Source: Thermodesulfobacteriota bacterium (GTDB lineage Bacteria; Desulfobacterota_D; UBA1144; Nemesobacterales; CSP1-2). Taken from it: a stretch of 64,000 nucleotides of DNA. The stretch spans positions 1,948 to 65,947 of the forward strand of contig DASWID010000030.1 of assembly GCA_036397855.1 (NCBI GenBank). The letters are read 5' to 3'. This document shows, one piece after another, positions 1-64,000 of the stretch (position 1 is the stretch's first letter; every line of letters starts with the position of its first letter). Position numbers and translations under genes: made by a program. The notes below the pieces were generated by a model. The model saw only the letters and a program-made list of their open reading frames with translations, was not told where the DNA came from and did not search any database.

Positions 1-738
1 CCTTATGATGCAAAGGTTTGGCAATCAACTTGGCCGGAACTAATGAAAAATGTTATTGAAGCGTGTAAAACACATCGCGTAAAGTTAGTTTTTTTCGATA
101 ATGTGTATATGTATGACCCAAACTGTGTATCGCATTTAACTGAGGAAACACGGATAAATCCTTTGAGTAAGAAGGGAATGGTTAGAGCTCAGATTGCACA
201 AATGATTTTAGATGAAGTAGAAGCAGGGAATCTGCGGGCTCTGATAGCCAGATCTGCCGATTTTTATGGTCCTGATAATGATAAAAGTGTTTTGGGGGAG
301 ACCGTATTTAAAAACTTAAAAAATGGCAAAAAAGCAAATTGGCTCTGTTCCGTGAATTACAAACATTCTTTCACATTTACACCAGATGCCGGAAAGGCAA
401 CCGCTCTATTAGGTAATTCTGCTGAAGCATACAATCAGGTATGGCATTTACCAACCGCCAAAGCTCCTCTGACAGGTAAAGAATGGATTGCAGCGTTTGC
501 TAAAGAAATGAATTTAAATCCTAAATATCGGGTCGCGGGGAAAAATATGGTCCGATTACTGGGCTTGTTCGATCCATTGATGAAAGAGTTGGTTGAGATG
601 CTTTATCAATATGATCAAGACTACTGTTTTGATAGTAGTAAATTTGAAAGTCACTATGATTTAAGGCCAACACCATATCTTGAAGGTATAAGGCAAATTG
701 TAGAAAAAGAATATGACCAAAAAGACTCCACAAAGTGA
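1..738 (+). CDS. NAD(P)-dependent epimerase/dehydratase (SDR/NmrA-like), C-terminal part; CDS runs off the 5' window edge
   Basis: The frame is open from base 1 (PYDAKVWQSTWPELMKNVIEACK...) and stops at 738. Sequence has the extended-SDR C-terminal character (…ADFYGPDN…). Confidence 0.55.
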   Translation, partial: PYDAKVWQSTWPELMKNVIEACKTHRVKLVFFDNVYMYDPNCVSHLTEETRINPLSKKGMVRAQIAQMILDEVEAGNLRALIARSADFYGPDNDKSVLGETVFKNLKNGKKANWLCSVNYKHSFTFTPDAGKATALLGNSAEAYNQVWHLPTAKAPLTGKEWIAAFAKEMNLNPKYRVAGKNMVRLLGLFDPLMKELVEMLYQYDQDYCFDSSKFESHYDLRPTPYLEGIRQIVEKEYDQKDSTK

Positions 739-1093
739 AATGCATAAAAACAGCGATTGGAGCGCGACGGGAGGCTTTTGGGCGTTTGAAGAAGTTTACG
801 ACAGATGTTACATTCTGATGAGCAAAGGGGACCGATCGGTTTTCGCTGACGAATGCTTTCCACCGTTATCTTCGTAAATGGGGAGCCAGAAATTTCTTTT
901 TAAGCAGTTCCGCATTTCGGAAAGGCTCTGCGCTCACCAGAGGCAATTTCGATTTTCTTTATTGACATGAAATTAGGCTTGTTGTACCATGGAGAATACG
1001 GCGTTTGCAGCCTAATTAGTAGTTAGCAAGCGTTGGCGATACTGCATGCGCGGCGTCAACCGCACGCGTGATATGGTTCACGAGGAGGCTTAG
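739..1093 (+). repeat. Cassette-associated element copy 0 (hairpin/T-run + promoter TTGACA-N17-TACCAT + conserved leader 'tttgcagcctaattagtagttag')
   Basis: Aligns with copies at 1700, 2440, 3340, 4018, 6790 and 7975 ('ctttccaccgtt', 'ttgacatgaaattaggcttgttgta', 'gcagcctaatt'). Confidence 0.6.
963..991 (+). promoter_or_regulatory. Sigma70-like promoter of cassette 0 (TTGACA-17 nt-TACCAT)
   Basis: -35 and -10 hexamers at the same place as in the other element copies, with a 17-nt spacer 'tgaaattaggcttgttg'. Confidence 0.5.
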
Positions 1094-1474
1094 ATGAGTA
1101 AGGCGAAGAACCGCGCTACGATTGAGGCGCTGGTGGCGGCGATCAACGGGAGAGACCACGAGGCGCTCGACAAGGTGTTCACCGAGGATGTAGCGATGGA
1201 GTGGCCTCAGTCCGGTGAGCGGATCAACGGCGGTCAAAACCGACGTGAAATCTACAGCCGCTTTCCGTCGCTCCCCAAGGTCACACCGCGGCGGATAACC
1301 GGCAGTGGCGACGTCTGGGTGCTCGAGGCAAACCTCGACTACGGCGACGGTGAGCCGTACCCGTGCGTGTTCGTCTTCGAGATGCGGGGCGGTTTGATCG
1401 CCAAGGAGGTCGCCTACTGGACGAAGCCTTTCCCGGCACCCGCGTGGCGCGCCCCGTGGGTCGAGCGCATGTAG
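1094..1474 (+). CDS. SnoaL-like / NTF2-fold small protein (ketosteroid-isomerase-like); high-GC cassette ORF
   Basis: 126 aa with RBS 'gaggagg' upstream. ~63% GC against a ~40% host. SnoaL-like features (…DKVFTEDVAMEWPQSG… EVAYW…). Confidence 0.55.
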   Translation: MSKAKNRATIEALVAAINGRDHEALDKVFTEDVAMEWPQSGERINGGQNRREIYSRFPSLPKVTPRRITGSGDVWVLEANLDYGDGEPYPCVFVFEMRGGLIAKEVAYWTKPFPAPAWRAPWVERM

Positions 1475-1699
1475 AACCCGTACCGACGCCCCCTTACTTG
1501 CTTTTAGAGTGGCTGACAGTTTTTGGAGTAGTTAAATTACCGTCCGTCCTGAGCAGGGTCGAACGGCGTAATGGTTAATAATCTATAGGAAAGGATGCAT
1601 CCCTTGACCGAGCCTGGGATGGGTGTATTCATATCCGCCGTAGAAAATAGTCTGCTTAAATACAATTGGTATAACCCCTCATCCATGCGAACTAGCACT

Positions 1700-1952
1700 T
1701 TTTGGTGCCATTGAGTAGTGCTTGCGTCCTATGGTCTCACGAACCTGATCGAGAAGTTCCTTTCTGGGTGATTTTCGATTTCCTCATCTTGACCTGAAAT
1801 CAGGTTTCTTGTATTCTGAGTACTAATTAGATTAAGCGGTGATTTGCGGTATAACATCCGCCTTCTCGATGTTATCCTGGATTTCTCGAGGCTGAATATT
1901 AGTTAGCATGACCGGCATTATCTTTATTTACTGAGATTGTAAGGAGGAGACA
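1700..1952 (+). repeat. Cassette-associated element copy A
   Basis: Conserved 'tcctcatcttgacctgaaatcaggtttcttgtattct … gatttgcggtataacatcc … cctggatttctcgaggctgaatattagttag'. Confidence 0.65.
1789..1817 (+). promoter_or_regulatory. Sigma70-like promoter TTGACC-N17-TATTCT (cassette A)
   Basis: TTGACC at 1789-1794 and TATTCT at 1812-1817 with a 17-nt spacer. Confidence 0.55.
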
Positions 1953-2432
1953 ATGAATACATCACATCGAATAATAGCAGTAATCGTGGCAGTTGGGATG
2001 GGCTTGATGGCTTGGTTCCTTGCGCAGGCGCAGGAGGGCGGGCATATTTTGCTTAACTCGGCTGATATAAAGTGGGCTGACGCGCCGCCATCGATGTCAC
2101 CGGGCGCACAGATCGCTGTGATTGAAGGGGATTTGAAAAAAGCTGAGCCCTTCGCGTTCCGCCTTAAACTCCCCGCTAATTACAAGATTCCACCACACAC
2201 CCATCCGGCTATAGAACACGTGACCGTTCTCTCCGGAACTTTCTACATGGGGGCTGGAGATCAACTCGATCAGGAGAAAGCCATAGCTTTGACACCCGGC
2301 AGTTTCGCAGCGTTTCAACCGGGGCACAGTATGTTTGCCTGGACTGAGGAAGAAACTGTAATCCAGGTGCATGGGGTTGGTCCGTGGGGGATCGATTACA
2401 TTAGCCCGGCGGACGATCCGAGAAAGAAATAA
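1953..2432 (+). CDS. Cupin-domain protein with N-terminal signal peptide or membrane anchor
   Basis: 159 aa with RBS 'aggagga'. Hydrophobic N-terminus. Cupin motifs (HTHPAIEHVTVLSGTFYMG … HGVGPWG). Confidence 0.6.
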   Translation: MNTSHRIIAVIVAVGMGLMAWFLAQAQEGGHILLNSADIKWADAPPSMSPGAQIAVIEGDLKKAEPFAFRLKLPANYKIPPHTHPAIEHVTVLSGTFYMGAGDQLDQEKAIALTPGSFAAFQPGHSMFAWTEEETVIQVHGVGPWGIDYISPADDPRKK

Positions 2433-2439
2433 CCAGAAG

Positions 2440-2681
2440 AAAAAGGGTAAGGCACCCCTTTTTCGTTGAAGATTGATGTCCACGAGTAGCTTCACCGTTG
2501 GAGAGGCAGAAGTTTCTTTTTGGGGCTGTTTTCGTTCTCCTCTTCTTGACCTGAAATTATGTCATTTATATACTGTGGGTAATCATTGGGATAAGCAATC
2601 ATTTGCAGTAAATATTACTTTTGGTAAATATAGTGCATTATTACTGATTAATTAATAGTTAGGAGCTAGAGAAACTTTTAA
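2440..2681 (+). repeat. Cassette-associated element copy B
   Basis: 'cacccctttttcgttgaagattgatgtccacgagtagcttcaccgttgga … tcctcttcttgacctgaaat'. Confidence 0.65.
2546..2574 (+). promoter_or_regulatory. Sigma70-like promoter TTGACC-N17-TATACT (cassette B)
   Basis: Same position within the element as in the other copies. Confidence 0.5.
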
Positions 2682-3182
2682 ATGGAAGGTCTAATAACAT
2701 TCGTGGTTGGAGTTGCTGTTGGCATCTTGGGGTACTCCATCACCATGAAAGTCAGTTTTAAGCAACGCACGATAGACTACAAAATACGCGTGTATGATGT
2801 CCTGATAGGCAAGTGGGTCCAAATGCGGAACCACATTTATGCTCACCACCCAGGAAACTCATCTGATAATGTCTCGTCACAGGTGATCTACCAGTTTGAT
2901 CAAATGTATGGAGAATCACAGCAGCTCATAGGTGAAGCGATACTTGTGTGCGAAGATGCTGTACTGACGAACGATATAAATGAATTAAACGAGCGAATGT
3001 ATAGAACTAAATGGCACAATCTTCCTTTGGAGCAACTGAATGAGGCTATGGAGTCGATAAAGAAGGATGCCATTTCAATTGTCTCGAGGATGAGAGAAGA
3101 CATAAAAGAAAGTACAAGATTGGAGCTGCGCGACTTCGCACATATCGCGTCTGGGTTTTGGCATAAACGGCACGATAGTTAA
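2682..3182 (+). CDS. Hypothetical protein with N-terminal transmembrane helix
   Basis: 166 aa, ORF starts directly after the element. N-terminus 'GLITFVVGVAVGILGYSI'. No recognisable domain. Confidence 0.4.
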   Translation: MEGLITFVVGVAVGILGYSITMKVSFKQRTIDYKIRVYDVLIGKWVQMRNHIYAHHPGNSSDNVSSQVIYQFDQMYGESQQLIGEAILVCEDAVLTNDINELNERMYRTKWHNLPLEQLNEAMESIKKDAISIVSRMREDIKESTRLELRDFAHIASGFWHKRHDS

Positions 3183-3339
3183 GATAAAAACGTCATTTGA
3201 AGTTCACGCCCGAGGTACCCCGAAAATGCTGGAGTTGATTGCTGACTAACTAGATGAGATAAATGTTTTGATCAAAGTAGGTAGAAAGATCGCGACAAAA
3301 TTGAACAACCCATCTACTCGACACGGTCGTCACTACTCA

Positions 3340-3522
3340 GAAGGAAGTGCCGCTTTGGGTGGTTTTTCCATCTCCTCTTCTGGAACTGAAAATAAGTTCT
3401 TTGTATTCTAAGAGCTAATTTGATTGGGCGACGATTTGCGGTATAACTTCCCTGTTTGGATATTATTCTGCATTTTTGCAGGCTAATTATTAAATGTGTC
3501 AATTGAATAAGGAGAGATTTGA
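3340..3522 (+). repeat. Cassette-associated element copy C (degenerate -35)
   Basis: 'tctcctcttctggaactgaaaataagttctttgtattctaagagctaatttgattgggcgacgatttgcggtataacttcc … ctgcatttttgcaggctaatt'. Confidence 0.6.
3381..3409 (+). promoter_or_regulatory. Promoter-like region (TGGAAC-N17-TATTCT), weak -35
   Basis: Position is homologous to the promoter of the other copies. Confidence 0.35.
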
Positions 3523-3831
3523 ATGTTAGAGCTGCGACCTACTTGTGAGCATTGCAATAAGAACTTACCACCGGTTTCTACTGAAGCAATGATTTGCAGC
3601 TATGAATGTACTTTTTGCAAAGACTGCGTTGATGAAGTTTTAGAAGATGTGTGTCCAAATTGTGGTGGCGGTTTTTGTCCAAGGCCAATAAGGCCGAGTA
3701 ATAATCTGAAAGATGATAATTACCTGGGCAAAGACCCGGCTTCCACAAAAGTTAGACATAAGCCGGTGAACATAGAAGTCCATCGTGAATTTTCCCAGAG
3801 CATTAAGAATGTGCCGCCACACGAGCGTTAA
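3523..3831 (+). CDS. DUF1272-like cysteine-rich zinc-ribbon protein
   Basis: 102 aa, 'LELRPTCEHCNKNLPP…EAMICSYECTFCKDC…CPNCGGGFCPRPIRP', matching my memory of the DUF1272 signature. RBS 'aaggagag'. Confidence 0.55.
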   Translation: MLELRPTCEHCNKNLPPVSTEAMICSYECTFCKDCVDEVLEDVCPNCGGGFCPRPIRPSNNLKDDNYLGKDPASTKVRHKPVNIEVHREFSQSIKNVPPHER

Positions 3832-4017
3832 ACACATAACAATCGGCTGCCCGCAGACTCGATTAGCTCGACGCCGTGTCGGCCACTTGCTCGGCTGTCC
3901 CGTGAATTGTCGCGACATCTCCCTGGTTCCGTCTTAGCACGAGTTCTGCAGCGAGCCGTCCGGTCTCCGCCGCCGCATTCATGAACCCGCGCGAAAAGGT
4001 CGATGGGATTGGGTGAA

Positions 4018-4345
4018 ATGAAATGCACCCCTTTTTCGTTGAAGATTACTTTGCACGAGTAACTTCACCGTTGGATGGGCAGATAATTTCCTAAATTGGT
4101 GAATTTCTATTTCCTCTCCTTGACCTGAAATTAGGCTTGTTGTATCCTGACTACTAGTACATTTAAGCAATGATTTGCAGTATAACATCCTTTTTGCATG
4201 TTGTGCTTGGTCTTTGCTTGCTAATTATAATTAGGATTCTAGGATCTTCTACATGGCAATCATCGCATGCCTGGGGTGGGGTTCTCTTGTATGAGATCCC
4301 CAAGGGCTCCCGGTTCATCGTCAGTGGTTTGCTGATGGCCCGTTT
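4018..4345 (+). repeat. Cassette-associated element copy D
   Basis: 'cacccctttttcgttgaagattactttgcacgagtaacttcaccgttgga … ttgacctgaaattaggcttgttgtatcct … gatttgcagtataacatcc'. Confidence 0.65.
4120..4148 (+). promoter_or_regulatory. Sigma70-like promoter TTGACC-N17-TATCCT (cassette D)
   Basis: 17-nt spacer 'tgaaattaggcttgttg', identical to the copy-0 spacer. Confidence 0.5.
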
Positions 4346-4819
4346 GTGAAGGTGGAATTTGTGCGCCAGTCAGACGACGGCCGAATTACGCTGGTTCTGG
4401 ACGATGTTGCTTCACCGGTGCGCTCGCTTTGGGCAGTGATGGATGATTCCGATCTGGGAGCCGCTCGAGAAGCACTTCGCAAGCGTGAACGAATTCCCGG
4501 TAACAACTCGACGCATATCGGGTCATGGTCTCAGGGAGATAACGCCCCTGAGTTGATTCTTGATCTTCCCGAATGGGTGGCATCACGTGGAGTGCGGTCG
4601 GTCATATGGTCTGCTTTACCGTCAAAATTTGAAGGTAAGAACGGACAAACCCCAACGTGTGAGCAAGTGCTTCGATATCTCAGCGGGCTGACTGGAGCAC
4701 TCCGTGATGCAGCCGAGCGCTACGTTAGCTTGGCGCCTCGCCAAATTGACACGCTGTACCGGCGTCGAATAGAAGCAGTACTTCAATGGACACCGCAGGG
4801 TCCAAACTTTGGGTCATGA
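4346..4819 (+). CDS. Hypothetical protein (GC-rich cassette ORF)
   Basis: 157 aa, ~57% GC, no recognisable family. The start may be GTG. Confidence 0.4.
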   Translation: MKVEFVRQSDDGRITLVLDDVASPVRSLWAVMDDSDLGAAREALRKRERIPGNNSTHIGSWSQGDNAPELILDLPEWVASRGVRSVIWSALPSKFEGKNGQTPTCEQVLRYLSGLTGALRDAAERYVSLAPRQIDTLYRRRIEAVLQWTPQGPNFGS

Positions 4820-5105
4820 TGCGGTTGTGGCTCTATTAATTAGTTAACGCATCGGTTAAGTTACTCGTTAGATCACGTAGATCGGTATGAAGTTTACGAT
4901 AAGGTCTTTAATGGTGGATTTTTGGTTTACAATCAATCCCACCATTTTACAAAGCCTAATATTTCAAGGGTTCATCCTAATTTTCTTCCTTGAGTTTGAA
5001 TCCATCGGTAAAATGAATTAACAGGTTTTTAAGCTTATTAATATCAAGCGATATAGATCACTTAAACGGAAACTGGTAAAGCACTGTATAGGAGATGTTG
5101 GATCC

Positions 5106-6728
5106 TTACTCGAACTTTAAACCCCAGAAGTCCTTGAACCTTTCATCAAGAAAACGGTTTCTTAATTTGCTGCCCTTAATTTTTTGAACGACAGATAAGA
5201 ATCCTTCGCTTGAATTGTTCTTTAGGGTGGAGAAAACATCCTCTAATTCAATCTTATCGATCATCTCATCAAACAGTTCCAATTCTTCAATATTTATAAG
5301 AAGTATATGAAAATCTTTCAAACCGTTAAGATGTTTATCTCTCTCTACATTTTCAAGCGCGTCTTTTATCCATGATTCATACAACGAACTAGATACGAAT
5401 GGCATGTCCATAAAAACTATACAGGGAAATACCTTTTTGTTTTTGAATTGGCTAAACTCATTATAATATTTCGGAATATCTTCTACCCTTTTGAAAATCT
5501 GCTCTATCGCATCTACAATTTTTTTGATCTCTCCTTTCACTATAAGTTCTTTATCGCCGGTCTGTCTACTTAGTAAAGCAAACTGGTTAGCCTTTGCCTC
5601 AAATAGATAGATTTTGTCTCCTCTTTCGACCCACCAGTCAACAAATTTACCTTTAGGATAATCTAACTCTGGGTGAACATTCTGCTCTCCATAGATTCCC
5701 TTTAAGATAACCCCTACATATTCTTGAAAGACATACCCGAAATAGTTTCTAAATTCTTGTTGTTGAGCTTTATCTTCAAAATAGCGATGAAATAACCAAT
5801 AAATCCCCCCAAAAGCTTTTCTAACATACGCAGACGCATTTGGCACAACAAACGGATCACCACGATGCTTTGCATCGGTTTCTATAATTGGATAAACCAA
5901 TAACGGATTAAACCTCGTCTTTGTAAAAATTGGATTCAGGTTTGCATTAAAGCGGACATCTTCGCTTTTGAAACTTTTGTAATCCGCTTTTAATATATTG
6001 AGGAAGTTATTAATTTTTTCTTCGATCAGGACATCCTTTAATTGAGGTATGTCGGCCTTAGTGAACATTGGGATGCTGAAAGTCGCTGTTCTCTTGGAGC
6101 CAGCAGCCACTGCCGTAGCGATTAGGAGATAATCGTTTATTCTTAAGCTTGTTTCCATTTCGAAAATAAGGGATAAATTTTCGAATTTCCCAGGAAGTAT
6201 TTTTTTGACCAAGTCATTAAAGATAACAAACGTTCTTGCCATCATATAAATGGGTAAGAATTGGTATTCCATTTGCTCGAAGTGAAGTCGTATCATCAAA
6301 GATCGGACCTTATCTTCGTTAGTGATTTCATAGGTTTCGGTATGCTCTGGTTGTGTGAGTGAGTTATTATAGATATTGCATAAAGCAAGCCAATTATCTT
6401 TTTCGTGTATATATTTTGATTTGTGATCATTGGCTCCAGAAATAAGCAAAAGATTCGCCAAGTAGGCCAAGGCAAATTGGCTTATTATTATCCCCGTGTT
6501 TTGTTCTCTATGAGCAGCGATGCCAATGTTATTTGGGTCCCCGCTATTGAATATGTAAATAGAAGCTTTGCCCAGAGTAATGATTCCGCCTCGCAGATTA
6601 TATCTCCTTAAAACAGTCTTCAGTTCTTCTTCAGACACTGAGCCCTCCGGTCTATTACCAAGTTCAGCAATATCGCTATCACAAGGTATTGTTATTATTT
6701 CTGGGATCATAGTGTGATTTTTCATCAA
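5106..6728 (-). CDS. Large hypothetical protein (540 aa) with a possible C-terminal PD-(D/E)xK-like nuclease motif; opposite orientation inside the cassette array
   Basis: Long AT-rich ORF (~36% GC). Segment '…FVDWWVERGDKIYLFEAKANQF…' has a D…E-A-K arrangement compatible with a restriction-endonuclease-like fold. No other recognisable domains. Confidence 0.5.
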   Translation of the reverse strand: MMKNHTMIPEIITIPCDSDIAELGNRPEGSVSEEELKTVLRRYNLRGGIITLGKASIYIFNSGDPNNIGIAAHREQNTGIIISQFALAYLANLLLISGANDHKSKYIHEKDNWLALCNIYNNSLTQPEHTETYEITNEDKVRSLMIRLHFEQMEYQFLPIYMMARTFVIFNDLVKKILPGKFENLSLIFEMETSLRINDYLLIATAVAAGSKRTATFSIPMFTKADIPQLKDVLIEEKINNFLNILKADYKSFKSEDVRFNANLNPIFTKTRFNPLLVYPIIETDAKHRGDPFVVPNASAYVRKAFGGIYWLFHRYFEDKAQQQEFRNYFGYVFQEYVGVILKGIYGEQNVHPELDYPKGKFVDWWVERGDKIYLFEAKANQFALLSRQTGDKELIVKGEIKKIVDAIEQIFKRVEDIPKYYNEFSQFKNKKVFPCIVFMDMPFVSSSLYESWIKDALENVERDKHLNGLKDFHILLINIEELELFDEMIDKIELEDVFSTLKNNSSEGFLSVVQKIKGSKLRNRFLDERFKDFWGLKFE

Positions 6729-6789
6729 ACCGTATTTCTAAGTTATTTTTTGTGAGTCTTTCTATATTTTACTCAATATATAAAGAAAG

Positions 6790-6952
6790 ACGGAAAAAGA
6801 ACGCATCACTTTTTCGTCGAAGAATGCCTTCACTGGTAGCTTCGCCATTCGAGAGGCAGAAGTGTCTTTGGTGTGTTTTCCATTTCTTCTTCTTGACCTG
6901 AAAATAGGTTTTCAGTATTCTAGGTGCAGTATTAGATGCGAGGATTATCCTG
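6790..6952 (+). repeat. Cassette-associated element copy E (short leader)
   Basis: 'catcactttttcgtcgaagaatgccttcactggtagcttcgccattcgagagg … ttcttcttgacctgaaaataggttttcagtattct'. Confidence 0.65.
6892..6920 (+). promoter_or_regulatory. Sigma70-like promoter TTGACC-N17-TATTCT (cassette E)
   Basis: Exact hexamers with a 17-nt spacer. Confidence 0.55.
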
Positions 6953-7891
6953 ATGCTAAAAGGAGCTTCAGAAAACGAAACATGGCCGAGTCTCCCTTTA
7001 GATGAGTGGAAAGAGACGTGTGCCACGCTGCACATGTGGTTCCAGATGGTCGGGAAGATTCGGCTGGCCCAGAGTCCTTGGGTTAACCATTCTTGGAACG
7101 TCACCCTCTACGTGACCGCCCGTGGCCTCACTACTTCCCCCATTCCCTATGGAACGAGGACCTTTCAGATTGATTTCGATTTTACTGATCACAAGCTATT
7201 AATTCAGTCCAGCGACGGTAGAGCTGGCTCCATTCTCCTTCGACCCTGCTCCGTCGCGGCGTTTTATAGGAAGCTCATGGAAGAGCTGAATAAGCTCGAT
7301 TTGCATCTCAAGATCAACACGAAACCAAACGAAATGCCGGACCCGATTCCCTTCGACCAGGATGAGGTGCATGCTTCGTATGATCCCGACTACGCCAACC
7401 GCTTTTGGCAGGTGCTCTTACAGTCCGATCGGGTCTTCAAACAGTTTCGAGGCCATTTCATCGGCAAGTGCAGCCCCGTCCATTTCTTCTGGGGTGCCCT
7501 CGATCTTGCTGTAACGCGGTTCTCCGGACGACCGGCACCAGAGCATCCCGGGGGAATACCCCATCTTCCCGACGCCGTAACCCGAGAGGCGTATTCACAT
7601 GAGGTCAGCAGTTGCGGATTCTGGCCAGGGGGTGGCGCGATATCATATCCTGCCTTCTACTCATACGCTTACCCGGAGCCTCACGGCTTCGCCGAAGCCG
7701 CTGTCAAACCCGGCATCGCTTTCTACAGCAGTGACTTTCGTGAATTTCTGCTTCCGTATGATGCAGTTAGAACATCCGAGTCACCCGACGACACGCTTCT
7801 TGAGTTTCTGCAGACTACGTATGACGCCGCGGCCAATTTGGGAGGCTGGGATCGTAAATCCCTGGAGCGTAGCGATACCTTGCAAGGCTAG
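6953..7891 (+). CDS. Hypothetical protein (312 aa, GC-rich cassette ORF; possibly DUF5996-like)
   Basis: ~57% GC. 'WPSLPLDEWKETCATLHMWFQMVGKIRLAQSPWVNHSWNVTLYVTARG'. The family assignment is from memory only. Confidence 0.45.
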   Translation: MLKGASENETWPSLPLDEWKETCATLHMWFQMVGKIRLAQSPWVNHSWNVTLYVTARGLTTSPIPYGTRTFQIDFDFTDHKLLIQSSDGRAGSILLRPCSVAAFYRKLMEELNKLDLHLKINTKPNEMPDPIPFDQDEVHASYDPDYANRFWQVLLQSDRVFKQFRGHFIGKCSPVHFFWGALDLAVTRFSGRPAPEHPGGIPHLPDAVTREAYSHEVSSCGFWPGGGAISYPAFYSYAYPEPHGFAEAAVKPGIAFYSSDFREFLLPYDAVRTSESPDDTLLEFLQTTYDAAANLGGWDRKSLERSDTLQG

Positions 7892-7974
7892 ACCTAATCT
7901 AAGGCGCTAAAATACATTTAGGGTTAAGCATTTAGTTCCTATTTATCGCATCGACGCTATCAGGAAAGGAGGTG

Positions 7975-8233
7975 CACTCCCTTTTTCGTTGAAGATTACT
8001 TCCCACGAGTAGCTTCGCGGACAGCACAATAAGTTTCCTTTTTGGGAGTCACAGTGGCTTAATACAGGTGGTTTTCCATTTCCTCTTCTTGACCTGAAAT
8101 CAGGATTTTTGTATTCTAGTTTTTAGTCAGATTAGGCAATGATTTGCAGAATAGCATCTCGTTTTGGTTATTATCCTGCATTTTTGCTGTCTAATTCGTA
8201 GTTATAGGGATTGAGAAGAAATGCAGGGATGAC
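7975..8233 (+). repeat. Cassette-associated element copy F
   Basis: 'cactccctttttcgttgaagattacttcccacgagtagcttcgcgg … ttgacctgaaatcaggatttttgtattct … gatttgcagaatagcatct … cctgcatttttgctgtctaatt'. Confidence 0.65.
8089..8117 (+). promoter_or_regulatory. Sigma70-like promoter TTGACC-N17-TATTCT (cassette F)
   Basis: Exact hexamers with a 17-nt spacer. Confidence 0.55.
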
Positions 8234-8824
8234 ATGAGTGTAACAGAATATTTGCTTATCGATTTTGAAAATGTTCGGCCTGATGGAATCCCTGCGATTC
8301 ATGAAAATCAAAACGTGTTTATTTTCGCGGGAGATAACCAGAATAAAATTGATTATGACCTGGTTAGAGCGACCCAGCCCTACGGAAATCGGGTTCAATG
8401 GATCAAAATTAAGGGAAGTGGGAGAAATGCCCTTGATTTTCATATTTCCTTTTATCTTGGGAAGTTATCTGCTATTCATAAGCAAGCATCGTTTTTCATA
8501 TTATCCAAAGATAAAGGTTTTGATCCGCTCATGAGGTATTTGGAAAAATCCGGAATACAATGTAAGAGAATAACTCAATTACAGGATTTTATAACAGGCA
8601 AGAAGGAGGTGGATGATGACAGTATATTTGCAAAGATACTTAGGATGCTGCTTAAGATTGATCTGACAAGAAGGCCAAAAAGAATTCGAACATTGAAGGC
8701 ATTTATCGGATCAAGGAATAAAATGGATAGTGTTAAAGTCGATAAAATTATAAAAAGATTGGCCGACGAGGAAATAATCATTTTGAATGAAGAAAAAGTG
8801 TCTTATCCGGCCGGACAAAAATGA
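8234..8824 (+). CDS. NYN/PIN-like (LabA-like) domain protein
   Basis: 196 aa. Motifs 'YLLIDFENVRP', 'SGRNALDFHI' and 'ILSKDKGFDPL' resemble NYN catalytic-core positions. Confidence 0.5.
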   Translation: MSVTEYLLIDFENVRPDGIPAIHENQNVFIFAGDNQNKIDYDLVRATQPYGNRVQWIKIKGSGRNALDFHISFYLGKLSAIHKQASFFILSKDKGFDPLMRYLEKSGIQCKRITQLQDFITGKKEVDDDSIFAKILRMLLKIDLTRRPKRIRTLKAFIGSRNKMDSVKVDKIIKRLADEEIIILNEEKVSYPAGQK

Positions 8825-8928
8825 AACCGTATAACAACCGAATCGAACTGGCAAAATTTTGCTCGTCACGTTGCTTGCTTACGCAAACGCCGCGCCGACC
8901 AGCTCGAAAAGTAAAGGTGTGAGGCCTT
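8821..8928 (+). CDS. Possible 35-aa Cys-containing peptide translationally coupled (ATGA) to the NYN-like gene
   Basis: ATG overlaps the stop of 8234-8824. Peptide MKPYNNRIELAKFCSSRCLLTQTPRRPARKVKV. Not in the ORF track because it is under 60 aa. Coordinates approximate. Confidence 0.2.
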
Positions 8929-8984
8929 GGCATGAGATTTAATTCCTTCGATAAGCTTACATAACTTCTTATCTCTTTTCGTCT

Positions 8985-9062
8985 CCTATTCTAGTCTGAA
9001 AAATAGAAAAGGGGCCACAAGCCTTTTTCGATTAAGAATGCGTTCCACGGGTAGCTTAGCCG
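8985..9062 (+). repeat. Degenerate remnant of the cassette-associated element (copy G); the promoter part is eroded
   Basis: 'ggggccacaagcctttttcgattaagaatgcgttccacgggtagcttagccgcttgagag' aligns with the 5' part of the element. Upstream, 'tctcctattctagtctgaaaaatag' is a decayed promoter part. Confidence 0.45.
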
Positions 9063-9340
9063 CTTGAGAAAAAAAGGTCGGGCTTTGTTTATTTGATTAT
9101 TTGTTAATCCAGCTCATTTGTAATATCTTTTATCTCTTTTTGCAGTCCATCATCTAACAACAGTTTCTGAGAAAATACGGACAGATACTCAATATTCCTA
9201 ATCCGCACTTCGACGAAGCTCAGTGTGAACGGTTTTTATATAAAAAAAGAAAAAGAAAATAGTGACAGCTGCCCCTTTTTCTTAACCAATGTTAGATATG
9301 AAGTGTGTTTTTTAAATTGTGATATATACTAATATATACT

Positions 9341-9805
9341 GTGTTCATTTATCGGGTGATTGAAGCACTTGAGAAAAGAAAAGTAGATTACGCTATTGCT
9401 GGTGGATATGCAGTAGCGCTCCATGGAGCAGTAAGAGGAACTGTTGATATTGACATTGTTTTACGATTTACGAAAAAGAATCTTCTTGCGGCAGAGGCTG
9501 CTCTTAGGGACGTAGGGTTGCAGTCACGTCTTCCGGTAAAAGGAGATGAGGTTTTTGATTTTCGGGAGGAATACATAAAAAATAGAAACCTTTTGGCATG
9601 GAATTTTATTAATATTTCTAATCCGACTGAATCTGTTGATATCATACTCACCGATGATTTGAGAAATTTGAAAACAAAAATAATACGCTCAGGTGAAAAG
9701 ACACTACGGGTAATTTCAATCGATGACCTAATTAAGATGAAAGCGAAGAGTAATAGAGGACAAGACTTAGAGGATATTAAAGCCTTAAGGAGTTTGAAGA
9801 AATGA
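9341..9805 (+). CDS. Minimal Pol-beta-superfamily nucleotidyltransferase (MNT-like)
   Basis: 154 aa, GTG start. 'IAGGYAVALHGAVRGTVDIDIVL' is the hG[GS]x9-13Dh[DE]h NTase motif. Confidence 0.6.
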   Translation: MFIYRVIEALEKRKVDYAIAGGYAVALHGAVRGTVDIDIVLRFTKKNLLAAEAALRDVGLQSRLPVKGDEVFDFREEYIKNRNLLAWNFINISNPTESVDIILTDDLRNLKTKIIRSGEKTLRVISIDDLIKMKAKSNRGQDLEDIKALRSLKK

Positions 9806-10047
9806 AATCAGTACAATTTTTTTCAAAAGAATATTTGGAAAGGTGTGCTTCAATGAAACCAGAACAGATCCTTCAATTTCTGGAAGATTTTAGAACCCTT
9901 CATTCTGAATCAAAAACACAAAAAACCCGTCTTATCAGCATCAAGATCCCCGAAGATTTACTTAATGCTTTCAAAGCCAAAGCAAAAGTTAATGGGATTC
10001 CATATCAAACCCAGATCAAAAGGCTGATGGCGGAATGGATGAGATAG
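9802..10047 (+). CDS. BrnA-like ribbon-helix-helix (CopG-family) antitoxin-type protein
   Basis: 81 aa, overlaps the upstream NTase gene by 4 nt. C-terminus 'RLISIKIPEDLLNAFKAKAKVNGIPYQTQIKRLMAEWM' matches the BrnA/RHH pattern (…RLD.D.L.WFKA…GYQTRIN..LR.Y…). Confidence 0.6.
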   Translation: MKSVQFFSKEYLERCASMKPEQILQFLEDFRTLHSESKTQKTRLISIKIPEDLLNAFKAKAKVNGIPYQTQIKRLMAEWMR

Positions 10048-10120
10048 TCATATAAGTTTCATTGTCAGCATTCATGAAAATAACAATGTCACAAACCAGT
10101 TATATGGTAATATTCAACTG

Positions 10121-10498
10121 ATGAACCAGGTAGTATTTCACATGATCGGCAATTTTTTCGATTCCGAATCAAGAAACCTGCCAACAGCAAAGATCAAAAA
10201 TCTTTCAGAATTAAAAAGATCTCTGCGCATAACTCGCCAATACAATGTTGTTTTATTAGATGACAACGATCACACCTATGAATATGTAATCGAAATGTTG
10301 GTAGAAATTTTTGGGCATAGCAAGGCCCGAGCTTTTGAGATGGCCTGCACAGTAGATCTAATGGGAAGGGTCGTGGTTTTTACATCGACAAAAAAGTCTG
10401 CAGAGGAGAAACGAATTCAAATCCTCTCTTATGGTCCTGATTGGAGGCTTTCCAGGAGTAATGGATCGATGAAAGCAATAATCGAACCCGCAGAATAA
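10121..10498 (+). CDS. clpS: ATP-dependent Clp protease adaptor ClpS
   Basis: 125 aa. 'YNVVLLDDNDHTYEYVIEMLVEIFGHSKARAFEMACTVDLMGRVVVFTSTKKSAEEKRIQIL' matches the ClpS core. Confidence 0.75.
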   Translation: MNQVVFHMIGNFFDSESRNLPTAKIKNLSELKRSLRITRQYNVVLLDDNDHTYEYVIEMLVEIFGHSKARAFEMACTVDLMGRVVVFTSTKKSAEEKRIQILSYGPDWRLSRSNGSMKAIIEPAE

Positions 10499-10519
10499 CA
10501 TATTTGAAAATACCAACCG

Positions 10520-10860
10520 ATACTTATGATTTTTTATCCGCACTTCGACTGGGCCCTTCGACTCAGGACAGGCTCAGTGTGAACGGGTTTTTTGTGCTGA
10601 TGGGAGCCTAAAGGCTTGCTCTACATGGTAATGATACTTTGCGTAGCGGAGGGCTTTAGGCCTCCATTCTTTACAAGTGATGCAGCGTGTGAATTTATCA
10701 GACCCAATAGCCCTTATGTTGTATCCATTGGAATATAAAGAATTCCGCTACAGGAATTCATTGTGTCACGAGCAACACTCGTGACCTACCCGATGGGGAA
10801 TAAATAACAAAATAATCGGGTTTTTTTCTACAGGAAACGAAAACTTAGATAGGACTGGCT
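10520..10860. repeat. Cluster of REP/BIME-like dispersed palindromic repeats in a convergent intergenic region
   Basis: Contains 'ccgcacttcgactgggcccttcgactcaggacaggctcagtgtgaacgg', 'gcctaaaggcttgc…gcggagggctttaggcctcc' and 'gtcacgagcaacactcgtgacctaccc'. All recur elsewhere (9196, 13800-13925, 14155, 15700-15960, 30990, 55085-55205). Confidence 0.6.
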
Positions 10861-10867
10861 ATTTCTT

Positions 10868-11821
10868 TTAGATAAGGTTCCCTTTTATTACTCTAAGGAA
10901 ATTGCCCCCCATGATTTTTCTTACCCTTTCTTCTGAGTAGCCTTTTTCTACGAAAAAGTATGCAATCTTTGATAGGTCGGCAACTGTGCGTATTTCGTTT
11001 GGGAACTGATCAATCCTTCCTCCGTCCAGATCGCTTCCAATTCCGACATGGGCTTCACCACAGAGATTTATCATGTAATCTGCATGAGTAAAAACATCTT
11101 CAAGTGTAGGTTTTTTATTCCCTGTCTTGAGAAAATCGTTATAAAGGACGAGACCGATCACACCGCCTCTTTTCGCGATTGCACGAAGTTGATCATCCTT
11201 CAGGTTCCTTGAATGATCTGTTATGGCTCTCGCATTTGAATGAGTGGCAATGGGAATTGTCTCGTAAATCTCTAATGCTTCCCAAAAACAACTTTCGTTG
11301 AGATGAGATAAATCGAGTGTAATCCTCAAATCGTTCATTCGTTTAATCAATTCCTTACCTTCATTGGTTAATCCCGAATCCGTATTTGTTCCTGATGCAT
11401 ATTGATTCTGGTCATTCCAGGTAAGACCTATGATGCGAACCCCTTTGTCATAGAATTCATTTAATTTTTCAGGCTCCTTGATTGGGTCTGCACCTTCCAT
11501 AAGCGTGAGAAAGCCAATTTTAGAGTTATACTCCAGTCTTAAAAGATCCTCAGCACTTTTAATCTGCATTATGCTATCTGAATGTTCATCGTATAATTTT
11601 TCATAGATTTCAAACTGTCTTATGGCTACTTTCCTTGTTTTGTTCGGTTTAATTTTGGGATGAACAAATATTGTGTTAAATAGAAGTCTTATATTCCCCT
11701 GTTTCAACCACGGTAGGGTAATCATGCAGGGGACGGAGGGATTTACGAAATCTCTCTTAAAGAAACTTAGGTGAAATGCTATATCTTCATGTGCATCTAC
11801 AATGAAAAGACTATCTAACAT
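10868..11821 (-). CDS. Membrane dipeptidase (peptidase M19 family)
   Basis: 317 aa. 'VDAHEDIAF…', 'GLTWNDQNQYASG', 'DLSHLNE', 'ATHSNARAI'. Confidence 0.7.
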   Translation of the reverse strand: MLDSLFIVDAHEDIAFHLSFFKRDFVNPSVPCMITLPWLKQGNIRLLFNTIFVHPKIKPNKTRKVAIRQFEIYEKLYDEHSDSIMQIKSAEDLLRLEYNSKIGFLTLMEGADPIKEPEKLNEFYDKGVRIIGLTWNDQNQYASGTNTDSGLTNEGKELIKRMNDLRITLDLSHLNESCFWEALEIYETIPIATHSNARAITDHSRNLKDDQLRAIAKRGGVIGLVLYNDFLKTGNKKPTLEDVFTHADYMINLCGEAHVGIGSDLDGGRIDQFPNEIRTVADLSKIAYFFVEKGYSEERVRKIMGGNFLRVIKGNLI

Positions 11822-12041
11822 ATTTTTTTCATAGCCACAAAGGCACTAAGTCACTAAGTTATTAAGAATTTAACATTAAAAAATAAATTTAATAATTTTG
11901 TATTCTTTGTGTCTTGGTGGCAAAATTACTATGCCACAAGGGCACTAAGACACTAAGTTTTTAAGGGATTGAAAATTAAAAAAATAAAATCAAACTTTTT
12001 TGTTTTTTTGTGCCTTGGTGTCTTAGTGGTTAGCCTCGATT
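11822..12041. repeat. Two ~105-bp tandem direct repeats, each with internal dyad symmetry around an AT-rich loop
   Basis: 'gccacaaaggcactaagtcactaagtt…gtgtcttggtggc' is followed by 'gccacaagggcactaagacactaagtt…gtgccttggtgtcttagtgg'. The region lies between the hyuB stop and the dipeptidase start. Confidence 0.6.
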
Positions 12042-13601
12042 TTACCTTTTTCCCCAGCCTCCACCCCCTGGAGTCTCTATTCTCAAATTATCTCCTTTTT
12101 TCACTTCCAGGGAAGCCTTAGCCGGTAAAATACGTGATTTACTATTTCTGATCAAGGTATTTCGTCCCTTTTTCCCTGGTTTTCCCCCATTGACTCCATA
12201 AGGTGCAAATATTCGCCTTTCTGTAATAATCGATACCGTGGCATCTGAGAGGAATTTGTATTCCCTGACAATGCCATCCCCCCCCTTGTATTTGCCGCTG
12301 CCGCCGCTACTCTTTCGAATAGAATACCCATCAATTCTGATCGGGAGTTCTCTCTCTAAGGCTTCAATAGGGGTGTTCAGCGTATTTGTCATATGGGTTT
12401 GTACCGCGCTTACCCCATCTTTTCCAAATCTACCCCCCATTCCGCCAGCAATAGTCTCATAATATGCAAATTCTTTTCCGGTAATTGGATTCTTACCCCC
12501 AAAAGTGAAATTGTTCATCGTACCGGAGCTGGCGGCTTGAATCTTTTTCGGAATTGCCTTACTCAGTGCTCCAAAAACGACGTCCACAATACGCTGTGAT
12601 GTCTCTACATTCCCAGCCGAAACTGCGGCAGGGAATTTTGCGTTGAGAATAGTTCCTTTTTCTGCAATTATTTCAATTATTCTCAGGGGACCCGAGTTCA
12701 AAGGCAAATCCTGAGGTGCCAGACATTGAAATACGTATAGAACCGCCGCGGTTGTAACACTTATTGGAACATTAAGGCTACCCTTTACCTGAGCTGAACT
12801 ACCGGTGAAATCGACATTTGCCCTTTCTGCATCGATTCTTACAGAGGTTTTTATTTTGATATCCTTTGTTCCTACTCCGTCGTTGTCCAAATGATCCTCA
12901 AATTTATACGCACCATCGGGTATATCCCTTATAACCTTTCTCATCATTCTTTCGCTGTAATTGAGGAGTTCGCTTCCAGCCTCCTTTACCCTTGGTAATT
13001 CATATTTATCCGCGACCTCTCTTATCCTCTTAATTCCTAATTTAAGAGCGCCTACCTGTGCTCTGAAATCTCCTTCCCTCTCTTCTGGATCCCTGGATGA
13101 ATAGATGATTTTCTCAAAAAGGGATCGGTTTAATCGACCTTTAACGGAGAGCTTGGATGGCGGTATGATGATACCCTCCTCATAAATTGAAGAGGAAAGA
13201 GGCATTGATCCCGGTGTGGATCCGCCAATATCAGCATGATGGGCTCGTGTGGCTATGAAGAATTCGGGTTTTCCGTCTATAAAAGCAGGTGCGATACATG
13301 TAACATCAGGTAGATGGGTTCCACCCCTGAATGGATCATTCAAAATACATATATCTCCTTCCTGTATATCTAATTCTTCCAATACCGATTTTACTGAAAA
13401 ACTCATGGATCCGAGATGAACCGGAATATGGGCAGCCTGTGCTATCATCTCTCCCTTTGATTCAAAGATTGCGCATGAGAGATCCCTTCTCTCCTTAATA
13501 TTAGGTGAAAAAGCTGCTCGAACAAGGATCATGCCCATCTCTTCGGCAATCGAGCTTAAAATGTTTCGGAATATCTCCAGCTCAAATGGACTTAATGGCA
13601 T
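12042..13601 (-). CDS. hyuB: Hydantoinase B / 5-oxoprolinase B-subunit family protein
   Basis: 519 aa. 'PFELEIFRNILSSIAEEMGMILVRAAFSPNIKERRDLSCAIF…' is the HyuB family signature. Confidence 0.8.
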   Translation of the reverse strand: MPLSPFELEIFRNILSSIAEEMGMILVRAAFSPNIKERRDLSCAIFESKGEMIAQAAHIPVHLGSMSFSVKSVLEELDIQEGDICILNDPFRGGTHLPDVTCIAPAFIDGKPEFFIATRAHHADIGGSTPGSMPLSSSIYEEGIIIPPSKLSVKGRLNRSLFEKIIYSSRDPEEREGDFRAQVGALKLGIKRIREVADKYELPRVKEAGSELLNYSERMMRKVIRDIPDGAYKFEDHLDNDGVGTKDIKIKTSVRIDAERANVDFTGSSAQVKGSLNVPISVTTAAVLYVFQCLAPQDLPLNSGPLRIIEIIAEKGTILNAKFPAAVSAGNVETSQRIVDVVFGALSKAIPKKIQAASSGTMNNFTFGGKNPITGKEFAYYETIAGGMGGRFGKDGVSAVQTHMTNTLNTPIEALERELPIRIDGYSIRKSSGGSGKYKGGDGIVREYKFLSDATVSIITERRIFAPYGVNGGKPGKKGRNTLIRNSKSRILPAKASLEVKKGDNLRIETPGGGGWGKR

Positions 13602-14370
13602 CTTAATTCGTATTAACTTGAAAAACGATATGAATTTTGTTCACCTGATTGATAGTAGATTCTTATCTTATAAAAACCTCAGGTTTTTGTCAAACCCTAT
13701 CGATAAAAGAGATTTCAATGCTTACGTCAGTGTTGCTCTTAGTGTATCATCCTGGATAATTAGCATTTTTGGATTGAAGCAGATAGTTCCCTGCAGCTCG
13801 CTTCAGGATTTCAGCGGTCATTGCGAGCACTTCGCTAAACTCAGTGTTAACTGTGCGAAGCAGTCTCTACTTTTTCTACTGTATTGGATTGTTTCGTCCC
13901 CTTCGACCTAGCTCAGGGTTTCTCGCGATTGTAGATGTTAGATATTTCGTGGACAAAATTTTTACAATTTCATGAATAGATTTATTTTTATTAATCCTTT
14001 TCAGAATGAAAAGGACTTGTACGGCATTCCAGAAATTGCGTTAAGAAAATCAAAAACGAAGACGTAGAAATCTCCCTAAATCCCTCTTTAAAAAAGAATT
14101 TCCTCCTTTTCTAAAGGAGGATTAAGGAGGATTATAGCAAATTTTTGGGTAGCCTGGTCCTGAGCGATGTCGAAGGGTTGCTTCTTTGTATCAAGACAAA
14201 GAAGTTAGAAATAAGAGTAAGCTAAATGAAGAAAATACTTTTAAAGATTCTGGCCTCGAAATATCTGGCATTTACAGCAATGACCTGATAGACTGAGTCT
14301 TTAGGTACTTATAGGCTGCAGCTTGAATCAGGGTTATTTATTGTATAAGGGGCAAATAGCATTGGAGGTA

Positions 14371-15330
14371 ATGAACATAGTGAAGTGTCTTGTAACAGGT
14401 GTAGCGGGTTTCATTGGATCTCATCTTGCTGAAAGGCTCCTGAGGGGAGGACATGAATTAGTTGGTATTGATTCATTTGTCGATAACTATCCAAAGCCTA
14501 TCAAAGAAAATAATATAAAGGGCTTACTGGCGAGTTCTAAGTTTAAATTTATCGAAGGAAGTATAGTCAACATAAATGTTAGCGAAATAGTCGAACAGGT
14601 TGATGTGGTCTATCATCAAGCTGCGATTCCAGGAGTACGATCAAGTTGGGGAAAGAATTTCGATCAATATACCTTGAACAATATAAACGTAACTCAAATC
14701 TTGCTTGAAGCATGCAAGGATAAAAGGATTAAGAAATTTATTTATGCCTCTTCCTCATCAGTCTATGGAGATGCTATGGAGCTTCCTGTAAAAGAATCAA
14801 GTCCCAAATCGCCGATTTCGCCTTATGGGGTTACTAAGCTTGCCGGAGAGAACTTGGCATCACTTTACTTTAAGTGTTATGGAGTTCCAACCGTTTCTCT
14901 GAGATACTTTACGGTTTATGGACCAAGGCAACGACCCGATATGGCTTGTCATAGATTCATATCTGCTATTCTTCATGAAAGAAAAATAGAAATCTTTGGT
15001 AATGGGGAGCAGACAAGGGATTTTACATACATAGATGATGTGGTTGAGGCGAATCTTCACGCCTTTCTCAATGGGAAAGAAGGAGGGACTTACAATATAG
15101 GAGGCGGAAGCAGAGTTAAGCTTATCGAATCTTTAAATATTATTGAAGAGATATCAGGGAAAAAGGCGGACTCAAAATTCATAGAGGCTCAAAGAGGAGA
15201 TGCAAAGCATACATTTGCGGATGTATCAAATGCGAAGAGGGATCTCGGGTATTCCCCCAGGGTTGATATTAAAGAGGGTTTAAAGAGACATTACGATTGG
15301 CTAAAGGAGAATTTGGATATTTATTTATGA
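14371..15330 (+). CDS. NAD-dependent epimerase/dehydratase family protein (nucleotide-sugar epimerase or decarboxylase-like)
   Basis: 'KCLVTGVAGFIGSHLAERLL' Rossmann motif and 'YASSSSVYG'. The ATG at 14371 has RBS 'ggaggtaatg'. The track ORF starts at 14323. Confidence 0.75.
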   Translation: MNIVKCLVTGVAGFIGSHLAERLLRGGHELVGIDSFVDNYPKPIKENNIKGLLASSKFKFIEGSIVNINVSEIVEQVDVVYHQAAIPGVRSSWGKNFDQYTLNNINVTQILLEACKDKRIKKFIYASSSSVYGDAMELPVKESSPKSPISPYGVTKLAGENLASLYFKCYGVPTVSLRYFTVYGPRQRPDMACHRFISAILHERKIEIFGNGEQTRDFTYIDDVVEANLHAFLNGKEGGTYNIGGGSRVKLIESLNIIEEISGKKADSKFIEAQRGDAKHTFADVSNAKRDLGYSPRVDIKEGLKRHYDWLKENLDIYL

Positions 15331-15471
15331 GTCTTGTACCAAACTTTTTGAACTTGTAAGCTTGAAAAAAGATAGATTAATTCAACAAAATTTGGCCACA
15401 GAGCAAATAAGAAACGCTATAAATTTTCTTGATGTACTCTGTGAACTCTGTGGCTAAGAGGGGAGGTTAGA

Positions 15472-15666
15472 ATGCCGATTGATAAAAAGTTATTGGAAAT
15501 TCTTGCATGTCCGAAGTGTAAAGGTGATTTAAAGCTCAAAGAAGATGAGTCGGGGTTTATTTGCGAGCAATGTAAACTTTTGTATCCCATCAAGGATGAC
15601 ATTCCCATAATGCTAATTGAGGAAGCAAAAAGCCTTGAGGAGGCTAGGGGAGAAAGTAGAGACTAA
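15472..15666 (+). CDS. Trm112 family protein (DUF343)
   Basis: 64 aa. 'LLEILACPKCKGDL…FICEQCKLLYPIKDDIPIML'. Confidence 0.7.
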   Translation: MPIDKKLLEILACPKCKGDLKLKEDESGFICEQCKLLYPIKDDIPIMLIEEAKSLEEARGESRD

Positions 15667-15669
15667 ATT

Positions 15670-16010
15670 GACCGGGGTTGCTCACCGGTCCGGCAGATGG
15701 TCACGGTGTCACGAGCAAGACTCGTGACCTACCCAAAGTAGATGGAGGCATAAAATAAAAACCGGGTAGCCCGCCAGTCCCTTCGACAAACTCAGGACAG
15801 GCTTGCTGGTGGGAGAATAATAGATGTAGCGGAGGGCTTTAGCCCTCCAAAAGTCTGTTTCTAAAAAATATAATAACCAACGAGGAAGACTCGTTGGCTC
15901 CCCCAAGCGCACCCTTCGACAAGGCTCAGCGCGAACGGCTTCTTGTGGTCTAATGGAAACCTAAAGGCTTCCTGTACAAATTGTTTAGGAATGCTATGGT
16001 ATTGCAATAA
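15670..16010. repeat. Second REP/BIME-like repeat cluster in a convergent intergenic region (Trm112 -> <- sucD)
   Basis: 'gtcacgagcaagactcgtgacctaccc', 'cccttcgacaaactcaggacaggc', 'gcggagggctttagccctcc', 'cccttcgacaaggctcagcgcgaacgg', 'cctaaaggcttcc'. Confidence 0.6.
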
Positions 16011-16014
16011 TCCA

Positions 16015-16890
16015 TCAATTCAATCTGAGGGCCTCTTTTAGGGTTTTACCCATTTCTGCCGGGCTCGGGCAAACAGTAACGCCAGCGCGTTCTAAAGCTT
16101 CTTGTTTTTCTTTAGCGGTGCCAGAACTGCCTGAGATGATGGCTCCAGCATGTCCCATTCTCTTACCTTTTGGCGCCGTTGCTCCTGCAATGAATGCAAC
16201 TACGGGTTTGCTAAATTTTTCTTTTATGAATTCCGCAGCTTCTTCTTCAGCGCTTCCTCCAATCTCACCGATTAGAATCACTCCATCTGTATTCTTGTCC
16301 TTTTCAAAAAGTCTTAATATATCAATAAAAGTTGATCCAATAATTGGGTCTCCACCGATTCCCACACATGTGGATTGACCTATGCCAATGTCCGTTAACT
16401 GCCAGACCGCTTCGTAAGTCAGTGTTCCGCTCCGTGATATAATTCCGACTCTACCAGGGGTATGAATGTATCCGGGCATGATTCCCACTTTAGCCTCACC
16501 CGGGGTAATAACACCAGGGCAATTAGGGCCGATTAATCTCACATTTTTCCCTTTTATGTAGTTCTTTACCTTAATCATGTCGAGGGTCGGAATGCCTTCG
16601 GTAATACATACCACGAGCTTCACGCCCGCATCGACTGCCTCTATGATAGAATCCATTGCAAAAGGTGCAGGGACAAATATTAGAGATGCATTTGCCTTTG
16701 TTTGTTCTATGGCTTCTGAGACGGTATTAAATACAGGGAAACCCTCTATTTCGGTTCCTCCCTTTCCCGGAGTAACCCCGCCGACTACCTTGGTACCATA
16801 ATCACGGCATTGAGTGGCATGAAAGATACCAGCACTACCAGTTATACCTTGAACTATTACCCTTGTGTTCTTGTTGACAAGTATGCTCAT
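16015..16890 (-). CDS. sucD: Succinyl-CoA synthetase (ADP-forming) alpha subunit
   Basis: 291 aa. '[11 protein letters not shown]…GGVTPGKGG…' CoA-binding and ligase-CoA motifs. Confidence 0.85.
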
Positions 16891-17036
16891 ACTTAGACTC
16901 CTGTTTACTTTTTATGGATTAACAGAGTTAGTAACGAAATGGTCACGAATGTTAACATGCGACATGTGTACATTCAACAGAATGGATGATAATAGTATCT
17001 ACAATTTTAAAACAATCCATGAAGCGTAAGCTGCAT

Positions 17037-17906
17037 CTACTCTATGTTTTGGACTTGTTCCCGCATTTTTTCGATTTCTGAACGAAAATCGATTATTAAA
17101 TGCGAAATGGATGCATCCTTTGATTTAGCAGAGATAGTGCCTGCCTCTCGATTCATCTCCTGTAAGAGAAAATCGCACTCTCTACCGATGGAATGATTTT
17201 TCTTGATTGTTTCATTCAATTTACTTATGTGAGCTTTAAGCCTGATGATTTCTTCTGTAATATCGGTTCGTTCGGCCATTATTGCAATTTCTTGGTTAAG
17301 TCTGCTTTCATCGAGTTGTTTATCATCTAATAGCTTGCTTATCCTGCTTTTAATGTTCTCTGAAAATGTTTTTTTAAAGTTGCCTCTTTTCGTGTTAACC
17401 CGCTTCATGATTTTTTCTAACTTTTGTATTCGACTTTTCAGATCCCTCTCGATCTTCTTCCCTTCGGAAATCCGTGCCTCATCTAGATTTCGCATCGCAT
17501 TACTCAGGGCAGTCTTTATCTTGTTTAAGTAGACCTTGCTCAGTGTCGGTTTTGATTCATGGGAGAAGAATTCTTTTATGAGTAAAACATGTTCAAGCCT
17601 GGTTTTATCTCTTATCAACAGTTCCTTCTTTAATTTTTCTAGCTTCCGAAATGAATCCTTGGCAAGTTCGATGTTCATCACGGGAGTTTTCCTTTTGAGT
17701 TCTTCCGATATCAATAAAATTCTCACCTTACCACGGATTACATGTTGCTTTATTATTTCGATTAAATCGGGCTCGATAGATAGAACAGATTCAGGGAGTT
17801 GCATAGTGATGTCTAAGAATCTATAATTTTCGGACTTTGCTTCTACTATCATTTTCCCCAAGTTTGTTTCTATTTCACTGTTTCCATACCCTGTCATACT
17901 CTTCAT
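17037..17906 (-). CDS. yicC: YicC-family stress-induced protein
   Basis: 289 aa. N-terminus 'MKSMTGYGNSEIE…AKSENYRFLDITMQLPE' is typical of the YicC N-terminal domain. Confidence 0.7.
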   Translation of the reverse strand: MKSMTGYGNSEIETNLGKMIVEAKSENYRFLDITMQLPESVLSIEPDLIEIIKQHVIRGKVRILLISEELKRKTPVMNIELAKDSFRKLEKLKKELLIRDKTRLEHVLLIKEFFSHESKPTLSKVYLNKIKTALSNAMRNLDEARISEGKKIERDLKSRIQKLEKIMKRVNTKRGNFKKTFSENIKSRISKLLDDKQLDESRLNQEIAIMAERTDITEEIIRLKAHISKLNETIKKNHSIGRECDFLLQEMNREAGTISAKSKDASISHLIIDFRSEIEKMREQVQNIE

Positions 17907-18439
17907 GCGAATTTTACCTCCGTTAGTTCCACCATGTACCTTTCTCTTAAATTTTTGAAGAGTCTCCGCAGCTTTTTTGTCCTATAATCAGGATACGTCC
18001 ACCTTAGTGGTCTGAAATCTTTCTTCATGTACACAAGGGTTAGATCAGCATATACACCTTTACCTAAATATGGGCGATGATAATATCCTTTTCCTGTAGC
18101 AAGAATCAAGTGCTCAGGAGCGATGTAACCGGGATCTATATTTATTTGTCTCCTCTCATTTGACGAAAATGACTGTTCGAGATCGTTGGTAAAATGCTTG
18201 ATTTTTACTAATTCGTCTCTTTTTATTAGCGGCTTGAAAGTGATTATAATCCTTGATAGTTCTGTGCCCATTTCATTCTCATAATATGTTGTATAGTGAA
18301 AAGGGAATTTTTCACTTACGTAATCAGCATTGCCTAATCTTTTCTCTAATCTTTTTATACATTTATCAACTCGAGCATTTTTGCTATAAATAATTCCAGT
18401 AAAAAGCTTTACTGGAACCGCTTCTTCGAGTTTGCTCAC
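17903..18439 (-). CDS. Hypothetical protein co-transcribed with yicC (DUF4416-like?)
   Basis: 178 aa, 4-nt overlap with yicC. The family assignment is an uncertain recollection. Confidence 0.45.
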   Translation of the reverse strand: MSKLEEAVPVKLFTGIIYSKNARVDKCIKRLEKRLGNADYVSEKFPFHYTTYYENEMGTELSRIIITFKPLIKRDELVKIKHFTNDLEQSFSSNERRQINIDPGYIAPEHLILATGKGYYHRPYLGKGVYADLTLVYMKKDFRPLRWTYPDYRTKKLRRLFKNLRERYMVELTEVKFA

Positions 18440-18655
18440 CGTAACAAGAATTATCGAGAAGAGGGATTTGTCAAGTAAATTGTGTATAGTATTAACACTT
18501 GCTTAAATATTGATTTAAGTAATAAGGAAAGCAAGATTTAAAGCTGTTGGGAATATAATCTAGGGGATTTTCTAAGAGAATTCCTTGATATTTTACCTTT
18601 TTGTAAATATTCTATTTCCCTAATTGGTGTTTGTATATCAATAATTCAATTTATA

Positions 18656-19132
18656 ATGAAAAATTTCCTTTTTTTCATTTTTATAATTTCAGGACTATTG
18701 GCATGCTTTAGCAGTACGAAGCCTAATTCCGGTCCAAAGATTCGAAGAGCTTCACCTATTCATACGGTCAGTGGATACCTGGATGCTTTGAAAGGTAAAA
18801 ATTTTAATAAGGCCTATTCTTACATAACGATCTTATATGCGGGAAACCTTGATGAGGAGAGCTATGTGTTAAATATGAAAAAGACATTGGTTGATGAGTC
18901 GAATTGGAATTTGTTGAATTATAAGATAGAAAGCGTTCAGATATTTGGCGAACAAGCCTATGTTGTCGCGGAATTAGATGTAAATTATCAGCTCCCTAAA
19001 AATGAGGAACAGGTAAAGAAAACAATAGAAGTTCAATATGTGCTTTCTTATATAGACAATAAATGGAAAATTAATTCTGATGGTTTAGTTGGTAAAGATA
19101 CGGGGACACCGAATGTCAACAATTCACTTTAG
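18656..19132 (+). CDS. Putative lipoprotein
   Basis: 158 aa. Signal peptide with lipobox-like 'LLACFSS'. Confidence 0.5.
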   Translation: MKNFLFFIFIISGLLACFSSTKPNSGPKIRRASPIHTVSGYLDALKGKNFNKAYSYITILYAGNLDEESYVLNMKKTLVDESNWNLLNYKIESVQIFGEQAYVVAELDVNYQLPKNEEQVKKTIEVQYVLSYIDNKWKINSDGLVGKDTGTPNVNNSL

Positions 19133-19141
19133 ATTTCAGAA

Positions 19142-19942
19142 ATGATCAAGGTTTTGGTAACGGGTGCTGCAGGGAGGATGGGTAGACAAATAGTTTCATT
19201 GTTGCTTCAAGAAGATGATATTGAAGTCGTGGGTGCCACGGAAGTGGAGGGTCATCCTTCCATTGGTAAAGATGTTGGGAAAATCATAGGGATGGGGAAA
19301 ATCGATGTCCTTGTCTCGGATAATCTTGATAAAGCGGCTTCCGAGGCTGATGTGGTAGTGGATTTTACTAATCCCCGAGCTACTCTTGATGCTGCAAGTT
19401 ATGCCTCATTGAAGGGAAAGCCAATGGTTATAGGGACTACAGGTTTTAGTTCTGACGAGAAAGTAAGGCTCGAGGAACTTGCTGGGAAGTTCCCCTGCGT
19501 AGTTTCCCCCAACATGAGCATTGGAGTGAACGTAATGTTTGAAATCACAAAGAAGCTGGCTGAGTTATTGGGCAATGAATTCGATGTCGAGATTATAGAA
19601 GCTCATCACAGGCAGAAAAAGGATTCCCCGAGCGGTACAGCGATTAGACTGGGAGAAATTGTTGCAGAGGCTACGGGTAGGGATTTTAGTGATGTGGCTA
19701 GATTTGAAAGACATGGCCATGTTGGGGAAAGGGGACTGAATGAAATCGGGATCCAGGCTATACGCGGAGGAGACATAATTGGTGAACATTGTGTTTTATT
19801 CTGTGGCAATGGAGAAAGGGTTGAACTAACTCACAGAGCAACTAATCGTGATAATTTTGCAAGGGGTGCTATCCGAGCCTTGAGATGGATAATAGGAAAA
19901 CCTCCCGGAATTTACACAATGAGAGATGTATTGGGGATATAA
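19142..19942 (+). CDS. dapB: 4-hydroxy-tetrahydrodipicolinate reductase
   Basis: 266 aa. 'MIKVLVTGAAGRMGRQ…' and the DapB C-terminal domain. Confidence 0.85.
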   Translation: MIKVLVTGAAGRMGRQIVSLLLQEDDIEVVGATEVEGHPSIGKDVGKIIGMGKIDVLVSDNLDKAASEADVVVDFTNPRATLDAASYASLKGKPMVIGTTGFSSDEKVRLEELAGKFPCVVSPNMSIGVNVMFEITKKLAELLGNEFDVEIIEAHHRQKKDSPSGTAIRLGEIVAEATGRDFSDVARFERHGHVGERGLNEIGIQAIRGGDIIGEHCVLFCGNGERVELTHRATNRDNFARGAIRALRWIIGKPPGIYTMRDVLGI

Positions 19943-21503
<1,561 letters not shown>

Positions 21504-21504
<1 letters not shown>

Positions 21505-23102
21505 TGAATAGGGTATCAAGAACGTGGATAGCCATAATCTTAATGATAACAGCGCTTTCAATAATACTTTTAACACCAACGTTCTTGGGTGATAATCTTC
21601 CGAGTTGGTGGGGGAAGGTATTCCCAGATAAAGGTATCAGGCTTGGGCTTGATCTGAAGGGAGGAGTTTTCTTGCTCCTAGGTGTTAGAGCAGATGAAGC
21701 TGTTGAGCACGAACTCACTAACATGAAGGATCTGATAAGTGAAGCCTTGAATAAAGATAAGATTCTTGTAAAGGGTTATGATAAAAACGATAAAACCCTC
21801 GTAATAGATTTTTTCACAAAAGGTGATCTTGATAGGGCGAAAAAAATAGAGGATGACTATAAAGATATAGCAAACGTGGATGAAGATGGTTTATCACTGA
21901 AACTCACACTCAGAGATGGTTATATTACAGAGTTGCAGAGGAGGGCAATAGATCAAGTTAGGGAGGTCATTGAAAATCGAGTTACAGAGTTTGGCCTGGT
22001 TGAACCATCTATACAACGGGCTGGCACCGACAGAATCATTATTCAAGTACCTGGTGCATCTGCGTCTGATAGGGAACGGATAATCAATATCATTAAGCGA
22101 GAAGCTGTGTTGGAGTTTAAGATAGTTGAGGATGCCGGTCCTTCAAAGGAAACGTTGCTGGCTAAGTATGAAGTATCGACACCTGAGGGGTTAATTGAGA
22201 GGGAGCTTAAGCTACATTCGGGCGAGACGGGAAATGAAAACGAGAAATTCTTTGTCACCGAAAATGAGGCTCAGGTCACTGGACAATATCTTGCAGATGC
22301 AAGGTTGACATTTGATGAGTTTGGCAGACCAGCGGTAGGATTCAATTTTAGGGGAGAGGGTGCGAGTAAGTTTGGGATCCTAACTGAAAAAAATAAAAAT
22401 CGAAGACTTGCTATTGTACTTGATGGTGTTGTTAAATCAGCTCCCGTGATAGAGGAAAGAATTACATCTCAAGGAATAATCAGGGGGAGTTTTACGCTCG
22501 ATGAAGCAAAGGATCTGGCGCTGGTTCTTCGTTCGGGAGCACTTCCTGTTCCTGTAAATGTGGAGCAGGAGCGCACGGTTGGACCTTCACTTGGTAGAGA
22601 TTCAATCGATAAAGGGACACTTTCCATGATCGTTGGTGCGGCCCTAGTTGTAATATTCATGGTTGTCATTTACAAGTTTCAGGGTGTAATCGCAAATATT
22701 TCACTTGCGCTTAATATGCTCTTTATCATGGGATTTCTCTCGGCATTTGGGGTTACATTAACGCTGCCGGGTATAGCTGGGCTTGTCCTCACCCTGGGAA
22801 TGGCGGTGGACGGGAATATAATTATTTTTGAACGGATGAAAGAGGAGATTAGAGTTGGGAAATCTCCTCTAGCTGCAATAGATGCTGGATACAGCAGGTC
22901 TCTATGGACTTTGTTGGATGCTAATATTACCACTCTTCTTACCAGCCTTATTCTATTCTGGTTCGGGACAGGTCCGATTAAGGGTTTTGCTGCTACCCTG
23001 TCGATAGGAATTGTATCTACCGTATTCAGTAATGTTATTGTTGCTCGAATGATAACTAATTTTTTCTATGCCGAGAAGAGGGCTGCCTCTTTGAGCATTT
23101 AG
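21504..23102 (+). CDS. secD: Protein translocase subunit SecD
   Basis: 532 aa. SecD periplasmic and transmembrane domains. Confidence 0.9.
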
Positions 23103-23126
23103 ATAAACATCGGAGGTTCACATCGT

Positions 23127-24041
23127 TTGGAGATACTATCTGATACACATGTAGATTTTGTTGTGAAGATGAAAAAGGGGCTAGTCGTCTCCCTGTGTTT
23201 AATCATAATATCACTCTTATCACTCATATATCATAAGGGGCCGAATTGGGGTGTTGAATTTATTGGCGGAACAGAGCTACAAATTAAGTTTCCGAAAAAA
23301 ATTCATTCTGATGGGCTAAAGTCCACCTTAAAGGATGCCGGATATCCAGCTGAATCTATTCAGGGCGTGGGGCTATCTGGAGATAATGAGTACTTAATTA
23401 GGTTTTTACCCGATGTTGTCGATTTCCAAAAAATTCAGGAATTTCAAACCAAGCTCAGTGATATGTCCAAAAATCTTCCCATCTTTGATGGAGCGTCGGT
23501 ACTTAGATTAGATTTTATAGGTCCTAAGGTCGGAAAGGAGCTAATAGAGAAGGCAATATTCTCAATTTTATTGGGCTGTGTTGGCATACTTATTTATTTG
23601 ATTTTTAGGTTTGAATTCGCGTTTGCTTTGGGAGCCGTAATCGCGCTTATACATGACACTGTGATCACTTTGGGAGCAGTTTCTATCACAGAGAAAGAGT
23701 TTACACTTACTATAGTAGCTGCACTCCTTACTATTATTGGATATTCTGTAAATGATACAATTATTATTTTTGACAGGATAAGGGAGAACTTAAAGAGAAC
23801 TAAGGAAAAGAGTTTTATTAACATCGCAAATGAAAGCCTTAACCAAACTCTTTCTAGAACGATATTAACTGGGGTAACGGTTTTTCTCGTATTAGTTCCA
23901 CTGTATTTCCTCGGGGGATCTGTAATCCATGACTTTGCATTTACGTTGATTGTCGGTGTCGTAGTTGGAACATACTCTTCCATATTTATGGCCAGCGCGT
24001 TCGTCATATTCTGGCGGTATAGGAAGGGTACACTTACCTAA
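23127..24041 (+). CDS. secF: Protein translocase subunit SecF
   Basis: 304 aa, follows secD. 'FIGPKVGKEL…' SecF signature. Confidence 0.9.
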   Translation: MEILSDTHVDFVVKMKKGLVVSLCLIIISLLSLIYHKGPNWGVEFIGGTELQIKFPKKIHSDGLKSTLKDAGYPAESIQGVGLSGDNEYLIRFLPDVVDFQKIQEFQTKLSDMSKNLPIFDGASVLRLDFIGPKVGKELIEKAIFSILLGCVGILIYLIFRFEFAFALGAVIALIHDTVITLGAVSITEKEFTLTIVAALLTIIGYSVNDTIIIFDRIRENLKRTKEKSFINIANESLNQTLSRTILTGVTVFLVLVPLYFLGGSVIHDFAFTLIVGVVVGTYSSIFMASAFVIFWRYRKGTLT

Positions 24042-24415
24042 TGGCGTCCTAATTCGTTAGATATCTCTTCGATCGAAGGCACCCTACCCACGCCGACTGG
24101 TTTACCATTTGCTATTACAAGGGGCACGGCATATAGGAACAGAATAGTTCGAATGGCGGGGGAAAAGGACGGGTTGTATTTTAAAACATCTGCTAACACC
24201 CTTGGCATCAAGAAAAAATATGCTTTAGGTTCGATCTGAATAATCTCAACCTCATCCTCTCCATATCTCTCCCTTATTTCTCTATGAAGCCTTCCGCATT
24301 CTTCTGCTGTTTTCCGAATGCTTTCATAGGACCGGTCTTTTGCCCCAAACGCAGACATCCCACCTGAACAACATATACAGCCCACAAAAACATCACTTTC
24401 TCTAACGATTATCAC
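24038..24415 (-). CDS. Thioredoxin/glutaredoxin-fold protein
   Basis: 125 aa. 'VFVGCICCSGG' and the C-terminal 'VPLVIANGKPVGVGRVPSIEEIS' (cis-Pro … GG pattern). Lies downstream of cstA. Confidence 0.4.
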   Translation of the reverse strand: MIIVRESDVFVGCICCSGGMSAFGAKDRSYESIRKTAEECGRLHREIRERYGEDEVEIIQIEPKAYFFLMPRVLADVLKYNPSFSPAIRTILFLYAVPLVIANGKPVGVGRVPSIEEISNELGRH

Positions 24416-24425
24416 AGATGATTTT

Positions 24426-26255
24426 CTAATTTGATACCACCTCCTCAGTTGAAACGCGAACCACTTTTTTCCCGAGAAACAATGCTTTATACCAGCTTCT
24501 AAACGAGTCTAGAAGAATTATAATTGCACAAATCATTATAGTTGATGTAAGTATTGAATTCACATATCCCTGAATAGCGAAACCCTCCTGTTTGGATAGT
24601 GGAAGAAAATTATCTTTAATGCTCATCCATCCTGCAGTAAGCGTAGTTGCCATTACAAAAGCCATTGGAGCCATCGTAACCCATGCGTATCTCACTTTTC
24701 CTAGATTGATAATAAATGTTGTACCAACACAAAGCGCAATACCTGCGAGAAGTTGATTAGCGGTCCCGAACATTGGCCAGAGAGTGCTAATAGTTCCTGT
24801 GAAGACGAAATATCCCCATGCGCAGGAAATAAGGAGGCTGGAGATTATGGTCGATGGAAGGTGATTAACCCTTTCAAAGGGCTTATAGAATTTCCCACCA
24901 AACTCCTGGATCATAAACCTTGCAACCCTCGTACCGGTATCGATTGTAGTAAGTATGAATAGAGCCTCAAACATAATAGCAAAGTGATACCAGTAATCCA
25001 TTAGATGCTTCATTCCGGGGATTGATGTAAAAATCTGTGCCATACCCAGAGCTAGAGACACTGCTCCCCCCGTTCTACCAGCCAAGCTTTCTCCGACTTG
25101 ATTTGATAGCTGATTTAGATTTACAACACTAAGTCCCAGTTTTTCAAACACCCCCGGTGGAACGTTAATGGCGAAATAGTCACCGGGGAAAAGTGCGCTT
25201 GCGGCAATCAGGGCAAGAATTGCTATAAATCCCTCGATCAACATTGAGCCGAATGCTATAACTTTGATGTCAGATTCTTTTGATACCATCTTTGGAGATG
25301 TTCCTGATGCCACAAGAGCGTGAAAGCCAGATATCGCACCACAGGCGATTGTAATGAAGGCAAATGGGAATAGGGTTCCTGGAATTATGGGACCACCACC
25401 ATGAATATAGCCGGTTAGTAGAGGCATCTTTAACTCTGGTTGAACTATGATAATACCTACTGCAAGGAATAGGATCGTTCCAATCTTCATAAATGAACTA
25501 AGATAATCCCTGGGACAAAGTAGCATCCAAACGGGGAGCACGGAAGCTATAAATCCGTATATGAGTAAAAAAAGGGTTATCTTCGGCTTGGAAAAAGTGA
25601 AATAGGTTGCAAGAGAGGAGGTCGCTATGTCTTTTCCAAATACGACTGCGAGGATGAGGAATAAAACCCCTGTTATAGTTCCTTCCGCGATTCTTCCCTT
25701 CCTGAATCTGTACATGTAAAGTCCCATGAAAAGGGCGATAGGTATAGTACATCCTATTGTGAATACGCCCCATGAGCTTTCAGCAAGGGCATTGACAACT
25801 GCAAGGCCTAAGCCTGCAAGAGCAATCACCAAAATGAAAAGAACTGCGATTGAGGCTATGATTCCAGAGAGTGGACTTATTTGAATCCTAGCAATCTCTG
25901 CCAGTGATTTTCCTCCATGCCTTACAGAGGCAAAGAATATAATAAAATCGTGAACCGCTCCGGCAAGTACAACACCGATCAATATCCAAAGATAACCAGG
26001 AAGGACTCCGAACTGTGCGGCTAGTACCGGACCAATTAATGGTCCTGCGCCAGTTATAGCCGCAAAGTGGTGGCCGAACAGAACCCATCTGTTTGTTGGA
26101 TAGTAATTCTGGCCATCGTACATTGTATGCGCGGGGGTTTTTCTCGAGTCATCGAGTGCAGCAACCTTTGCGGCGATAAATCCATGATAGTATCTGTAGA
26201 AAATAACCATTATACATATTGCGCCAACAACGAGAGGCATAGCATTTATGGTCAC
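24426..26255 (-). CDS. cstA: Carbon starvation protein A (peptide/pyruvate transporter family)
   Basis: 609 aa. Polytopic membrane protein. '[13 protein letters not shown](T/A)[15 protein letters not shown]' is CstA-typical. Confidence 0.85.
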
Positions 26256-26556
26256 AGAGGTTAATTCTCCTTAAGAGTAATCTTTATAAATATACCACTA
26301 AGTAATTTAATCTTTACATAATTTTCAGGATATAGAAATTCTTCATATTTTTCCTATTTGTAAATAAGTGAAGCAGTATTAAACCCAGAATATATTATAT
26401 AAAAATATTGAGACTAGCTAAATTTTTGAACTCACCACCACTCTTAGTAATTGTTTTAATTATAATCTTTCATTATATTGTTACGCTCATATAAAATGTA
26501 TTTTTTATTATGAATAGTTGACTGACACTTCTTAAGATCAGGGAAGTAATAAATTT

Positions 26557-28008
26557 ATGTCTAAGGGAATTTTTGTCAAGAAATCTATCGGTGAGCTAGT
26601 AAATGGAATAGATGACGGAGCGCATAGTTTGAAGCGTGCTCTGGGTCCTTGGAATTTAGTTAGTCTCGGTCTTGGAGCTATCATAGGCGCCGGTATTTTC
26701 GTGTTGACAGGCCAGGCGGCAGCCCAGTATGCAGGTCCCGCAATTACGCTTTCCTTTGTGCTTTCAGGATTTGGATGTGTGTTCGCGGGTCTCTGCTATG
26801 CAGAGATGGCTTCGATGATCCCAGTTGCTGGCAGCGCCTATACCTATGCCTATGCAACTCTGGGTGAGTTCATTGCTTGGATCATCGGATGGGACCTTAT
26901 TCTGGAATATCTGTTCGGTGCATCCACTGTGGCTGTAGGTTGGTCTGGATATGTCGGGAGTTTTTTAAGAGACTTTGGCGTCTTGATCCCTGAACAACTT
27001 TCAAAATCCCCCTTTGCTTATGATCCACATTTGGGTTGGATTTCCACTGGTGCATTCATAAATCTACCAGCTGTATTCATAATCGCTGTAGTTACGATTC
27101 TCTTAGTGATCGGTATTAGGGAATCCGCTGCATCAAACAATTTGGCTGTATTAATTAAGATCTTTGTTTTGCTTCTTTTCATCGGTGCGGGTCTTTTTTT
27201 CATTAATGGTGAGAACTGGAAACCCTTCATACCGCCAAATGTGGGAACTTTTGGTCACTTTGGTTGGAGTGGTATTTTAAGGGGCGCCGGGGTTATATTT
27301 TTTGCCTATATCGGATTTGATGCCGTTTCAACTGCGGCGCAGGAGACTCATAACCCACAGCGTAATATGCCTATTGGGATCCTGGGATCCTTGGGGATTT
27401 CAACAATTTTGTATATCGTTGTGGCGTTGGTGTTAACGGGTGTTGTGAAATTCGACAAGTTGCTCGTGCCTGACCCTATTGCAGTTGCTGTAGATTCTAT
27501 TGGTTCACAGCTTTTCTGGTTGAGACCCTTTATTAAAATCGGGGCGATTGCTGGGCTTAGTTCAGTGATTCTTGTCTTGCTCATGGGACAGCCTCGAATA
27601 TTTTATTCTATGGCTAGAGATGGTTTAATCCCGAAGGTTTTCGCTAGCGTACATCCCAAATTTAGGACTCCTTATGTTACGACTATTACTACGGGAATTG
27701 TTGCCGCATTCTTTGCAGGTCTATTCCCCATAGGTGTGTTAGGTGAACTAGTATCCATCGGAACATTGCTTGCGTTCGCTATTGTAAGCGTTGGTGTTTT
27801 GGTTCTTCGTTACACCAATCCGGAATTGCCTCGTCCCTTTAAGACTCCTCTGGTGCCTATCGTCCCAATATTGGGCGCTTTAGTAAGCTTATTGCAGATG
27901 TTTTCACTGCCATCTAATACCTGGATACGTCTAATTGTATGGATGGTTTTAGGGCTGATTATTTACTTCTTTTATGGTACCAGACACAGTTTAGTTAAAA
28001 GAAAATAA
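26557..28008 (+). CDS. APC-family amino acid permease
   Basis: 483 aa, 12 TM character. 'GAGIFVLTG' and 'FAYIGFDAVSTAAQE' motifs. Confidence 0.8.
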   Translation: MSKGIFVKKSIGELVNGIDDGAHSLKRALGPWNLVSLGLGAIIGAGIFVLTGQAAAQYAGPAITLSFVLSGFGCVFAGLCYAEMASMIPVAGSAYTYAYATLGEFIAWIIGWDLILEYLFGASTVAVGWSGYVGSFLRDFGVLIPEQLSKSPFAYDPHLGWISTGAFINLPAVFIIAVVTILLVIGIRESAASNNLAVLIKIFVLLLFIGAGLFFINGENWKPFIPPNVGTFGHFGWSGILRGAGVIFFAYIGFDAVSTAAQETHNPQRNMPIGILGSLGISTILYIVVALVLTGVVKFDKLLVPDPIAVAVDSIGSQLFWLRPFIKIGAIAGLSSVILVLLMGQPRIFYSMARDGLIPKVFASVHPKFRTPYVTTITTGIVAAFFAGLFPIGVLGELVSIGTLLAFAIVSVGVLVLRYTNPELPRPFKTPLVPIVPILGALVSLLQMFSLPSNTWIRLIVWMVLGLIIYFFYGTRHSLVKRK

Positions 28009-28123
28009 AAAAATGCTAATTCAAAAATTCCTATTGCTGGATTAAGTAGCATATTAATCCAGTAACCTTTAATTAATTTTGATATATTTCAGGTTGTGCT
28101 AATATTACTAGTCTTTTAAGGAA

Positions 28124-28630
28124 ATGGATTATGTAGTCTTTTTTCTTTTTATAATTGTGGCATTTGCTGGGCTTTTTTCGATTGTTTTGGGTTTTCCGGG
28201 AAATTTCATTATCTTCGCAGGTTCGTTATTTTATGGATGGTATTGCGATTTCAAGGGAATTACATTAGAAGTTCTCTTGTTACTTCTTATATTAGCGATC
28301 TCGGCGGAGGTTTTGGAGTTTATCATAGGGATAGCCGGTTCAAGAAAACATAGGTCCAGTAATAGGGCGATAATTGGTTCAATTATGGGTGGAATAATAG
28401 GTGCTATATTTGGTGCACCTATTTTATTTGGAGCAGGAGCGATATTAGGCGCATTTATAGGAGCATTCATCGGTGCATTTATCGTTGAATTAGTGAGCAG
28501 TAAGGGATTCGATCAGGCCGTGCAATCTGGTTGGGGAGCATTTCTAGGACGAGTGGGTGGAACGATCACAAAAGGGATAATCGGAATCACGATGATTTCA
28601 ATAGCGGTTTTCTCAGTGATTGGAGATTAA
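28124..28630 (+). CDS. DUF456-like small membrane protein
   Basis: 168 aa. Gly-rich TM segments 'GAPILFGAGAILGAFIGAFIGAF'. Confidence 0.5.
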   Translation: MDYVVFFLFIIVAFAGLFSIVLGFPGNFIIFAGSLFYGWYCDFKGITLEVLLLLLILAISAEVLEFIIGIAGSRKHRSSNRAIIGSIMGGIIGAIFGAPILFGAGAILGAFIGAFIGAFIVELVSSKGFDQAVQSGWGAFLGRVGGTITKGIIGITMISIAVFSVIGD

Positions 28631-28743
28631 AAGACGAATTTAGATGTCAGAAGTCAGGATCCGGGAGAAAAAATAAACGAATGGACTGTGGAACCAATTT
28701 CTGGCTGCGTACTTCTGGATGCCCACTTTATAAGGTGTAAAGC

Positions 28744-29763
28744 GTGAGAGAAAAATTAGAAGAAATAAAACAACAAGCGGAAAAGGACCTTGAAACGGTA
28801 AGTGATGAAGTAAATCTTCAGAATTTAAAAGCCAAATATCTTGGTAGATCAGGGACTATTACAGAGCTTCTGAAGGGGTTGCGAACTGTTCCGCAATCCG
28901 ACAGGCCTGAAATGGGTAAGCTTTTAAACGAGCTGAAGCTAGATATAGAGAATGGATTTGAGAAAAAGCTAAGATCGATAAAGGAAGACAAATGGAATAA
29001 GGCTCTCTTCAAGGAACGATTGGATGCGACACTACCAGGTAGAGGATTTCATATAGGTGCTAAGCATCCAGTAACACAGGTAATGGAGGAGATCATTGGC
29101 ATCTTTGAAAGAATGGGGTTTCAGGTCGAGGAGGGTCCTGAAGTCGAATTAGATTATTATAATTTTGAAGCACTGAATATACCCCGCGATCATCCAGCGC
29201 GGGATATGCAGGATACATTTTACATCTCCGAAGGAATAGTACTGCGGACCCATACCTCACCTGTACAGATAAGGGTGATGGAAAGGCAAAAACCTCCTGT
29301 GAAGATAATTGCACCGGGAAAGGTTTATAGATGCGATAGCGATGTATCGCATACTCCGATGTTTCATCAGGTAGAAGGACTTCTGGTTGATGAACAGGTG
29401 ACGTTTGGAGATTTAAAGGGAGTTCTGACCGAATTTGCAAGAATTGTGTTCGGTGAAGATCTAAACGTCAGGTTCAGACCAAGCTTTTTCCCTTTTACTG
29501 AACCTAGTGCTGAATTGGATATAGAATGTGTAATTTGTGGGGGTAAGGGATGCAGGGTATGTAAGGATACTGGCTGGCTTGAAATTCTAGGTTGTGGTAT
29601 GGTTGATCCTGAGGTTTTTAAGAGTGTAAATTATGACCCTAGTAAATGTAGCGGTTTTGCATTTGGTCTCGGAATAGAAAGGATCGCAATGCTAAAGTTT
29701 GGAATAAACGATATAAGGTTGTTTTTTGAGAATGATATCAGGTTTCTCAGGCAATTTACTTGA
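28744..29763 (+). CDS. pheS: Phenylalanine--tRNA ligase alpha subunit
   Basis: 339 aa, GTG start. Class II motifs 'FHIGAKHPVT', 'FRPSFFPFTEPSAE', 'GFAFGLGIERIAM'. Confidence 0.9.
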   Translation: MREKLEEIKQQAEKDLETVSDEVNLQNLKAKYLGRSGTITELLKGLRTVPQSDRPEMGKLLNELKLDIENGFEKKLRSIKEDKWNKALFKERLDATLPGRGFHIGAKHPVTQVMEEIIGIFERMGFQVEEGPEVELDYYNFEALNIPRDHPARDMQDTFYISEGIVLRTHTSPVQIRVMERQKPPVKIIAPGKVYRCDSDVSHTPMFHQVEGLLVDEQVTFGDLKGVLTEFARIVFGEDLNVRFRPSFFPFTEPSAELDIECVICGGKGCRVCKDTGWLEILGCGMVDPEVFKSVNYDPSKCSGFAFGLGIERIAMLKFGINDIRLFFENDIRFLRQFT

Positions 29764-29939
29764 TATCGTATTATAAATGCTTTAGTTATCTGTAGCACAA
29801 TGATTAAAGCTAGGACCTTCTGACGGGCAAGAAAAATGGGTGCTGGATGAGAGATAAAGGAATCGTTGTGTTATAGAGCATATGTTCATTCGATTTAATG
29901 CTTAATAGAAATATAGATTGTTCAGGATAAAGTCGTAAT

Positions 29940-30257
29940 ATGAAAAAGGTTTATAGCTCGACGGATACAATGTTCCTCGGTCACTTACGTAATATCCTTG
30001 AGAATGAAGGAATTCCGTGTGAAATTCTTAGGGATCATCTCTTAGGGACGATTGGCGGGCTTCCCCCAGTGGAGTGCTGGGCGGAGCTTTGGGTTATTGA
30101 GGACTATCAATTTGAAAAAGCTCAATATATAGTCGAAAAATGCATGGAGAAACCACGCGAGAGTACTAAGGATGTTTGGGCATGCAAAAGGTGTGGGGAG
30201 GAGATTGAGGCGCAATTTATGGAATGCTGGAAATGCGGGGTCGGTAACTACGATTAG
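29940..30257 (+). CDS. DUF2007-like protein with C-terminal CxxC…CxxC zinc ribbon
   Basis: 105 aa. 'ACKRCGEEIEAQFMECWKCG'. Confidence 0.45.
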   Translation: MKKVYSSTDTMFLGHLRNILENEGIPCEILRDHLLGTIGGLPPVECWAELWVIEDYQFEKAQYIVEKCMEKPRESTKDVWACKRCGEEIEAQFMECWKCGVGNYD

Positions 30258-30318
30258 AATCAGCCAAACATGCATAACAATCTTCGTTTTTGGCATTTAA
30301 TTTAAGTCGTAATGTAGC

Positions 30319-30849
30319 ATGTTAAGAGTCATCTGTTGGGTCTATGCACGATTGCTTTTCTATCCAACGCTTATCTTAAATGTACTTCTGTGTAAGGTCC
30401 TTGGGCTCAGAAATTGGTATGATCGGATTGACGAATATGTAATTCTTGGTGCGCTTCCATGTAAAGACGATGTGCCCAGGCTCAAGAGGATGGGGGTTAG
30501 GGCGGTCCTGAACGTTTGCGAGGAGTATTCAGGCCCTGAAGAGGCATATGCAGCGACGGGCATAGAACAGCTGAGATTACCGACGATTGATTATACTTCT
30601 CCTTGCTTGTCAGCGGTTCGTCAGGGAGTTTGTTTTATTGAAAAGTGTGTTTCAAGGGGTGATCTAGTATATGTTCACTGTAAGGCTGGACGCGGTAGGA
30701 GCGCAACAATAATATTGTGCTGGTTGATTAAGGCCAAGAAAATTAAACCACATGAAGCAATGGATTTTCTATTGGAAAGGCGTCCACACGTGAATAAAAA
30801 ACTCGATAAAAGAAAGGTTGTCGGGGAATTTATTGCAACAGAGTTGTGA
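30319..30849 (+). CDS. Dual-specificity / tyrosine protein phosphatase
   Basis: 176 aa. Catalytic loop 'VHCKAGRGRSAT' (HCxxGxxRS). Confidence 0.7.
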   Translation: MLRVICWVYARLLFYPTLILNVLLCKVLGLRNWYDRIDEYVILGALPCKDDVPRLKRMGVRAVLNVCEEYSGPEEAYAATGIEQLRLPTIDYTSPCLSAVRQGVCFIEKCVSRGDLVYVHCKAGRGRSATIILCWLIKAKKIKPHEAMDFLLERRPHVNKKLDKRKVVGEFIATEL

Positions 30850-31295
30850 CAATAAAATCAAATCTAAATAATTAATCACATCTTTAATATTGTAATCGAG
30901 ATTAATCCGCGATTTAATCGGGATTGGAAAGTCCCTCTATCGATTTTATTTAATATCATCACCGATGACTATAATTTTATGTTTTGTTGCGGAGGACTTT
31001 AGTCCTCCATTGTTGAAAGTAGGATTGCGTACTCTTTTTTGTTATTATTGATAAATGTAGGAACTGATGCTCTCATCAGTCCGAATATTATTTTAATGCC
31101 CGTTTGGGAAACGGGCGCTACGGTTATAATAAACTATGTACATATGTGTGGATATTACCATTTGTAATTTTAGAAATATGCATCTTAACAGTTGGGACAT
31201 TTAAAGGGGAAATTGAGTAACATCTTTAACTATGGTAGTATGCCTCTATTTTTATTGCCTAATATCTTTCGAAAGAATAAAGAGAGGAGCCTCAT

Positions 31296-31850
31296 ATGGG
31301 AGTCAAGCCCGATCACTGGATCAGAAAAATGGCCCTAGAGCACAGGATGATTGAACCATTTATCGAGGCACAGGTGTCAAAGGGTGTCATATCTTATGGC
31401 TTGTCAGCCTATGGTTATGACATCAGGGTTAGTGATGAATTCAAGGTTTTTACGAATGTTTATAACTCGGTTGTTGATCCAAAGGGTTTTGATGAAAAGT
31501 CATTCGTATCTATAAAATCAGATGTATGCATGATCCCTCCAAATTCTTTTGCATTGGCGCGGACGGTCGAATATTTCAGGATACCCAGAAGCACGATAAC
31601 TATTTGTTTGGGAAAGTCCACATATGCACGTTGCGGGATTATTGTGAACGTCACACCATTTGAGCCCGAATGGGAGGGATTTGTAACATTGGAGATATCA
31701 AATACGACTCCGCTTCCCGCAAAAATCTATGCAAATGAAGGGATAGCTCAGGTCCTGTTCTTTGAGGCTGATGAGGTATGTGAAGTTTCCTATGCGGATA
31801 AAAAGGGTAAATATCAAAAGCAAATAGGCATAACCCCCCCAAAGCTATAG
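31296..31850 (+). CDS. dcd: dCTP deaminase
   Basis: 184 aa. '[22 protein letters not shown]…' is the Dcd family signature. Confidence 0.9.
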
Positions 31851-32017
31851 TGCCATTTAGTTACAAGTTTTTTTTCGATGAGTTTTGTTTTGTATATCAA
31901 TTATTTGAATTAGAATTCACTTCTATTTTTATCATTAAACTCCCTTATTTTATGTACTTATATAACCCTTCATGGTATACTTAATAAGGTTTTGTCCTAC
32001 TTATGGAGTTTGCCTGA

Positions 32018-34483
<2,466 letters not shown>

Positions 34484-34627
34484 TTTCTAATCAATAATCC
34501 ATTACATGTCATCACGAGTTTAACGAAGCGATCTTCACTTCTGTTGGGAATTGCTGTGTTGATGATCCCGAATCGATCCTGACCTCCATTGGGGCCCTGT
34601 ATCGTAAAATTTCTTTTCATATATAGA

Positions 34628-34655
34628 GTAGAGACATGCCATGGCATGTCTCTAC
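34628..34655. terminator. Perfect 28-bp palindrome (gtagagacatgccatggcatgtctctac) between convergent gyrB and thioesterase genes; likely bidirectional terminator
   Basis: The sequence is self-complementary over its full length and centred on CCATGG. Confidence 0.5.
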
Positions 34656-34719
34656 AAATATTCTGCGATGCCCGATCGAAAGATTCAAGAACAAGATTTT
34701 GATAGGATATCCAAAATAT

Positions 34720-35148
34720 TCATTTTATTTGGAAAAGCTTTTTAAATTTGCGCGGTACTCGGGTTACCTTTCTTTTCTTGTAATCGAAAAACACCATGCC
34801 GGTTTTGACCCTGGCAATCTCTCTTTTTGTCTTCTTCTCTGTAATTTTGTAGACTAAATCGAAACCGTATTTATTAAATACACCTATCGCTATTTCAATT
34901 TTCATAACTTCTCCCCAGAATGCTTCTGACTTATATACTATTATGGCGTCGGAAATAATGAGGCCGGCGCCATAAACATCCATTTCCGTAAATCCGTGCT
35001 TGGCTAGAAACCTTACCCTTGCTTCATGGGTTAAAGTGAGGACGGAATCATGACCAAGATGCCCGCCATAGTTTATATCACTTACGCGTAACGGAATTTC
35101 CGTGGAAAAGACAAACTTCTTCGGTAGATCCAATTGAACCCTTGGCAT
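34720..35148 (-). CDS. Acyl-CoA thioesterase (4HBT/hotdog fold, YbgC-like)
   Basis: 142 aa. 'DINYGGHLGHDSVLTLTHEARVRFL' hotdog catalytic region. Confidence 0.65.
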   Translation of the reverse strand: MPRVQLDLPKKFVFSTEIPLRVSDINYGGHLGHDSVLTLTHEARVRFLAKHGFTEMDVYGAGLIISDAIIVYKSEAFWGEVMKIEIAIGVFNKYGFDLVYKITEKKTKREIARVKTGMVFFDYKKRKVTRVPRKFKKLFQIK

Positions 35149-35302
35149 GTTTTTACTTTAATTTGTTAGTCGCGGATTATCATACATGAATTATCCTGAT
35201 TTAAAATGTAAATGAATCATTATTTGTTTTATTGTTAAAAAAAGGGTTTTTTTATTTTATATTTGATACTAAAATAATTAATATTTATAAGGAGGGTTAA
35301 TT

Positions 35303-35854
35303 ATGAATAAGGAAGGAAAGAGCCTCTCCTCCCTGAAGGCTTTTTTCGGAAAACTTGTAAGAATTAGTTTCTTCGATCTCGGAATTGAAAATGAAGCAAA
35401 CATCGCTTCATATTTAACCGATTTACTTTCAGATTTTGCGAGAACAGAGAGGCTGTATAAATTTAGGGATTCTGAGGGAAGAAAAATTCAAACTGTAGTG
35501 GAGATGCTAATTAAAGATCAAAGTGAATCACAGGAAAGACCTGAATGGGAAAGGGAAATCAGAAAACACATTGGAGATTTTACCCTTTTTATATCAGGCA
35601 TCTTCAGAGATTATGTGACTAATGGCTCCTATCTTAACTATTACATGAATGAGGGTGCCAAATCCTATCATTTTGTCTCAAGATTTGACCTTGAGAAGGG
35701 TCGAGGCAATCCGATTGTATTCAGCAAACTTTCAAGGAATTTTGAATTTTACTCTGGTGCCCTAGACTACATGCGGAGGGTATACTTTAAGTCGGGAAAA
35801 ACGAGCGATCCATTCTCGACCTTCGCAACTCAAATTTCTAATATCAAGCATTAA
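35303..35854 (+). CDS. Hypothetical protein
   Basis: 183 aa. RBS 'aaggaggg'. No recognisable domain. Confidence 0.4.
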   Translation: MNKEGKSLSSLKAFFGKLVRISFFDLGIENEANIASYLTDLLSDFARTERLYKFRDSEGRKIQTVVEMLIKDQSESQERPEWEREIRKHIGDFTLFISGIFRDYVTNGSYLNYYMNEGAKSYHFVSRFDLEKGRGNPIVFSKLSRNFEFYSGALDYMRRVYFKSGKTSDPFSTFATQISNIKH

Positions 35855-35918
35855 GGTCCCATGTAAATAATTCTGGATGATTTTATTTGATCGTACTTGT
35901 AAATGGCTGAGTAATACA

Positions 35919-36974
35919 TTAGCCCTTGTCCCTAAAATAGGGGAGAATCTCTTTTGACAAAGTTTTAAGCGAAGCTTTTCGGTCCGGACTGAAGTCTCTG
36001 AAAATAAAGTGTGTCACGCCTACTTCTGTATACTTTTCGATTTTTTTGATTGCATCCATCTTCGAGCCAGATATAACAAAATCCTCGACTATATTCCTGG
36101 AGTAATATTTCGCTCCCATTTCCCTAAATCTTCTAATCATTTCCGTATCATTGGGCATTATCTTTGTGTACTGCAGATCCTTATATTCGTCGGAGATTTC
36201 GATATCATATCCCGCCTCCTTAAGCAACTCAGGCCAGATAAGGGCATGCTTTACAGGTTCTAAGGTTTTATAGGCTTTATCTTTATCATCGGCAATTGAC
36301 AGGAATATATATATGCAATTGTCAAGCGCTCCTATCGTTTTATCCCTTAATTTCATGCCTTCCTTTACCTTATTTAGCTTGACTGAAAAAAGATTTGGCG
36401 GCATGGCGTTTGTAACCCACCCGTCACCGTATTCACCCGCTAACTTAAGTGCCCTGGGTGCAGTAGCAGCGACGTATATTGGAATTCTCCTATCCTTAAA
36501 TGGCCTTATTCGTAATTCAGCTTTGGATAGTTTGTAAATTTCACCATCAAAATCCACTGGCTCTCCCTTCCATAGGGAACGCATTATCTCTATTGATTCC
36601 TTTACACGAGTTAGGGGTTTGTTCCACTTAATACCATATGGATCAAGATTCATCTTTTCTCCATATCCTACACAGACAAATATTCTCCCTCCTGAAATGT
36701 GATCCACCGTAGCAAGGCGATGCGCAAATATAGCCGGATGAATCCTGTGGGCGTCACCGATCGTACCCATAATTATCCTTTTTGTTTTCATACTTGCGGC
36801 TGTAATAACAGACCATACCTCTGGAGTTAATGTCTTTGCCATGAAAACAACATGATCCGGGAACCAGATGGTGTCAAAATCCGCTTTTTCAATGTTATTC
36901 GTTATTTTAATTAGATTTTCGACCGACTCCCCAGGCACAGGGCTTGCGATTCCAAAGGTTATCTTTTCTGACAT
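35919..36974 (-). CDS. LLM-class (luciferase-like) flavin/F420-dependent oxidoreductase
   Basis: 351 aa. 'FGIASPVPGESVENLIKITNNIEKADFDTIWFPDHVV' is the LLM family signature. Confidence 0.7.
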   Translation of the reverse strand: MSEKITFGIASPVPGESVENLIKITNNIEKADFDTIWFPDHVVFMAKTLTPEVWSVITAASMKTKRIIMGTIGDAHRIHPAIFAHRLATVDHISGGRIFVCVGYGEKMNLDPYGIKWNKPLTRVKESIEIMRSLWKGEPVDFDGEIYKLSKAELRIRPFKDRRIPIYVAATAPRALKLAGEYGDGWVTNAMPPNLFSVKLNKVKEGMKLRDKTIGALDNCIYIFLSIADDKDKAYKTLEPVKHALIWPELLKEAGYDIEISDEYKDLQYTKIMPNDTEMIRRFREMGAKYYSRNIVEDFVISGSKMDAIKKIEKYTEVGVTHFIFRDFSPDRKASLKTLSKEILPYFRDKG

Positions 36975-37136
36975 ATTTTATATACTCCGTTGATTACCTT
37001 TAAAAGGGTTTATTATACGACATTTCATTTATTATTTATTAAATATTTTTGCTTGATTTTCCAGAATGTTAAGTTATTATTCCTACTCAAAATAAAATTC
37101 CTATGGATAAGGAAAGAGGCGGAGGTAGATCACAAA

Positions 37137-37361
37137 ATGGAAAAGATGGAAAAAGAACACGTGAGTAAGCATGTTGATATCGAATCTAAGAGGTTTTTCT
37201 TCGACGTAAAGGAAAACCATAAAGGAAAGTATTTAAGGATAACTGAGCTGAGTGGTGGTAGATCATGTATAGTGATACCGCTTGGCGGTATAAAGCTTTT
37301 TAGGGAAAGGTTGGTAGAAATAATAGACGAAGCCGATAAGCTTCTTGACATTGAAGAGTAG
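37137..37361 (+). CDS. PUR-alpha-like small nucleic-acid-binding protein (DUF3276-like)
   Basis: 'MEKMEKEHVSKHVDIESKRFFFDVKENHKGKYLRITELSGGRSCIVIPLGGIKLFRERLVEII' fits the DUF3276/PurA-repeat pattern. The track ORF (36990) over-extends upstream into an AT-rich leader. Confidence 0.5.
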   Translation: MEKMEKEHVSKHVDIESKRFFFDVKENHKGKYLRITELSGGRSCIVIPLGGIKLFRERLVEIIDEADKLLDIEE

Positions 37362-37440
37362 TATCCAACCTCAGAAATGGGAAAAGCGGTGGCCCGGGGT
37401 TTTATCTTAGTATTAACACTCTGTTGATTTCTTATTTCAG

Positions 37441-37515
37441 GGGCGGTTAACTCAGTGGAAGAGTGCCATCCTCACACGGTGGAAGTCACTGGTTCAAATC
37501 CAGTACCGCCCACCA
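37441..37515 (+). tRNA. tRNA-Val (anticodon CAC), CCA-encoded
   Basis: Cloverleaf: acceptor gggcggt/accgccc, D-arm actc-agtggaa-gagt, anticodon arm ccatc-ctCACac-ggtgg, T-arm actgg-ttcaaat-ccagt, then A-CCA. Coordinates ±1. Confidence 0.8.
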
Positions 37516-37525
37516 TATTTCAATC

Positions 37526-39175
37526 CTACTCGACGGCTGTAGCATCTACTACAGTTACTTCTACCACTTGGGGGATTTCGCTCAACATACCTATTTCAAC
37601 GTTCTTGAATTCTCGTTCACTATGAGGCGGCAAGGCTTCATACAGTGTGATTTTGTGCGAACCCATTGGCGTTTTACCTTGATATAGGTAGAAGGCAACT
37701 TCAAGTTGAATACTTGAGTAAGTTATTCCGCTAATGTTTTCTAGAGTTAGTGTACTGAGTTTCCCCATAGTTTGTGGAACTCCGCCTCCACCCAACTTGA
37801 AATCTTTTACAACAATATCCCTTTCAGGTATGGGAACGAATTCCTCTTCTTCATCATTTTGACCTTCTGAACTTTTACCAACCTTAGCCGCTTTGGTTGC
37901 TTCTTTTTCCGAGGTCGTCTGTGAACCAGAGGAACTATCTTGATCATCCCCTGAGGATGATTTGGGACTGGTTTGAAAAGAGTATTCGGTCCCGAGGGGC
38001 GTTCTTGTGATTCCGCTGTACGTAGGCGAGATAAATTCTTCGTTTGATTCGCTAAGGATTCTCTGCTTATACCTATCAACCAGTGAGATTTGCGGAGCAT
38101 CTTCTATTACAGGTTTATCGAGAACCTCTTTTCTGTAGCGCTCGGCAAGCGATAATTTTTGTCCTTCATCGACCTTGGTTGAATCAGGTACCTGAGATAT
38201 CTGAGTTTCTTCTTCAGAGATTTCTTCTGAGGGTTCGGTCAGCCCACGTTCCTCCCTGTATCTTTCGGCAAGGGATTTCTTTCTTGTTCTTGTCTCAGTT
38301 TCATCACCCTCAATATCTATGGACTCCCCCTTCTTAGCGAGCCTGTATTTTGCTTCTTTTACTGAAATCTTATCGGCGTCAATCACCGTTATTAGTACTT
38401 CTTTTGCATCAGGGTGTCTGAATCCAACATTTATACCCTTGTAAGTTCTAGTGTTCTTTGCAGGCAGAATGTCGTGGATCACCGCTCTACTCGTATATCC
38501 CTTAGTACCAGTTTCCGGGCCGGGCACCCCTAGATACTGCACCTCTATTCCGATGTTTGAATAGTTGTTTTTGCTGGTATTATCTAATGTTATATCCTTC
38601 AATATTCCTTCGGTGCCATACCGGCCCCCCGACCACTGCCAATTCTTAACAACTATTACGTCCTTTGGCTGTCCTGGGGTTCCCTTTTCTAACATCTCTG
38701 CCCCTACTACATTTACTATGGTTTTTTGAAGCTCCGAATGCATTATTCCAAAGTTGATATTTTTAAATGTTTTCGTCGTTCCGCTCTGAAGAACATCATT
38801 TATCGTAGATCGCAGGGAGCCAAGAGGGATGTCGTTTTGGGTGTAAAAGTTTGCCTCTATCTCAATGTTTTCGTAATCATTATTACCTATGTTTTCCAAT
38901 GTTATTTCATCGATTATGCCGGGTCGTCCCATACCTCCTGAGTTCCACTTATAATCCTTAACCTGTATAACCCTCTTGGGGGATTCCTGATCTTTTGATT
39001 TAGCAAATCCGATCTGATAGCAAGGAGTGGAAAGGAGTATTGTAAGGAACAGTGTGGATACGAGACCGTAGGTAAGTCCAATAGATTTTGCTTTAAATTT
39101 AATTATTGAATAGAAGAAATTCATAAAGTCTCCACCGATACGCCAAGTATTAAAGTTAGAGTATACATAAATCAT
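37526..39175 (-). CDS. Exported/membrane-anchored protein with three ~80-aa internal repeats and three 'SLAERYR' motifs
   Basis: 549 aa. N-terminal TM segment. Repeats '…ITLENIGNNDYENIEIEANFY…FKNINFGIMH', '…ITLDNTSKNNYSNIGIEVQYL…YKGINVGFRH' and '…LTLENISGITYSSIQLEVAFY…FKNVEIGMLS'. An acidic linker carries 'SLAERYREE', 'SLAERYRKE' and 'SLVDRYKQR'. Confidence 0.6.
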   Translation of the reverse strand: MIYVYSNFNTWRIGGDFMNFFYSIIKFKAKSIGLTYGLVSTLFLTILLSTPCYQIGFAKSKDQESPKRVIQVKDYKWNSGGMGRPGIIDEITLENIGNNDYENIEIEANFYTQNDIPLGSLRSTINDVLQSGTTKTFKNINFGIMHSELQKTIVNVVGAEMLEKGTPGQPKDVIVVKNWQWSGGRYGTEGILKDITLDNTSKNNYSNIGIEVQYLGVPGPETGTKGYTSRAVIHDILPAKNTRTYKGINVGFRHPDAKEVLITVIDADKISVKEAKYRLAKKGESIDIEGDETETRTRKKSLAERYREERGLTEPSEEISEEETQISQVPDSTKVDEGQKLSLAERYRKEVLDKPVIEDAPQISLVDRYKQRILSESNEEFISPTYSGITRTPLGTEYSFQTSPKSSSGDDQDSSSGSQTTSEKEATKAAKVGKSSEGQNDEEEEFVPIPERDIVVKDFKLGGGGVPQTMGKLSTLTLENISGITYSSIQLEVAFYLYQGKTPMGSHKITLYEALPPHSEREFKNVEIGMLSEIPQVVEVTVVDATAVE

Positions 39176-39310
39176 GCTGAAATAGTAGTTAATCCAAAAT
39201 TACTATAAGTCTGAGAGCCTATAATCAGACCAAAAAAAGCTTGATTCGTGGTGCAAAAAAATGTTATAAGTATGATTGATGGTAAATAACGTATAATGGA
39301 GGTTTGATTA

Positions 39311-39655
39311 ATGGCTACCTATATACTTTTGAGTAAGCTAACGCCAGATGGTAGAAGGACAATAAAAGAAAGGCCAGGACGAATTATAGAGGTCGATAAG
39401 GAAATAGAAAAGATGGGAGCAAGGGTTGTTCAACAATATGCTACTTTAGGACCTTACGATTTTGTGAATATAGTTGAGGCCCCAAATAATGAAACAATAA
39501 GTAAGGTGTCAGTAGACCTATGTGCACGGGGTACAGTAGAAATAATGACACTAGCGGCAATTCCCATAAATACATTTATCACCTCACTAAAGAAGGTTAA
39601 AAAGTCAGTGGCTAAAGGAGCAAAGAAGGCTAAGGCTTCTAAAAAAGCCAAATAG
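39311..39655 (+). CDS. GYD-domain protein with lysine-rich C-terminal tail
   Basis: 114 aa. 'ATLGPYDFVNIVEAPNNE' GYD motif. The tail 'KKVKKSVAKGAKKAKASKKAK' is histone-like. Confidence 0.55.
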   Translation: MATYILLSKLTPDGRRTIKERPGRIIEVDKEIEKMGARVVQQYATLGPYDFVNIVEAPNNETISKVSVDLCARGTVEIMTLAAIPINTFITSLKKVKKSVAKGAKKAKASKKAK

Positions 39656-40006
39656 TAATCCTGGCTGACGAGTTATAGATACAGATACCTATCGTCCAAA
39701 GATGAGGTAAACCGGTGAACGTCGGGGTAAAGAAAATTAATGTCTTGAACGGGCTAGTTTGAATCAATATCGATGTTAACAAGGTTTTTGACTTAGGACT
39801 GGTAGTGTGTCAATAGCATTATTTTCGCCTTTTCACAAACCCGGTCTATGAAATTTATTCTTTTAGTATTACTATATTATGATTTAATTCAATTACTGGT
39901 TGCATGTTCCATTTCAGATTTAAAGGCGGATCTCATCTGCAATTATACAAGTATTTTCATTCGTTTTGACTCATAAATTTCTATTATGTAAACTGGCATT
40001 CAACTA

Positions 40007-41812
40007 ATGGGAAATATTAGGATTCTGCCCGATTCTGTGGTTTCAAAGATAGCTGCGGGTGAAATAGTGGAAAGACCCTCTTCTATTGTTAAAGAGCTGG
40101 TAGAGAACGCTCTCGATGCTGGAAGTACGCGCATAAATATTGAATTAGGTGCGGGGGGTAAGAGGTTTATCAGGGTATCGGACAATGGTTTAGGAATGAG
40201 CAGAGATGATGCACTTCTCTCACTTGAACGCCATGCCACTAGCAAGCTTAAAAGTATAGATGACCTGCATACTATCAGTACGCTTGGGTTTCGTGGCGAG
40301 GCGCTTCCGAGCATCGCAGGGGTTTCTCGATTCTCAATCACAACGAGGACAGAGGGAGAGATTGTCGGTGTCAGGATAGTTGTCATGGGAGGAATCATAA
40401 AAAGTGTCCAAGAAACTGGCTGTCCGCAGGGCACTTCTGTTGAAGCAAGAGATATTTTTTATAATACTCCACCTAGACTAAGATTTATGAAGACTACTGA
40501 CACAGAACTCAGAAATGTTCTTGATGTTGTTCAAAGAGAGTCTTTGTCTCGACCCTATGTAAGGTTCGAGGTATCGCATAATGGCAAGGATATTATCTGT
40601 CTTCCTGAAAGAGGTTCTATTGAAGATAGATTACCTGACATTTTCCCAGAAACCGCTCTCTATAGAGTATATATGGAAGTTGATGGGATATTGATCCATG
40701 GATTTATGAATGGTCCCGATGATTCTAGATCAACTACGCAAAGATTATACATTTATGTAAACTCCCGCACAGTTAAAGATAGGATTCTTACAAGAATGGC
40801 TATCGACTCATATGGAACGCTATTGGAAAAGGGGAAATTCCCACAGGGGATTCTATCGATTGATCTTCCTTATCAGGAAGTTGATGTTAACGTGCATCCA
40901 ACTAAAAATGAGGTTAGATTTAGAAAATCGAATTTCATAGGGGACTCGATCAAGGCTGCAATTTTTGCAATGCTCAGGAGTGCTCCGTGGATCAAGGGTT
41001 ATCATAATAGGATCGAGAATGCGGTAAATAGATTTTATGAGAAGAAACGGCATTTTGAAACCCGGGCTGTAGATAGTGATCGAAAAGCTTTTCATCGTCA
41101 AGGCGTGGATGACCAGCCAGAACATGGGGACATGCCAAAATTAGAACCAGATAATATAACGTTCCATAAGAGAGCCGAGACTCGCCCCATAAAGCCTCTT
41201 ACACAGAGTGCATTAAGGGTGGAGGGCTATTTCTCCAGCCTAAAGATCGTAGGACAGATCGGGGAGCTGTATATAGTCTGCGAATCTGGAGAAGGGATGA
41301 TACTTATAGACCAACACGCCGCACATGAAAGGTTAAATTATGAAAAACTAAAAAGGGCTCAGTCAGAAAATGGTAGACAAGAAAGACAGAAATTACTACT
41401 CCCAATTACTCTTGAATTATCGCCTTATGAGGCGCGTATTATGGAGGAGCACTTGGAAGAGTTAGAGAACCTAGGAATCGAGATTGAGGAGTTCGGTAAG
41501 GATAGTTTTGTTATCAGATCGATTGCATCCATGCTTGAACCTACAGATATCAAGGGACTTATCAAAGACATTTTGGGAGAGATAGCGTCAATGGATAAGG
41601 AAAAGACTCTTACAGAGAGGCTGGACAACATAATTGCGACTATAGCTTGTCACTCATCGATTCGTGCTAGTGAAAGGTTGAACCATCAAAAGATTATTGC
41701 ACTGTTGGGACAGCTCGATAGAGCCGATTTTCCACATTCTTGTCCTCATGGAAGGCCAGTTGCAAGGGAGATTTCATTTGAGGAGTTAGATAGAATGTTT
41801 AAGAGAACATGA
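40007..41812 (+). CDS. mutL: DNA mismatch repair protein MutL
   Basis: 601 aa. 'IRILPDSVVSKIAAGEIVERPSSIVKELVENALDAG' GHKL ATPase domain and a C-terminal dimerisation domain. Confidence 0.9.
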   Translation: MGNIRILPDSVVSKIAAGEIVERPSSIVKELVENALDAGSTRINIELGAGGKRFIRVSDNGLGMSRDDALLSLERHATSKLKSIDDLHTISTLGFRGEALPSIAGVSRFSITTRTEGEIVGVRIVVMGGIIKSVQETGCPQGTSVEARDIFYNTPPRLRFMKTTDTELRNVLDVVQRESLSRPYVRFEVSHNGKDIICLPERGSIEDRLPDIFPETALYRVYMEVDGILIHGFMNGPDDSRSTTQRLYIYVNSRTVKDRILTRMAIDSYGTLLEKGKFPQGILSIDLPYQEVDVNVHPTKNEVRFRKSNFIGDSIKAAIFAMLRSAPWIKGYHNRIENAVNRFYEKKRHFETRAVDSDRKAFHRQGVDDQPEHGDMPKLEPDNITFHKRAETRPIKPLTQSALRVEGYFSSLKIVGQIGELYIVCESGEGMILIDQHAAHERLNYEKLKRAQSENGRQERQKLLLPITLELSPYEARIMEEHLEELENLGIEIEEFGKDSFVIRSIASMLEPTDIKGLIKDILGEIASMDKEKTLTERLDNIIATIACHSSIRASERLNHQKIIALLGQLDRADFPHSCPHGRPVAREISFEELDRMFKRT

Positions 41813-41815
41813 GAG

Positions 41816-42400
41816 ATGAAAGAGCACATAATTTCACGACTAAGGGAAAGTGCTGAGCTCAAACTTCGTTTTGCAAAGGAATCTGTAAATGATATAGTTG
41901 AGGCTACTAAAATTATTCAAAAATCATTTAAGTCGGGGGGTAAGGTTCTAATATTTGGAAATGGAGGGAGTGCTGCAGACGCACAGCATATTGCTTCGGA
42001 GTTTGTCAATCGGTTTTCTAAAGATCGGAAACCCTTTTCGGCAATCGCTCTTACTACAGATACATCCCTACTTACGTCAATAGGGAATGATCGTTCATTT
42101 AATAGTATATTCTCTCGCCAAATTGAAGCGCTTGGAAGGAAAGGCGATGTGGCTTGGGCGATATCGACAAGCGGAAAGTCAAAAAATGTTGTTAGTGCGT
42201 TAGAAGTGGCAAAATGTGTAGGGCTCAAAACAATTTTCTTAACGGGTTCTGAAGTCGGTAAAATCGGGGACTCGGTTGATTGTTTAATCAAGATTCCTTC
42301 AAAATCAACTCCTAGGATACAGGAATTACATATTACCGTAGCACATATTATTTGCGAATTGGTTGAAGAAGATTTATCAAGTCCAAAGGAGACTTCTTGA
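41816..42400 (+). CDS. gmhA: SIS-domain phosphoheptose isomerase (GmhA/DiaA-like)
   Basis: 194 aa. 'KVLIFGNGGSAADAQHIASEF', 'DVAWAISTSGKSKNVV'. Confidence 0.65.
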   Translation: MKEHIISRLRESAELKLRFAKESVNDIVEATKIIQKSFKSGGKVLIFGNGGSAADAQHIASEFVNRFSKDRKPFSAIALTTDTSLLTSIGNDRSFNSIFSRQIEALGRKGDVAWAISTSGKSKNVVSALEVAKCVGLKTIFLTGSEVGKIGDSVDCLIKIPSKSTPRIQELHITVAHIICELVEEDLSSPKETS

Positions 42401-42569
42401 TTTCCGGAGATAGAAAATGGTAAAGATCAGTCTGTTTTATTACGGGGGGAAAAAAGCTGTAAATCTGGCCCTAAACTGACTCGGTTTGATACTTTCATAA
42501 TATCAGACGTTGCCATTCTGATTTTTTTGTCTCTTTTAAATTACAAAACATATGACATAATTTCAAAAT

Positions 42570-42674
42570 ATGATTGCGAACTGTCCAAAATGTGGTGAGT
42601 CTACTACTTGGGAGGGAAATGATTGGCGACCGTTTTGTTCACGGAGATGTAAACTGATAGATCTGGGTTCTTAG
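42570..42674 (+). CDS. yacG: YacG-like zinc-ribbon protein (DNA gyrase inhibitor family), 34 aa; absent from the ORF track
   Basis: [34 protein letters not shown]. The C-x2-C…RPFCSxRCxxIDLG pattern matches YacG. Coordinates ±1. Confidence 0.5.
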
Positions 42675-42757
42675 ATCTCCGAGGAGTATGTAATTAATGA
42701 CAGGCTCCAAACGGGAGAGGATACTGAAGGGGAAATAGAGATAGAAGAAGAATAAAA

Positions 42758-43183
42758 ATGAAATCAGGTAGTATTCTGAAGCTTGTTTATGTTTCAAAAA
42801 GAATGACGATAGGGGTCTATGAGGCATTATCCACCAATAGGTATGCGGATGACCTTGAAATAGCGGTGTTATTGCGAGAAGAAGGGAAGCATACGATGAT
42901 GACTGCTAAGATGCTTGATGAACTTGGAATAGAAACTCCAAAGAGGGGTGGAGAGTTGGCAGAGAGGTTCGGAGAGACAGTAGGTAAATTCTCAGCGGTA
43001 TTGGGATCAAGAGGATTGTGCTTTTTTATGCAATTTGGAGAAGAAGCCGAACGGTTATTCTTAAAGGCTGCGTCTGGTGTTTGTAAGAATCGAAATGACA
43101 GGAAAATATTGGATCTTATAATCTATGATGAAAAAAAGCACGTCAATTGGTGGAGAAAACAATTACTACTGAGGAGGCATTAA
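42758..43183 (+). CDS. Ferritin-like (diiron four-helix-bundle-type) hypothetical protein
   Basis: 141 aa. Two E…ExxH pairs: 'YEAL…REEGKH' and 'EEAE…DEKKH'. Ends 6 nt before the efp RBS. Confidence 0.4.
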   Translation: MKSGSILKLVYVSKRMTIGVYEALSTNRYADDLEIAVLLREEGKHTMMTAKMLDELGIETPKRGGELAERFGETVGKFSAVLGSRGLCFFMQFGEEAERLFLKAASGVCKNRNDRKILDLIIYDEKKHVNWWRKQLLLRRH

Positions 43184-43188
43184 ACCTT

Positions 43189-43761
43189 ATGGCTGTGGTC
43201 GATACTAGTCGATTTTATAAGGGTCTAAAGATAGAGTATGAAGGTGAAATATGGGAGGTGCTGGAATACCATCACTCTAAGATCGCTCAGCGAAGTCCTG
43301 TGGTTAAGACAAAGCTCAGGAATATAATCACGTCTTCGGTACAGGAAAAGAATTTCCGTTCCGGTGAGACATTTGAAGTACCAGATATGGAGAGAAAAGC
43401 AATGCAGTTTCTGTACAGAGATGAAATAGGCTATCACTTCATGGATTCGAAAACTTACGATCAGCTTAGTCTGAGTAAGGAATTGGTTGGAGAATCGGCC
43501 AGGTTTCTGAAGGAACAACAGGAAATAATCGTAGTATTCTATAAAAATGAACCGATTGGAGTAGATCTTCCTGTAGCCGTTGAGATGGAAGTGGTTAAAA
43601 CAGAACCTGGGGTGAGGGGAGATACGGTGTCAGCGGGTACCAAACCGGCTACACTTGAATCTGGGGCAACAATTTCAGTTCCCCTTTTTATAGAGGAGGG
43701 AGACGTAATAAAAGTCGATACGAGGAGCGGAGTTTACCTGGAAAGGATAAAAAAGAAATAA
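43189..43761 (+). CDS. efp: Translation elongation factor P
   Basis: 'MAVVDTSRFYKGLKIEYEGEIWEVLEYHH…VVKTKLRNI…'. RBS 'gaggagg' 12 nt upstream. The track ORF starts at 43147. Confidence 0.85.
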   Translation: MAVVDTSRFYKGLKIEYEGEIWEVLEYHHSKIAQRSPVVKTKLRNIITSSVQEKNFRSGETFEVPDMERKAMQFLYRDEIGYHFMDSKTYDQLSLSKELVGESARFLKEQQEIIVVFYKNEPIGVDLPVAVEMEVVKTEPGVRGDTVSAGTKPATLESGATISVPLFIEEGDVIKVDTRSGVYLERIKKK

Positions 43762-44031
43762 GGTTCATTTATAATTTCACCAAGAAAATTTGACTCTGAT
43801 ATCTAAATCTTAGGTTCTTTCAATTAAGATATCCTTTGAAATCGCCCTCCTAATTTTTGAGATAATATTTATTGTCAGAAATCAATAACCGAACATTGAT
43901 CGGGATCCAATGGTACTCCATAATTATCTACTAGCAATTATCAAAGGTTAAATTTAAAATGCGATTAATTTGACGAGATTTTATAGAATATAACTTTTAA
44001 CTGAAACTATTTTATAGAGGGTATATTCCCT

Positions 44032-46704
44032 ATGACACCTGAAGAAAAAAGAATAGAGGAAGACCGGTCGCGACAGGCTCATTGGAGGAGATGGGGTCCT
44101 TATCTCAGTGAACGCCAGTGGGGAACGGTTAGAGAAGATTATAGTCCATTTGGAACAGCCTGGGACTATTTTACACATGATCAAGCACGCTCCAGGGCCT
44201 ATAGGTGGGGGGAGGATGGAATAGCGGGAATTTCAGACAACCACCAAAGACTGTGTTTTGCTATTGCCCTGTGGAATGGTAATGATCCGATCCTTAAAGA
44301 AAGGTTATTTGGGCTAACGGGAAGTGAGGGTAACCATGGGGAGGATGTGAAAGAATATTACTATTATCTGGATAACACCCCTACTCATTCCTACATGAAG
44401 TATCTATACAAATATCCTCATAAATCTTTTCCGTATCAGCAGCTGGTTGAGGTAAATAGGGGGAGAGGTAGGGGAGATTTTGAATACGAGCTTCTTGATA
44501 CCGGGGTGTTCGACGATAATAGATACAATGATGTTTTTGTTGAGTATGCTAAGAATTCACCAGAGGACATTCTCATAAAAATAACTGTTTCAAATCGGGG
44601 ACCTGAAGACACAAACTTACATCTACTTCCGACACTCTGGTTTCGCAATACATGGTCGTGGTATCATTCCCCAGATAAACCCTTACTCAGGTCAAGAAAA
44701 TCTAATGTTCATTTCCGTATAATTGATGCATACCATAAATCGCTGGGGAAGATGTGGTTCTATTGTGAAACTCCTAACGAATTGATTTTTACTGAGAACG
44801 AAACTAATTATGAAAGATTGTTTGGTGTGAGTAATTCATCTCGCTTCGTTAGAGACGGCATAAATGATTATATAGTCGCGGGGAGAAAACAAGCTGTTAA
44901 TTCCGATGAGATGGGCACAAAGTGTTCAGCCCATTATTTGCTTGCACTTAAATCAGGCGAATCGAGGGATTTAAGGCTCAGGCTGACTAACTCAGATGGG
45001 CTTGCCGATCCATTTGGAGATAATTTTGAGACTATCTTCCGAGAACGCAAGACCCAGGCAGACGAATTTTACAGGCGAATTTGCCCATTTCCCTTGACGG
45101 ATGATATGCGGAATGTATATAGGCAGGCGTTGGCTGGAATGCTCTGGAATAAGCAATTCTATAATTACGTGGTTGAAGAATGGCTGAATGGCGATTCTGC
45201 GGGACCTCCACCTCCCGAAGAACGAAAAAACGGAAGGAATCATGAGTGGATTCATCTCTATAATGACGATATTCTTTCGATGCCGGATAAATGGGAGTAT
45301 CCTTGGTTCGCCGCGTGGGACTTGGCATTTCATACGATTCCACTTGCTGTGATTGACCCTGAATTTGCGAAGCGTCAATTGATTCTGCTTACTAGAGAGT
45401 GGTATATGCATCCTAACGGTCAGATTCCGGCTTACGAATGGGCTTTTAGTGATGTGAATCCGCCTGTGCATGCCTGGGCTGCATGGAGGGTATATCAGAT
45501 TGAAAAAAAGATTTTTGGTAAACGAGATATCCTTTTCCTTGAGAGGGTATTTCAAAAGTTGCTACTTAATTTTACATGGTGGGTTAACCGAAAGGATGCT
45601 AAAGGCAATAATGTTTTTGAGGGTGGTTTTCTCGGATTGGACAACGTCGGAATTTTTGACAGAAGCCGAGAACTTCCTACAGGCGGATTTCTGGAGCAGG
45701 CGGACGGAACGAGCTGGATGGGGATGTATTGCCTGAATATGCTCACGATTGCGCTTGAGCTTTCAAAAGAGAATCCGAGTTATGAAGATATTGCGAGCAA
45801 ATTTTTTGAGCATTTTATTTACATTGCTGATGCGATAAACAAAATGGGGAGTCAGGATCAGGGACTATGGGATGAAGAGGATGGTTTTTACTATGATGTC
45901 ATAAATTTACGGAATGGGAATACCTTACCGATAAAGGTGCACTCCATGGTGGGTATCATACCGCTTTTTGCTGTGATGACAATAGATTCGTATGTATTGG
46001 AGAAGCTCCCTGCCTTCCAGAAGAGGCTTAATTGGTTTCTACAAAATCGACCAGACCTTCTTCACGGTTGTTCAATAAAAGAGAGGACTGGAACAATTCG
46101 AAGGAGGCTCCTATCAATCGTTGATGAGCATAAGTTAAAGCGTATATTGCGACTTATGCTTGATGAATCAAGGCTGTTGAGCCCATATGGCATCAGGTCT
46201 GTTTCAAAGATCCATAAAGATCATCCTTATCTTTTCGACATAAATGGTGCTGAATATAGGTTAGACTATGAACCTGCGGAATCCACTTCAGGTCTTTTTG
46301 GCGGTAATTCCAACTGGCGGGGGCCAGTATGGTTTCCTTTAAATTTTCTGCTTATCGAATCACTTCAAAAGTTTCATTACTATTTCGGCGACGAATTCAA
46401 GGTGGAATGTCCTACTGGTTCAGGTAACACCATGACACTATGGGAGGTTGCTACTGAGCTCTCTCATAGGCTCATGAAGATATTTCTCAAGGATTCTAAG
46501 GGGAGAAGGCCAGTTTTTGGGGGGACCGAAAGGTTTCAAACTGATCCTTATTGGAGAGATCTAATCCTGTTTAATGAATATTTTCATGGTGATAACGGAG
46601 CTGGCTTAGGGGCAAGCCATCAAATGGGATGGACTGGTGTCGTTGCCAAACTCATACAGCAATGTGGTGAGTATTGCTTGCAAAACAAAAAACCAATTTT
46701 ATGA
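44032..46704 (+). CDS. Large glycoside hydrolase, GH63-like (mannosyl-oligosaccharide glucosidase-type, six-hairpin fold)
   Basis: 890 aa. N-terminus '[21 protein letters not shown]…[27 protein letters not shown]' is recalled as characteristic of bacterial GH63-like proteins. Assignment moderate. Confidence 0.55.
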
Positions 46705-46846
46705 TATACAATTCGAGAGCACGGTTGAGGTTATAGATTAGATTTGGAAATAAATCTATGTTTTGGCTTTGAAAGAAGAACTTTATTTTCTATCGCAGGT
46801 GGTTGATTATAATTATTGAAAAAATTTTGAAGGAGAGGAAAAGAAA

Positions 46847-47194
46847 ATGAAAAAGACACCAACTAAACCTAAAAAGCAGTCCAAGGAAGGGGGCTTGAAA
46901 AAACAGTATGTTAAGTCCGGCAGCGTGTGTAAAGTTACATTCAGACTTCCAAAGGAGGCTGTAAAAGGTGCTCGGAGGGTAAACATTGTCGGGGAGTTTA
47001 ACGATTGGAGCATTGAAGCTAATCCGATGAAACCACTTAGGAGTGGGGAGTTCACACTGACCTTGGATCTAAGATCCGGTAGGGAATACAGATTTAGATA
47101 TCTTGTTGAAGGCTATAGGTGGGAAAATGATTGGAACGCTGACCGATACGAAGAGAACATTTATGGTAGCGACGATTCGGTAGTTATCGTCTGA
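46847..47194 (+). CDS. Free-standing CBM48 (glycogen-binding, AMPK-beta GBD-like) domain protein with Lys-rich N-terminus
   Basis: 115 aa. 'VTFRLPKEAVKGARRVNIVGEFNDWS…MKPLRSGEFTLTLDLRSGREYRFRYLVEGYRWEND' follows the CBM48 pattern. Confidence 0.6.
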   Translation: MKKTPTKPKKQSKEGGLKKQYVKSGSVCKVTFRLPKEAVKGARRVNIVGEFNDWSIEANPMKPLRSGEFTLTLDLRSGREYRFRYLVEGYRWENDWNADRYEENIYGSDDSVVIV

Positions 47195-47669
47195 TCTTGC
47201 GTTAAGCGTAGATATAACATTATTTTATTGCATGGCTTATTTACAGATAAGAAGTTCCAATCCTTAGATCGAATTCATTGATCCCGGATGTCTGCGGTTG
47301 TCGTAAACAGCGATGAACTTCTCATTCTTCCGTGGTGTATAGGTTATATATTAAAGCACGTGAGTGTTGAGTTCAGTCTTAAAGCGTTTCAATCAAACAT
47401 CATTGATTCGATTCGAATGCTACTTAAGTGTATTGGGTTCCATAAGTTTGCTTTACACGAAACACAATTTTTATAGTCTGGGTTAATTTAGCTCTATGAC
47501 TGAATTTTGATTAAATAGCCGAATATTGTAAAATAAAATGATATTCAAGTAACTTTCAACGTAGGGATTTTTACTTTTAAACATCTAAAATTCTAACCAT
47601 ACTGTCAATACAGATTTTCAAATCAAGATAGTTTTTTCATTGTGTCGACCAATAAAAAATGATCTAGTC

Positions 47670-49652
47670 ATGAAAAACGAGCTAAGAAAAAGGGTCGTAA
47701 TAGAAAATGTTAGACCTGAGATCGATTGTGGTGCTTTCCCAATAAAGAGAGTAGTGGGTGAAAAGGTTGTAGTAGAAGCCGATGTCTTTGCCGATGGGCA
47801 CGATTCAGTTTCTGCAAGTCTTCTCTATAAAGCCCCAATTGAGAAGGATTGGAATGAGATATCAATGACTTCCTTGGAAAATGACAGATGGAGGGGTGAG
47901 TTTCTTGTTGAAAAAATCGGCAACTATTATTACTCGCTCGAGGGTTGGGTCGATTATTTTAAGACATGGCAGAAGGGTTTTAAAAAGAAATTCGAAGCTG
48001 GCTATGATACAAGAGTTGAACTTCTCATAGGTGCTGATCTTATTGATAATTCGTTAAGTATTGCTTCGAAGACAGATCGAAAAAGGCTTGAAGAGCTAAG
48101 TAATATTTTAAAAGGCAACAATGTGGAGGAAGCTATATCATTTGCCCTTGGTGACGAGCTTACAAATTTAATGGACAAGAATCCCGATAAGGCTTCTTCT
48201 ACACGTTTTGAAAAAGAGTTCAGAGTTGTTGTGGATAGGCCAAGAGCGCTTTTTAGCGCATGGTACGAACGCTTTCCCAGATCTACTTCCTCTCTACCCG
48301 GTAAGCACGGTACCTTTAAAGATTTAGAAAAGTTACTACCCGAAATAGCGCGGATGGGGTTTGATGTTCTATATTTACCTCCGATACACCCAATCGGCAA
48401 GATTCACAGAAAGGGGAAAAATAATTCTTCTGATGCAAAACCTGAAGATGTTGGCAGTCCGTGGGCCATAGGGTCTGAAGAAGGTGGGCATAAGTCTATA
48501 CATCCTCAAATTGGGGACATGCATGACTTTGAATCACTAGTAAAGAGTACAATGGATTTAGGTATGGAGGTAGCAATGGATTTAGCATTTCAATGCGCTC
48601 CCGATCATCCATATGTAGGGGAGCATCCTGAGTGGTTCCGAAAGCGGCCAGACGGAACTATTCAAAATGCTGAAAATCCACCAAAGAAGTATGAGGATAT
48701 TTATCCTTTAAACTTCGAAACAGAAGACGTCCAGGGGCTTTGGGAAGAGCTCAAGAGCGTCACGATTTTCTGGATAAACAAAGGCGTTAAGATCTTTCGG
48801 GTTGATAATCCCCATACAAAAGCATTTCCATTTTGGGAGTGGCTTATAGGAGCGATAAAAAACGATTATCCCGAAGTAATCTTTCTATCCGAAGCCTTTA
48901 CTAGGCCAAAGGTTATGTACAGATTAGCGAAGATCGGATTTACCCAGTCTTACACTTATTTCACCTGGAGAAATACGAAAAAAGAATTTATCGATTATCT
49001 GACCGAACTAATACACTCAGAGGTGAGTGAATTCCTTAGGCCTAACTTTTGGCCTAATACCCCAGACATACTTCCAGAGCATCTACAGTTTGGGGGTAGA
49101 CCAGCTTTTATAATGCGGCTGGTACTGGCTGGCACACTTTCGTCCAACTATGGAATATATGGTCCTGCCTTCGAACTTTGCGAGGATGAAGCATTGACTG
49201 GAAAAGAGGAGTATCTGAATTCTGAGAAATATGCCATTAGGGAATGGGATTGGAGTACGGAGGGCAATCTAAGGGATTTAATAGCCATCTTTAATGCAAT
49301 CAGGAAGGAGAATCCTGCCTTACAATTAACAAGAAACTTAAAATTCTACCAGGTGGATAATGAGTATCTCCTCTTTTATGGAAAGGCTACAGAAGACCTA
49401 GAAAACATAATACTTGTGGTAGCTAATCTTGACCCTTTTCATACACAATCAGGATGGGTAACTGTACCGATTGAAGACTTCGGTATTGATCCTGATCAAC
49501 CCTACCTCGTTCATGATCTCTTGAGTCAGGACAAGTACATTTGGCATGGTGAGAGAAATTATGTCGAACTGAATCCTCATGTAATACCCGCTCATATCTT
49601 CAGGTTGAGGAAGAAGCTAAAAAGAGAGACTGACTTTGACTATTTCTTGTAG
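47670..49652 (+). CDS. glgE: Alpha-1,4-glucan:maltose-1-phosphate maltosyltransferase
   Basis: 'RVVIENVRPEIDCGAFPIKRVVGEKVVVEADVFADGHD' is the GlgE N-terminus, followed by a GH13 catalytic core. The ATG at 47670 is preferred over the TTG at 47640. Confidence 0.85.
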   Translation: MKNELRKRVVIENVRPEIDCGAFPIKRVVGEKVVVEADVFADGHDSVSASLLYKAPIEKDWNEISMTSLENDRWRGEFLVEKIGNYYYSLEGWVDYFKTWQKGFKKKFEAGYDTRVELLIGADLIDNSLSIASKTDRKRLEELSNILKGNNVEEAISFALGDELTNLMDKNPDKASSTRFEKEFRVVVDRPRALFSAWYERFPRSTSSLPGKHGTFKDLEKLLPEIARMGFDVLYLPPIHPIGKIHRKGKNNSSDAKPEDVGSPWAIGSEEGGHKSIHPQIGDMHDFESLVKSTMDLGMEVAMDLAFQCAPDHPYVGEHPEWFRKRPDGTIQNAENPPKKYEDIYPLNFETEDVQGLWEELKSVTIFWINKGVKIFRVDNPHTKAFPFWEWLIGAIKNDYPEVIFLSEAFTRPKVMYRLAKIGFTQSYTYFTWRNTKKEFIDYLTELIHSEVSEFLRPNFWPNTPDILPEHLQFGGRPAFIMRLVLAGTLSSNYGIYGPAFELCEDEALTGKEEYLNSEKYAIREWDWSTEGNLRDLIAIFNAIRKENPALQLTRNLKFYQVDNEYLLFYGKATEDLENIILVVANLDPFHTQSGWVTVPIEDFGIDPDQPYLVHDLLSQDKYIWHGERNYVELNPHVIPAHIFRLRKKLKRETDFDYFL

Positions 49653-49722
49653 ATTTACCAGCCATCAATTGACGAGGTCTAAAAATAGGCATGACACAAG
49701 AGGCGCATAGGGAGAATGCTCG

Positions 49723-52700
49723 ATGACACGTGACGAGAATAATCTTGATGAAGATCCACTATGGTATAAGGATGCGATTATCTATGAGCTTCATATAAAG
49801 GCCTTTTACGATAGCGACGGGGATGGGATTGGCGATTTTAAAGGGTTAAAGCAGAAGTTGGACTATCTCGAGAATCTAGGGATAACTGCGATCTGGCTTT
49901 TGCCCTTCTATCCGTCTCCCTTCAGGGATGATGGATATGATATAGCCGATTACTACAATATTCATCCCGATTACGGCACCCTTAGAGACTTTAAAGAATT
50001 CTTGAAAGAAGCTCATAGAAGAGGAATTAAAGTAATCACCGAGCTTGTGTTGAATCACACCTCTGATCAGAATGAATGGTTTAAAAAGTCAAGACGAGCT
50101 AACCCCGGCTCAAGATGGAGAGATTATTACGTTTGGAGCGATTCACCAGAAATATATAAAGACGCAAGGATAATATTTAAGGACTTTGAAACCTCGAACT
50201 GGGCATGGGACCCCTTGGCAAAGGCTTACTACTGGCATAGATTTTATTCCCACCAGCCAGATTTAAACTATGAGAATCCCAACGTGCAAAAATCTATGTT
50301 TAAGGTAATCGATTATTGGATGGATATGGGGGTTGATGGGATGCGATTGGATGCCGTCCCATATCTTTTTGAGAGAGAAGGGACGAACTGTGAAAATCTA
50401 CCTGAAACCTTTGAATTCTTAAAGAAACTCAGGTCACATGTTGACTCAAAGTATAAGAACAAAATGTTTCTTGCTGAGGCGAATCAGTGGCCCGAGGATG
50501 TAATTGAATATTTCGGGAATGGTGATAGATGCCATATGGCCTATCACTTCCCTTTGATGCCTAGAATCTTTATGTCATGCTGGATGGAAGATAGATTCCC
50601 AATAACGAACATTTTAGACCAAACTCCCAAAATACCTGACAATAGTCAGTGGGCACTTTTTTTGAGGAATCACGATGAACTTACCCTTGAGATGGTAACG
50701 GATGAAGAGAGGGACTACATGTACAGGATATACGCGAAGGATCCCACTGCGAGGATAAATTTAGGGATTCGCAGACGCTTATCTCCACTCTTGGGGAATC
50801 ATAGAAGAAAGATAGATCTCATGAATTTCCTCCTCTTTTCGTTTCCGGGAACACCCATAATCTATTATGGTGATGAGATAGGGATGGGGGACAATTATTA
50901 CCTCGGAGATAGAAATGGTGTCAGGACTCCGATGCAATGGAGCGCGGATAGAAACGCAGGGTTTTCCCAGGCGAATCCCCAGAAGCTCTATCTTCCAGTA
51001 ATTATAGACCCGGAATATCATTATGAGTCTATCAACATCGAGAATCAGGTGATGAACCAATCATCTCTTCTATGGTGGATGAGGCGCGTTCTGGACATGA
51101 GAAAGCGATTTAAAGCCTTTGGCAGGGGTGATATAGAAATTTTACATACGGACAACCCAAAGGTACTTTCATTTATACGTCGGTATCGGGACGAGATAAT
51201 ACTTGTAGTAGTAAATCTTTCACGTTTTTCGCAGGTGGCAAATATTGACCTTGCCGGGTTTGCTGGCTATATACCTGAGGAGTTATTCAGTAGAAACAAA
51301 TTCCCTACTATCAAAGAATCTCCATATGTCTTTACACTGGGATTTTATGATTATTTTTGGTTTTTATTGAAGAAGGGAGAGGAGGAAATAAGGCTACAGG
51401 ATAGCGAGAGGATTCCACAACTAAGCGTTGACGGCAGTTGGCAAATGGTCTTTAAGGGGAGGTCTAAAGAAAGATTTGAAGAAGAGATCATACCTATTTA
51501 TTTAAGAAGCTGTAGGTGGTTTGGTGGAAAAGCCCGAAAGATACAGGTCTCTACCATCGTGGAAAATATTCGGATGCAATTGAATTCATTTATTGCAAAT
51601 ACTCTGTTGATAGAGGTTAAATACACCGAGGGTTCATCGGATACCTATCTTTTACCTGTTTCTTTCTTGTCGGGCACGGAAGCAGACAACATTAAAAGAG
51701 AAATTCCTCAAGCTGTGATCGCTCATTTAAGATCGAAATCGGGGGATGGAATATTATACGATTGCGTCAATAACGAGGAGTTTCGTAGAAATATACTTCT
51801 TATGATTACTAAAAGGCTGAGTCTTAAGGGCATAAGGGGGGAGTTTAACGCATATCCCGGGAACTATTTAAGAAGATTCAATAAAGCGAGTAAGCTTCCT
51901 TTAGAGAAATCCAGGGTTTTAAAGGTAGAGCAGAGCAATACCTCGTTTATATATGGTAATAAGCTATTTTTTAAGCTTTACAGAAGACTTGATGAAGGCA
52001 TGAATCCTGATCTTGAGATTGAGAGGTTCCTCACGGAGTATAAGTCCTTCCCCAATGTGCCCCCGTTCGCGGGTGCAATTGAGTATAAAAGACGCGGCTC
52101 GGAGCCAATCGTGTTAGGAATCCTACAAGCACTGGTACCAAACCAGGGTGATGCGTGGACCTATACTTTGGATTCAATTGAAGATTATTTTGAGAGAGTT
52201 CGCTCTAAGAATATTGATTTGAAGGAAATACCAAAAACGCCTGGGTTTCTCGTACAGGTAGCCTTTGATGATATACCTGTTCTTATACAGGAATTAATTA
52301 GTGGAGTTTATCTTGAGATGGCAATTCTCTTGGGAAAGAGAACAGCGGAGCTCCACTTAGCCCTTAGTACGGAAGTAGAAGATCCCAACTTTGCGCCTGA
52401 GCCCTTTTCGATTCTTTATCAGAGATCCCTTTACCAATCGATGGAAAGTCTGACCAAAAGGGTTATGGAGATGGTAAGGACTAATTTAAAGACCTTGCCT
52501 GCGGATATAAGAGATAAATTGATTGAGCTCTTGGATCGTGAAAGGGAAATTTTGGATCAGTTCAGGGGAATATACAGGAAAAAGCTCTCTGCAACGAAGA
52601 TAAGGATCCATGGTGATTATCATCTCGGCCAGGTTCTGTTTACGGGAAATGATTTCGTGATAATAGACTTCGAGGGTGAACCGGCAAGGCCATTGAGTGA

Positions 52701-53052
52701 AAGGAGACTGAAAAGATCACCCTTGAGGGACGTCGCGGGAATGATAAGGTCATTTCATTATGCTGTCTTTAATTCTTTATTCAAATATTTGTTGAGGGAT
52801 AAGAAATTCATAGAAGGCATCAAGCCATGGGCTGAAGTTTGGTATAAATTAGTCGCAGGAATTTTTTTAAAATCCTACATAGATACCGCTCGAAATGCGC
52901 CGTTTATACCGAATAACGATGAAGAGTTAGATAGAATGCTCAGGGCGTTCCTTTTGGAAAAGGCGGTTTATGAACTTGGTTACGAATTGAATAATCGTCC
53001 GAGTTGGCTGATCATACCCATTGAGGGAATCAATAATCTTCTGGAGGTTTAG
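49723..53052 (+). CDS. treS: Trehalose synthase fused to maltokinase (TreS-Mak/Pep2)
   Basis: 1109 aa. N-terminal GH13_16 ('[29 protein letters not shown]', '[13 protein letters not shown]'). C-terminal ~450 aa is aminoglycoside-phosphotransferase-like maltokinase ('[12 protein letters not shown]'). Confidence 0.85.
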
Positions 53053-53057
53053 TAGGA

Positions 53058-55001
53058 ATGTCAGGAAAGTCGAATGGGGAAGAGAAGGGAGCTACAAATG
53101 TTCTATCCGGCATCAGTCTCTTTACGGAACATGACATTTATCTCTTTAAAGAGGGAAACCATTTTAAGCTTTACGACAAATTCGGATCGCACCCGATGGA
53201 GGTTGACGGTAAGAAAGGTACCTATTTTTCAGTTTGGGCTCCAAACGCTGAGAGGGTCTCATTAATCGGAGATTTCAACGGTTGGAATACTGACTCCGAC
53301 CCGCTTTATAGCAGATGGGATGGGTCTGGCATCTGGGAGGGGTTTGCTCCTAAAATTGCAACGGGTGAGGTTTATAAATATCACATAGTTTCGAAGTTAA
53401 AGAATTACGAGGTAGAAAAGGGTGACCCCTTTGCATTTTATTGGGAGACTCCACCACGCACAGCTGCAAAAGTGTGGGATCTAAATTATGATTGGGGTGA
53501 CGATGAATGGATGAGAAATAGATATAAATCTAATGCATTAAACTCCCCGATCTCTGCATACGAAGTGCATCTCGGGTCATGGAGAAGGGTTCCGGAGGAA
53601 GGTGATAGATTTCTTACTTACAGAGAACTAGCGCCTTACCTTGCGCAATATGTTAAAGAGACGGAGTTCACCCATGTGGAATTTTTACCCATTATGGAGC
53701 ATCCGTTTTATGGTTCATGGGGCTATCAGACTCTTGGATATTTTGCCCCTTCAAGCAGGTATGGAACACCGCAGGATTTCATGTATTTGGTCGATCACCT
53801 GCATAAGCACGGGATAGGAGTCATTCTCGACTGGGTTCCTTCTCATTTCCCGAGCGATGAGTTTGGCCTTGTCTATTTCGACGGAACTCACCTGTACGAG
53901 CATGAAGATCCAAAAAAGGGATTTCATCCGGAATGGAACACTTATATCTTCAATTATGGAAGAAATGAAGTAAGGGCATTTTTGATAAGTAGTGCCCTCT
54001 TTTGGCTTGATAAGTACCATATTGACGGGTTGCGGGTTGACGCTGTGGCATCCATGCTCTATCTGGACTACGGTAGAAAAGAAGGAGAATGGATACCAAA
54101 CCAGTATGGAGGAAAGGAGAATATTGAGGCAATAAGCCTTATTAAAAAATTAAACGAGGCGGTCTACCTAAGCCATCCCGATGTACAGACCATTGCTGAG
54201 GAATCCACTGCATGGCCTATGGTCTCAAGGCCGTCGTATGTCGGTGGCCTTGGATTTGGAATGAAATGGAATATGGGGTGGATGCACGATACCATTGATT
54301 ATTTCTCTACTGATCCAGTATATAGAAAGTTTCACCAGAACCAACTTACGTTTAGCATTTGGTACGCATTCGCAGAAAACTTTTTTCTTTCCCTTTCTCA
54401 TGATGAAGTTGTTTATGGAAAGGGGTCTCTACTCAGAAAAATGCCCGGAGATGATTGGCAAAAGTATGCAAACCTCAGGGCTTTATTCGGTTATATGTTC
54501 GGACATCCGGGTAAAAAGCTCCTTTTCATGGGTGGAGAGTTTGGGCAATGGAATGAGTGGTACCATGAAGCGAGTCTGGATTGGGACCTGCTGGAGTATC
54601 CTCCACACCGGGGTGTAAAAGACTGGGTTCAAGATCTTAATCACCTTTATAGAAATGAGCCGGCAATGCATGAGCTTGACTTCAGCATTGAGGGCTTTGA
54701 GTGGATAGAGTTCAGGGATTCTGAGAGCAGCGTAATTAGTTTTATCAGAAAGCCTAAAAGCACAAGCGATATTATGTTGATAGTATGCAATTTTACACCG
54801 GTTCCGAGATACAACTACAGGGTAGGCGTACCGAGAGGAGGCTTTTGGCGAGAGGTACTTAATAGCGATGCAACTATATATGGAGGAGGTGGTCATGGTA
54901 ACGCGGGTGGCGTTGGAGCGACCCCTGTACCAATACATGGAAGATACAATTCTATCTCTCTAACCCTACCGCCTTTAGGTGTGTTGTTTTTTAAGAGCTA
55001 A
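53058..55001 (+). CDS. glgB: 1,4-alpha-glucan branching enzyme (short form)
   Basis: 647 aa. '[20 protein letters not shown]', '[15 protein letters not shown]' GH13_9. Confidence 0.9.
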
Positions 55002-55059
55002 GGTAAAAGGGAATAATATTTTTCCCCTCTCATCATATGCCTGTCCCGTTATCCAGTGC

Positions 55060-55210
55060 CAGCCGACTGATAATATTTTCTGCGAGTAATAATGTTTATG
55101 ATGCTTCGACAGGCTCAGCATGAATGGTTTTGTTCGAATACCGTTCGCACTGAGCCTCGGCTGAGCAGTGAGCATGTCGAACTGTCGAAGTGCTTGGTCG
55201 AAGGGCATTA
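55060..55210. repeat. REP/BIME-like palindromic repeat cluster downstream of glgB
   Basis: 'gcttcgacaggctcagcatgaatgg … ccgttcgcactgagcctcggctgagcagtgagcatgtcgaactgtcgaagtgcttggtcgaagggc'. Same family as at 10535 and 15775-15940. Confidence 0.6.
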
Positions 55211-55457
55211 TTAGCAGGCTTAAATCCTTCTAAATTATCCCTCAAAAATGACAGGCTCGACCGGGAAATATAGGGTACCCTATTCTCCCTTATTACTTTT
55301 TAATTTCTAACTTATTTTATAGATAATCGAGAATGCCGGATTTCATAGTTTCTTCTAAATCTTATGGAAATCTAAAGATTTCCGCTACAATACTATCTTT
55401 CTATAATCGAATTGTTTTGACTTCTAAGAAATCTTTATTTTTCAGCGTAGTGAATAA

Positions 55458-57305
55458 ATGAAAATAGGCGCGAATTATTTAGGAAACGGTAATTGCGAAT
55501 TTGTGGTTTGGGCTACCTTTCGGGAAAAGGTTGAATTATTGATATTTTCGCCTCTGCCGGAGAAAGGAACTTCTCCCGTAGTTTTCCCAATGGAAAAGGA
55601 TGAGCTGGGTTACTGGAAAACTCTTGTTGAAGACGTTTATCCTGGGACACTTTATTTATACAGACTTGATGGTGAAAAAGAAAGGCCCGACCCCGCATCA
55701 TATTGTCAGCCAAAAGGAGTTCATGGACCGTCACAGGTAATTGACCACAATTCATCTCATCGGGAAGACAGTAATTGGGGGGGGATAGATATTGCTCATA
55801 TGATAATGTATGAGATTCACACTGGTACGTTTACTCCAGAGGGAACTTTCGAGGCCATAATCCCCAGACTTGATGCAATGCTTGATTTGGGAATAAATGC
55901 AATTGAGTTAATGCCTGTTGCACAGTTTCCAGGAGAAAGAAATTGGGGATACGACGGAGTGTTTCCCTATGCTCCTCAAATCAGTTATGGAGGTCCAAAG
56001 GGACTAATAAAGCTTATTAATGAGTGTCATAAAAGGGGGCTGGCTTTTATCCTGGATGTTGTCTACAATCACCTTGGTCCTGAGGGTAACTATCTTCGTG
56101 ATTATGGACCATATTTTACGGATAAATACAGGACACCATGGGGAAACGCGATAAATTTCGATGATGCTTATAGCGACGAGGTAAGGGATTTCTTTATCCA
56201 GAATGCGATCTTCTGGTTCGAGAAGTATCATGTTGATGCTCTCAGGCTAGATGCAATACATGCCATGTATGATTTTAGCGCTAAACACATCCTAGAAGAA
56301 CTTGCCGAAAAGGTTGAAGAACTTTCGGAAAAAGAAGATAGGAAATTTTATCTGATAGCGGAAAGCGATCTAAATGATTCCAGGATAATAGAGGGAAGAA
56401 AATTTGGAGGGTATGGGATTGATGCACAGTGGTGTGATGATTTTCATCATTCACTTCACACCCTACTTACAGGTGAGCGTTCAGGCTATTACTTGGATTT
56501 TGGAAAGACGGAATACCTTATAAGAGCCTTGAAAGAAGGATTTGTTTATTCCGGGCAATATTCAGTTTACAGGAAGAGAAGACATGGTAATTCACCAAAG
56601 GAAAGGTCGGGTAAGAAATTTGTAGTCTATTCTCATAATCATGACCACATAGGTAACAGGTTACAGGGAGAGAGGCTCTCTACCTTGATTTCATTTGAAG
56701 GATTAAAACTTGCTGCCGGCGTGGTTCTGCTCTCCCCCTACATTCCGTTTTTATTTATGGGAGAAGAGTATGGCGAAGACGCACCCTTCTTATATTTCGT
56801 AAGTCATTCTGATCCCGATCTCATACAGGCGGTGAGAAAAGGGAGAAAGGAGGAATTTGAATCTTTCGACTGGAAGGGAGAGCTGCCTGATCCACAGAGT
56901 TCAGAAAACTATGTCAATTCAAGAATAGATTGGGAAAAGAGGAATGAAGGTTCACATAACGTTTTGTTAAATTACTACAGGGAGCTTATAAAGCTCAGGA
57001 GAGAAATTCCAGCCCTATCTAACCTGAATAAGGACAATCTTGAAGTATGGGGATTAGAAAAGGAGAAGGTTGTATTTATGAGAAGGTGGGATGATCAGCA
57101 GGACACGCATGTTTTCTCCATCTTTAATTTGAGCGAATCAAATTTAGACATACATAGCCAATTTCCAGACGGTAGATGGAAAAAGTTGCTAGATTCTTCT
57201 GAAAAAAAATGGAACGGGCAGGGAAGTTTAACCCCGGAATTAATAGGATCTCAAGATGAAGTTGCTGTCAGAGGATATGGTCTTAGTCTCTTCATAAAAA
57301 TCTAG
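55458..57305 (+). CDS. treZ: Malto-oligosyltrehalose trehalohydrolase
   Basis: 615 aa. 'NGNCEFVVWA' N-terminal E-set domain and GH13_10 core ('[19 protein letters not shown]', 'DALRLDAIHAM'). Confidence 0.85.
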   Translation: MKIGANYLGNGNCEFVVWATFREKVELLIFSPLPEKGTSPVVFPMEKDELGYWKTLVEDVYPGTLYLYRLDGEKERPDPASYCQPKGVHGPSQVIDHNSSHREDSNWGGIDIAHMIMYEIHTGTFTPEGTFEAIIPRLDAMLDLGINAIELMPVAQFPGERNWGYDGVFPYAPQISYGGPKGLIKLINECHKRGLAFILDVVYNHLGPEGNYLRDYGPYFTDKYRTPWGNAINFDDAYSDEVRDFFIQNAIFWFEKYHVDALRLDAIHAMYDFSAKHILEELAEKVEELSEKEDRKFYLIAESDLNDSRIIEGRKFGGYGIDAQWCDDFHHSLHTLLTGERSGYYLDFGKTEYLIRALKEGFVYSGQYSVYRKRRHGNSPKERSGKKFVVYSHNHDHIGNRLQGERLSTLISFEGLKLAAGVVLLSPYIPFLFMGEEYGEDAPFLYFVSHSDPDLIQAVRKGRKEEFESFDWKGELPDPQSSENYVNSRIDWEKRNEGSHNVLLNYYRELIKLRREIPALSNLNKDNLEVWGLEKEKVVFMRRWDDQQDTHVFSIFNLSESNLDIHSQFPDGRWKKLLDSSEKKWNGQGSLTPELIGSQDEVAVRGYGLSLFIKI

Positions 57306-57433
57306 GGGTGAGATTCTTATCGGCCGGTTTGTGAAACGGGGCCTACAATGATGTATAATCGTCCCCGTCGGCGTGTGTTTCTTAAAACGTAAAAGTATCT
57401 CGATTCTCCGAATTCATAAGAACAGAAGATTTC

Positions 57434-58507
57434 ATGAAAATTGGTAAGTATGAATTTGAGCCACTTAGCTTATTATTGATATTTATCCCAATTGCGATTG
57501 TTTTGAAACTTTCTCATGCAAACCCAATTTGGATTTTCGCTACATCCGCATTGGCAATTATCCCACTCGCCGGATTCATTGGTAAAGCGACAGAAGAATT
57601 AGCCAAGGTCGTTGGTGCCGGTCTGGGTGGTTTGTTGAATGCTACATTTGGTAACGCGGCGGAATTGATTATTGCTCTAATTGCGCTGCGCCGAGGATTA
57701 TTCGATATAGTCAAAGCGTCTTTAACAGGTTCAATCATCGGTAATATTCTCCTGGTTCTTGGAATGAGTGTTCTAGTTGGGGGTATTCGATATGATAAAC
57801 AGGTTTTTAATAGAACAGCATCCAGCCTTGGTTCAACTTTATTGGCATTGAGTGCTATAGGACTGGTGATACCAGCCCTATTTCATATAATTGTCATAAA
57901 GGCACCAGCGATTGAACACGAGCTAAGTTTATTGATTGCAATAGTTCTTCTGATAACTTACTTTCTTAGCCTCATTTTTTCACTTTACACCCACCGGCAT
58001 CTCTATTTGGGTAAGGCTGCCCTGATTAAAGAAGAAGAGCATCCTGAGTGGGGTAAGAATAAGTCTTTCATGATATTGATCCTAGCAGTGGTTGGGGTTG
58101 CGCTCATGAGTGAATTCCTTGTTGGTGCTGTTGAAGTTACTGCTGAAACATTCGGAATGACGGACGTTTTTATAGGTGTGATTGTTGTTGCTATAATAGG
58201 GAATGCTGCTGAGCACAGCACAGCCATACTTGTTGCTTATAAAAATAAAATGGACCTCGCCATGACTATCGCAATTGGCTCTAGCATCCAGATAGCGCTT
58301 TTTGTTGCACCAATACTTGTATTTGCTAGCTATCTTTTTGGTGAGCCTATGGATCTTATCTTTACTGACTTAGAGGTTGTCTCAGTCGGCATTTCCGTCT
58401 GGATTCTCAGTCTGATAGCCCATGATGGTGAATCTAACTGGATGGAAGGAGTTCAATTATTGGCAGTTTATCTTATACTTGCCGTTGCTTTTTATTTTCT
58501 TCCCTGA
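57434..58507 (+). CDS. Ca2+/H+ antiporter (CaCA family, ChaA/YfkE-like)
   Basis: 357 aa. Two alpha-repeats, '[10 protein letters not shown]' and '[10 protein letters not shown]'. Confidence 0.8.
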
Positions 58508-58703
58508 CGCGAAAATATAGTTTAATAAAGTTTGTCTTTGTCCTTGAGTCGGATAACTGCTTAATTTATTTCTCAATTTTAGTTATTGGTTCCAAAATTT
58601 AGTGCTCTGGACAAACTGCAGTTTTGGACTAAAATCTTTCCGAATTAATTTAGTGACCCGACCTCGGTCGGTTAACATATTAACCTTTTTATAAAGAGCG
58701 TAT

Positions 58704-60902
58704 ATGCAAAGGAACAAGTTGATAAATGGATCGATGAACATGTGGCCTGGCCAACCCTATCCATTGGGGGCGACCTGGGACGGCGCGGGGGTCAATTTCT
58801 CCTTGTTCTCCGAAAATGCAACTGCTGTGGAGTTATGTCTGTTCGATAGCCCTGAAGGGGGAAAGGAAATAGCGAGGATACCCATAAAAGATCAGACAGA
58901 TCAGATTTGGCATTTATATCTACCAGAGGCCCGTCCGGGTCAACTATATGGTTACAGGGTTTACGGACCATATGAACCGAAGGGGGGGCACCGCTTCAAC
59001 CCGAGCAAGTTATTACTCGATCCTTATGCAAAGGCCATTGCTGGTACTGTTCAGTGGAGTGATGCCTTATTTGGTTACGCTGTGGGTCACACCGATGCTG
59101 ATCTATCATTTGACGAAAGGGATAGCTCTTTGGGAATTCCGAAATGCGTAGTTGTTGATCCGGCATTCAGTTGGGGAGACGATAGTCCCCCACGTATCCC
59201 CTGGCATAAGACAATCATATATGAGCTACATGTAAAGGGCTATACAGCTCTTCATCCCGATGTGCCAGCAGAGTTGAGGGGTACTTACGCCGGACTTACT
59301 TGTCCAGCCTTATTGAAGTATTTGACGGATCTTGGCATAACAGCGGTGGAATTAATGCCTGTGCATCAATTTGTGGCAGACAAACGTCTGGTTGATCGGG
59401 GACTTACTAACTACTGGGGTTATAACTCTATTGGATTTTTCGCATCAGATCCAAGGTATTCAAGTTCAGGTGTAATGGGTCAACAGGTATCCGAGTTCAA
59501 GACACTCGTAAAGACACTGCATAGAGAGGGCATAGAGGTTATTCTGGACGTTGTCTACAATCACACTGCAGAAGGTAATCACTTGGGTCCAACCCTCTGT
59601 TTTCGGGGTATTGACAATGCCGCTTATTACCGCCTGCTGGCTGACAACAAGAGATACCATGTTGACTACACAGGTACCGGAAATACGCTGGATATGACTC
59701 ATCCGCGTGTATTGCAGCTAATCATGGATAGTCTTAGGTATTGGATACAGGAAATGCATGTAGATGGTTTCCGTTTTGATCTGGCATCGGCGCTGGCAAG
59801 GGAACTTCATGAGGTGGACCGTCTCGGGGCATTTTTCGACATAATACATCAGGATCCTGTAATTTCCCAGGTGAAACTGATTGCCGAGCCATGGGACCTT
59901 GGCGAGGGCGGTTACCAGGTAGGCAATTTTCCGGTTCTATGGGCTGAGTGGAACGGGAAATACAGGGATACCGTTCGGAGGTTTTGGAGGGGTGACAGTG
60001 CCCAGGTAAGCCGCCTGGCATACCGTCTGACAGGTAGCAGCGATCTGTACGAACATGGGGGCCGCCTCCCTTATGCCAGTATCAACTTTGTAACTGCACA
60101 TGACGGTTTCACCCTGCGCGACCTCGTAAGCTATAACGAAAAGCATAATGAGGCGAATGGGGAAGCTAACCACGATGGAACCGATGATAACTTGAGCTGG
60201 AACTGTGGGGCTGAAGGTCCAACCAATGACCCTTTCATACTGTCAATCAGAGCCCGCCAGCAACGTAATTTTCTCGCCACCTTAATTTTCTCACAGGGAG
60301 TACAAATGCTTTTAGCAGGGGACGAAATTGGACGCACTCAGCAAGGTAACAACAACGCCTACTGCCAGGATAACGACATTTCATGGGTTGATTGGAACCT
60401 AGACCAGTCGAAGCTGGAGCTGTTGAGCTTTACAAAAAAGCTGATAAGGATTATTCATCATCATCCAGCTCTCCATAGGCGTCACTTTTTCCAGGGAAGA
60501 AAGATCTTGGGTTCTGAGGTAAAGGATCTAACCTGGTTTCGACCGGATGGAAAGGAAATGACTGAAGAGGACTGGAACAACCCCAATACGCGGTGCATAG
60601 GTCTGCGTCTGGCAGGCGATGCTATTGAAGAGATTGATGCGCGTGGCAACAGAATAGTGGATGACACACTTCTAATTCTTCTAAATGCCCACCACGAGCC
60701 TGTTCCATTCGTATTACCAGCTCATAGGCCAAAAATGCGTTGGGAGCTTTTACTCGATACAAGGGAGGCTACGGGTAGAGGACCTAACCGACTAGTGGGG
60801 GGAGGGGTGACATACGATCTTGAGGGAAGATCTCTAGCCCTTTTTAGACTGAGAAGCCGCGAGGGTCCGATGACGCGTAACGAGGACGATTTGCCGGTGT
60901 AA
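58704..60902 (+). CDS. glgX: Glycogen debranching enzyme GlgX/TreX
   Basis: 732 aa. '[29 protein letters not shown]', '[18 protein letters not shown]' GH13_11. The true start may be the Met at ~58734. Confidence 0.85.
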
Positions 60903-60934
60903 GCTGGTGAACCGTATATGGTAACCTTTATGGT

Positions 60935-63745
60935 ATGTATATACCTACTTCTACATACAGGATTCAGTTCAGGCCTTCATTTGGATTCGAAGAAGCCCGT
61001 GAGATAGTGGAATATCTTTCAAAGCTTGGAATTTCCGCTTTGTATGCATCCCCAATATTTAAGGCAACAAAAGGGAGTACACACGGCTATGATGTTGTTG
61101 ATCCAAATGAGTTAAATCAGGAATTAGGCTCGGCTCAGGATTTTCAAGATCTAATAACTGATTTAAAGGGCTTTGGCATGGGGTGGATTCAGGATATTGT
61201 TCCTAACCATATGGCTTATGTCTCCGAAAATCATATGCTTATGGATATCTTGGAGAGGGGCGAAAGATCACGATATTTTAATTTTTTTGACATCGATTGG
61301 CATCATCCTTATGAAGGCTTAAAGGAGGGGCTGCTCGCGCCGTTTTTAGGGAAGACGTATGCACAGTCTCTAGGGGAGGGTGAGATTACACTAGGATATG
61401 GGGGCAATGGTTTGACGATAAATTATTACGACTTGAAGTTTCCATTAAAGATAGAAACATACATCGATGTTTTAACATATAGATTAAGAACATTACAGGT
61501 ACGTCTCGGTGACGAACATCCTGACTACATAAAATTTCTTGGAATACTTTATGTCCTGCGTAATCTTTCATCTTCTGAAGTCAGACCTGATGACAATAAT
61601 GCGCAGATAAATTTCATAAAAAGGCTGTTGTGGGAGTTATATACCAAAAACGATATTATAAAGAATTTCTTAAATGAGAATATAGATATATTTAATCGAG
61701 GAGGGGGAGAAAGTAAGGGTTTTAATCTATTACATAATATCCTTTCCGAACAGTACTTCAGATTATCATTCTGGAAGGTTGCGACTGAAGAGATTAATTA
61801 TAGAAGGTTCTTCAATATAAATGAGCTCATCACTCTGAGGGTGGAAGATGAAGAAGTTTTTAATCAAACTCATTTTTTTACCTTTAATCTGATTGAGGAA
61901 GGAAAGATAGCTGGTCTACGCATTGACCACATTGACGGACTCTATGATCCAACGGTGTATCTGAATAGAATAAAGGCAAAGGATAACGAATTGTATATGG
62001 TTGTTGAGAAAATACTCGATTTTGATGAGGCTCTTCCCCGGTTCTGGCCTGTGCAAGGAACAACAGGCTATGATTTTTTGAATTATGTTAACGGTTTGTT
62101 TTGCAATAGAAAGAATCTAAAGATTTTCGATAAGATATATAAAAATTTCACTAACTTTACGATACCATATGATGAACTCGTTGCTGATAAAAAAAGGTTG
62201 ATCATAGGAAAGCATATGGCAGGTGATATCGATAACCTTGCCCATATCTTGAAGGCTATATCAAGTAAGGATATCCAGGGCAGTGACATAACACTTTATG
62301 GTCTTAAAAGAACGTTGGTTGAAGTAATGGCTTTGTTTCCAGTATACCGCACATACATGAGCAGTGATGTTATGAGAGAGAGTGATAAAATCTACGTTAG
62401 TATGGCAATAGAGGGCGCAAGGCATACAAACCCGGGTCTTCTCAACGAATTGGATTTCATAGAACGCTTCCTTCTTCTAAGGTTCGAAGGTGACATCTAT
62501 GCTGAAGAAAAGAAGGGATATATGGACTTCGTCATGAGATTTCAACAATATACTGGGCCTCTCATGGCAAAGGGTTTTGAGGATACCACCCTTTATGTCT
62601 ACAACAGACTATTGTCGCTTAATGATGTTGGAGGTAATCCCGATAGGTTCGGAATAACTATAAGAGAATTTAACGATTTCAACAAAGGAAGAGTAGAACT
62701 ATGGCCACATTCGATGAATGCTACTTCAACCCATGATACGAAAAGAGGGGAGGATGTAAGGGCAAGAATTAATGTTCTCTCAGAAATGCCTAAGGAATGG
62801 GAGAGATTTGTTACAACGTGTTCAAGAATTAATCGAATTAAGAAAACAATCATAGGTGGTAGGTTGTTACCGGATAAAAATGATGAATATTTCTTGTACC
62901 AAACTTTAATAGGAGCCTATCCCTTTGACGAAAATGATTTCCCCTTTTTTGTAGAAAGGATTAAAGACTACATCATAAAGGCTATTAGAGAGGCTAAAGT
63001 TCACACCGCATGGTTAAAACCCGATACCACTTACGAGGATTCATTTCTTTCTTTCATAGATGGGATATTGACCTCATCTTCGGAAAATCAGTTTATCGAC
63101 ATATTTCTACCTTTTCAAAAAAAGGTTGCGCACTACGGAGTATTTAATTCTCTTTCACAAACACTTCTAAAGATAACCTCGCCCGGGATACCGGATTTCT
63201 ATCAGGGAACTGAGCTCTGGGATCTTAATCTCGTTGATCCGGATAATCGGCGCGCCGTGGATTTTACCGAGAGGTATAAGTATCTAAATGAGATAATAGT
63301 CAAGGAGAAAGAAGATAATATTAAATTAATTGGTGAACTGAACTCAAAAACGGAAGATGGAAGAATAAAGCTATTTCTTATTTATAAATCACTCAAGGTG
63401 AGAAATGACAGAAAAGATTTTTTCAACGAAAGCAACTACATACCATTAGTAGTAAGGGGCAAATTTAAAGACCATGTGGTGTCTTTCGCAAGGAAAAAGG
63501 GAAAAATCTGGTCAATTACCATAGTGCCCAGGCTACTGGCTAGCCTAGTTAATGAGGATGAATTTCCGATGGGTGAAAGGGTATGGCAAGATACTCATAT
63601 TTTACTTCCAAAAGAATCCCCGGATTCCTGGAAAGATGCTTTTACCGATAAACTCATAAAGAGCGGATCAATTCTACGAGTCGGAAACATCTTGGAGCAT
63701 TTCCCGGTGTCTTTACTTTTGAGTGAAGGCGTGGGTGATTTATGA
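60935..63745 (+). CDS. treY: Malto-oligosyltrehalose synthase
   Basis: 936 aa. 'STYRIQFRPSFGFEEAREIVEYLSKLGISALYASPIF', 'GLRIDHIDGL'. Confidence 0.85.
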   Translation: MYIPTSTYRIQFRPSFGFEEAREIVEYLSKLGISALYASPIFKATKGSTHGYDVVDPNELNQELGSAQDFQDLITDLKGFGMGWIQDIVPNHMAYVSENHMLMDILERGERSRYFNFFDIDWHHPYEGLKEGLLAPFLGKTYAQSLGEGEITLGYGGNGLTINYYDLKFPLKIETYIDVLTYRLRTLQVRLGDEHPDYIKFLGILYVLRNLSSSEVRPDDNNAQINFIKRLLWELYTKNDIIKNFLNENIDIFNRGGGESKGFNLLHNILSEQYFRLSFWKVATEEINYRRFFNINELITLRVEDEEVFNQTHFFTFNLIEEGKIAGLRIDHIDGLYDPTVYLNRIKAKDNELYMVVEKILDFDEALPRFWPVQGTTGYDFLNYVNGLFCNRKNLKIFDKIYKNFTNFTIPYDELVADKKRLIIGKHMAGDIDNLAHILKAISSKDIQGSDITLYGLKRTLVEVMALFPVYRTYMSSDVMRESDKIYVSMAIEGARHTNPGLLNELDFIERFLLLRFEGDIYAEEKKGYMDFVMRFQQYTGPLMAKGFEDTTLYVYNRLLSLNDVGGNPDRFGITIREFNDFNKGRVELWPHSMNATSTHDTKRGEDVRARINVLSEMPKEWERFVTTCSRINRIKKTIIGGRLLPDKNDEYFLYQTLIGAYPFDENDFPFFVERIKDYIIKAIREAKVHTAWLKPDTTYEDSFLSFIDGILTSSSENQFIDIFLPFQKKVAHYGVFNSLSQTLLKITSPGIPDFYQGTELWDLNLVDPDNRRAVDFTERYKYLNEIIVKEKEDNIKLIGELNSKTEDGRIKLFLIYKSLKVRNDRKDFFNESNYIPLVVRGKFKDHVVSFARKKGKIWSITIVPRLLASLVNEDEFPMGERVWQDTHILLPKESPDSWKDAFTDKLIKSGSILRVGNILEHFPVSLLLSEGVGDL

Positions 63746-64000
63746 AATACCGAGGCAGCGGTATCTTACTCCATATTAGTTCTTTACCATCTCCCTTTGG
63801 TATTGGAGACCTGGGACCTGGTGCGTATAAATTCATAGATTTTTTAGTTGAAACGAAGCAGAGTTACTGGCAAATTCTCCCTTTGAACCCAACGAGTTCT
63901 GTATTGGGAAACTCACCCTATAACAGCCCTTCTGCTTTTGCTGGAAACCCGTTGCTAATTAGTCCCGAAATTCTGATTAAAAGGGGTTTTTTATCTGAGT
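63742..64000 (+). CDS. malQ: 4-alpha-glucanotransferase (amylomaltase, GH77), N-terminal part; runs off the 3' window edge
   Basis: ATGA overlap with the treY stop. 'GSGILLHISSLPSPFGIGDLGPGAYKFIDFL…WQILPLNPT' is the MalQ N-terminus. Confidence 0.7.
   Translation, partial: MKYRGSGILLHISSLPSPFGIGDLGPGAYKFIDFLVETKQSYWQILPLNPTSSVLGNSPYNSPSAFAGNPLLISPEILIKRGFLSE

What the first reader, a model, noticed from the sequence alone, without database searches (positions are those of the whole stretch)
739..9062. Tandem array of at least 8 single-gene cassettes, each preceded by the same terminator-promoter-leader element; no integrase in the window
Seven full copies and one remnant of a ~180-330 bp element lie directly upstream of consecutive, same-strand small ORFs. 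The copies sit at 739-1093, 1700-1952, 2440-2681, 3340-3522, 4018-4345, 6790-6952 and 7975-8233, with a degenerate copy at 8985-9062. Each copy has a short hairpin followed by a T-run ('…cacccctttttcg'). Next comes a conserved block ('ttgaagattac…cacgagtagcttcaccgttgga'). Then comes a near-invariant sigma70-like promoter, TTGACC-17 nt-TATTCT. Last comes a conserved leader that runs up to the start codon. The ORFs are unrelated to each other. They include SnoaL-like, cupin, DUF1272, NYN-like and unknown proteins. Their GC content swings from ~36% to ~63% in a ~40% GC host. The array starts immediately after the stop codon of a housekeeping-type epimerase gene. This is the architecture of an integron or CALIN cassette array. 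It differs in two ways: each unit carries its own promoter, and no canonical RYYYAAC…GTTRRRY attC core pair could be found by eye. No intI, transposase or recombinase lies anywhere in the window. It may be a CALIN, a sedentary chromosomal integron whose integrase lies outside the window, or a new promoter-bearing cassette-capture system.
Basis: partly seen in the sequence, partly recalled or inferred. Interest (0 to 1): 0.9.

Follow-up and report, generated by a model that had tools for sequence, protein, structure and literature searches.

The report
Accessory-gene array sharing one promoter module
In an uncultured soil or groundwater bacterium (Candidatus Dadabacteria), eight unrelated, partly foreign genes sit in a row next to the ribosomal RNA operon, seven of them behind a copy of one ~230-270 bp terminator-promoter-leader module; the row differs between related strains at breakpoints inside that module, and it is not an integron.

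Summary
Seven same-strand copies and one remnant of a composite element lie at window 822-9075. Each of the seven sits upstream of a different gene whose GC content ranges from 35 to 63%. None occurs in the other 55 kb.

About 40 more copies, always in tandem arrays, occur in some 20 metagenome or MAG loci of Ca. Dadabacteria/Thermodesulfobacteriota. Most arrays lie between the 16S-23S rRNA operon and clpS.

Array content differs between relatives (L008, L015, L028, L034-36). Breakpoints fall in or beside the promoter core. Cargo units such as PIN7 (dS 0.17-0.22) have diverged less than flanking core genes (dS 0.5-0.96). Cargo genes are under purifying selection.

The integron/CALIN reading fails. 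I found no attC core pairs above chance and no integrase from -12 kb to +55 kb. The hairpin travels with the downstream gene, not the upstream one.

Best reading: a hypervariable locus next to the rRNA operon in which a shared regulatory module makes each acquired gene its own transcription unit. The module also serves as portable homology for gain, loss and exchange of units.

How a foreign gene is first fused at the sharp module end (...TAGTTAG|) remains unexplained. A dedicated capture system is not excluded.

The parts
43..738 (+). 3' part of an NmrA/epimerase-like gene directly upstream of the array. It is an accessory gene, not a conserved flank.
   Evidence: Pfam Epimerase. Full 318-aa gene in L016. 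Absent from the orthologous position in L008 and L028.
822..1026 (+). Element copy A: hairpin and 5' block, promoter TTGACA(962)-17-TACCAT, and an internally deleted leader ending in CTAATTAGTAGTTAG (1012-1026).
   Evidence: Orthologous A-type promoters in L008, L028 and L029.
1094..1474 (+). Cargo 1: SnoaL_2/NTF2-like gene, 62% GC, with its own upstream region and ribosome-binding site (1027-1093).
   Evidence: Pfam. 76-99% aa homologues in many phyla. 82% DNA identity over exactly the ORF to a 70%-GC Gemmatimonadales contig. omega 0.056.
1687..1906 (+). Element copy B: diverged 5' block without hairpin, promoter TTGACC(1789)-17-TATTCT, full leader ending TTAGTTAG at 1906.
   Evidence: B-type leader is also linked to the cupin gene in L015.
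1953..2432 (+). Cargo 2: cupin/DUF4437 gene, about 53% GC. The next element's hairpin starts 8 nt after its stop codon.
   Evidence: Pfam. Orthologue in L015 at 94% identity, omega 0.155.
2440..2662 (+). Element copy C: hairpin plus T-run at 2440-2464, 5' block, promoter TTGACC(2546)-17-TATACT, leader ending at 2662.
2682..3182 (+). Cargo 3: 166-aa protein of unknown family, about 39% GC.
   Evidence: No Pfam or PADLOC hit.
3278..3496 (+). Element copy D: degenerate 5' block and -35 (TGGAAC at 3381), -10 TATTCT, full leader.
   Evidence: The orthologous D-type element in L034/L035 has an intact TTGACC and 5' block.
3523..3831 (+). Cargo 4: DUF1272 gene, followed by about 180 nt of GC-rich DNA (3832-4010) that is absent from the orthologous unit in L034-L036.
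   Evidence: Pfam. 70-91% aa homologues across phyla. The block shared with L034 ends at 3861.
4013..4234 (+). Element copy E: hairpin, 5' block, promoter TTGACC(4120)-17-TATCCT, leader ending CTAATTATAATTAG.
4346..4819 (+). Cargo 5: 152-157-aa protein of unknown family, about 55% GC, with about 110 nt of cargo-specific 5' sequence.
5106..6728 (-). Opposite-strand 534-540-aa ORF of unknown family (35% GC), lying between unit E and element F and not preceded by the element.
   Evidence: Unrelated to the 524-aa ORF of L024.
6793..6952 (+). Element copy F: hairpin, 5' block, promoter TTGACC(6893)-17-TATTCT, then a short internally deleted leader up to the ATG.
   Evidence: The same short leader precedes DUF5996 in L011.
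6953..7891 (+). Cargo 6: DUF5996 gene, 53% GC.
   Evidence: Pfam E=8e-146. omega 0.07-0.12; dS 0.38 against L028.
7964..8205 (+). Element copy G: hairpin, 5' block, promoter TTGACC(8089)-17-TATTCT, full leader ending at 8205.
   Evidence: The block 8072-9055 is 91% identical to L008.
8234..8824 (+). Cargo 7: PIN7-domain gene, 38% GC.
   Evidence: Pfam. dS 0.17-0.22 against L008 and L028, versus 0.5-0.96 for flanking core genes.
8995..9075 (+). Remnant H: hairpin plus 5' block only. In L008, L026 and L028 the complete H element with its promoter drives an alpha/beta-hydrolase gene that is missing here.
9341..10047 (+). DUF6036 nucleotidyltransferase-like gene plus BrnA/CopG-like antitoxin gene. 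This pair is the conserved distal boundary of the array and may be a stabilising toxin-antitoxin-like pair (inference).
   Evidence: Same position in L019, L013, L026 and L028; truncated in L008.
10121..10498 (+). clpS, the first conserved core gene downstream of the array.
   Evidence: PF02617. Orthologues in L008, L026 and L028.

Best explanation
The region is a hypervariable accessory-gene locus of an uncultured Ca. Dadabacteria (Thermodesulfobacteriota) chromosome. It lies between the 16S-tRNA-tRNA-23S rRNA operon and clpS.

The locus is built from expression units. Each unit has one conserved regulatory module of about 230-270 bp:
- an A/T-flanked hairpin that probably terminates the previous unit;
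- a 5' block of about 95 nt;
- a sigma-70-type promoter whose whole 30-nt core, spacer included, is nearly invariant;
- a leader of about 90 nt that can fold into a rod-like hairpin and ends sharply at ...CTAATTAnTAGTTAG, a sequence that carries stop codons in all three frames.

The module is followed by one unrelated, often compositionally foreign gene with its own ribosome-binding site.

The module does two things. First, it gives every acquired gene its own, probably co-regulated, transcription start and a standard structured 5' end. This is inferred from the sequence. Second, because it is repeated in direct orientation, it provides portable homology. Units are deleted, joined into hybrids and exchanged between lineages by recombination within it. 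The exchange is shown by comparison of arrays. That RecA-type homologous recombination does it is an inference.

The array also changes by illegitimate insertions and deletions next to cargo ORFs.

The step that first fuses a foreign gene to the module end is not explained by the data.
For: Element and promoter.
- establish the copies and the promoter.
- Conservation peaks at 93% in the promoter core and drops to 35% right after TAGTTAG.

Distribution.
- The element is confined to the array. The rest of the window has no copy.
- In the scan of GTDB species-representative genomes, the Dadabacteria MAG matched only at this one locus (L008).
- It is absent from IMG/VR.

Location.
- The array follows the rRNA operon in the window's genome (L016), L015, L008 and L010, and probably in L028, where rRNA was not searched and is inferred from a gene-free gap.
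- It precedes DUF6036/BrnA/clpS in the window, L008, L019, L026 and L028.

Variation between arrays.
- L028 carries SnoaL-DUF5996-PIN7-hydrolase and lacks five window units.
- L008 carries a 34-nt SnoaL stub, a B/G hybrid element, PIN7 and the hydrolase.
- L015 has the cupin gene as its first unit.
- L035 carries 111aa-GYD-DUF1272.
- Sources.

Breakpoints and linkage.
- Shared blocks begin 5-17 nt upstream of the -35 box (window 1772, 3366, 6888, 8072).
- One shared block ends in the next 5' block, at 9055.
- Leaders stay linked to the downstream cargo.

Divergence.
- PIN7 dS is 0.17-0.22 and DUF5996 dS is 0.38, against clpS, dipeptidase and brnA at 0.52-0.96 in the same genome pairs. This points to recent lateral exchange of units.
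- omega is 0.06-0.28, so the cargo genes are functional.

Foreign origin of cargo.
- GC content.
- Cross-phylum homologues.

Leader fold.
- Rod-like minimum-free-energy structures in 6 of 6 copies.
- 78% of cells paired against 32-46% when the partners are slid.
- G.U pairs outnumber A.C mismatches 104 to 41, which favours folding of the sense strand.

Precedent.
- The SAR11 HVR2 region is flanked by rRNA genes that act as homologous-recombination sites, and it is more similar between strains than the genome average (PMC2217521).
Against: - Promoter, terminator and leader functions are predictions only. The generic promoter and terminator scans are not enriched over shuffles.
- Covariation in the leader is weak: 14-21 of 500 shuffles reach the observed values.
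- RNAalifold alone predicts almost no consensus structure.
- Homologous recombination explains the shuffling of existing units. It does not explain why at least 12 different cargos join the module within about 2 nt of the same point.
- It also does not explain why the next module starts 0-8 nt after the stop codon in several units. Such precision hints at a specific mechanism.
- All mapped crossovers fall in the promoter core. This fits homologous recombination, because the core is the only stretch of 25 nt or more that is near-identical between paralogues. It fits a site-specific recombinase equally well.
- One array (L029) lies after greA, not after the rRNA operon.
- No complete genome was available, so copies elsewhere in the genome and distant recombinase genes cannot be ruled out.
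Confidence: 0.6

Rival explanations
1. A dedicated cassette-capture system that works like an integron but is unrelated to it. An unidentified recombinase, encoded elsewhere in the genome, acts on the invariant promoter core or on the hairpin-proximal module end. It excises and inserts promoter-bearing units, and it inserts new DNA at ...TAGTTAG|.
For: - The 3' module boundary is sharp and shared by at least 12 unrelated cargos.
- Units are very compact, with the next module starting 0-8 nt after the stop codon.
- The promoter spacer is as conserved as the two hexamers and contains an ACCTGA-AA-TCAGGT palindrome.
- All mapped crossovers lie in the promoter core.
- The cargo spectrum resembles that of chromosomal integrons: small enzymes, PIN and toxin-antitoxin-like genes, and Abi genes.
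Against: - No recombinase lies from -12 kb to +55 kb or consistently in the 20 other loci. The only one is an IS256 in L020.
- Junctions are not uniform. Leaders are truncated at different points in F, H, A and L023_937.
- The L028 hybrid switches downstream of the promoter.
- The right-hand end of the DUF1272 unit is not in a module.
- Paralogous modules are 50-69% identical, so there is no sign of recent activity.
Confidence: 0.2
2. The module is a non-autonomous mobile element, a 'mobile promoter' of the MITE, PATE or Correia kind. It inserted repeatedly between genes of an island that already existed.
For: - Both ends of the module are fairly sharp, with a hairpin at each end and a single orientation.
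- Promoter-carrying repeats are known: putative mobile promoters (PMC3488235) and Correia elements with promoters and RNase III hairpins (PMC2649163 abstract).
- In L029 the SnoaL gene follows a glyoxalase gene with no module between them.
Against: - No terminal inverted repeats were found, and no target-site duplications were seen by eye (they were not searched for systematically).
- No copy lies outside the arrays in 55 kb of the window or in the scanned MAG.
- Copies are orthologous by cargo across lineages (about 90% across whole shared units; 69-74% over the module profile region) and old within a genome (50-69%). This means no recent transposition.
- An island made of single genes from different sources, each separated by an insertion, is improbable unless the module and its cargo travel together.
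Confidence: 0.1
3. A classical integron cassette array: a CALIN, or a sedentary chromosomal integron whose intI lies outside the window.
For: - A co-oriented array of small, unrelated, compact genes separated by a repeated hairpin-containing sequence.
- A GTTAGGC-like motif at some leader ends matches GTTRRRY.
Against: - R''/R' core pairs occur at chance level (4 observed against 2.1 +/- 2.3) and none lies in a module.
- The only paired candidate (9152-9297) is not significantly structured.
- The hairpin is linked to the downstream gene.
- G.U pairs exceed A.C mismatches, which favours top-strand or RNA folding. attC sites fold on the bottom strand.
- Every unit has its own promoter.
- No intI lies within 12 kb upstream or 55 kb downstream.
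Confidence: 0.03

Closest known systems
Putative mobile promoters / promoter propagation (Matus-Garcia, Nijveen and van Passel 2012, PMC3488235)
   Same: A conserved upstream region (here about 60 nt at 83-93% mean identity, embedded in about 250 nt of homology) precedes non-homologous genes. It plausibly wires acquired genes into host transcription.
   Different: Putative mobile promoters were defined as dispersed 50-100-nt matches. Here the copies are exclusively tandem at one hypervariable locus. They also carry a terminator-like hairpin and a long structured leader, and they mark the units that are gained and lost.
Integron cassette arrays / CALINs
   Same: A co-oriented array of compact, unrelated, often foreign small genes with strain-to-strain presence/absence variation. 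A toxin-antitoxin-like pair lies at the array end. The cargo spectrum is similar.
   Different: No attC core pairs, no intI, and one promoter per unit instead of a common Pc. The repeat is linked to the downstream gene. Breakpoints lie in the promoter region.
SAR11 hypervariable region HVR2, flanked by 23S and 5S rRNA genes (PMC2217521)
   Same: A hypervariable gene-content region directly next to the rRNA operon. The region is more similar between strains than the genome average, which was taken as a sign of spread by homologous recombination.
   Different: In SAR11 the homology is provided by the rRNA genes and the cargo is a multigene LPS/cell-surface cluster. Here an internal repeated promoter module subdivides the region into single-gene units. 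No 5S gene was found on the far side.
Phage morons (from my own knowledge: Hendrix and colleagues, lambdoid phages)
   Same: Each unit is promoter-gene-terminator, with a base composition that differs from its neighbours.
   Different: No phage context, and the element is absent from IMG/VR. Morons do not share one promoter sequence and are not tandem.
Neisseria Correia repeat-enclosed elements (PMC2649163)
   Same: An intergenic repeat that supplies a promoter and a hairpin that could be an RNase III substrate.
   Different: Correia elements have terminal inverted repeats and are dispersed genome-wide. This module has neither property.

Membership tests
Integron / CALIN | attC site at the 3' end of each cassette: an imperfect palindrome with R'' RYYYAAC and R' GTTRRRY cores that pair | tested here: not met
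   A regex-plus-fold scan of 700-9400 on both strands found 4 pairs against 2.1 +/- 2.3 in shuffles, and none in a module. The candidate at 9152-9297 has z = -0.94. IntegronFinder's covariance model was not available.
Integron / CALIN | The repeat (attC) belongs to the gene upstream of it, with the crossover at G|TT of R' | tested here: not met
   Leader hairpins stay with the downstream cargo in four cases: B with cupin in the window and L015, G with PIN7 in the window and L008, F with DUF5996 in the window and L011, and D with DUF1272 in the window and L034. Shared blocks start 5-17 nt upstream of the -35 box.
Integron / CALIN | intI tyrosine recombinase with attI and Pc next to the array (needed for a complete integron, not for a CALIN) | tested here: not met
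   No recombinase domain in the ORFs of the 64-kb window that I scanned with Pfam. The ORFs of the 10 kb upstream (L016) were listed and read by eye, not scanned. More distant parts of the genome cannot be tested.
Integron / CALIN | Cassettes mostly lack promoters | tested here: not met
   Six of seven units have a TTGAC(C/A)-17-TAnnnT match at a fixed distance from the leader. This is a prediction only.
Putative mobile promoters (PMC3488235) | An upstream region of at least 50 nt and at least 80% identity shared by non-homologous downstream genes | tested here: met
   Positions 91-150 of the profile average 83-93% identity over 20 copies that precede unrelated genes.
MITE / Correia-like element | Terminal inverted repeats, target-site duplication and dispersed genomic distribution | tested here: not met
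   No inverted repeat joins the module ends. Copies occur only in arrays.
Known RNA families (Rfam 15) | The leader or 5' block matches a curated covariance model | tested here: not met
   No hit at gathering score. No hit in the modules even at E<=5.
rRNA-flanked hypervariable region (SAR11 HVR2 type) | The variable region is bounded by 23S on one side and 5S on the other | tested here: inconclusive
   A 23S gene lies directly upstream in L016, L015, L008 and L010. No 5S gene was found in the window or the loci.
Prophage morons | The units lie inside a phage genome | tested here: not met
   The neighbours are housekeeping genes. The element has no match in IMG/VR.

The most novel reading that the evidence does not exclude
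The arrays are the product of a previously undescribed gene-capture platform, an 'expression socket'. Foreign DNA would be inserted at a defined point just 3' of a conserved promoter and structured leader. Whole promoter-bearing units would be moved by a recombinase that recognises the invariant promoter core. This would work like an integron but share neither attC nor IntI, and every cassette would arrive ready for expression.
Probability: 0.2. Interest if true: 0.9.

Novelty: new variant of a known kind. Interest (0 to 1): 0.62.

Why it matters
Integrons are the textbook way bacteria stockpile single-gene cassettes. Here a poorly known, uncultured class shows the same outcome with a different layout: compact, unrelated, partly foreign genes in a strain-variable tandem array.

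Three things differ from an integron. Every unit carries the same promoter and structured 5' leader. There is no attC or integrase. Turnover maps to the promoter module.

If the simple reading is right, this is a clear natural case of one regulatory module acting both as a standard expression part for foreign genes and as the homology that makes them exchangeable. That bears on how horizontally acquired genes become expressed.

If the sharp junctions reflect a dedicated mechanism, this would be a new class of gene-capture system. The leader is also a candidate new cis-acting RNA element, with 23 or more examples.

Tried and rejected
1. attC search by core motifs plus folding on both strands: chance level.
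2. Rfam at gathering and permissive thresholds: nothing in the modules.
3. RNAalifold on 18 leaders: only a 4-bp hairpin. The hand-built and covariance-model rod structure has good pairing but weak covariation, so I do not claim a proven RNA structure.
4. A small ORF on the reverse strand of the 5' block: the reading frames are not conserved between copies, so I rejected it.
5. The 540-aa minus-strand ORF as a candidate recombinase: no Pfam or PADLOC hit, and unrelated to the 524-aa ORF of L024.
6. Phage origin: two scans of viral contigs returned nothing.
7. Donor mapping. The Gemmatimonadales SnoaL locus (L032) shares only the ORF and is not an integron array. The closest DUF1272 relatives turned out to be further Dadabacteria arrays. 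The ends of the fragments as first captured could therefore not be defined.
8. A dif/Xer-like site or terminal inverted repeats in the module: none seen (inspection).
9. The generic promoter and terminator scans are not enriched over shuffles. The promoter argument rests on conservation and position, not on those counts.
10. Loci L005, L006, L009, L014, L018, L022, L025 and L027 from the pattern scans carry at most a promoter-like fragment of 23-61 nt (four gave weak profile hits, E 3e-4 to 3e-3).

Full report
**1. What is in the sequence**

The region 822-9075 contains seven same-strand copies and one remnant of a composite element. A profile HMM built from 20 copies hits the window only at 822-991, 1687-1911, 2441-2665, 3278-3499, 4013-4237, 6793-6927 and 7964-8210. 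All hits are on the + strand, and nothing is found between 9.1 and 64 kb. Two consensus patterns gave 4 and 3 matches where 0.00 were expected.

The element has four parts:
- **Hairpin.** An A-run/T-run hairpin of -8 to -14 kcal/mol. It is present in A, C, E, F, G and H, and absent in B and D.
- **5' block.** About 95 nt, of the form CGTTGAAGAATGCTTTCCACGGGTAGCTTCGCC...GAAGTTTCTTTTTGGG, averaging 56% identity.
- **Promoter.** GTTTTCCATTTCCTCTTC-TTGACC-TGAAATYAGGTTTTTTG-TATTCT. The 30-nt core, spacer included, averages 93% identity across 20 copies.
- **Leader.** About 90 nt at 71-83% identity, ending at ...CTAATTAnTAGTTAG. Identity falls to 35% immediately afterwards.

Each element is followed by a different ORF with its own ribosome-binding site: SnoaL_2, cupin/DUF4437, a 166-aa unknown, DUF1272, a 157-aa unknown, DUF5996 and PIN7. 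One unknown 540-aa ORF lies on the opposite strand between units E and F. GC content runs from 33 to 62% against a background of about 40%.

The same order is seen in three assemblies from three different sources and samples (L001, L002, L016). Paralogous copies are only 50-69% identical. An assembly artefact is therefore excluded.

**2. Whose genome, and where in it**

The window matches metagenome contigs. Its core genes are about 80-86% identical to those of a Ca. Dadabacteria MAG (L008, CAWDVW010000002.1). Dadabacteria is a class of Thermodesulfobacteriota.

Extending upstream with L016 shows 16S-tRNA-tRNA-23S, a 199-aa ORF, the epimerase and then the array. The same placement downstream of 23S, with no 5S gene, holds for L015, L008 and L010. 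It probably holds for L028 too, where rRNA was not searched and is inferred from a gene-free gap.

The distal boundary is a DUF6036/BrnA-like pair followed by clpS, an M19 dipeptidase and hydantoinase B. This is seen in the window, L008, L019, L026 and L028.

The rest of the window is housekeeping: dapB, tgt, yajC-secDF, cstA, pheS, gyrB, mutL, efp and glycogen/trehalose enzymes. None of these ORFs has a recombinase or transposase domain.

**3. The element family**

Pattern scans and protein-anchored look-ups recovered about 40 further copies in about 20 loci: L007, L008, L010-L013, L015, L017, L019-L021, L023, L024, L026, L028-L031 and L034-L036. They are always tandem and co-oriented with their cargo.

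The cargo includes an alpha/beta hydrolase, glyoxalase, GYD, RibD_C, DUF1428, PIN_12, a PD-(D/E)XK nuclease, AbiTii, a methyltransferase, DUF899, a YCII-like gene plus an ECF-sigma-like gene (both by eye, L007) and several unknowns.

In the scan of species-representative genomes, the Dadabacteria MAG matched only at this one locus. Viral contigs gave nothing. By contrast, a REP-like motif (TTCGAC..GCTCAG...GAAYGG) that often sits at unit junctions is also found elsewhere in the window. The element is therefore specific to the arrays and is not a dispersed MITE.

**4. Variation between relatives**

- **L028** carries SnoaL, DUF5996, PIN7 and a hydrolase before DUF6036/BrnA/clpS. It lacks the window's units B to E and the 540-aa gene.
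- **L008** has an A-type promoter, the first 34 nt of SnoaL, an element whose 5' half is B-like and whose 3' half is G-like, then PIN7, then a complete H element driving the hydrolase.
- **L015** has the cupin gene, with its B-type leader, as the first unit.
- **L035** has three very compact units: 111 aa, GYD and DUF1272.

Blocks shared with the window start 5-17 nt upstream of the -35 box, at 1772, 3366, 6888 and 8072. The PIN7 block ends in the next 5' block at 9055. The exchanged unit is therefore promoter-leader-cargo-(next 5' block). The leader hairpin travels with the downstream gene.

Not all changes map to the module:
- the SnoaL deletion in L008;
- the end of the DUF1272 block at 3861;
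- the replacement of the hydrolase unit by unrelated DNA at 9058-9277.

These are illegitimate events.

**5. Selection and age**

Cargo genes are under purifying selection, with omega between 0.06 and 0.28.

Synonymous divergence in the same genome pairs:

| Gene | Class | dS |
|---|---|---|
| PIN7 | cargo | 0.17-0.22 |
| DUF5996 | cargo | 0.38 |
| clpS, dipeptidase, brnA | core flank | 0.52-0.96 |

The non-coding parts of the PIN7 unit are also 91% identical, against about 81-85% for the flanks. Some units have therefore been exchanged between lineages after those lineages diverged. The same argument was made for SAR11 HVR2 (PMC2217521).

Foreign origin is supported by GC content. It is also supported by 70-99% aa homologues of SnoaL and DUF1272 in Gemmatimonadota, Methylomirabilota, Terriglobia, Binatia, Polyangiaceae and Gammaproteobacteria MAGs. 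In addition, the SnoaL ORF is 82% identical at the DNA level, over exactly its own length, to a 70%-GC Gemmatimonadales contig.

**6. Is it an integron?**

No, for five reasons:
- RYYYAAC...GTTRRRY pairs are at chance level and none lies in a module. The one paired candidate (9152-9297) is not significantly structured.
- No integrase was found from -12 kb to +55 kb.
- The repeat is linked to the downstream gene.
- G.U pairs outnumber A.C mismatches 104 to 41 in the hairpin. This favours folding of the sense strand, not of the bottom strand as in attC.
- Each unit has its own promoter.

**7. The leader**

All six leaders folded singly give one rod-like hairpin, with z-scores from -0.7 to -5.6. 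A covariance model built on that structure recovers 23 sense-strand leaders.

| Measure | Observed | Control |
|---|---|---|
| Cells paired | 78% | 32-46% when partners are slid |
| Pairs with a change on both sides | 15 | 10.9 in shuffles (21 of 500 reach 15) |

RNAalifold alone finds almost nothing.

I treat the fold as plausible, not proven. Plausible roles are a protective or standardising 5' stem, or an RNase III processing site. These roles are inferences. The leader end carries stop codons in all three frames, which can be read directly from the sequence. No Rfam family matches.

**8. Mechanism and what stays open**

What is shown: the modules are where arrays break and rejoin, and units move between lineages.

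What is inferred:
- RecA-type recombination does this. The promoter core is the only stretch of about 30 nt that is near-identical between paralogues, so crossovers there are what one would expect.
- The module confers transcription and co-regulation.

What is unexplained:
- At least 12 unrelated cargos join the module within about 2 nt of the same point.
- Several units are trimmed to the ORF plus 0-8 nt.

This precision, together with the invariant promoter spacer, keeps a dedicated site-specific system in play at about 0.2. A mobile-promoter element (about 0.1) is disfavoured by three findings: no terminal repeats, no dispersed copies, and copies that are orthologous by cargo across lineages.

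**9. Comparison with known systems, and verdict**

The region meets the operational definition of putative mobile promoters (PMC3488235). In location and population behaviour it resembles the SAR11 HVR2 region. In outcome it resembles integron arrays, and in unit layout it resembles phage morons.

It fails the defining tests for integrons, MITEs and prophage morons. I found no description of a tandem array at a single locus in which one terminator-promoter-leader module precedes every accessory gene. I rate it a new variant of a known kind, with interest 0.62.

Noticed in passing
window 9171-9230, 10506-10586, 55105-55127; also at unit junctions in L011, L017, L019, L023, L024, L008: A REP-like dispersed repeat (...CCGCACTTCGAC-RNN-CTCAG-NNN-GAAYGG...) occurs outside the array as well. 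It is often inserted between a 5' block and the next promoter. Two 44-nt copies bracket the DUF6036-BrnA-clpS segment (family D9).
   Followed up: partly
L016 6092-11283, L015, L008, L010: The rRNA operon is 16S-tRNA-tRNA-23S with no 5S gene after it. No 5S gene was found anywhere in the 64-kb window downstream either. The 5S gene may be unlinked, as in split rRNA operons.
   Followed up: partly
window 5106-6728 (-): A 534-540-aa ORF at 35% GC with no Pfam or PADLOC match. It has a possible D...EAK nuclease-like motif near residue 370 (by eye). It sits on the opposite strand inside the array. L034 has a reverse-strand Fapy-DNA-glycosylase gene in the analogous position.
   Followed up: partly
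window 9341-10047: A DUF6036 nucleotidyltransferase-like gene overlaps a BrnA/CopG-like antitoxin gene. This toxin-antitoxin-like pair forms the conserved distal edge of the array. It may stabilise the array, as toxin-antitoxin cassettes do in Vibrio superintegrons (from my own knowledge).
   Followed up: no
window 1094-1474 and 3523-3831: The SnoaL-like and DUF1272 proteins have hundreds to thousands of homologues at 70-99% aa identity across unrelated phyla. In a Gemmatimonadales contig (L032) SnoaL lies in a long run of small cupin, glyoxalase, DUF1801 and SnoaL genes that has no attC sites. This suggests a widely shared pool of small stress or detoxification genes.
   Followed up: partly
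window 9152-9297: A single ATCTAAC...GTTAGAT pair 146 nt apart resembles attC core boxes. As DNA it folds no better than shuffled sequence (z = -0.94).
   Followed up: yes
window 37441-37515 and 37526-39175 (-); 35303-35854: tRNA-Val(CAC) is directly adjacent to a 549-aa ORF with no Pfam or PADLOC match. A nearby 183-aa ORF also has no match.
   Followed up: no
L029 7400-9620 (GCA_016187835.1): In this related MAG the array lies downstream of greA rather than the rRNA operon. An A-type promoter drives glyoxalase and then SnoaL with no module between them. The units further along have more diverged promoters (TTGACT.../TTGACC...TAGCAT) and shortened leaders.
   Followed up: partly
L020 (oriented) 5855-7105: An IS256-family (Transposase_mut) gene lies just upstream of one array. 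It is the only transposase seen near any array.
   Followed up: no
window 4833-4847: CTATTAATTAGTTAA lies right after the stop codon of cargo 5 and resembles the leader end motif. It may be a relic of a lost unit at the point where the reverse-strand 540-aa gene region begins.
   Followed up: no

Follow-up and report, generated by a model that had tools for sequence, protein, structure and literature searches.

An array of unrelated genes, each behind a copy of one ~240-base terminator-promoter-leader repeat, beside the rRNA operon of an uncultured member of Candidatus Dadabacteria

The hyperplastic regions of T4-like phages contain promoter-early stem-loop (PeSL) regulatory cassettes, and homologous recombination between these regulatory repeats has been proposed as the mechanism involved (Arbiol et al. 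2010, PMC2839356; Comeau et al. 2014, PMC4122927). The array described here resembles them in that a composite of a terminator stem-loop and a strong sigma-70-type promoter is repeated between small, unrelated, often orphan genes, and in that the repeats bound insertions, deletions and replacements between close relatives. PeSL cassettes, which mediate modular shuffling of this kind in their phages, are a precedent. However, the array belongs to a bacterial chromosome, beside an rRNA operon, and not to a phage genome. With ~240 nt its unit is also much longer, and has in addition a conserved, potentially hairpin-forming leader of ~90 nt, a cluster of stop codons in three frames and a conserved box behind the terminator.

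Other described systems share aspects of this organisation. In the halovirus HF2, intergenic repeats of 29-58 bp carry promoters (PMC8707807), and as in the array these short conserved elements provide successive genes with promoters, although the repeats of this archaeal virus lack the terminator, box and leader architecture and the variable foreign cargo. Defence islands and hotspots, such as those of P2/P4 (PMC9122126), also combine variable cargo, a fixed locus and conserved flanks, and many array genes are defence-like; however, much of the array cargo is not related to defence, the array has no mobile-element backbone, and the repeated regulatory junction that defines it is absent from the hotspots. 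Sedentary chromosomal integrons and CALIN (clusters of attC sites lacking an integrase) are likewise made up of short, unrelated, same-strand genes, often of foreign composition, at a fixed chromosomal location, with toxin-antitoxin and small-enzyme cargo that varies between relatives. In contrast to them, the array shows no attC, and no intI or attI was seen; each gene has a promoter instead of depending on a common Pc, and the conserved repeat belongs 5' to the gene that follows it. The hypervariable region HVR2 of SAR11 is another strain-variable island at a conserved place beside rRNA genes. It reportedly sits between the 23S and 5S genes and is not known to have a repeated junction element of the promoter-leader/terminator type; it belongs to an unrelated organism and, moreover, no 5S gene was found after the 23S gene in the rRNA operon of our host.

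The host is a member of the class Candidatus Dadabacteria, an uncultured soil or groundwater bacterium, and the window analysed is a 64-kb stretch of its DNA, with the rRNA operon just upstream. The array occupies ~820-9075 and is a row of unrelated genes, each preceded by a copy of one ~240-base terminator-promoter-leader repeat. Since the organism is uncultured and the window is known from metagenome assemblies only, a chimera joining fragments of a high-GC and a low-GC organism has to be considered. This can be dismissed, because different pipelines recovered the same order of genes and repeats in independent assemblies of at least 8 samples (ENA, JGI, Logan), with contigs of up to 106 kb; furthermore, the GC-rich blocks are bounded by repeats and orthologous modules turn up again in other species. 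The array is identical across all population samples. Its elements, and the right flank, are as follows (D4 designates the 3' box profile; promoters and terminators are predicted).

824-890, + strand: weak first 3' box (D4-like), ahead of the first module (nhmmer D4 profile, 23 bits)
944-1020, + strand: leader copy A, centre deleted, 3' end TTTGCAGCCTAATTAGTAGTTAGC kept (promoter TTGACA-17-TACCAT, 962-990)
1094-1474, + strand: cargo 1, SnoaL_2/NTF2-like protein, 126 aa (Pfam 4e-11)
1680-1756, + strand: diverged 3' box closing the SnoaL module (aligns with D4 copies)
1757-1900, + strand: leader copy B, full length (128 bits; promoter TTGACC-17-TATTCT, 1789-1817)
1953-2432, + strand: cargo 2, cupin/DUF4437-like protein, 159 aa, 52.5 % GC
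2439-2512, + strand: terminator-like hairpin (GAAAAAGGG..CCCTTTTTC) and 3' box CGTTGAAGATT..CCACGAGTAGCTTC, D4 copy C
2514-2660, + strand: leader copy C, degenerate (promoter TTGACC-17-TATACT, 2546-2574)
2682-3182, + strand: cargo 3, 166-aa protein, 43 % GC
3349-3492, + strand: leader copy D, -35 box degenerate (TGGAAC; 126 bits)
3523-3831, + strand: cargo 4, DUF1272 protein, 102 aa, 43 % GC (Pfam 2.6e-28)
3832-4010, no strand: non-coding block, 60 % GC, holding a fragmentary minus-strand ORF (3863-3982)
4011-4086, + strand: terminator-like hairpin and 3' box, D4 copy E
4088-4229, + strand: leader copy E (promoter TTGACC-17-TATCCT, 4120-4148)
4253-4819, + strand: cargo 5, 188-codon gene, uncharacterised family of ~186 aa, 54.7 % GC
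5106-6728, - strand: GapS1-like gene, reverse-oriented, 540 aa, 36 % GC (NCBIfam NF047931 2.5e-19, under the curated cut-off)
6789-6862, + strand: hairpin and 3' box, D4 copy F
6861-6927, + strand: leader copy F, truncated ~10 nt past the -10 box (promoter 6893-6921)
6953-7891, + strand: cargo 6, DUF5996 protein, 312 aa, 54 % GC (Pfam 8e-146)
7961-8035, + strand: terminator-like hairpin and 3' box, D4 copy G
8057-8200, + strand: leader copy G (promoter 8089-8117)
8234-8824, + strand: cargo 7, PIN7-domain protein, 196 aa, 36 % GC (Pfam 1.8e-31)
9004-9075, + strand: last terminator hairpin and 3' box, D4 copy H; array end
9341-10047, + strand: conserved right flank, DUF6036 nucleotidyltransferase and CopG-like antitoxin gene pair
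10121-10498: ClpS, right flank after this pair

The junction repeat is present in 7-8 copies, all on one strand, and nowhere else in the 64 kb; nhmmer searches with leader and box profiles gave no window matches outside 824-9074. The leader of the preliminary description is real, but it is part of a larger element, in which a terminator-like hairpin and a conserved box are followed by a sigma-70-type promoter and the ~90-nt leader, whose end (CTAATTAGTAGTTAGG) carries stop codons in all three frames. The hairpins are bordered by A- and T-runs (2439-2464 and matching positions in other copies), and the promoter consensus, TTGACC-17-TATTCT, was found at six copies, all on the + strand and with 17-nt spacing. 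Several copies carry an inverted repeat of 6 bp, ACCTGA-AA-TCAGGT, in the -35/-10 spacer. Promoter-like and terminator-like counts over the whole region were not above those of shuffled sequence, so that the argument for putative promoter and terminator activity rests on conservation across copies. Leader conservation halts at one point, right after GTTAGG, in many independent copies, and module ends fall in one short spacer. The preliminary description of this DNA had taken the genes for captured promoterless cassettes. This reading needs correction, since each leader appears to comprise a whole promoter together with the 5' UTR and to be paired with a terminator box 3' of the preceding gene, which would make each unit an autonomous expression module and not one read from a common promoter.

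For each ORF we calculated GC, GC3 and a codon adaptation index (CAI) referenced to the window, with the 38 core ORFs at 10-64 kb as the reference set (GC 0.410 ± 0.031, range 0.333-0.488; GC3 0.387 ± 0.036). The three ORFs that had been singled out as GC-rich, at ~57-63 %, are indeed significant outliers, although only the SnoaL gene reaches the proposed values (GC 0.638, z +7.4; GC3 0.827, z +12.3; CAI z -10.6); the DUF5996 gene (GC 0.540, z +4.2; GC3 0.601, z +6.0) and ORF 4346-4819 (GC 0.544, z +4.3) stand at 54 %. The latter ORF is the downstream part of the 188-codon gene 4253-4819, in which an in-frame TGA (4292-4294) occupies the position of a Trp in homologs. The neighbouring genes had been described as AT-rich like the host, which is right for 2682-3182, 5106-6728 and 8234-8824 but not for the cupin gene (z +3.7), a fourth cargo outlier besides 1094-1474, 4253-4819 and 6953-7891. 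The leaders are AT-rich and host-type, as had been stated, with 30-40 % GC within the window; family-wide, leader GC is 34 ± 2.6 %, versus 32-64 % for the cargo, in 38 distinct leader-ORF pairs.

The reported mosaicism is real. Windows of 80 nt with at least 49 % GC delimit GC-rich blocks at ~981-1530, 1961-2460, 3781-4040, 4231-4830 and 6961-7910. These blocks generally start directly after a leader and stop at the terminator or box. That of SnoaL is less tidy, beginning within the truncated leader A and ending ~55 nt beyond the ORF, and that at 3781-4040 is an orphan non-coding remnant, whose segment 3832-4010 is probably what is left of an earlier GC-rich cargo.

Regarding the origin of the cargo, the SnoaL gene shows 82 % DNA identity to a native gene in a Gemmatimonadales MAG of 71 % GC, and this homology spans exactly the ORF and nothing beyond, which is consistent with an ORF alone having been captured by a resident expression element. 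Taking into account that several related species carry SnoaL at the same array position and that its GC is partly ameliorated (59-64 %, against 67-69 % in high-GC genomes), at least this acquisition is old. DUF5996 homologs with 73-78 % identity are spread over many taxa, one of them being compositionally native in a 55 % GC genome. Several cargo genes appear to have been acquired by horizontal transfer from higher-GC bacteria, each as little more than an ORF. The earlier idea of foreign genes on a host-type leader is upheld to this extent: several genes are compositionally foreign, and all lie behind the conserved AT-rich element. Family searches gave no match for 2682-3182, and the product of 5106-6728 appears to be distantly related to the antiphage protein GapS1. 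The cargo as a whole includes small enzymes and many defence-type proteins. GapS1-like, PIN7, TIR-like, OLD/AAA_15-like and PD-(D/E)XK proteins are defence-like, while SnoaL, cupin, DUF1272, DUF5996, hydrolase and methyltransferase are not related to defence. Since these genes are mutually unrelated, the array is not the product of simple duplication, as the preliminary description had also argued.

The repeat family extends to ~45 leader and ~30 box copies, flanking other cargo, over ~25 related loci (designated by L numbers). These belong to Candidatus Dadabacteria and come from metagenomes and from GTDB MAGs whose titles name Candidatus Dadabacteria or Thermodesulfobacteriota; in the viral contigs scanned, no copy was found. 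The arrays follow the 23S rRNA gene wherever the left flank was recovered, and the right flank (nucleotidyltransferase-CopG-ClpS) is syntenic in L027, L044, L065 and L071. The content varies between species. The window holds SnoaL, cupin, the 166-aa protein, DUF1272, the 188-codon gene, GapS1-like, DUF5996 and PIN7; among loci with both flanks conserved, L071 and L065 have SnoaL, DUF5996, PIN7 and an alpha/beta hydrolase, and L027 a SnoaL remnant, PIN7 and the hydrolase. An ortholog of the GapS1-like gene adjoins the 23S rRNA gene in L030. At the breakpoints the leader tracks the downstream ORF, and the terminator and box track the upstream one. Thus, the cupin module is found together with its leader in a different context in L040, and leader G accompanies PIN7 in L027 and L045, where D4 copy H is also linked to this gene as far as ..CCACGGGTAGC and diverges beyond it. 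D4 copy C, in turn, is ~95 % identical to L040 as far as ..GTAGCTTC and divergent thereafter. The A-type promoter recurs in L027 and L062, and the diverged box 1680-1756 is conserved in L027, L045, L062 and L065. In deletion variants, hybrid leaders stand at the junctions. Foreign DNA does not join the leader at a fixed point: DUF5996 follows a truncated leader and SnoaL one with an internal deletion, which speaks against capture at one exact site.

We propose, with a probability of roughly 0.58, that self-contained expression modules make up a hypervariable island here, and that homologous recombination between the regulatory repeats probably reshuffles them. Each module consists of a putative promoter, ~90-nt 5' leader, cargo, terminator-like hairpin and box, in this order, with each cargo gene bringing its own ribosome-binding site. 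Captured foreign ORFs would rely on the resident promoter and leader for their expression, because they would have been transferred as little more than an ORF. Lineages gain, lose and replace modules, most likely because the ~240-nt junction repeats recombine by the ordinary homologous route, also with DNA of related strains, and new foreign ORFs would enter occasionally through illegitimate recombination within an existing module. While homologous recombination accounts for the loss and exchange of modules among relatives, it does not on its own explain the initial arrival of a bare foreign ORF between leader and box. Moreover, the abrupt leader end after GTTAGG, which matches the integron R' consensus GTTRRRY, and the single-spacer module ends would be equally expected from a site-specific system.

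Such a system, a novel gene-capture platform with integron-like logic but other parts, would use the ~240-nt junction, made up of 3' box, spacer and hairpin-forming leader, as the site for a recombinase encoded elsewhere in the genome, modules being excised as circles and re-inserted at junctions. Besides the two features just mentioned, it would account for a one-strand array of short, unrelated, often foreign genes parted by a repeat containing an imperfect palindrome, for its fixation at one chromosomal locus across species, and for a cargo (toxin-antitoxin-like, defence, SnoaL, cupin, glyoxalase neighbours) resembling that of chromosomal integrons. We regard it as a doubtful possibility, taking into account that no recombinase lies beside any array examined, with the sole exception of an IS256-type transposase in L048, that shared modules are colinear in all relatives, with no module at conflicting positions, and that the population samples do not differ. 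Foreign DNA is also fused at varying points within the leader, and the -35 and -10 boxes are strictly conserved together with their spacing, a pattern indicating that selection has acted on transcription and not on recombination. No integrase was found among the ORFs tested. The sequence examined comprises ~64 kb of host genome and short contigs of relatives, so that a recombinase may be encoded elsewhere; none of the tested ORFs of the window or of the 10 kb upstream is a tyrosine recombinase. A classical integron or CALIN, with promoterless attC cassettes inserted by IntI and read from a common promoter, is highly improbable. The superficial layout of small same-strand ORFs with a repeat between them and the cassette-type cargo would suit it, and one RYYYAAC...GTTRRRY palindrome lies just beyond the array (9152-9297). 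However, this is the single R''/R' pair (50-150 nt apart) in the 64 kb and part of a REP/MITE-like unit also present at 10506-10590; within the array there is none, the inter-ORF repeats lack long attC-type palindromes at ORF 3' ends, every unit has its own promoter, and the repeat stays linked to the downstream and not to the upstream ORF. The term cassette implies an integron and needs correction, as no attC-like sites were found in the array and no integrase among the tested ORFs.

It has also been considered that the genes form a co-regulated set with no special mobility. In that case the repeat would be a cis-regulatory unit, combining an operator in the promoter with an attenuator or riboswitch-like leader, that had spread to positions in front of resident genes, and ordinary horizontal transfers, independent of one another, into a permissive locus would account for the differences in GC. 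The inverted repeat between the promoter boxes, the attenuator-like AUUUUUG after the leader hairpin and the stability of the array within the population would agree with this proposal. It is nevertheless unlikely, given that Rfam searches matched no family even at permissive E-values, that the cargo functions are unrelated, unlike those of a riboswitch regulon, that the repeat is restricted to one locus in 64 kb and always in tandem, and that relatives differ by whole repeat-bounded modules. This explanation concerns the function of the repeat and is compatible with our preferred account of array change, the reshuffling of modules by homologous recombination.

The consensus leader is predicted to fold into a long imperfect hairpin (-32.2 kcal/mol, z -5.6), while the window's own copies fold poorly (z -0.5 to -2.4). 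Covariation is weak, the observed score being reached by 12 of 500 shuffles, and RNAalifold did not recover the long hairpin, so that the palindrome could act at the DNA level. In the leader, 81.5 % of cells are paired, versus 29-46 % when the partners are slid, and among the non-Watson-Crick cells G-U (86) exceeds A-C (41, of which 21 come from one systematic pair), an excess that favours folding of the sense strand.

The genes of the array, which extends from ~820 to 9075, are separated by seven to eight copies of a ~240-nt junction repeat, all of them on the + strand, and profiles built from the window copies detected no further copies in the 64-kb window. From 5' to 3', a full junction is made up of a hairpin, a conserved box, a spacer, a promoter and a leader, after which a Shine-Dalgarno sequence and an ORF are found. 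The hairpin, flanked by runs of A and T (e.g., GAAAAAGGG-TAAGGCAC-CCCTTTTTC at 2439-2464), is followed by the box CGTTGAAGATT..CCACGAGTAGCTTC, a semi-conserved spacer of ~30 nt, a sigma-70-type promoter and a leader of ~90 nt, with the consensus GAGTACTAATTAGATTAAGCAATGATTTGCAGTATAACATCCCTTTTTGGATATTATGCTGCATTTTTGCAGGCTAATTAGTAGTTAGG. The unit shows a mean column identity of ~70 % in an alignment (A3) of dozens of copies from several species, and the copies are wholly divergent 3' of the leader. The putative terminators and promoters of the window are as follows.

Regulatory elements of the junctions recognised by sequence
2439-2464, + strand, terminator-like hairpin flanked by A- and T-runs
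~4011-4037, + strand, hairpin of the same type
~6793-6816, + strand, hairpin of the same type
~7964-7988, + strand, hairpin of the same type
~9006-9029, + strand, hairpin of the same type
962, 1789, 2546, 4120, 6893 and 8089, + strand, matches to the promoter TTGACC-17 nt-TATTCT

The 3' end of the leader, CTAATTAGTAGTTAGG (~1885-1900, 3477-3492, 8185-8200), contains stops in all three forward frames within its last 15 nt, and would act as a built-in translational insulator before the ribosome-binding site of the cargo. In several copies (1791-1806, 8091-8106) an inverted repeat of 6 bp, ACCTGA-AA-TCAGGT, occupies the promoter spacer between the -35 and -10 boxes; it is degenerate in the remaining copies, and its form is that anticipated for a promoter-overlapping repressor operator. 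A leader peptide (ATG ATT TGC...TAG, 19 codons) was considered and discarded, its ATG being absent from about half of the copies; inspection of the alignment also revealed a frame broken by loop indels and no Shine-Dalgarno sequence. In L042, one of the related metagenome or MAG loci (L-numbers), no match to the leader profile was found near the 16S start, the promoter region of the rRNA operon itself.

A single long hairpin with imperfect pairing is predicted for the consensus leader (-32.2 kcal/mol, z -5.6). In 27 copies, 81.5 % of the cells of the drawn P1/P2 structure are paired, versus 29-46 % when the partners are slid, and G-U cells outnumber A-C cells (86 vs 41), an excess that favours the transcript (the sense strand) as the folding molecule. 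Covariation is weak, the observed score being matched in 12 of 500 shuffles, with 7 double-change pairs against 5.8 expected; RNAalifold, applied to 27 leaders, did not recover the long hairpin and returned only two tiny helices. Rfam 15 gave no match at gathering thresholds, and nothing relevant at E values up to 5, between 700 and 9400. The leader may function as an RNA hairpin, and, if it worked by attenuation, short transcripts of ~75 nt ending at CUGCAUUUUUG would be expected.

The cargo genes behind the junctions are mutually unrelated. Those of the window encode, in order, a SnoaL_2 protein (1094-1474), a cupin, a 166-aa protein without family, a DUF1272 protein, the product of a 188-codon gene (4253-4819), a GapS1-like protein in reverse orientation (5106-6728), a DUF5996 protein (6953-7891) and a PIN7 protein. 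In relatives, the cargo includes a TIR-like protein, an OLD/AAA_15-type ATPase, PD-(D/E)XK and Hjc-like nucleases, an alpha/beta hydrolase, a methyltransferase, an ECF sigma factor and DUF899. The 188-codon gene belongs to an uncharacterised family, and the 157-aa ORF at 4346-4819 of the preliminary description is only its tail. Translation from the ATG at 4253 aligns end to end, with 71 % identity, to homologs of 185-188 aa, in which the in-frame TGA at 4292-4294 corresponds to Trp (GWGSLV*DP vs GWGSLVWDP); the gene has either suffered a nonsense mutation or is translated by re-initiation at 4346 or 4361, and gene callers report a shortened product of 152 aa on every contig of the population. 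The reverse gene 5106-6728 encodes 540 aa with a sub-threshold match to the NCBIfam model of the antiphage protein GapS1 (2.5e-19, 69 bits vs a cut-off of 320) and without any Pfam or PADLOC match. It is conserved in L030, where it adjoins the rRNA operon, and possibly represents a defence gene yet to be characterised. A marginal PIN7 match excepted, PADLOC assigned no defence system to the cargo.

The composition of these genes was compared with that of 38 ORFs located elsewhere in the window (10-64 kb), whose GC content is 0.410 ± 0.031 (range 0.333-0.488) and whose GC3 is 0.387 ± 0.036. The three ORFs initially described as GC-rich are all significant outliers: 1094-1474 (SnoaL; GC 0.638, z +7.4; GC3 0.827, z +12.3; codon adaptation index z -10.6), 4346-4819 (GC 0.544, z +4.3) and 6953-7891 (DUF5996; GC 0.540, z +4.2; GC3 0.601, z +6.0). 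The estimate of ~63 % GC holds for the first of them alone, the other two having 54 % rather than 57-63 %. The neighbouring cargo, formerly considered AT-rich, is indeed host-like (36-43 %) with the exception of 1953-2432, which has 52.5 % GC (z +3.7). GC-rich blocks are found at ~981-1530, 1961-2460, 3781-4040, 4231-4830 and 6961-7910, and in general they run from just past a leader to the next terminator/box; the SnoaL block is an exception, since it starts within truncated leader A and ends ~55 nt beyond the ORF. The block 3781-4040 (60 % GC), located between the DUF1272 stop and the next terminator/box, has no intact gene and contains a minus-strand protein-like fragment (3863-3982, MNAAAETGRLAAELVLRRNQGD...); this is apparently what is left of an older GC-rich cargo gene. 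An assembly chimera as the source of this mosaic is ruled out, the same order being found in at least eight independently assembled samples, on contigs of up to 106 kb. Across the family, 38 distinct leader-ORF pairs show leaders of 34 ± 2.6 % GC versus cargo ranging from 32 to 64 %, with half of the cargo ORFs above 48 %; therefore, mosaicism characterises the whole family.

As to the donors, the SnoaL protein has hundreds of homologs with 76-95 % identity, and its gene is compositionally native in a Gemmatimonadales MAG (69 % GC, locus 71 %) and in another genome (67 % GC, genome 66.5 %). The window DNA is 82 % and 78 % identical to these, respectively, over exactly the ORF and nothing beyond. 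In Dadabacteria loci, the gene has 59-64 % GC and its flanks 45-48 %. The homologs of DUF5996, 73-78 % identical, are spread over many taxa, one of them being native to a genome of 55 % GC; few of the protein-database matches carry names on which a nearest-neighbour taxonomy could be based. These data support a horizontal origin of the two genes from lineages of higher GC, with little captured beyond the coding sequence. Taking into account that several species have SnoaL at the same position, its acquisition is old. The core of the preliminary description, namely, that foreign ORFs are fused to a resident element of host type, is supported, whereas its integron-flavoured framing and several of its numbers are not. 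It has to be noted that a GC mosaic is by itself an ordinary sign that genes were transferred horizontally; what is of interest is the packaging of the foreign genes, which are lined up on the chromosome, each behind the same unit of promoter, leader, three-frame stop and terminator.

Exact promoter-motif scans of GTDB genomes and JGI metagenomes, followed by profile searches, gave a family of ~45 leaders and ~30 boxes in ~25 loci, of which the named ones belong to MAGs of Candidatus Dadabacteria or Thermodesulfobacteriota (in the NCBI taxonomy, Dadabacteria is a class within Thermodesulfobacteriota). The array is invariant in the window's own population; in sibling species both flanks are kept and the differences involve whole modules, the order of shared modules showing no conflict in any of the loci compared.

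Gene orders in the window and in related loci (rrn, rRNA operon)
Window: rrn, unannotated ORF (181-199 aa), epimerase, SnoaL, cupin, 166 aa, DUF1272, 188-codon gene, GapS1-like (reverse), DUF5996, PIN7, nucleotidyltransferase
L071, L072, L065: rrn, SnoaL, DUF5996, PIN7, alpha/beta hydrolase, nucleotidyltransferase
L027: rrn, SnoaL remnant (11 codons), PIN7, alpha/beta hydrolase
L030: rrn, 81-aa ORF, GapS1-like (reverse), PD-(D/E)XK nuclease, ...
L044: 348-aa ORF, PD-(D/E)XK nuclease, nucleotidyltransferase
L040: rrn, ..., bactofilin (reverse), cupin, ...

The 301-aa cargo of L030 and L044 was considered as a DUF5996 ortholog and rejected, Pfam identifying it as a PD-(D/E)XK nuclease; hence, position F of the window (copies are lettered A-H) holds a different gene.

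When the window is compared with L071, L065, L027, L045, L040 and L030, the breakpoints fall in the junction repeat. For the cupin module, homology with L040 begins ~20 nt upstream of the -35 box and spans the ORF, the terminator and the box as far as ..GTAGCTTC, beyond which it drops to the generic level of the repeat. For PIN7, compared with L027 and L045, the leader is module-specific from the -10 box on, despite a different upstream neighbour, and the downstream box is tied to the module as far as ..CCACGGGTAGC. From these two sets of breakpoints, the module is defined as leader, ORF, terminator and box. At the junctions of deletion variants, hybrid leaders are found.

The attC sites of classical integrons, which mark the 3' end of each cassette ORF, are imperfect palindromes that span 57-141 nt and bear the boxes R'' (RYYYAAC) and R' (GTTRRRY), and a complete element includes the tyrosine recombinase IntI, an adjacent attI and the promoter Pc. 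No RYYYAAC...GTTRRRY pair 50-150 nt apart exists in 800-9100, and the single one in the 64 kb (9152-9297) is a REP/MITE-like palindrome in the right flank; an inverted-repeat scan of all junctions revealed no attC-type palindromes at the 3' ends of the ORFs. The domain scan, which covered 40 ORFs of the window but not some 18 of housekeeping size at 20-64 kb, gave no Phage_integrase-type match, the genes called in the 10 kb upstream (Asn synthase, glycosyltransferase, rRNA operon, epimerase) include no integrase, and the only matches obtained in the recombinase search of genes neighbouring the array in relatives are an IS256-type transposase (L048) and a weak Hjc-like nuclease cargo (L034). 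Moreover, integron cassettes are mostly promoterless, while here every junction has TTGACC-17-TATTCT, and the integron repeat forms the 3' terminus of the cassette before it, whereas here the leader is linked to the downstream ORF, as seen for cupin and PIN7 in differing contexts. A classical integron is thus rejected, with no attC pair in the array and no integrase among the tested ORFs. A previously undescribed integron-like system of Candidatus Dadabacteria, anchored at the end of the rRNA operon, would instead capture genes site-specifically, using the junction repeat (3' box, spacer and hairpin-forming leader with the end GTTAGG) as recombination site and a recombinase encoded elsewhere, the captured genes arriving or becoming equipped with promoter, leader, three-frame stop and terminator. 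Leader conservation ending in common at GTTAGG, and modules abutting within a single short spacer, are features that this system would produce as well, but we regard it as improbable. The DUF5996 leader is cut off partway in L065 and further still in the window, and that of the SnoaL module has an internal deletion; such variety indicates that foreign DNA joins the leader at no single fixed nucleotide.

The reading that we prefer, with a probability of about 0.6, is that the array is a hypervariable island of autonomous expression modules whose conserved regulatory ends double as recombination substrates; the promoter, terminator and RNA-hairpin functions of these ends are inferred from the conservation of their sequence. 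A precedent exists in the promoter-early stem-loop (PeSL) terminator/promoter cassettes of T4-like phages, for which the same logic has been described (PMC2839356, PMC4122927). Both share a sigma-70-type promoter beside a terminator stem-loop, repeated between genes (here by sequence alone), and repeat-bounded indels and replacements between close relatives. They differ in that PeSL elements sit in hyperplastic regions of phage genomes, while this array is part of a bacterial chromosome, and in that the Dadabacteria unit is longer and more elaborate. A further trait of PeSL cassettes is that neighbouring repeats recombine to give mini-circles. In viral contigs, the leader pattern gave two matches, neither backed by the leader and box profiles, and the box pattern none. 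The unit has been conserved in several species of this uncultured lineage, the genes that separate its copies being subject to turnover. If the repeats are both expression signals and recombination substrates, they would be a bacterial counterpart of the PeSL system and an integrase-free route to an integron-like outcome, allowing plug-and-play expression of acquired ORFs, including AT/GC-mismatched ones without usable native promoters; the leader profile would then be a lineage-specific marker to mine Dadabacteria accessory and defence genes in metagenomes. The array also defines, for a phylum-level group without genetic tools, a predicted promoter with its 5' UTR that is conserved and probably strong.

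The organism is known from metagenomes only. Upstream of the window, contigs of the same genome carry the rRNA operon 16S-tRNA-tRNA-23S (L015, 2178-7369), and 5S rRNA was detected neither in the window nor in the 2.7 kb past the 23S gene; the variable array sits where the 5S gene usually lies, a position that recalls HVR2 of SAR11. The 23S gene is followed by an unannotated ORF (199 aa in the ORF listing, called as 181 aa), the epimerase gene and the array, and downstream of the latter come a nucleotidyltransferase/CopG pair, ClpS and housekeeping genes. The rRNA operon, ClpS, DapB and SecDF mark the context as chromosomal. A conserved ORF of ~81 aa without Pfam match lies directly after the 23S in L030 (4441-4686, - strand) and L040, and in L034, L035 and L044 it is found close to the array. 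This ORF is missing from the window's lineage, which has the unannotated ORF and the epimerase at that site. A more distant relative, L062 (3400-5700; GCA_016187835.1, labelled Deltaproteobacteria), has an A-type promoter, a glyoxalase gene, the same SnoaL with its 3' flank and strongly diverged leaders. Its array portion adjoins carB/greA, not the rRNA operon, and thus the array, or part of it, can occupy another locus.

At the right flank, the pair formed by a DUF6036 nucleotidyltransferase and a CopG-like antitoxin (9341-10047) is intact in the window, L044, L065 and L071, and in L027 (2792-3300, - strand) and L060 the 5' half of the nucleotidyltransferase is replaced by an alpha/beta-hydrolase module with its own truncated leader. 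REP/MITE-like units (..TCCGCACTTCGAC..GCTCAGTGTGAACGG..) occur in the window at 9152-9297, 10506-10590 and 1541-1575, the first being a 146-nt imperfect palindrome with the ends ATCTAAC...GTTAGAT. In many cases, as in L027, L044, L051 and L058, such a unit is inserted precisely at the boundary that separates a 3' box from the leader following it.

Follow-up and report, generated by a model that had tools for sequence, protein, structure and literature searches.

The stretch between the promoter-like site and the start codon of the cupin gene in the window—the whole 64-kb stretch of DNA analysed here—carries a leader that, with about an even chance of this being right, is best explained as a shared structured 5' untranslated region (UTR), i.e. 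a predicted hairpin of ~80 nt within what would be the first ~85 nt of the mRNA produced from a repeated promoter. By analogy, the leader would probably serve as an mRNA stabiliser or insulator, and possibly as a common regulatory handle. Its motifs stand at a fixed position in a module of defined architecture, the module recurs in many related contigs, and the leader is linked to the ORF that follows it. In a clade of Candidatus Dadabacteria, a variable array has this module repeated upstream of most of its genes. What is unusual is that one and the same terminator-promoter-leader module comes with every cassette as a separate copy, the module and the array together being more unusual than the leader motif alone.

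The array consists of horizontally acquired cassettes in an uncultured Candidatus Dadabacteria genome. The GC content of its ORFs ranges from ~0.35 to 0.65, compared with ~0.38 for the backbone, and the window outside the array consists of chromosomal DNA with housekeeping genes. The array and its genes are located as follows:

780..9085, plus strand: cassette array, eight transcription units
1094-1474, plus strand: SnoaL cassette ORF
1953-2432, plus strand: cupin cassette ORF
2682-3182, plus strand: ORF of an unknown 166-aa protein
3523-3831, plus strand: DUF1272 cassette ORF
4346-4819, plus strand: unknown ORF, paired with the reverse 540-aa gene
5106-6728, minus strand: 540-aa gene
6953-7891, plus strand: DUF5996 cassette ORF
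8234-8824, plus strand: PIN7 cassette ORF

It should be noted that the array is small, clearly bounded and recurrent in many environmental assemblies.

Each cassette unit begins with the promoter and the leader, continues with the ORF and its terminator, and ends in a conserved "tail" (CGTTGAAGAATGCTTTCCACGGGTAGCTTCRCCGTTGGAGAGGCAAGAAGTTTCTTTTTGGGC), the units being separated by a repeated junction element of ~250 nt that comprises a terminator-like hairpin, the tail, a T-rich stretch with the promoter, and the leader. The terminator-like hairpin is short—an A-run, a GC stem and a T-run—and closes each cassette 5' of the next promoter, which fits independent transcription units. There are n+1 tails per n promoters, the first tail lying 3' of an SDR gene at the left end of the array:

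2440..2545, plus strand: example of a cassette 3' part, with the terminator-like hairpin AAAAAGGG..CCCCTTTTT, the tail CGTTGAAGA..CCACGAGTAGCTTCACCGTTGGAGAGGCAGAAGTTTCTTTTTGGGGC and the T-rich stretch up to the -35 box
~822-961, 4015-4119, 6793-6892 and 7965-8088, plus strand: other tails
9007-9075, plus strand: terminal tail without a promoter

Two candidate features of the array were tried and rejected: an essential hairpin in the tail (CGTTGAAG/CTTCRCCG), the 5' arm of which is missing in two copies and the pairing broken in others, and a target-site duplication (AGTAGTTA) around the SnoaL insert, which is not kept in the related locus L030.

The pattern TTGACC-17-TATTCT, conserved in 34 copies, is predicted from its sequence to be a sigma-70-type promoter, and the stretch 1818-1952 extends from its copy A to the ATG of the cupin gene at position 1953. 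The predicted promoters of the window, the leaders following them and the main leader motif are given below:

962-990, plus strand: predicted promoter, copy 0
1789..1817, plus strand: predicted promoter, copy A (TTGACC at 1789-1794, 17-nt spacer, TATTCT at 1812-1817)
2546-2574, plus strand: predicted promoter, copy B
3381-3409, plus strand: predicted promoter, copy C, with TGGAAC as the -35 box
4120-4148, plus strand: predicted promoter, copy D
6893-6921, plus strand: predicted promoter, copy E
8089-8117, plus strand: predicted promoter, copy F
1004..1027, plus strand: short leader of copy 0, one TTTGCAG..CTAATTAGTAGTTAGC unit without the hairpin
1818..1906, plus strand: leader copy A, from the -10 box to TAGTTAG, holding GATTTGCGGTATAAC and GGCTGAATATT (alignment, per-column conservation and covariance model)
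1907..1952, plus strand: cupin-specific 5' UTR with the Shine-Dalgarno sequence AAGGAGG at 1941-1947
2575..2662, plus strand: leader copy B, diverged, covariance model match of 68.2 bits
3410..3497, plus strand: leader copy C, 5' of DUF1272, full hairpin, z = -3.15
4149..4235, plus strand: leader copy D, inner stem P2 intact, outer stem degraded
6922..6952, plus strand: deletion-variant leader of copy E, TGCAGTATTAG..GATTATCCTGA, with the same variant in L003 at position 2930
8118..8205, plus strand: leader copy F, 5' of PIN7, with orthologous copies in L001, L029, L030, L043 and L044
1841-1855, plus strand: motif of copy A, GATTTGCGGTATAAC
3433-3447, plus strand: motif of copy C, GATTTGCGGTATAAC
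4172-4186, plus strand: motif of copy D, GATTTGCAGTATAAC
8141-8155, plus strand: motif of copy F, GATTTGCAGAATAGC

The first-pass annotation had reported a motif shared by copies A, C, D and F past the -10 box, and this was confirmed: GATTTGCRGTATAAC starts at 1841, 3433 and 4172 of the 64-kb window and, with two mismatches, at 8141. No fifth match with at most two mismatches was found across the 64 kb, and the two matches with three mismatches, at 37280 and 37722, correspond to the level expected by chance in 64 kb. The second motif was also located where it had been claimed, i.e. as gcaggctaatt in copy C, gctgtctaatt in F, gcttgctaatt in D and gcagcctaatt in copy 0 (1007-1017), the version of copy A being ggctgaatatt, that is GGCTGAATATT, at 1890-1900. 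Some details have to be corrected: copy C reads ...TATAACTTCC (ACTTCC), not ...ACATCC, and the small hairpin ascribed to both C and F holds for C (tctgcatttttgcagg), whereas F has cctgcatttttgctgt with one mismatch. Copy E, described as plainly lacking the leader, keeps a degenerate remnant (TGCAGTATTAG..GATTATCCTGA) at 6925-6952, and this variant is inherited in the orthologous DUF5996 cassette of L003; copy B is diverged, as had been stated, and is still recognised by the covariance model at 68.2 bits. The spacing is fixed in the 21 copies compared, which come from several genomes: GATTTGC follows the end of the -10 box at a distance of 23-25 nt, and CTAAT follows GATTTGC at 48-51 nt (55 nt in the aberrant copy L2d).

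In the alignment of 21 sequences (A2), the leader is an imperfect palindrome. Its left arm consists of CTAATTAG, ATTAA, GCAA, TGATT, TGCAG, TATAAC and ATCC, its loop has 5-7 nt, and its right arm consists of GGAT, ATTAT, G, CTGCA, TTTT, TTGC, AGG and CTAATTAG, followed by TAGTTAGG. The resulting hairpin of ~80 nt is imperfect, with 27 pairs in three helices, and what had been described as two "half-sites" are the complementary arms of this one long hairpin. In copy A its elements are placed as follows:

1823..1899, plus strand: long imperfect hairpin (centroid fold, pair counts)
1823-1830 with 1892-1899, plus strand: outer stem, CTAATTAG with GAATATTA, imperfect in this copy
1845-1859 with 1867-1881, plus strand: inner stem P2, TGCGGTATAACATCC with CGATGTTATCCTGGA, loop at 1860-1866

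The per-column conservation of the leader is uneven, ranging from 0.07 to 2 bits. The best-conserved blocks are AAGCAATGATTTGC, TTAT, TTTTT and CTAAT, while the loop and positions 85-90 are low; AAGCAATGATTTGC and CTAAT are conserved beyond the needs of pairing, and the top-conserved part, the block GATTTG, is unpaired, its conservation not being explained by pairing. Conservation ends sharply after TAGTTAG(G)/TAGTTAGG, i.e. at 1906 in copy A, with a pairwise identity of 0.64 within the leader versus 0.27 just past it; the covariance model R1 matches copy A at 1812-1918 with 89.9 bits. From the whole stretch 1818-1952 proposed as shared, only 1818-1906 is thus common to the cassettes, the remaining part, 1907-1952, being cassette-specific and holding the ribosome-binding site—it is common to the orthologous cupin cassette of L006 and absent from the other cassettes. 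Since the conservation is clearly non-uniform, the uniform identity that a recent duplication of one element would leave is not what was found, although shared ancestry and recombination among the copies explain much of the similarity. Among the PIN7 orthologues, the identity of the leaders (0.77-0.91) is close to that of third codon positions (0.84-0.88), the untranslated 3' region having 0.79-0.86, which indicates that the constraint on the primary sequence is weak; the orthologous leaders drift at roughly the synonymous rate and not clearly more slowly than neutral.

As far as the RNA is concerned, most copies form this long hairpin when folded singly by minimum free energy, with a mean z of -2.0 against dinucleotide shuffles (t-test p = 5e-5) and 10 of the 20 copies below -2; copy A folds weakly (z = -0.57; whole leader z = -0.28). 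The leader exhibits an excess of pairing that is specific to one strand. In 20 of 21 copies it is the sense strand that folds with the lower energy (-17.9 versus -12.5 kcal/mol for the antisense, Wilcoxon p = 2e-4), and the paired columns contain 76 G.U-keeping transitions on the sense strand versus 25 pair-breaking ones; the unpaired columns are free of such a transition bias (Fisher odds ratio 2.8, p = 7e-4), which argues against a simple strand-specific mutation bias. In the three-helix model, ~80% of the cells are standard pairs, versus 22-48% with slid partners. It is the hairpin arms, the strand asymmetry in 20/21 copies, the z of -2.0 and the 76 versus 25 transitions that favour the structured 5' UTR, which had been put forward as one of two alternatives.

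Classical covariation of the aligned leaders gives modest support: the score is 0.243 versus 0.212 +/- 0.010 for shuffled columns, reached by 2 of 500 shuffles, and with 27 sequences 0.219 versus 0.194, with 4 of 500 shuffles as high. Across all the runs, the observed score was equalled by 2-5 of 500 column shuffles, a rank that structureless related sequences may also attain with this tool. In two copies, A-U pairs of the outer stem are replaced by G-C through compensatory changes. RNAalifold returned only the 4-bp mini-hairpin GCAA-UGAU-UUGC and did not recover the long fold. This result speaks against the structured 5' UTR, as do the near-neutral drift of orthologous leaders, the weak fold of copy A, the conservation of the unpaired GATTTG and the third of modules in which the hairpin is absent or reduced. 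A fold of two small hairpins (1:2 + 3:4), as in an attenuator, was rejected, with zero covariation and the 3:4 helix paired in 64%.

Outside the window, a genome scan with the promoter pattern matched one species representative, a Candidatus Dadabacteria MAG (L001), the right flank of which is syntenic with the window (NTase, CopG-like antitoxin, ClpS and M19 peptidase). Its array is shorter, has a different content and lies downstream of a 23S rRNA gene; such a gene is also present in the window genome, ~2.4 kb upstream. A metagenome scan with the promoter as the sole key yielded 13 loci, and more arrays were reached through homologues of the flanking NTase. Counting the promoter-pattern genome match, the metagenome loci and the first flank-gene look-ups, the leader was found in 23 of 34 distinct promoter modules, the total rising to 27 leaders after later look-ups; the 11 modules without the hairpin or with deletions are copy 0, the E type, L012 and the hydrolase cassettes. 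The suggestion that all the cassettes stand under one signal was therefore too strong, the full leader being present in five of the eight cassettes of the window and in 23/34 modules, and orthologous leaders drifting at about the synonymous rate. All 27 matches of model R1 have the same distance to the promoter and the same orientation, and neither the remainder of the window nor the further loci scanned with the model yielded a copy of the leader.

The eight-cassette order is identical in at least eight contigs from different samples, which indicates that the array is stable within the population, and exact-protein look-ups of the window cassettes matched the same array in other samples and nothing else. 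Differences of whole cassettes were seen among the relatives L001, L029, L030, L043 and L044. The more distant Dadabacteria loci (L033-L036 and L046) possess the flanking NTase gene and no such repeats. Viral contigs contained no related element or a chance coding match, and BLAST against plasmids and phages gave no match to the element. Rfam 15 identified only a tRNA in the whole window at gathering thresholds and, with E-values up to 5 allowed over 700-9300, had no match on the leaders.

In the cupin, PIN7, DUF5996 and hydrolase cassettes, leader and downstream gene are passed on together, so that the leader belongs to the transcript of that gene. The cupin loop CCGCYTTCTCG is common to copy A of the window and L006, the PIN7-specific GAATAGCATCTC and GCTGTCTAATT occur in the window, L001, L029, L030, L043 and L044, the E-type deletion is found in both DUF5996 copies (window and L003), and one hydrolase leader is common to L001 and L014. 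The tail travels with the upstream ORF, and the unit is therefore composed of promoter, leader, ORF, terminator and tail. The breakpoints of context lie in or near the -35/spacer region (L006 versus L012; window versus L001) or, at the right end of the array, inside the tail (window versus L029). It should also be pointed out that the DUF5996 cassettes have three different leader forms, and that mosaic leaders exist—L013 and L009 have the same 3' arm, a different 5' arm and the same downstream gene—pointing to recombination among the modules.

The same data have to be weighed under other readings of the leader. Rather unlikely is a hitch-hiking relic: an ancestral promoter module would once have gained the palindrome by insertion or duplication, and shared ancestry together with recombination or gene conversion would have retained it with little or no function of its own. 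Such an origin would agree with the divergence of orthologous leaders at about the synonymous rate, with the loss or truncation of the leader in one third of the modules while the downstream genes are intact, with the mosaic leaders of L013 and L009, and with the identity of paralogues (mean 0.64), which reflects only ~2-3 times the divergence of orthologues. It is disfavoured by the strongly non-uniform conservation of 0.07-2 bits per column, by ~80% of the cells being paired and a directional excess of pair-preserving changes in comparison with unpaired columns, and by an average fold better than that of shuffles. A DNA operator appears improbable. A common transcription factor would then bind the duplex leader and repress or activate all the cassette promoters, possibly by looping; its candidate sites, to be viewed with the same doubt, would be the two 8-bp palindromes CTAATTAG (at ~+1 and ~+77) and the direct repeats TTTGCAG-N2-TAA. 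The substitutions are strand-asymmetric, G.U being kept on the sense strand only, which is unexpected for a duplex site, an A-to-G change in palindrome 1 goes together with T-to-C in palindrome 2, as pairing between the sites would require, and there is no symmetric change within one site, and the arrays are not accompanied by any candidate regulator gene. An operator is disfavoured by this strand asymmetry, even though AAGCAATGATTTGC, TTAT and CTAAT are conserved beyond the pairing requirement, the spacing between the blocks is constant with a tolerance of ~1 nt, and the first of the palindromes covers the predicted start of transcription, where repressors classically sit. A resemblance to the sigma-54 and IHF consensus sequences, noticed by eye, was dismissed, the sigma-54 spacing being wrong and the free positions of IHF being equally conserved.

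The remaining two readings are both very improbable. Attenuation by a leader peptide would use a short ORF from the ATG of AATGATTTGC (MICSITSLFGYYAAFLQAN), with the position of the ribosome choosing between alternative hairpins. An ATG or GTG is present there in 14 of 21 copies, the frame is often open up to a stop in CTAATTAG, and the segments GCAA, TTGCAG, CTGCA and TTGCAG permit either 1:2 + 3:4 or 2:3 pairing; however, the other seven copies have a non-start codon (ACG, ATA, ATC or AAG), three copies have early stops, there is no Shine-Dalgarno sequence and no 3-nt periodicity (entropy 0.82, 0.88 and 0.78), and the ribosome-binding site further downstream is not part of the conserved stretch. 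The 3:4 hairpin, paired in only 64% of cells, precedes no U-run, and on the coding criteria the leader peptide is refuted across the 21 copies. The hairpin or TAGTTAGG, comparable with the integron core GTTRRRY, might alternatively be an attC/attI-like recombination site that captures cassettes as folded single-stranded DNA. What recommends this is an imperfect palindrome similar in length to attC, a 3' end with the consensus GTTAGG(C), which fits GTTRRRY and at which the shared sequence stops exactly, and an array of small genes of mixed GC typical of cassettes. Yet about half of the copies have a TAGTTAGG(C) that agrees with GTTRRRY, the hairpin accompanies the downstream and not the upstream ORF in inheritance, the junctions of cassettes are at the -35/spacer region or the tail and not at GTTAGG, and the 5' partner is (T)ACTAAT without AAC, RYYYAAC being needed. 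Pairs of R''/R' (RYYYAAC/GTTRRRY) are not enriched in the array versus the rest of the window. No Phage_integrase or recombinase domain was detected in the 20 window ORFs scanned, which include every integrase-sized ORF, and no integrase was found beside the arrays of L002, L006, L009, L010, L029, L030 and L035. A perfect ATCTAAC...GTTAGAT pair at 9152-9297 was discarded, as it is not conserved in L029. An attC-like site is largely refuted, the identity with attC or integrons failing on linkage, the missing R'', the lack of an integrase in or beside the arrays scanned and the absent R''/R' enrichment.

Returning to the structured 5' UTR, the promoter is expected to fire ~7 nt past TATTCT, as judged from the sequence, and the outer stem would then begin at +1 to +3. 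A stem-loop at the very 5' end might shield the mRNA from 5'-end-dependent decay and provide foreign genes of widely differing kinds with one uniform and insulated 5' end; the role of a stabiliser is suggested because 5' stem-loop stabilisers are known, such as the leader of ompA, a 5' stem-loop that stabilises its mRNA. The conserved internal loop (UGAUU opposite UUUU), together with the alternative small hairpin GCAA-UGAU-UUGC, could offer a handle for a trans-acting factor—an RNase, a protein or an sRNA—through which the leader-bearing cassettes might be co-regulated. Promoter and leader are the front half of a portable expression module made up of promoter, leader, foreign ORF, terminator and tail. 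Two more specific ideas were abandoned: an insulator formed by stops in three frames in CTAATTAGTAGTTAG, all three frames being closed in only 6 of 20 copies, and a trans-acting antisense partner for AATGATTTGCAG within the window, where the matches were at chance level.

Concerning known systems, the cassettes of integrons are silenced by distance from the platform promoter Pc. The array resembles integrons and CALINs in being a tandem array of one orientation with small, unrelated acquired genes of mixed GC, in the separation of genes by imperfect-palindrome repeats of ~60-140 nt, in the gain and loss of whole cassettes between close relatives, and in a GTTRRRY-like motif at the edge of the repeat. 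It differs in that the palindrome is at the 5' end of the gene, that of integrons being at the 3' end, and in that there is no RYYYAAC partner, no integrase nearby and no junction at G|TT. It also differs in that a single kind of promoter and of terminator is repeated in every cassette, whereas integron cassettes are generally promoterless and rely on Pc (PMC11014356). With the repeats of the ERIC/Correia type, the leader has in common an imperfect palindrome of ~80-130 nt in transcribed intergenic DNA; those repeats are dispersed, in both orientations and at a variable distance from genes, whereas the leader is tied to one promoter and one orientation and occurs only in the arrays. ERIC/IRU of enterobacteria and Correia/NEMIS of Neisseria may carry or adjoin promoters and alter mRNA stability. 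The 5' stem-loop of the ompA type is similar in that the stem starts only a few nucleotides from the 5' end, which is predicted here, and stands apart from the ribosome-binding site further downstream, but the present leader is much longer (27 pairs in three helices), is common to unrelated genes in a repeated module, and has a stabilising effect that is a predicted one. Phage morons are likewise self-contained units that bring along a promoter and a terminator of their own, with an accessory gene whose composition is foreign, but they are single insertions with unrelated promoters, whereas here a chromosomal array, not a prophage, is built on one promoter-leader-tail module. To our knowledge, no array of acquired genes sharing one promoter-leader-terminator module has been described, and in the literature on Dadabacteria integrons or promoter-bearing cassette arrays nothing relevant was found.

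A wider proposal, speculative and rather unlikely as it stands, is that the junction element—tail, promoter and palindromic leader—may be the core of an undescribed gene-capture platform in Candidatus Dadabacteria. Captured genes would be packaged as ready transcription units, each with a standard promoter, structured 5' UTR and terminator, the cassettes might be exchanged within the module by homologous recombination or by a site-specific enzyme near TTGACCTGAAAT or the tail, and the leader would be the standard 5' part for expression and joint control of arbitrary foreign genes. The outcome would be integron-like, reached by a different logic.

If the leader is a functional RNA, it would be a new cis-acting motif from a phylum without cultured members, and its being common to unrelated accessory genes would suggest that one factor tunes many acquired functions together. 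An array that equips each foreign gene with an identical promoter, structured 5' UTR and terminator would show that nature has another way of getting captured genes expressed, and would be a natural counterpart of the insulated expression cassettes of synthetic biology.

The array of eight cassettes is bordered on its right side by a gene pair found in the same position elsewhere, and in its interior it carries an inserted gene and two possibly irregular cassettes, the features concerned being as follows:

9341-10047: pair of a DUF6036 nucleotidyltransferase and a CopG-like antitoxin, also present in the loci L009, L029, L030 and L037-L045
5106-6728, minus strand: 540-aa gene, inserted in reverse orientation within the array
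3640-3918, minus strand: 92-aa ORF, accompanying a GC-rich stretch

The DUF6036/CopG-like pair adjoins every array with a visible right end. More distant Dadabacteria have additional small cassette-like genes after the pair, without the repeat. On the left side (locus L017, 1-930 and 2120-2200, before the window start; L001, 6100-8000), a 23S rRNA gene lies ~2.4 kb upstream of the array in the window genome, and in L001, a Candidatus Dadabacteria MAG, the array is found directly downstream of this gene. The interval in the window genome contains a 181-aa gene with, 3' of it, the hairpin GTCTAAC..GAGCTGAC..GTCAGCTC..GTTGTG, which looks like an attC, i.e. an integron cassette recombination site. 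Integron-type boxes, ATCTAAC and GTTAGAT, perfectly complementary to each other, also form the ends of a 146-nt segment at 9152-9297; this pair is probably due to chance, since the syntenic L029 does not share it, and was rejected as an integron site.

Concerning these two cassettes, the ATG of cassette D at 4254 meets a stop after 13 codons (4254-4345), the long ORF beginning only at the GTG at 4346, and gene callers predict 152 aa; the start of this ORF may be damaged or mis-called. The GC-rich stretch of ~150 nt (3840-3995), located 3' of the DUF1272 gene, resembles a foreign-DNA remnant within cassette C. The reversed 540-aa gene has no match in Pfam or PADLOC and is weakly similar to the antiphage GapS1 family (NCBIfam NF047931; 69.5 bits versus a cutoff of 320).

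Three families of short repeats occur in the window:

10758-10815, 15701-15758, 15880-15907: one family
10590-10625, 10717-10752, 15943-15978: another family
1543-1575, 9190-9237, 10520-10591, 15924-15943: hairpin repeats with a TTCGAC core

The former two, one of them containing the hairpin CACGAG-N5-CTCGTG, are without a match in Rfam, and both are intergenic, between convergent housekeeping genes. The third is a family of small hairpins with the conserved core TTCGAC..GCTCAG..GAACGG, the stems of which covary (CACT/AGTG, ATCCT/AGGAT) and the translation of which yields FDKLRA..VRPELVEG pseudo-ORFs, as found in L004. These repeats are also located immediately 5' of promoter modules in L001, L003, L008, L009, L010, L013 and L014, a frequent site being that between the tail of one cassette and the promoter of the next.

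Follow-up and report, generated by a model that had tools for sequence, protein, structure and literature searches.

GAPS1 of Vibrio parahaemolyticus (WP_005477165.1; Mahata et al.) consists of one protein that bears a PD-(D/E)xK domain at its C terminus, and the substitutions D313A and K328A each cause loss of defence. It is triggered by the T7 capsid protein Gp10 and brings about dormancy, and E. coli GAPS1 homologs keep defence at just 24–29% identity (bioRxiv 10.1101/2023.03.28.534373). Upx (PDB 9wuf) likewise unites, in one protein, a large sensor region with PD-(D/E)xK at the C terminus (D1161/E1176/K1178), and is activated by phage terminase (PMC13099982, PMC13601566). Compact defence-type genes also occur as modular units in phage-defence integron cassettes, within arrays of small, compositionally foreign cassettes that have a conserved repeat between them (bioRxiv 10.1101/2024.07.02.601686, 10.1101/2024.07.02.601719). 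Here we describe a gene in a 64,000-nucleotide stretch of DNA (the window) that has features in common with each of these, and which we read, with a probability of about 0.65, as encoding an anti-phage immune sensor and effector in one stand-alone protein of the GapS1-like superfamily.

The coding sequence lies at 5106..6725 on the minus strand (ATG 6725–6723, stop 5108–5106). A reading made from the sequence alone had proposed a 540-aa minus-strand ORF at 5106..6728. The ORF list and translation show that this frame is real and uninterrupted, but its listed TTG start at 6728 is one codon upstream of an ATG at 6725 that is the likely start and gives 539 aa. This is also the length of the closest homologs, full-length homologs ranging from 523 to 570 aa, and the exact protein has been called on the 106-kb ENA contig k141_1886728 of ERZ27256991. 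A simple scan found no promoter for the gene, and a Shine-Dalgarno sequence is absent ahead of ATG 6725. As had been said of it, the gene is very large relative to its neighbours (the largest in its cassette array), and no other minus-strand gene of substantial size lies among the array repeats at about 830–9100, where the remaining minus-strand ORFs are short and overlap plus-strand genes. The description “AT-rich” applies relative to those neighbours only: at 36.4% GC (window, 41.1%) the gene lies within the 36–44% range of the window's housekeeping genes, and it is the flanking cassettes, at 52–64%, that are the GC outliers. The gene is intact and under purifying selection. Because dN/dS is 0.14 between the window gene and a copy from Ca. 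Dadabacteria, and because the gene is full length, we rejected the possibility of a pseudogene or decaying gene.

The protein had also been called an orphan, a label that did not survive database searches. A word-indexed search recovered 103 homologs at 25–95% identity, and 3,366 representative clusters (50% identity) match at E≤1e-3, with at least 401 such clusters scoring E≤1e-30. Pfam, PADLOC 2.0.0 and PHROGs yield no matches for the 539-aa protein, nor do PDB sequences by phmmer or profile search, and tblastn against 50,697 phage genomes found nothing. The only family match is to NCBIfam NF047931, antiphage_GapS1 (E=2.5e-19, 69.5 bits), in which residues 131–504 align with profile positions 77–441 (365/455 positions). 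The curated membership cut-off for this family is a whole-protein score of 320 bits. Because 69.5 bits is far below that value, the protein is assigned by profile score to a sister clade distantly related to GapS1, and not to GapS1 proper; therefore GapS1 function cannot simply be transferred to it. Among 20 other clade members, 19 match NF047931 at 25–102 bits and none reaches 320 bits. A homolog search from the most GapS1-like member (P0200) returned 5 proteins only, a search seeded with a Nostoc plasmid homolog led to an unnamed cyanobacterial sister clade, and in a single-protein genome scan the Ca. Dadabacteria metagenome-assembled genome (MAG) was the only match.

Several properties are nonetheless held in common with GapS1. 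Both are single-gene systems and are disseminated horizontally in mobile or defence regions, homology extends over most of the protein, and the AF2 model, Foldseek and homolog neighbourhoods agree on a single protein with PD-(D/E)xK toward its C terminus and no obligatory partner. The 15-residue spacing of D363 and K378 equals that of D313 and K328, which are essential in GAPS1, and both residues lie near their expected profile positions. The putative correspondence of the two pairs is drawn from spacing and profile coordinates rather than from a residue-level alignment. Conversely, the protein exceeds the 455-position profile by ~85 aa, and the model, whose alignment begins at residue 131, leaves the first 130 residues of the protein uncovered. 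The clade's hosts are uncultivated Ca. Dadabacteria, Patescibacteria, Brocadiales and Acidobacteria, whereas those of GapS1 are Gammaproteobacteria, and the window gene sits in a repeat array beside an rRNA operon rather than in a GMT island.

The AlphaFold2 (AF2) model of the 539-aa protein (pLDDT 93.8, pTM 0.92) predicts with confidence that a new helical domain at the N terminus precedes a classic PD-(D/E)xK core. The mostly helical domain (residues 1–320; 5766..6725, minus strand), which we propose to be a sensor or regulatory domain, also gives a pLDDT of 93 when modelled alone. As the sequence-only reading had held, no recognisable domain is found there: Pfam is empty, and a Foldseek search of the PDB with the 320-aa model matches Upx only, weakly (E=0.07). 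In an alignment of 224 sequences the domain does have strongly conserved residues, namely Q151 (96%), R164 (98%), N273 (98%) and P279 (100%). The core (residues about 322–484; 5274..5762, minus strand), delimited by DSSP of the AF2 model and by Foldseek, comprises helix 322–345, strands 364–368 and 371–381, helix 392–416, strand 431–440, helix 450–464 and strand 475–478, and includes the conserved residues Y336 (100%) and E483 (98%) of the same alignment. The PD-(D/E)xK superfamily is defined by an alpha-beta-beta-beta-alpha-beta core with an aspartate at the start of beta2 and (D/E)xK in beta3. The AF2 model has this core, with D363 opening beta2 and E376 and K378 in beta3, and the motif is conserved.

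The catalytic motif D363-x12-E376-A-K378 (FVDWWVERGDKIYLFEAK) spans 5592..5639 on the minus strand and was delimited by conservation and hhalign. The motif FVDWWVERGDKIYLFEAKANQF is present as previously pointed out, with D363 encoded at 5637–5639, E376 at 5598–5600 and K378 at 5592–5594. Because D363, E376 and K378 are conserved in 100%, 98% and 96% of the 224 aligned relatives, the motif is far from a chance occurrence. In the cyanobacterial sister clade, hhalign matches it to a literal P-D…E-C-K (E=2.9e-42). The proposed restriction-endonuclease-like fold is likewise borne out, Foldseek on the AlphaFold model having found a nuclease-like core whose structural neighbours are all PD-(D/E)xK enzymes: Upx (E=1.6e-4), then R.BspD6I and N.BspD6I, Can2, BstEII, Cdn1, Shedu, NucS and Hjc. 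A search against BFVD gave nothing significant.

Upx is thus the best structural match for the whole protein, but the likeness is limited. Upx exceeds 1,200 aa and consists of an N-terminal, a middle and a C-terminal domain with two nuclease-like domains, the TM-score relative to the query is just 0.29–0.34, and similarity is absent at the sequence level (the profile search against PDB sequences is empty). With 539 aa, a single nuclease core and no sequence match, the window protein is not a member of Upx. Matches to the type IIS and nicking enzymes R.BspD6I and N.BspD6I and to the CARF nuclease Can2 (Foldseek prob 0.93–1.00) cover the PD-(D/E)xK core only, at 8–11% sequence identity, and the window protein has neither a methyltransferase partner nor a CARF domain. 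The BspD6I matches (R.BspD6I at prob 1.00, TMt 0.44), together with BstEII and the canonical PD-ExK triad, would fit a solitary restriction-type or nicking endonuclease, or some other DNA-processing nuclease, whose N-terminal domain reads DNA sequence or structure and which cuts foreign DNA directly, with no phage protein being sensed. We consider this improbable, since such matches reflect the generic core (TM-scores relative to query of ~0.2), the N-terminal domain matches no DNA-recognition fold, and the sole sequence-level family is GapS1. In addition, no methyltransferase adjoins the gene in the window or in 8 of 9 other contexts examined; the one in the remaining context, locus L010, forms part of a complete type IIG enzyme.

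The neighbourhoods of several homologs favour the immune reading. At L010 the homolog is flanked by the type IIG restriction-modification (R-M) enzyme, PDC-M68B, a Schlafen/Aga-like gene and DarT/DarG. At L008 it lies near an integrase, a D5 primase, Fic and AbiEi/AbiEii, and at L009 near an integrase, NYN and a T4SS pilin, while distant relatives reside on three cyanobacterial plasmids. Nothing defence-related surrounds the homologs at L004 and L005. Together with the GapS1 model match, the DarTG, type IIG R-M and PDC-M68B island, the AbiE genes with an integrase, and the plasmids uphold the earlier suggestion of a defence or mobile cargo gene, whose activity we infer. In the window itself the neighbours include no recognised defence genes, and we rejected the array as a defence island because none of its other cassettes matches PADLOC. 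A two-gene system was rejected as well, given that genes directly downstream of the homologs are unrelated to one another; more generally, upstream and downstream genes are mutually unrelated, and no conserved neighbour gene was found. The family is found chiefly in CPR bacteria, Brocadiales, Acidobacteria and cyanobacterial plasmids, away from the array repeat, whose exact core is absent from the four contexts searched for it (L003–L006).

In the window, the gene is part of a recurring ~1.9-kb block (5008..6937, by blastn) consisting of the 3′ flank, the gene, the 5′ flank and two array modules, A and B. These modules (6800–6922) make the statement that the gene has no conserved element of its own wrong or misleading. 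The block, which ends in the window at 5008/5011 and 6921/6937, is 83.5% identical to a Ca. Dadabacteria MAG (locus L001) over 1936 nt and 93.7–94.1% identical to four other contigs (L013–L016) over about 1919 nt. Homology ends at the same two points across genomes, with different neighbours on both sides. The block keeps 83.5% identity across genomes that agree at no more than 88.9% in their 23S rRNA, a comparison that points to horizontal transfer of the block, provided that the 23S-to-array junctions are not chimeric. At L001 and L013–L016 the gene is located exactly between the rRNA operon and the first array repeat and is transcribed away from the cassettes; in the window it is mid-array. 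The idea that it was inserted into the array is thus at odds with its place in relatives, at the array head next to the rRNA operon.

GapS1 homology, fold, conserved triad, purifying selection, single-gene organisation, genomic contexts and mobility of the block all back the defence reading, most probably as a sensor-plus-nuclease system that protects against phage by abortive infection or dormancy. The helical N-terminal domain (~320 aa) would keep the C-terminal, Mg2+-dependent PD-(D/E)xK nuclease (D363/E376/K378) inactive until a phage-derived cue is recognised. By analogy, the putative cue might be a major capsid protein, as for GAPS1, or a terminase, as for the analogous Upx. Once released, the nuclease would cut nucleic acid and halt growth through dormancy or abortive infection, so that phage production is blocked. 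In this scheme we infer anti-phage activity itself, along with the trigger, the nucleic-acid target and the dormancy outcome.

The array that carries the gene resembles the phage-defence integron cassettes in its modular, compact defence-type gene and in the conserved repeat that lies between its small, compositionally foreign cassettes. Module A (…CACTTTTTCGTCGAAGAATGCC…GGCAGA) and module B (promoter-like TTGACC-17 nt-TATTCT) occupy 6800..6922 on the plus strand, as defined by repeat families D2 and D4 and by alignment. They diverge from the 5′ end of the GapS1-like gene, and a promoter scan matches module B at 6893–6921; the predicted promoter would drive the next cassette (DUF5996, 6953–7891). 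The A+B arrangement is identical in L001. Another module, C, contains an imperfect hairpin and ends in GTTAGCA, GTTAGGA or GTTAGGC-like cores. In integrons, attC sites fold as single-stranded DNA and are imperfect inverted repeats of the form R''-L''…L'-R' with a GTTRRRY core. As single-stranded DNA, module C folds no more stably than shuffled sequence does (z from +0.6 to −1.3), so that the array repeat is probably not an attC site. As a known RNA it was rejected, Rfam being empty at the gathering and E≤1 thresholds. Unlike the integron cassettes, the array has a repeat that appears not to fold like attC, carries a promoter-like element for each cassette and is anchored downstream of an rRNA operon, its left flank holding a 199-aa gene and then 23S rRNA. 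Nor was an integron integrase found: no intI lies next to the array, and Pfam detects no integrase among the ORFs scanned (39 in the window, one in the left flank), a set that, 17903–18439 aside, largely omitted five smaller ORFs of 168–184 aa (28124–28630, 30319–30849, 31296–31850 and 35303–35854), none near the array.

In sedentary integrons, toxin-antitoxin cassettes stabilise the array and are often reverse-oriented. The GapS1-like gene could similarly be a toxin-like addiction gene that stabilises its array against loss, being reverse-oriented with flanks of its own and kept in three versions of the array, among whose other genes are an NTase/CopG-type toxin-antitoxin pair and PIN7. This is less probable still than a restriction-type enzyme, because no antitoxin-like partner is conserved beside any homolog, 16 metagenome contigs have the array repeat without the gene, and the family is found mostly outside such arrays.

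Where the gene stands at the array head, divergent from the cassettes as intI would be, it might instead take an intI-like role, as a recombination or maintenance nuclease of an array without an integrase. Its position in L001 and L013–L016, the lack of an integrase among the window ORFs scanned, and the constant presence of modules A+B in the block are compatible with such a role. However, the window gene is mid-array, other genes and no homolog are found at the array heads of L017 and L021, most family members lack such a repeat (its exact core is absent from contexts L003–L006), and PD-(D/E)xK enzymes are not known to perform conservative site-specific recombination, which leaves this explanation highly improbable. 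Least probable of all is a housekeeping role in repair or recombination, as a nuclease like RecB, Cas4 or NucS, for which the weak Foldseek matches NucS, Hjc and Bax1 and some metabolic homolog contexts are outweighed by patchy phyletic distribution, variable synteny in the contexts examined, the evidence of horizontal transfer and the lack of repair-family matches in Pfam or NCBIfam.

Read as a single-protein immune gene, the find is fairly ordinary and incremental, because the gene belongs to a large clade related to known GapS1. Nonetheless, a family of several thousand clusters, annotated publicly as “hypothetical protein”, is now linked through statistics and a confident structural model to experimentally validated GapS1 nucleases, and the system type is extended to Ca. 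Dadabacteria, Patescibacteria, anammox bacteria, Acidobacteria and cyanobacterial plasmids. The protein is also a well-folded, intact candidate for learning what GapS1-like proteins sense through their unexplained N-terminal domain. More unusual than the gene is its carrier, an rRNA-adjacent cassette array with a promoter-like element per unit and no integrase among the ORFs scanned. We offer tentatively, as a doubtful extension of the immune reading, that the ~540-aa clade is a separate, very widespread family of single-protein immune sensors rather than a mere GapS1 variant, whose new N-terminal fold, remotely shared with Upx, reads a different phage cue. In this lineage it would be shuffled as a cassette of an undescribed integrase-less, promoter-per-unit, rRNA-anchored array, a new platform for stocking nuclease and defence genes.

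An isolated copy of the module C 3′ end motif (CTATTAATTAGTTAACG), recognised by visual comparison with two ends of module C, CTAATTAGTAGTTAGCA and TTAATTAATAGTTAGGA, is present at 4832..4848 on the plus strand. It directly follows the preceding cassette ORF (4346–4819) and possibly marks the cassette junction left of the block.

The gene under study runs on the minus strand from window position 6728 to 5106, as given by the ORF list and its translation, and is the only real gene of that strand in the cassette array (~830-9100), as the sequence-only reading had recognised. The ORF finder starts it with a TTG at 6728, directly followed by an ATG at 6725 that yields 539 aa, the length of its nearest relatives and of the protein called on the 106-kb contig k141_1886728 of ENA assembly ERZ27256991, of which the window DNA is part. 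The D...E-A-K motif of PD-(D/E)xK type proposed earlier is present as D363 (codon 5637-5639), E376 (5598-5600) and K378 (5592-5594).

The description of this protein as an orphan proved wrong. A word-indexed search returned 103 homologs, the majority full length (523-608 aa) and 34-95% identical, plus a tail of 25-29% identity, and a profile built from 67 of them matches 3,366 clusters at E<=1e-3 (1,734 at E<=1e-10, 401 at E<=1e-30) among 1.84 billion cluster representatives. Nearly all homologs are named "hypothetical protein"; among their sources are Ca. Brocadiales, several Patescibacteria and Pyrinomonadaceae. Of the GTDB representative genomes just one gave a match, a Ca. Dadabacteria MAG (82% aa identity). 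Plasmids of Nostoc, Geminocystis and Kovacikia carry distant relatives, which form part of a cyanobacterial sister clade. Homology to that clade extends over the full length (477 columns; hhalign probability 100%, E=2.9e-42). A tblastn search against 50,697 phage genomes found no phage-encoded homolog. Some homologs carry an extra SEC-C/SWIM-type zinc-binding motif (P0063, P0067, P0068 and P0145; N-terminal in P0063, C-terminal in P0145) that the window protein lacks.

Pfam, PADLOC 2.0.0 (2023) and PHROGs gave no match for the protein. Its sole NCBIfam match is NF047931, antiphage_GapS1 (69.5 bits against a curated cut-off of 320 bits, E=2.5e-19), which aligns residues 131-504 with profile positions 77-441 of 455. 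The same model is matched weakly but significantly (25-102 bits) by 19 of 20 other members, plasmid-borne ones included, and none of the 20 tested passes the cut-off. Because scores fall below the cut-off across members, sequence comparison indicates a sister clade inside the GapS1-like superfamily and not GapS1 proper. Conservation among 224 aligned members reaches 100% at D363, 98% at E376 and 96% at K378, with further conserved residues at Y336 (100%), E483 (98%) and N-terminal Q151, R164, N273 and P279 (96-100%). The aligned motif in the cyanobacterial clade is a literal P-D...E-C-K.

The structure-model search suggested by the sequence-only reading points to a canonical PD-(D/E)xK core. 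AlphaFold2, run with a 67-sequence alignment (pLDDT 93.8, pTM 0.92), predicts that residues 1-320 are largely helical and are followed by helix 322-345, strand 364-368 with D363 at its start, strand 371-381 holding E376 and K378, helix 392-416, strand 431-440, helix 450-464, strand 475-478 and a helical tail. The top Foldseek match in the PDB is the defence protein Upx (9wuf, E=1.6e-4), and the next are R.BspD6I, N.BspD6I, Can2, BstEII, Cdn1, Shedu, NucS and Hjc, each a PD-(D/E)xK enzyme. A solitary restriction or nicking enzyme nevertheless seems unlikely, as these matches are limited to the core and no methyltransferase adjoins the gene in the window or in 8 of 9 other contexts, the one in L010 being part of a complete type IIG enzyme. 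Modelled separately, residues 1-320 (pLDDT 93.1) match only Upx in the PDB, marginally (E=0.07, TM 0.34), and the earlier statement that this region has no recognisable domain therefore stands. The N-terminal domain is nonetheless predicted to be well folded, is conserved, and is in part covered by the GapS1 model.

GAPS1, described in a paper on GMT islands, is encoded on a mobile island of Vibrio parahaemolyticus. As a single protein it shields E. coli from several phages, and its defence requires the C-terminal PD-(D/E)xK domain, being lost in D313A and K328A (bioRxiv 10.1101/2023.03.28.534373). T7 escapes through mutations in capsid Gp10, co-expression of GAPS1 with Gp10 arrests growth but does not kill the cell, and E. 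coli homologs merely 24-29% identical defend too (bioRxiv 10.1101/2023.03.28.534373). The D-to-K spacing is 15 in both proteins (D363/K378 and D313/K328), a match of spacing and not a residue-level alignment. Upx (~1,270 aa; deposited chain 1,212 residues) has a C-terminal core of D1161/E1176/K1178 and is activated by phage terminase (PMC13099982, PMC13601566); it is an analogue in logic and at most a remote structural relative.

Homologs are solitary genes, and the neighbours of different homologs are mutually unrelated. Near P0082 (locus L010) lie a PLD/SNF2 helicase, a type IIG restriction-modification enzyme, SMC-like plus PDC-M68B, a Schlafen/Aga-like protein and DarT/DarG; near P0058 (L008) an integrase, D5 primase, Fic and AbiEi/AbiEii; near P0068 (L009) an integrase, DUF4238, NYN and a T4SS pilin; and near P0013 (L003) a DUF433/DUF5615 toxin-antitoxin pair. 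The surroundings of P0047 (L004), P0056 (L005) and P0096 (L011) are uninformative, and PADLOC recognises no defence gene among the window's other cassettes.

We favour, with a probability of about 0.65, a GapS1-like sensor-nuclease whose activity, trigger and target we infer; what is directly shown is limited to homology and fold, conservation and selection, and the single-gene organisation and contexts. The N-terminal domain would detect a phage cue, sensing would free the PD-(D/E)xK nuclease, and the freed nuclease would cause growth arrest or abortive infection. Given the predicted core and the GapS1 match, the earlier guesses of a nuclease fold and a defence-type gene appear right, the defence activity itself being putative. 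The gene is a distant member of a type of defence system already known, the single-protein PD-(D/E)xK kind. More unusual than the gene is its carrier, an integrase-less, promoter-bearing cassette array beside an rRNA operon.

The sequence-only reading had also held that the gene has no conserved element of its own, which is incorrect: gene, flanks and repeat modules A and B recur as one block (window 5008/5011 to 6921/6937). The Dadabacteria MAG carries this block at 83.5% nt identity, and four small contigs carry it at ~94%. There the block has the rRNA operon (with a small ORF) immediately on one side and the first repeat on the other, and a Cas4-like PDDEXK_1 gene comes next; in the window, five other cassettes precede it and DUF5996 follows. 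Since the block recurs with different neighbours, the unit is modular, and the gene moves together with a portion of the repeat. Window and Dadabacteria copies differ by dS 0.64 and dN 0.09, and the dN/dS of 0.14, alike in both domains, shows purifying selection on a functional gene. Between the two genomes 23S rRNA identity is just 88.9%, a divergence at which synonymous sites of vertically inherited genes are expected to be saturated. With a dS of 0.64, the block was therefore probably exchanged horizontally, with the caveat that metagenome joins next to rRNA can be chimeric.

A toxin that stabilises the array is slightly less likely again than a restriction enzyme, given that an antitoxin is absent and some arrays lack the gene. 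The head-of-array place in relatives is suggestive of an intI-like array nuclease, yet the arrays of contigs L017 and L021 lack the gene and the majority of homologs examined have other settings, so that this role is very improbable. A housekeeping repair nuclease is the least credible reading.

At 36.4% GC the gene is AT-rich, as first described, relative to neighbouring cassettes but not relative to the window (mean 41.1%; housekeeping genes 36-44%); the compositional outliers are therefore its GC-rich neighbours. These are the SnoaL-like (1094-1474; 64%), cupin/DUF4437 (1953-2432; 52.5%), 157-aa ORF (4346-4819; 54%) and DUF5996 (6953-7891; 54%) cassettes, which at 52-64% in a 41% GC genome look like recent gains from GC-rich donors.

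The array repeat comprises module A, a conserved 60-nt box (CCCTTTTTCGTTGAAGA...CACGAGTAGCTTC...GGCAGA); module B, a sigma70-like promoter element (TTGACC-17 nt-TATTCT) after a T-rich tract; and module C, a leader with an imperfect hairpin and T-run (attenuator-like) that ends in CTAATTA·TAGTTAG. Copies lie at 1700-1915, 2440-2665, 3290-3500, 4015-4240, 6800-6952 and 7965-8215, with partial copies at 830-1035 and 9000-9075. Because the unit precedes every plus-strand cassette gene, a separate promoter and a common leader seem to serve each of them. The repeat has no Rfam match and, folded as ssDNA, does no better than shuffled sequence.

The repeat is present in 16 metagenome contigs. The array always follows directly on the 23S end of the rRNA operon, in the window's genome, the Dadabacteria MAG and three further metagenome contigs (loci: window 830-9100, L001, L012, L017, L021, L022). 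No integrase was found by Pfam among 39 window ORFs and one left-flank ORF, nor near the arrays; in the loci checked with Rfam, no 5S rRNA follows the 23S. Just outside the window, on its left, come a 199-aa gene and then the 23S rRNA. Elsewhere, a conserved 81-aa ORF (MLKRFS·P·ETKEY...) separates 23S end and array head (L001, the Dadabacteria MAG, 4441-4686; L017 4411-4656; L021 2911-3156). In the window's genome this ORF is missing or degenerate, and the 199-aa gene, without a Pfam match, takes its place. Other arrays appear to hold nuclease-like or defence-like cassettes: the Cas4-like PDDEXK_1 gene (L001 1435-2340; PADLOC Aga_Cas4-like_Nuc, E=5.5e-18) and, judged by eye only, a 328-aa ORF with a D...EVK motif (3276-4262) and a 222-aa ORF whose FLDISGF motif is cyclase-like (1395-2063), both in L017.

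The last repeat-preceded cassette encodes a PIN7-domain protein (8234-8824), and a DUF6036-type nucleotidyltransferase and CopG/BrnA-type antitoxin pair (9341-10047) adjoins the right edge. GC-rich stretches beginning with ATAACAA directly follow the stop codons of DUF1272 (3832-3920) and PIN7 (8825-8930) and resemble the 5' half of a classical integron attC; by eye, no matching 3' half was found. Just right of the array are two intergenic two-copy direct repeats, 9171-9214/10506-10549 (80% identity) and 10758-10815/15701-15758 (76%), one pair containing an inverted repeat, GTGTCACGAG...CTCGTGAC. Housekeeping genes make up the rest of the window: gyrB, mutL, secDF, pheS, efp and GlgE-pathway genes. 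Repeat family D5 is accounted for by six GH13-family genes at 47640-63745 (GlgE, TreS/Mak-like, GlgB-like, isoamylase-like), a cluster of ordinary glycogen and trehalose metabolism.
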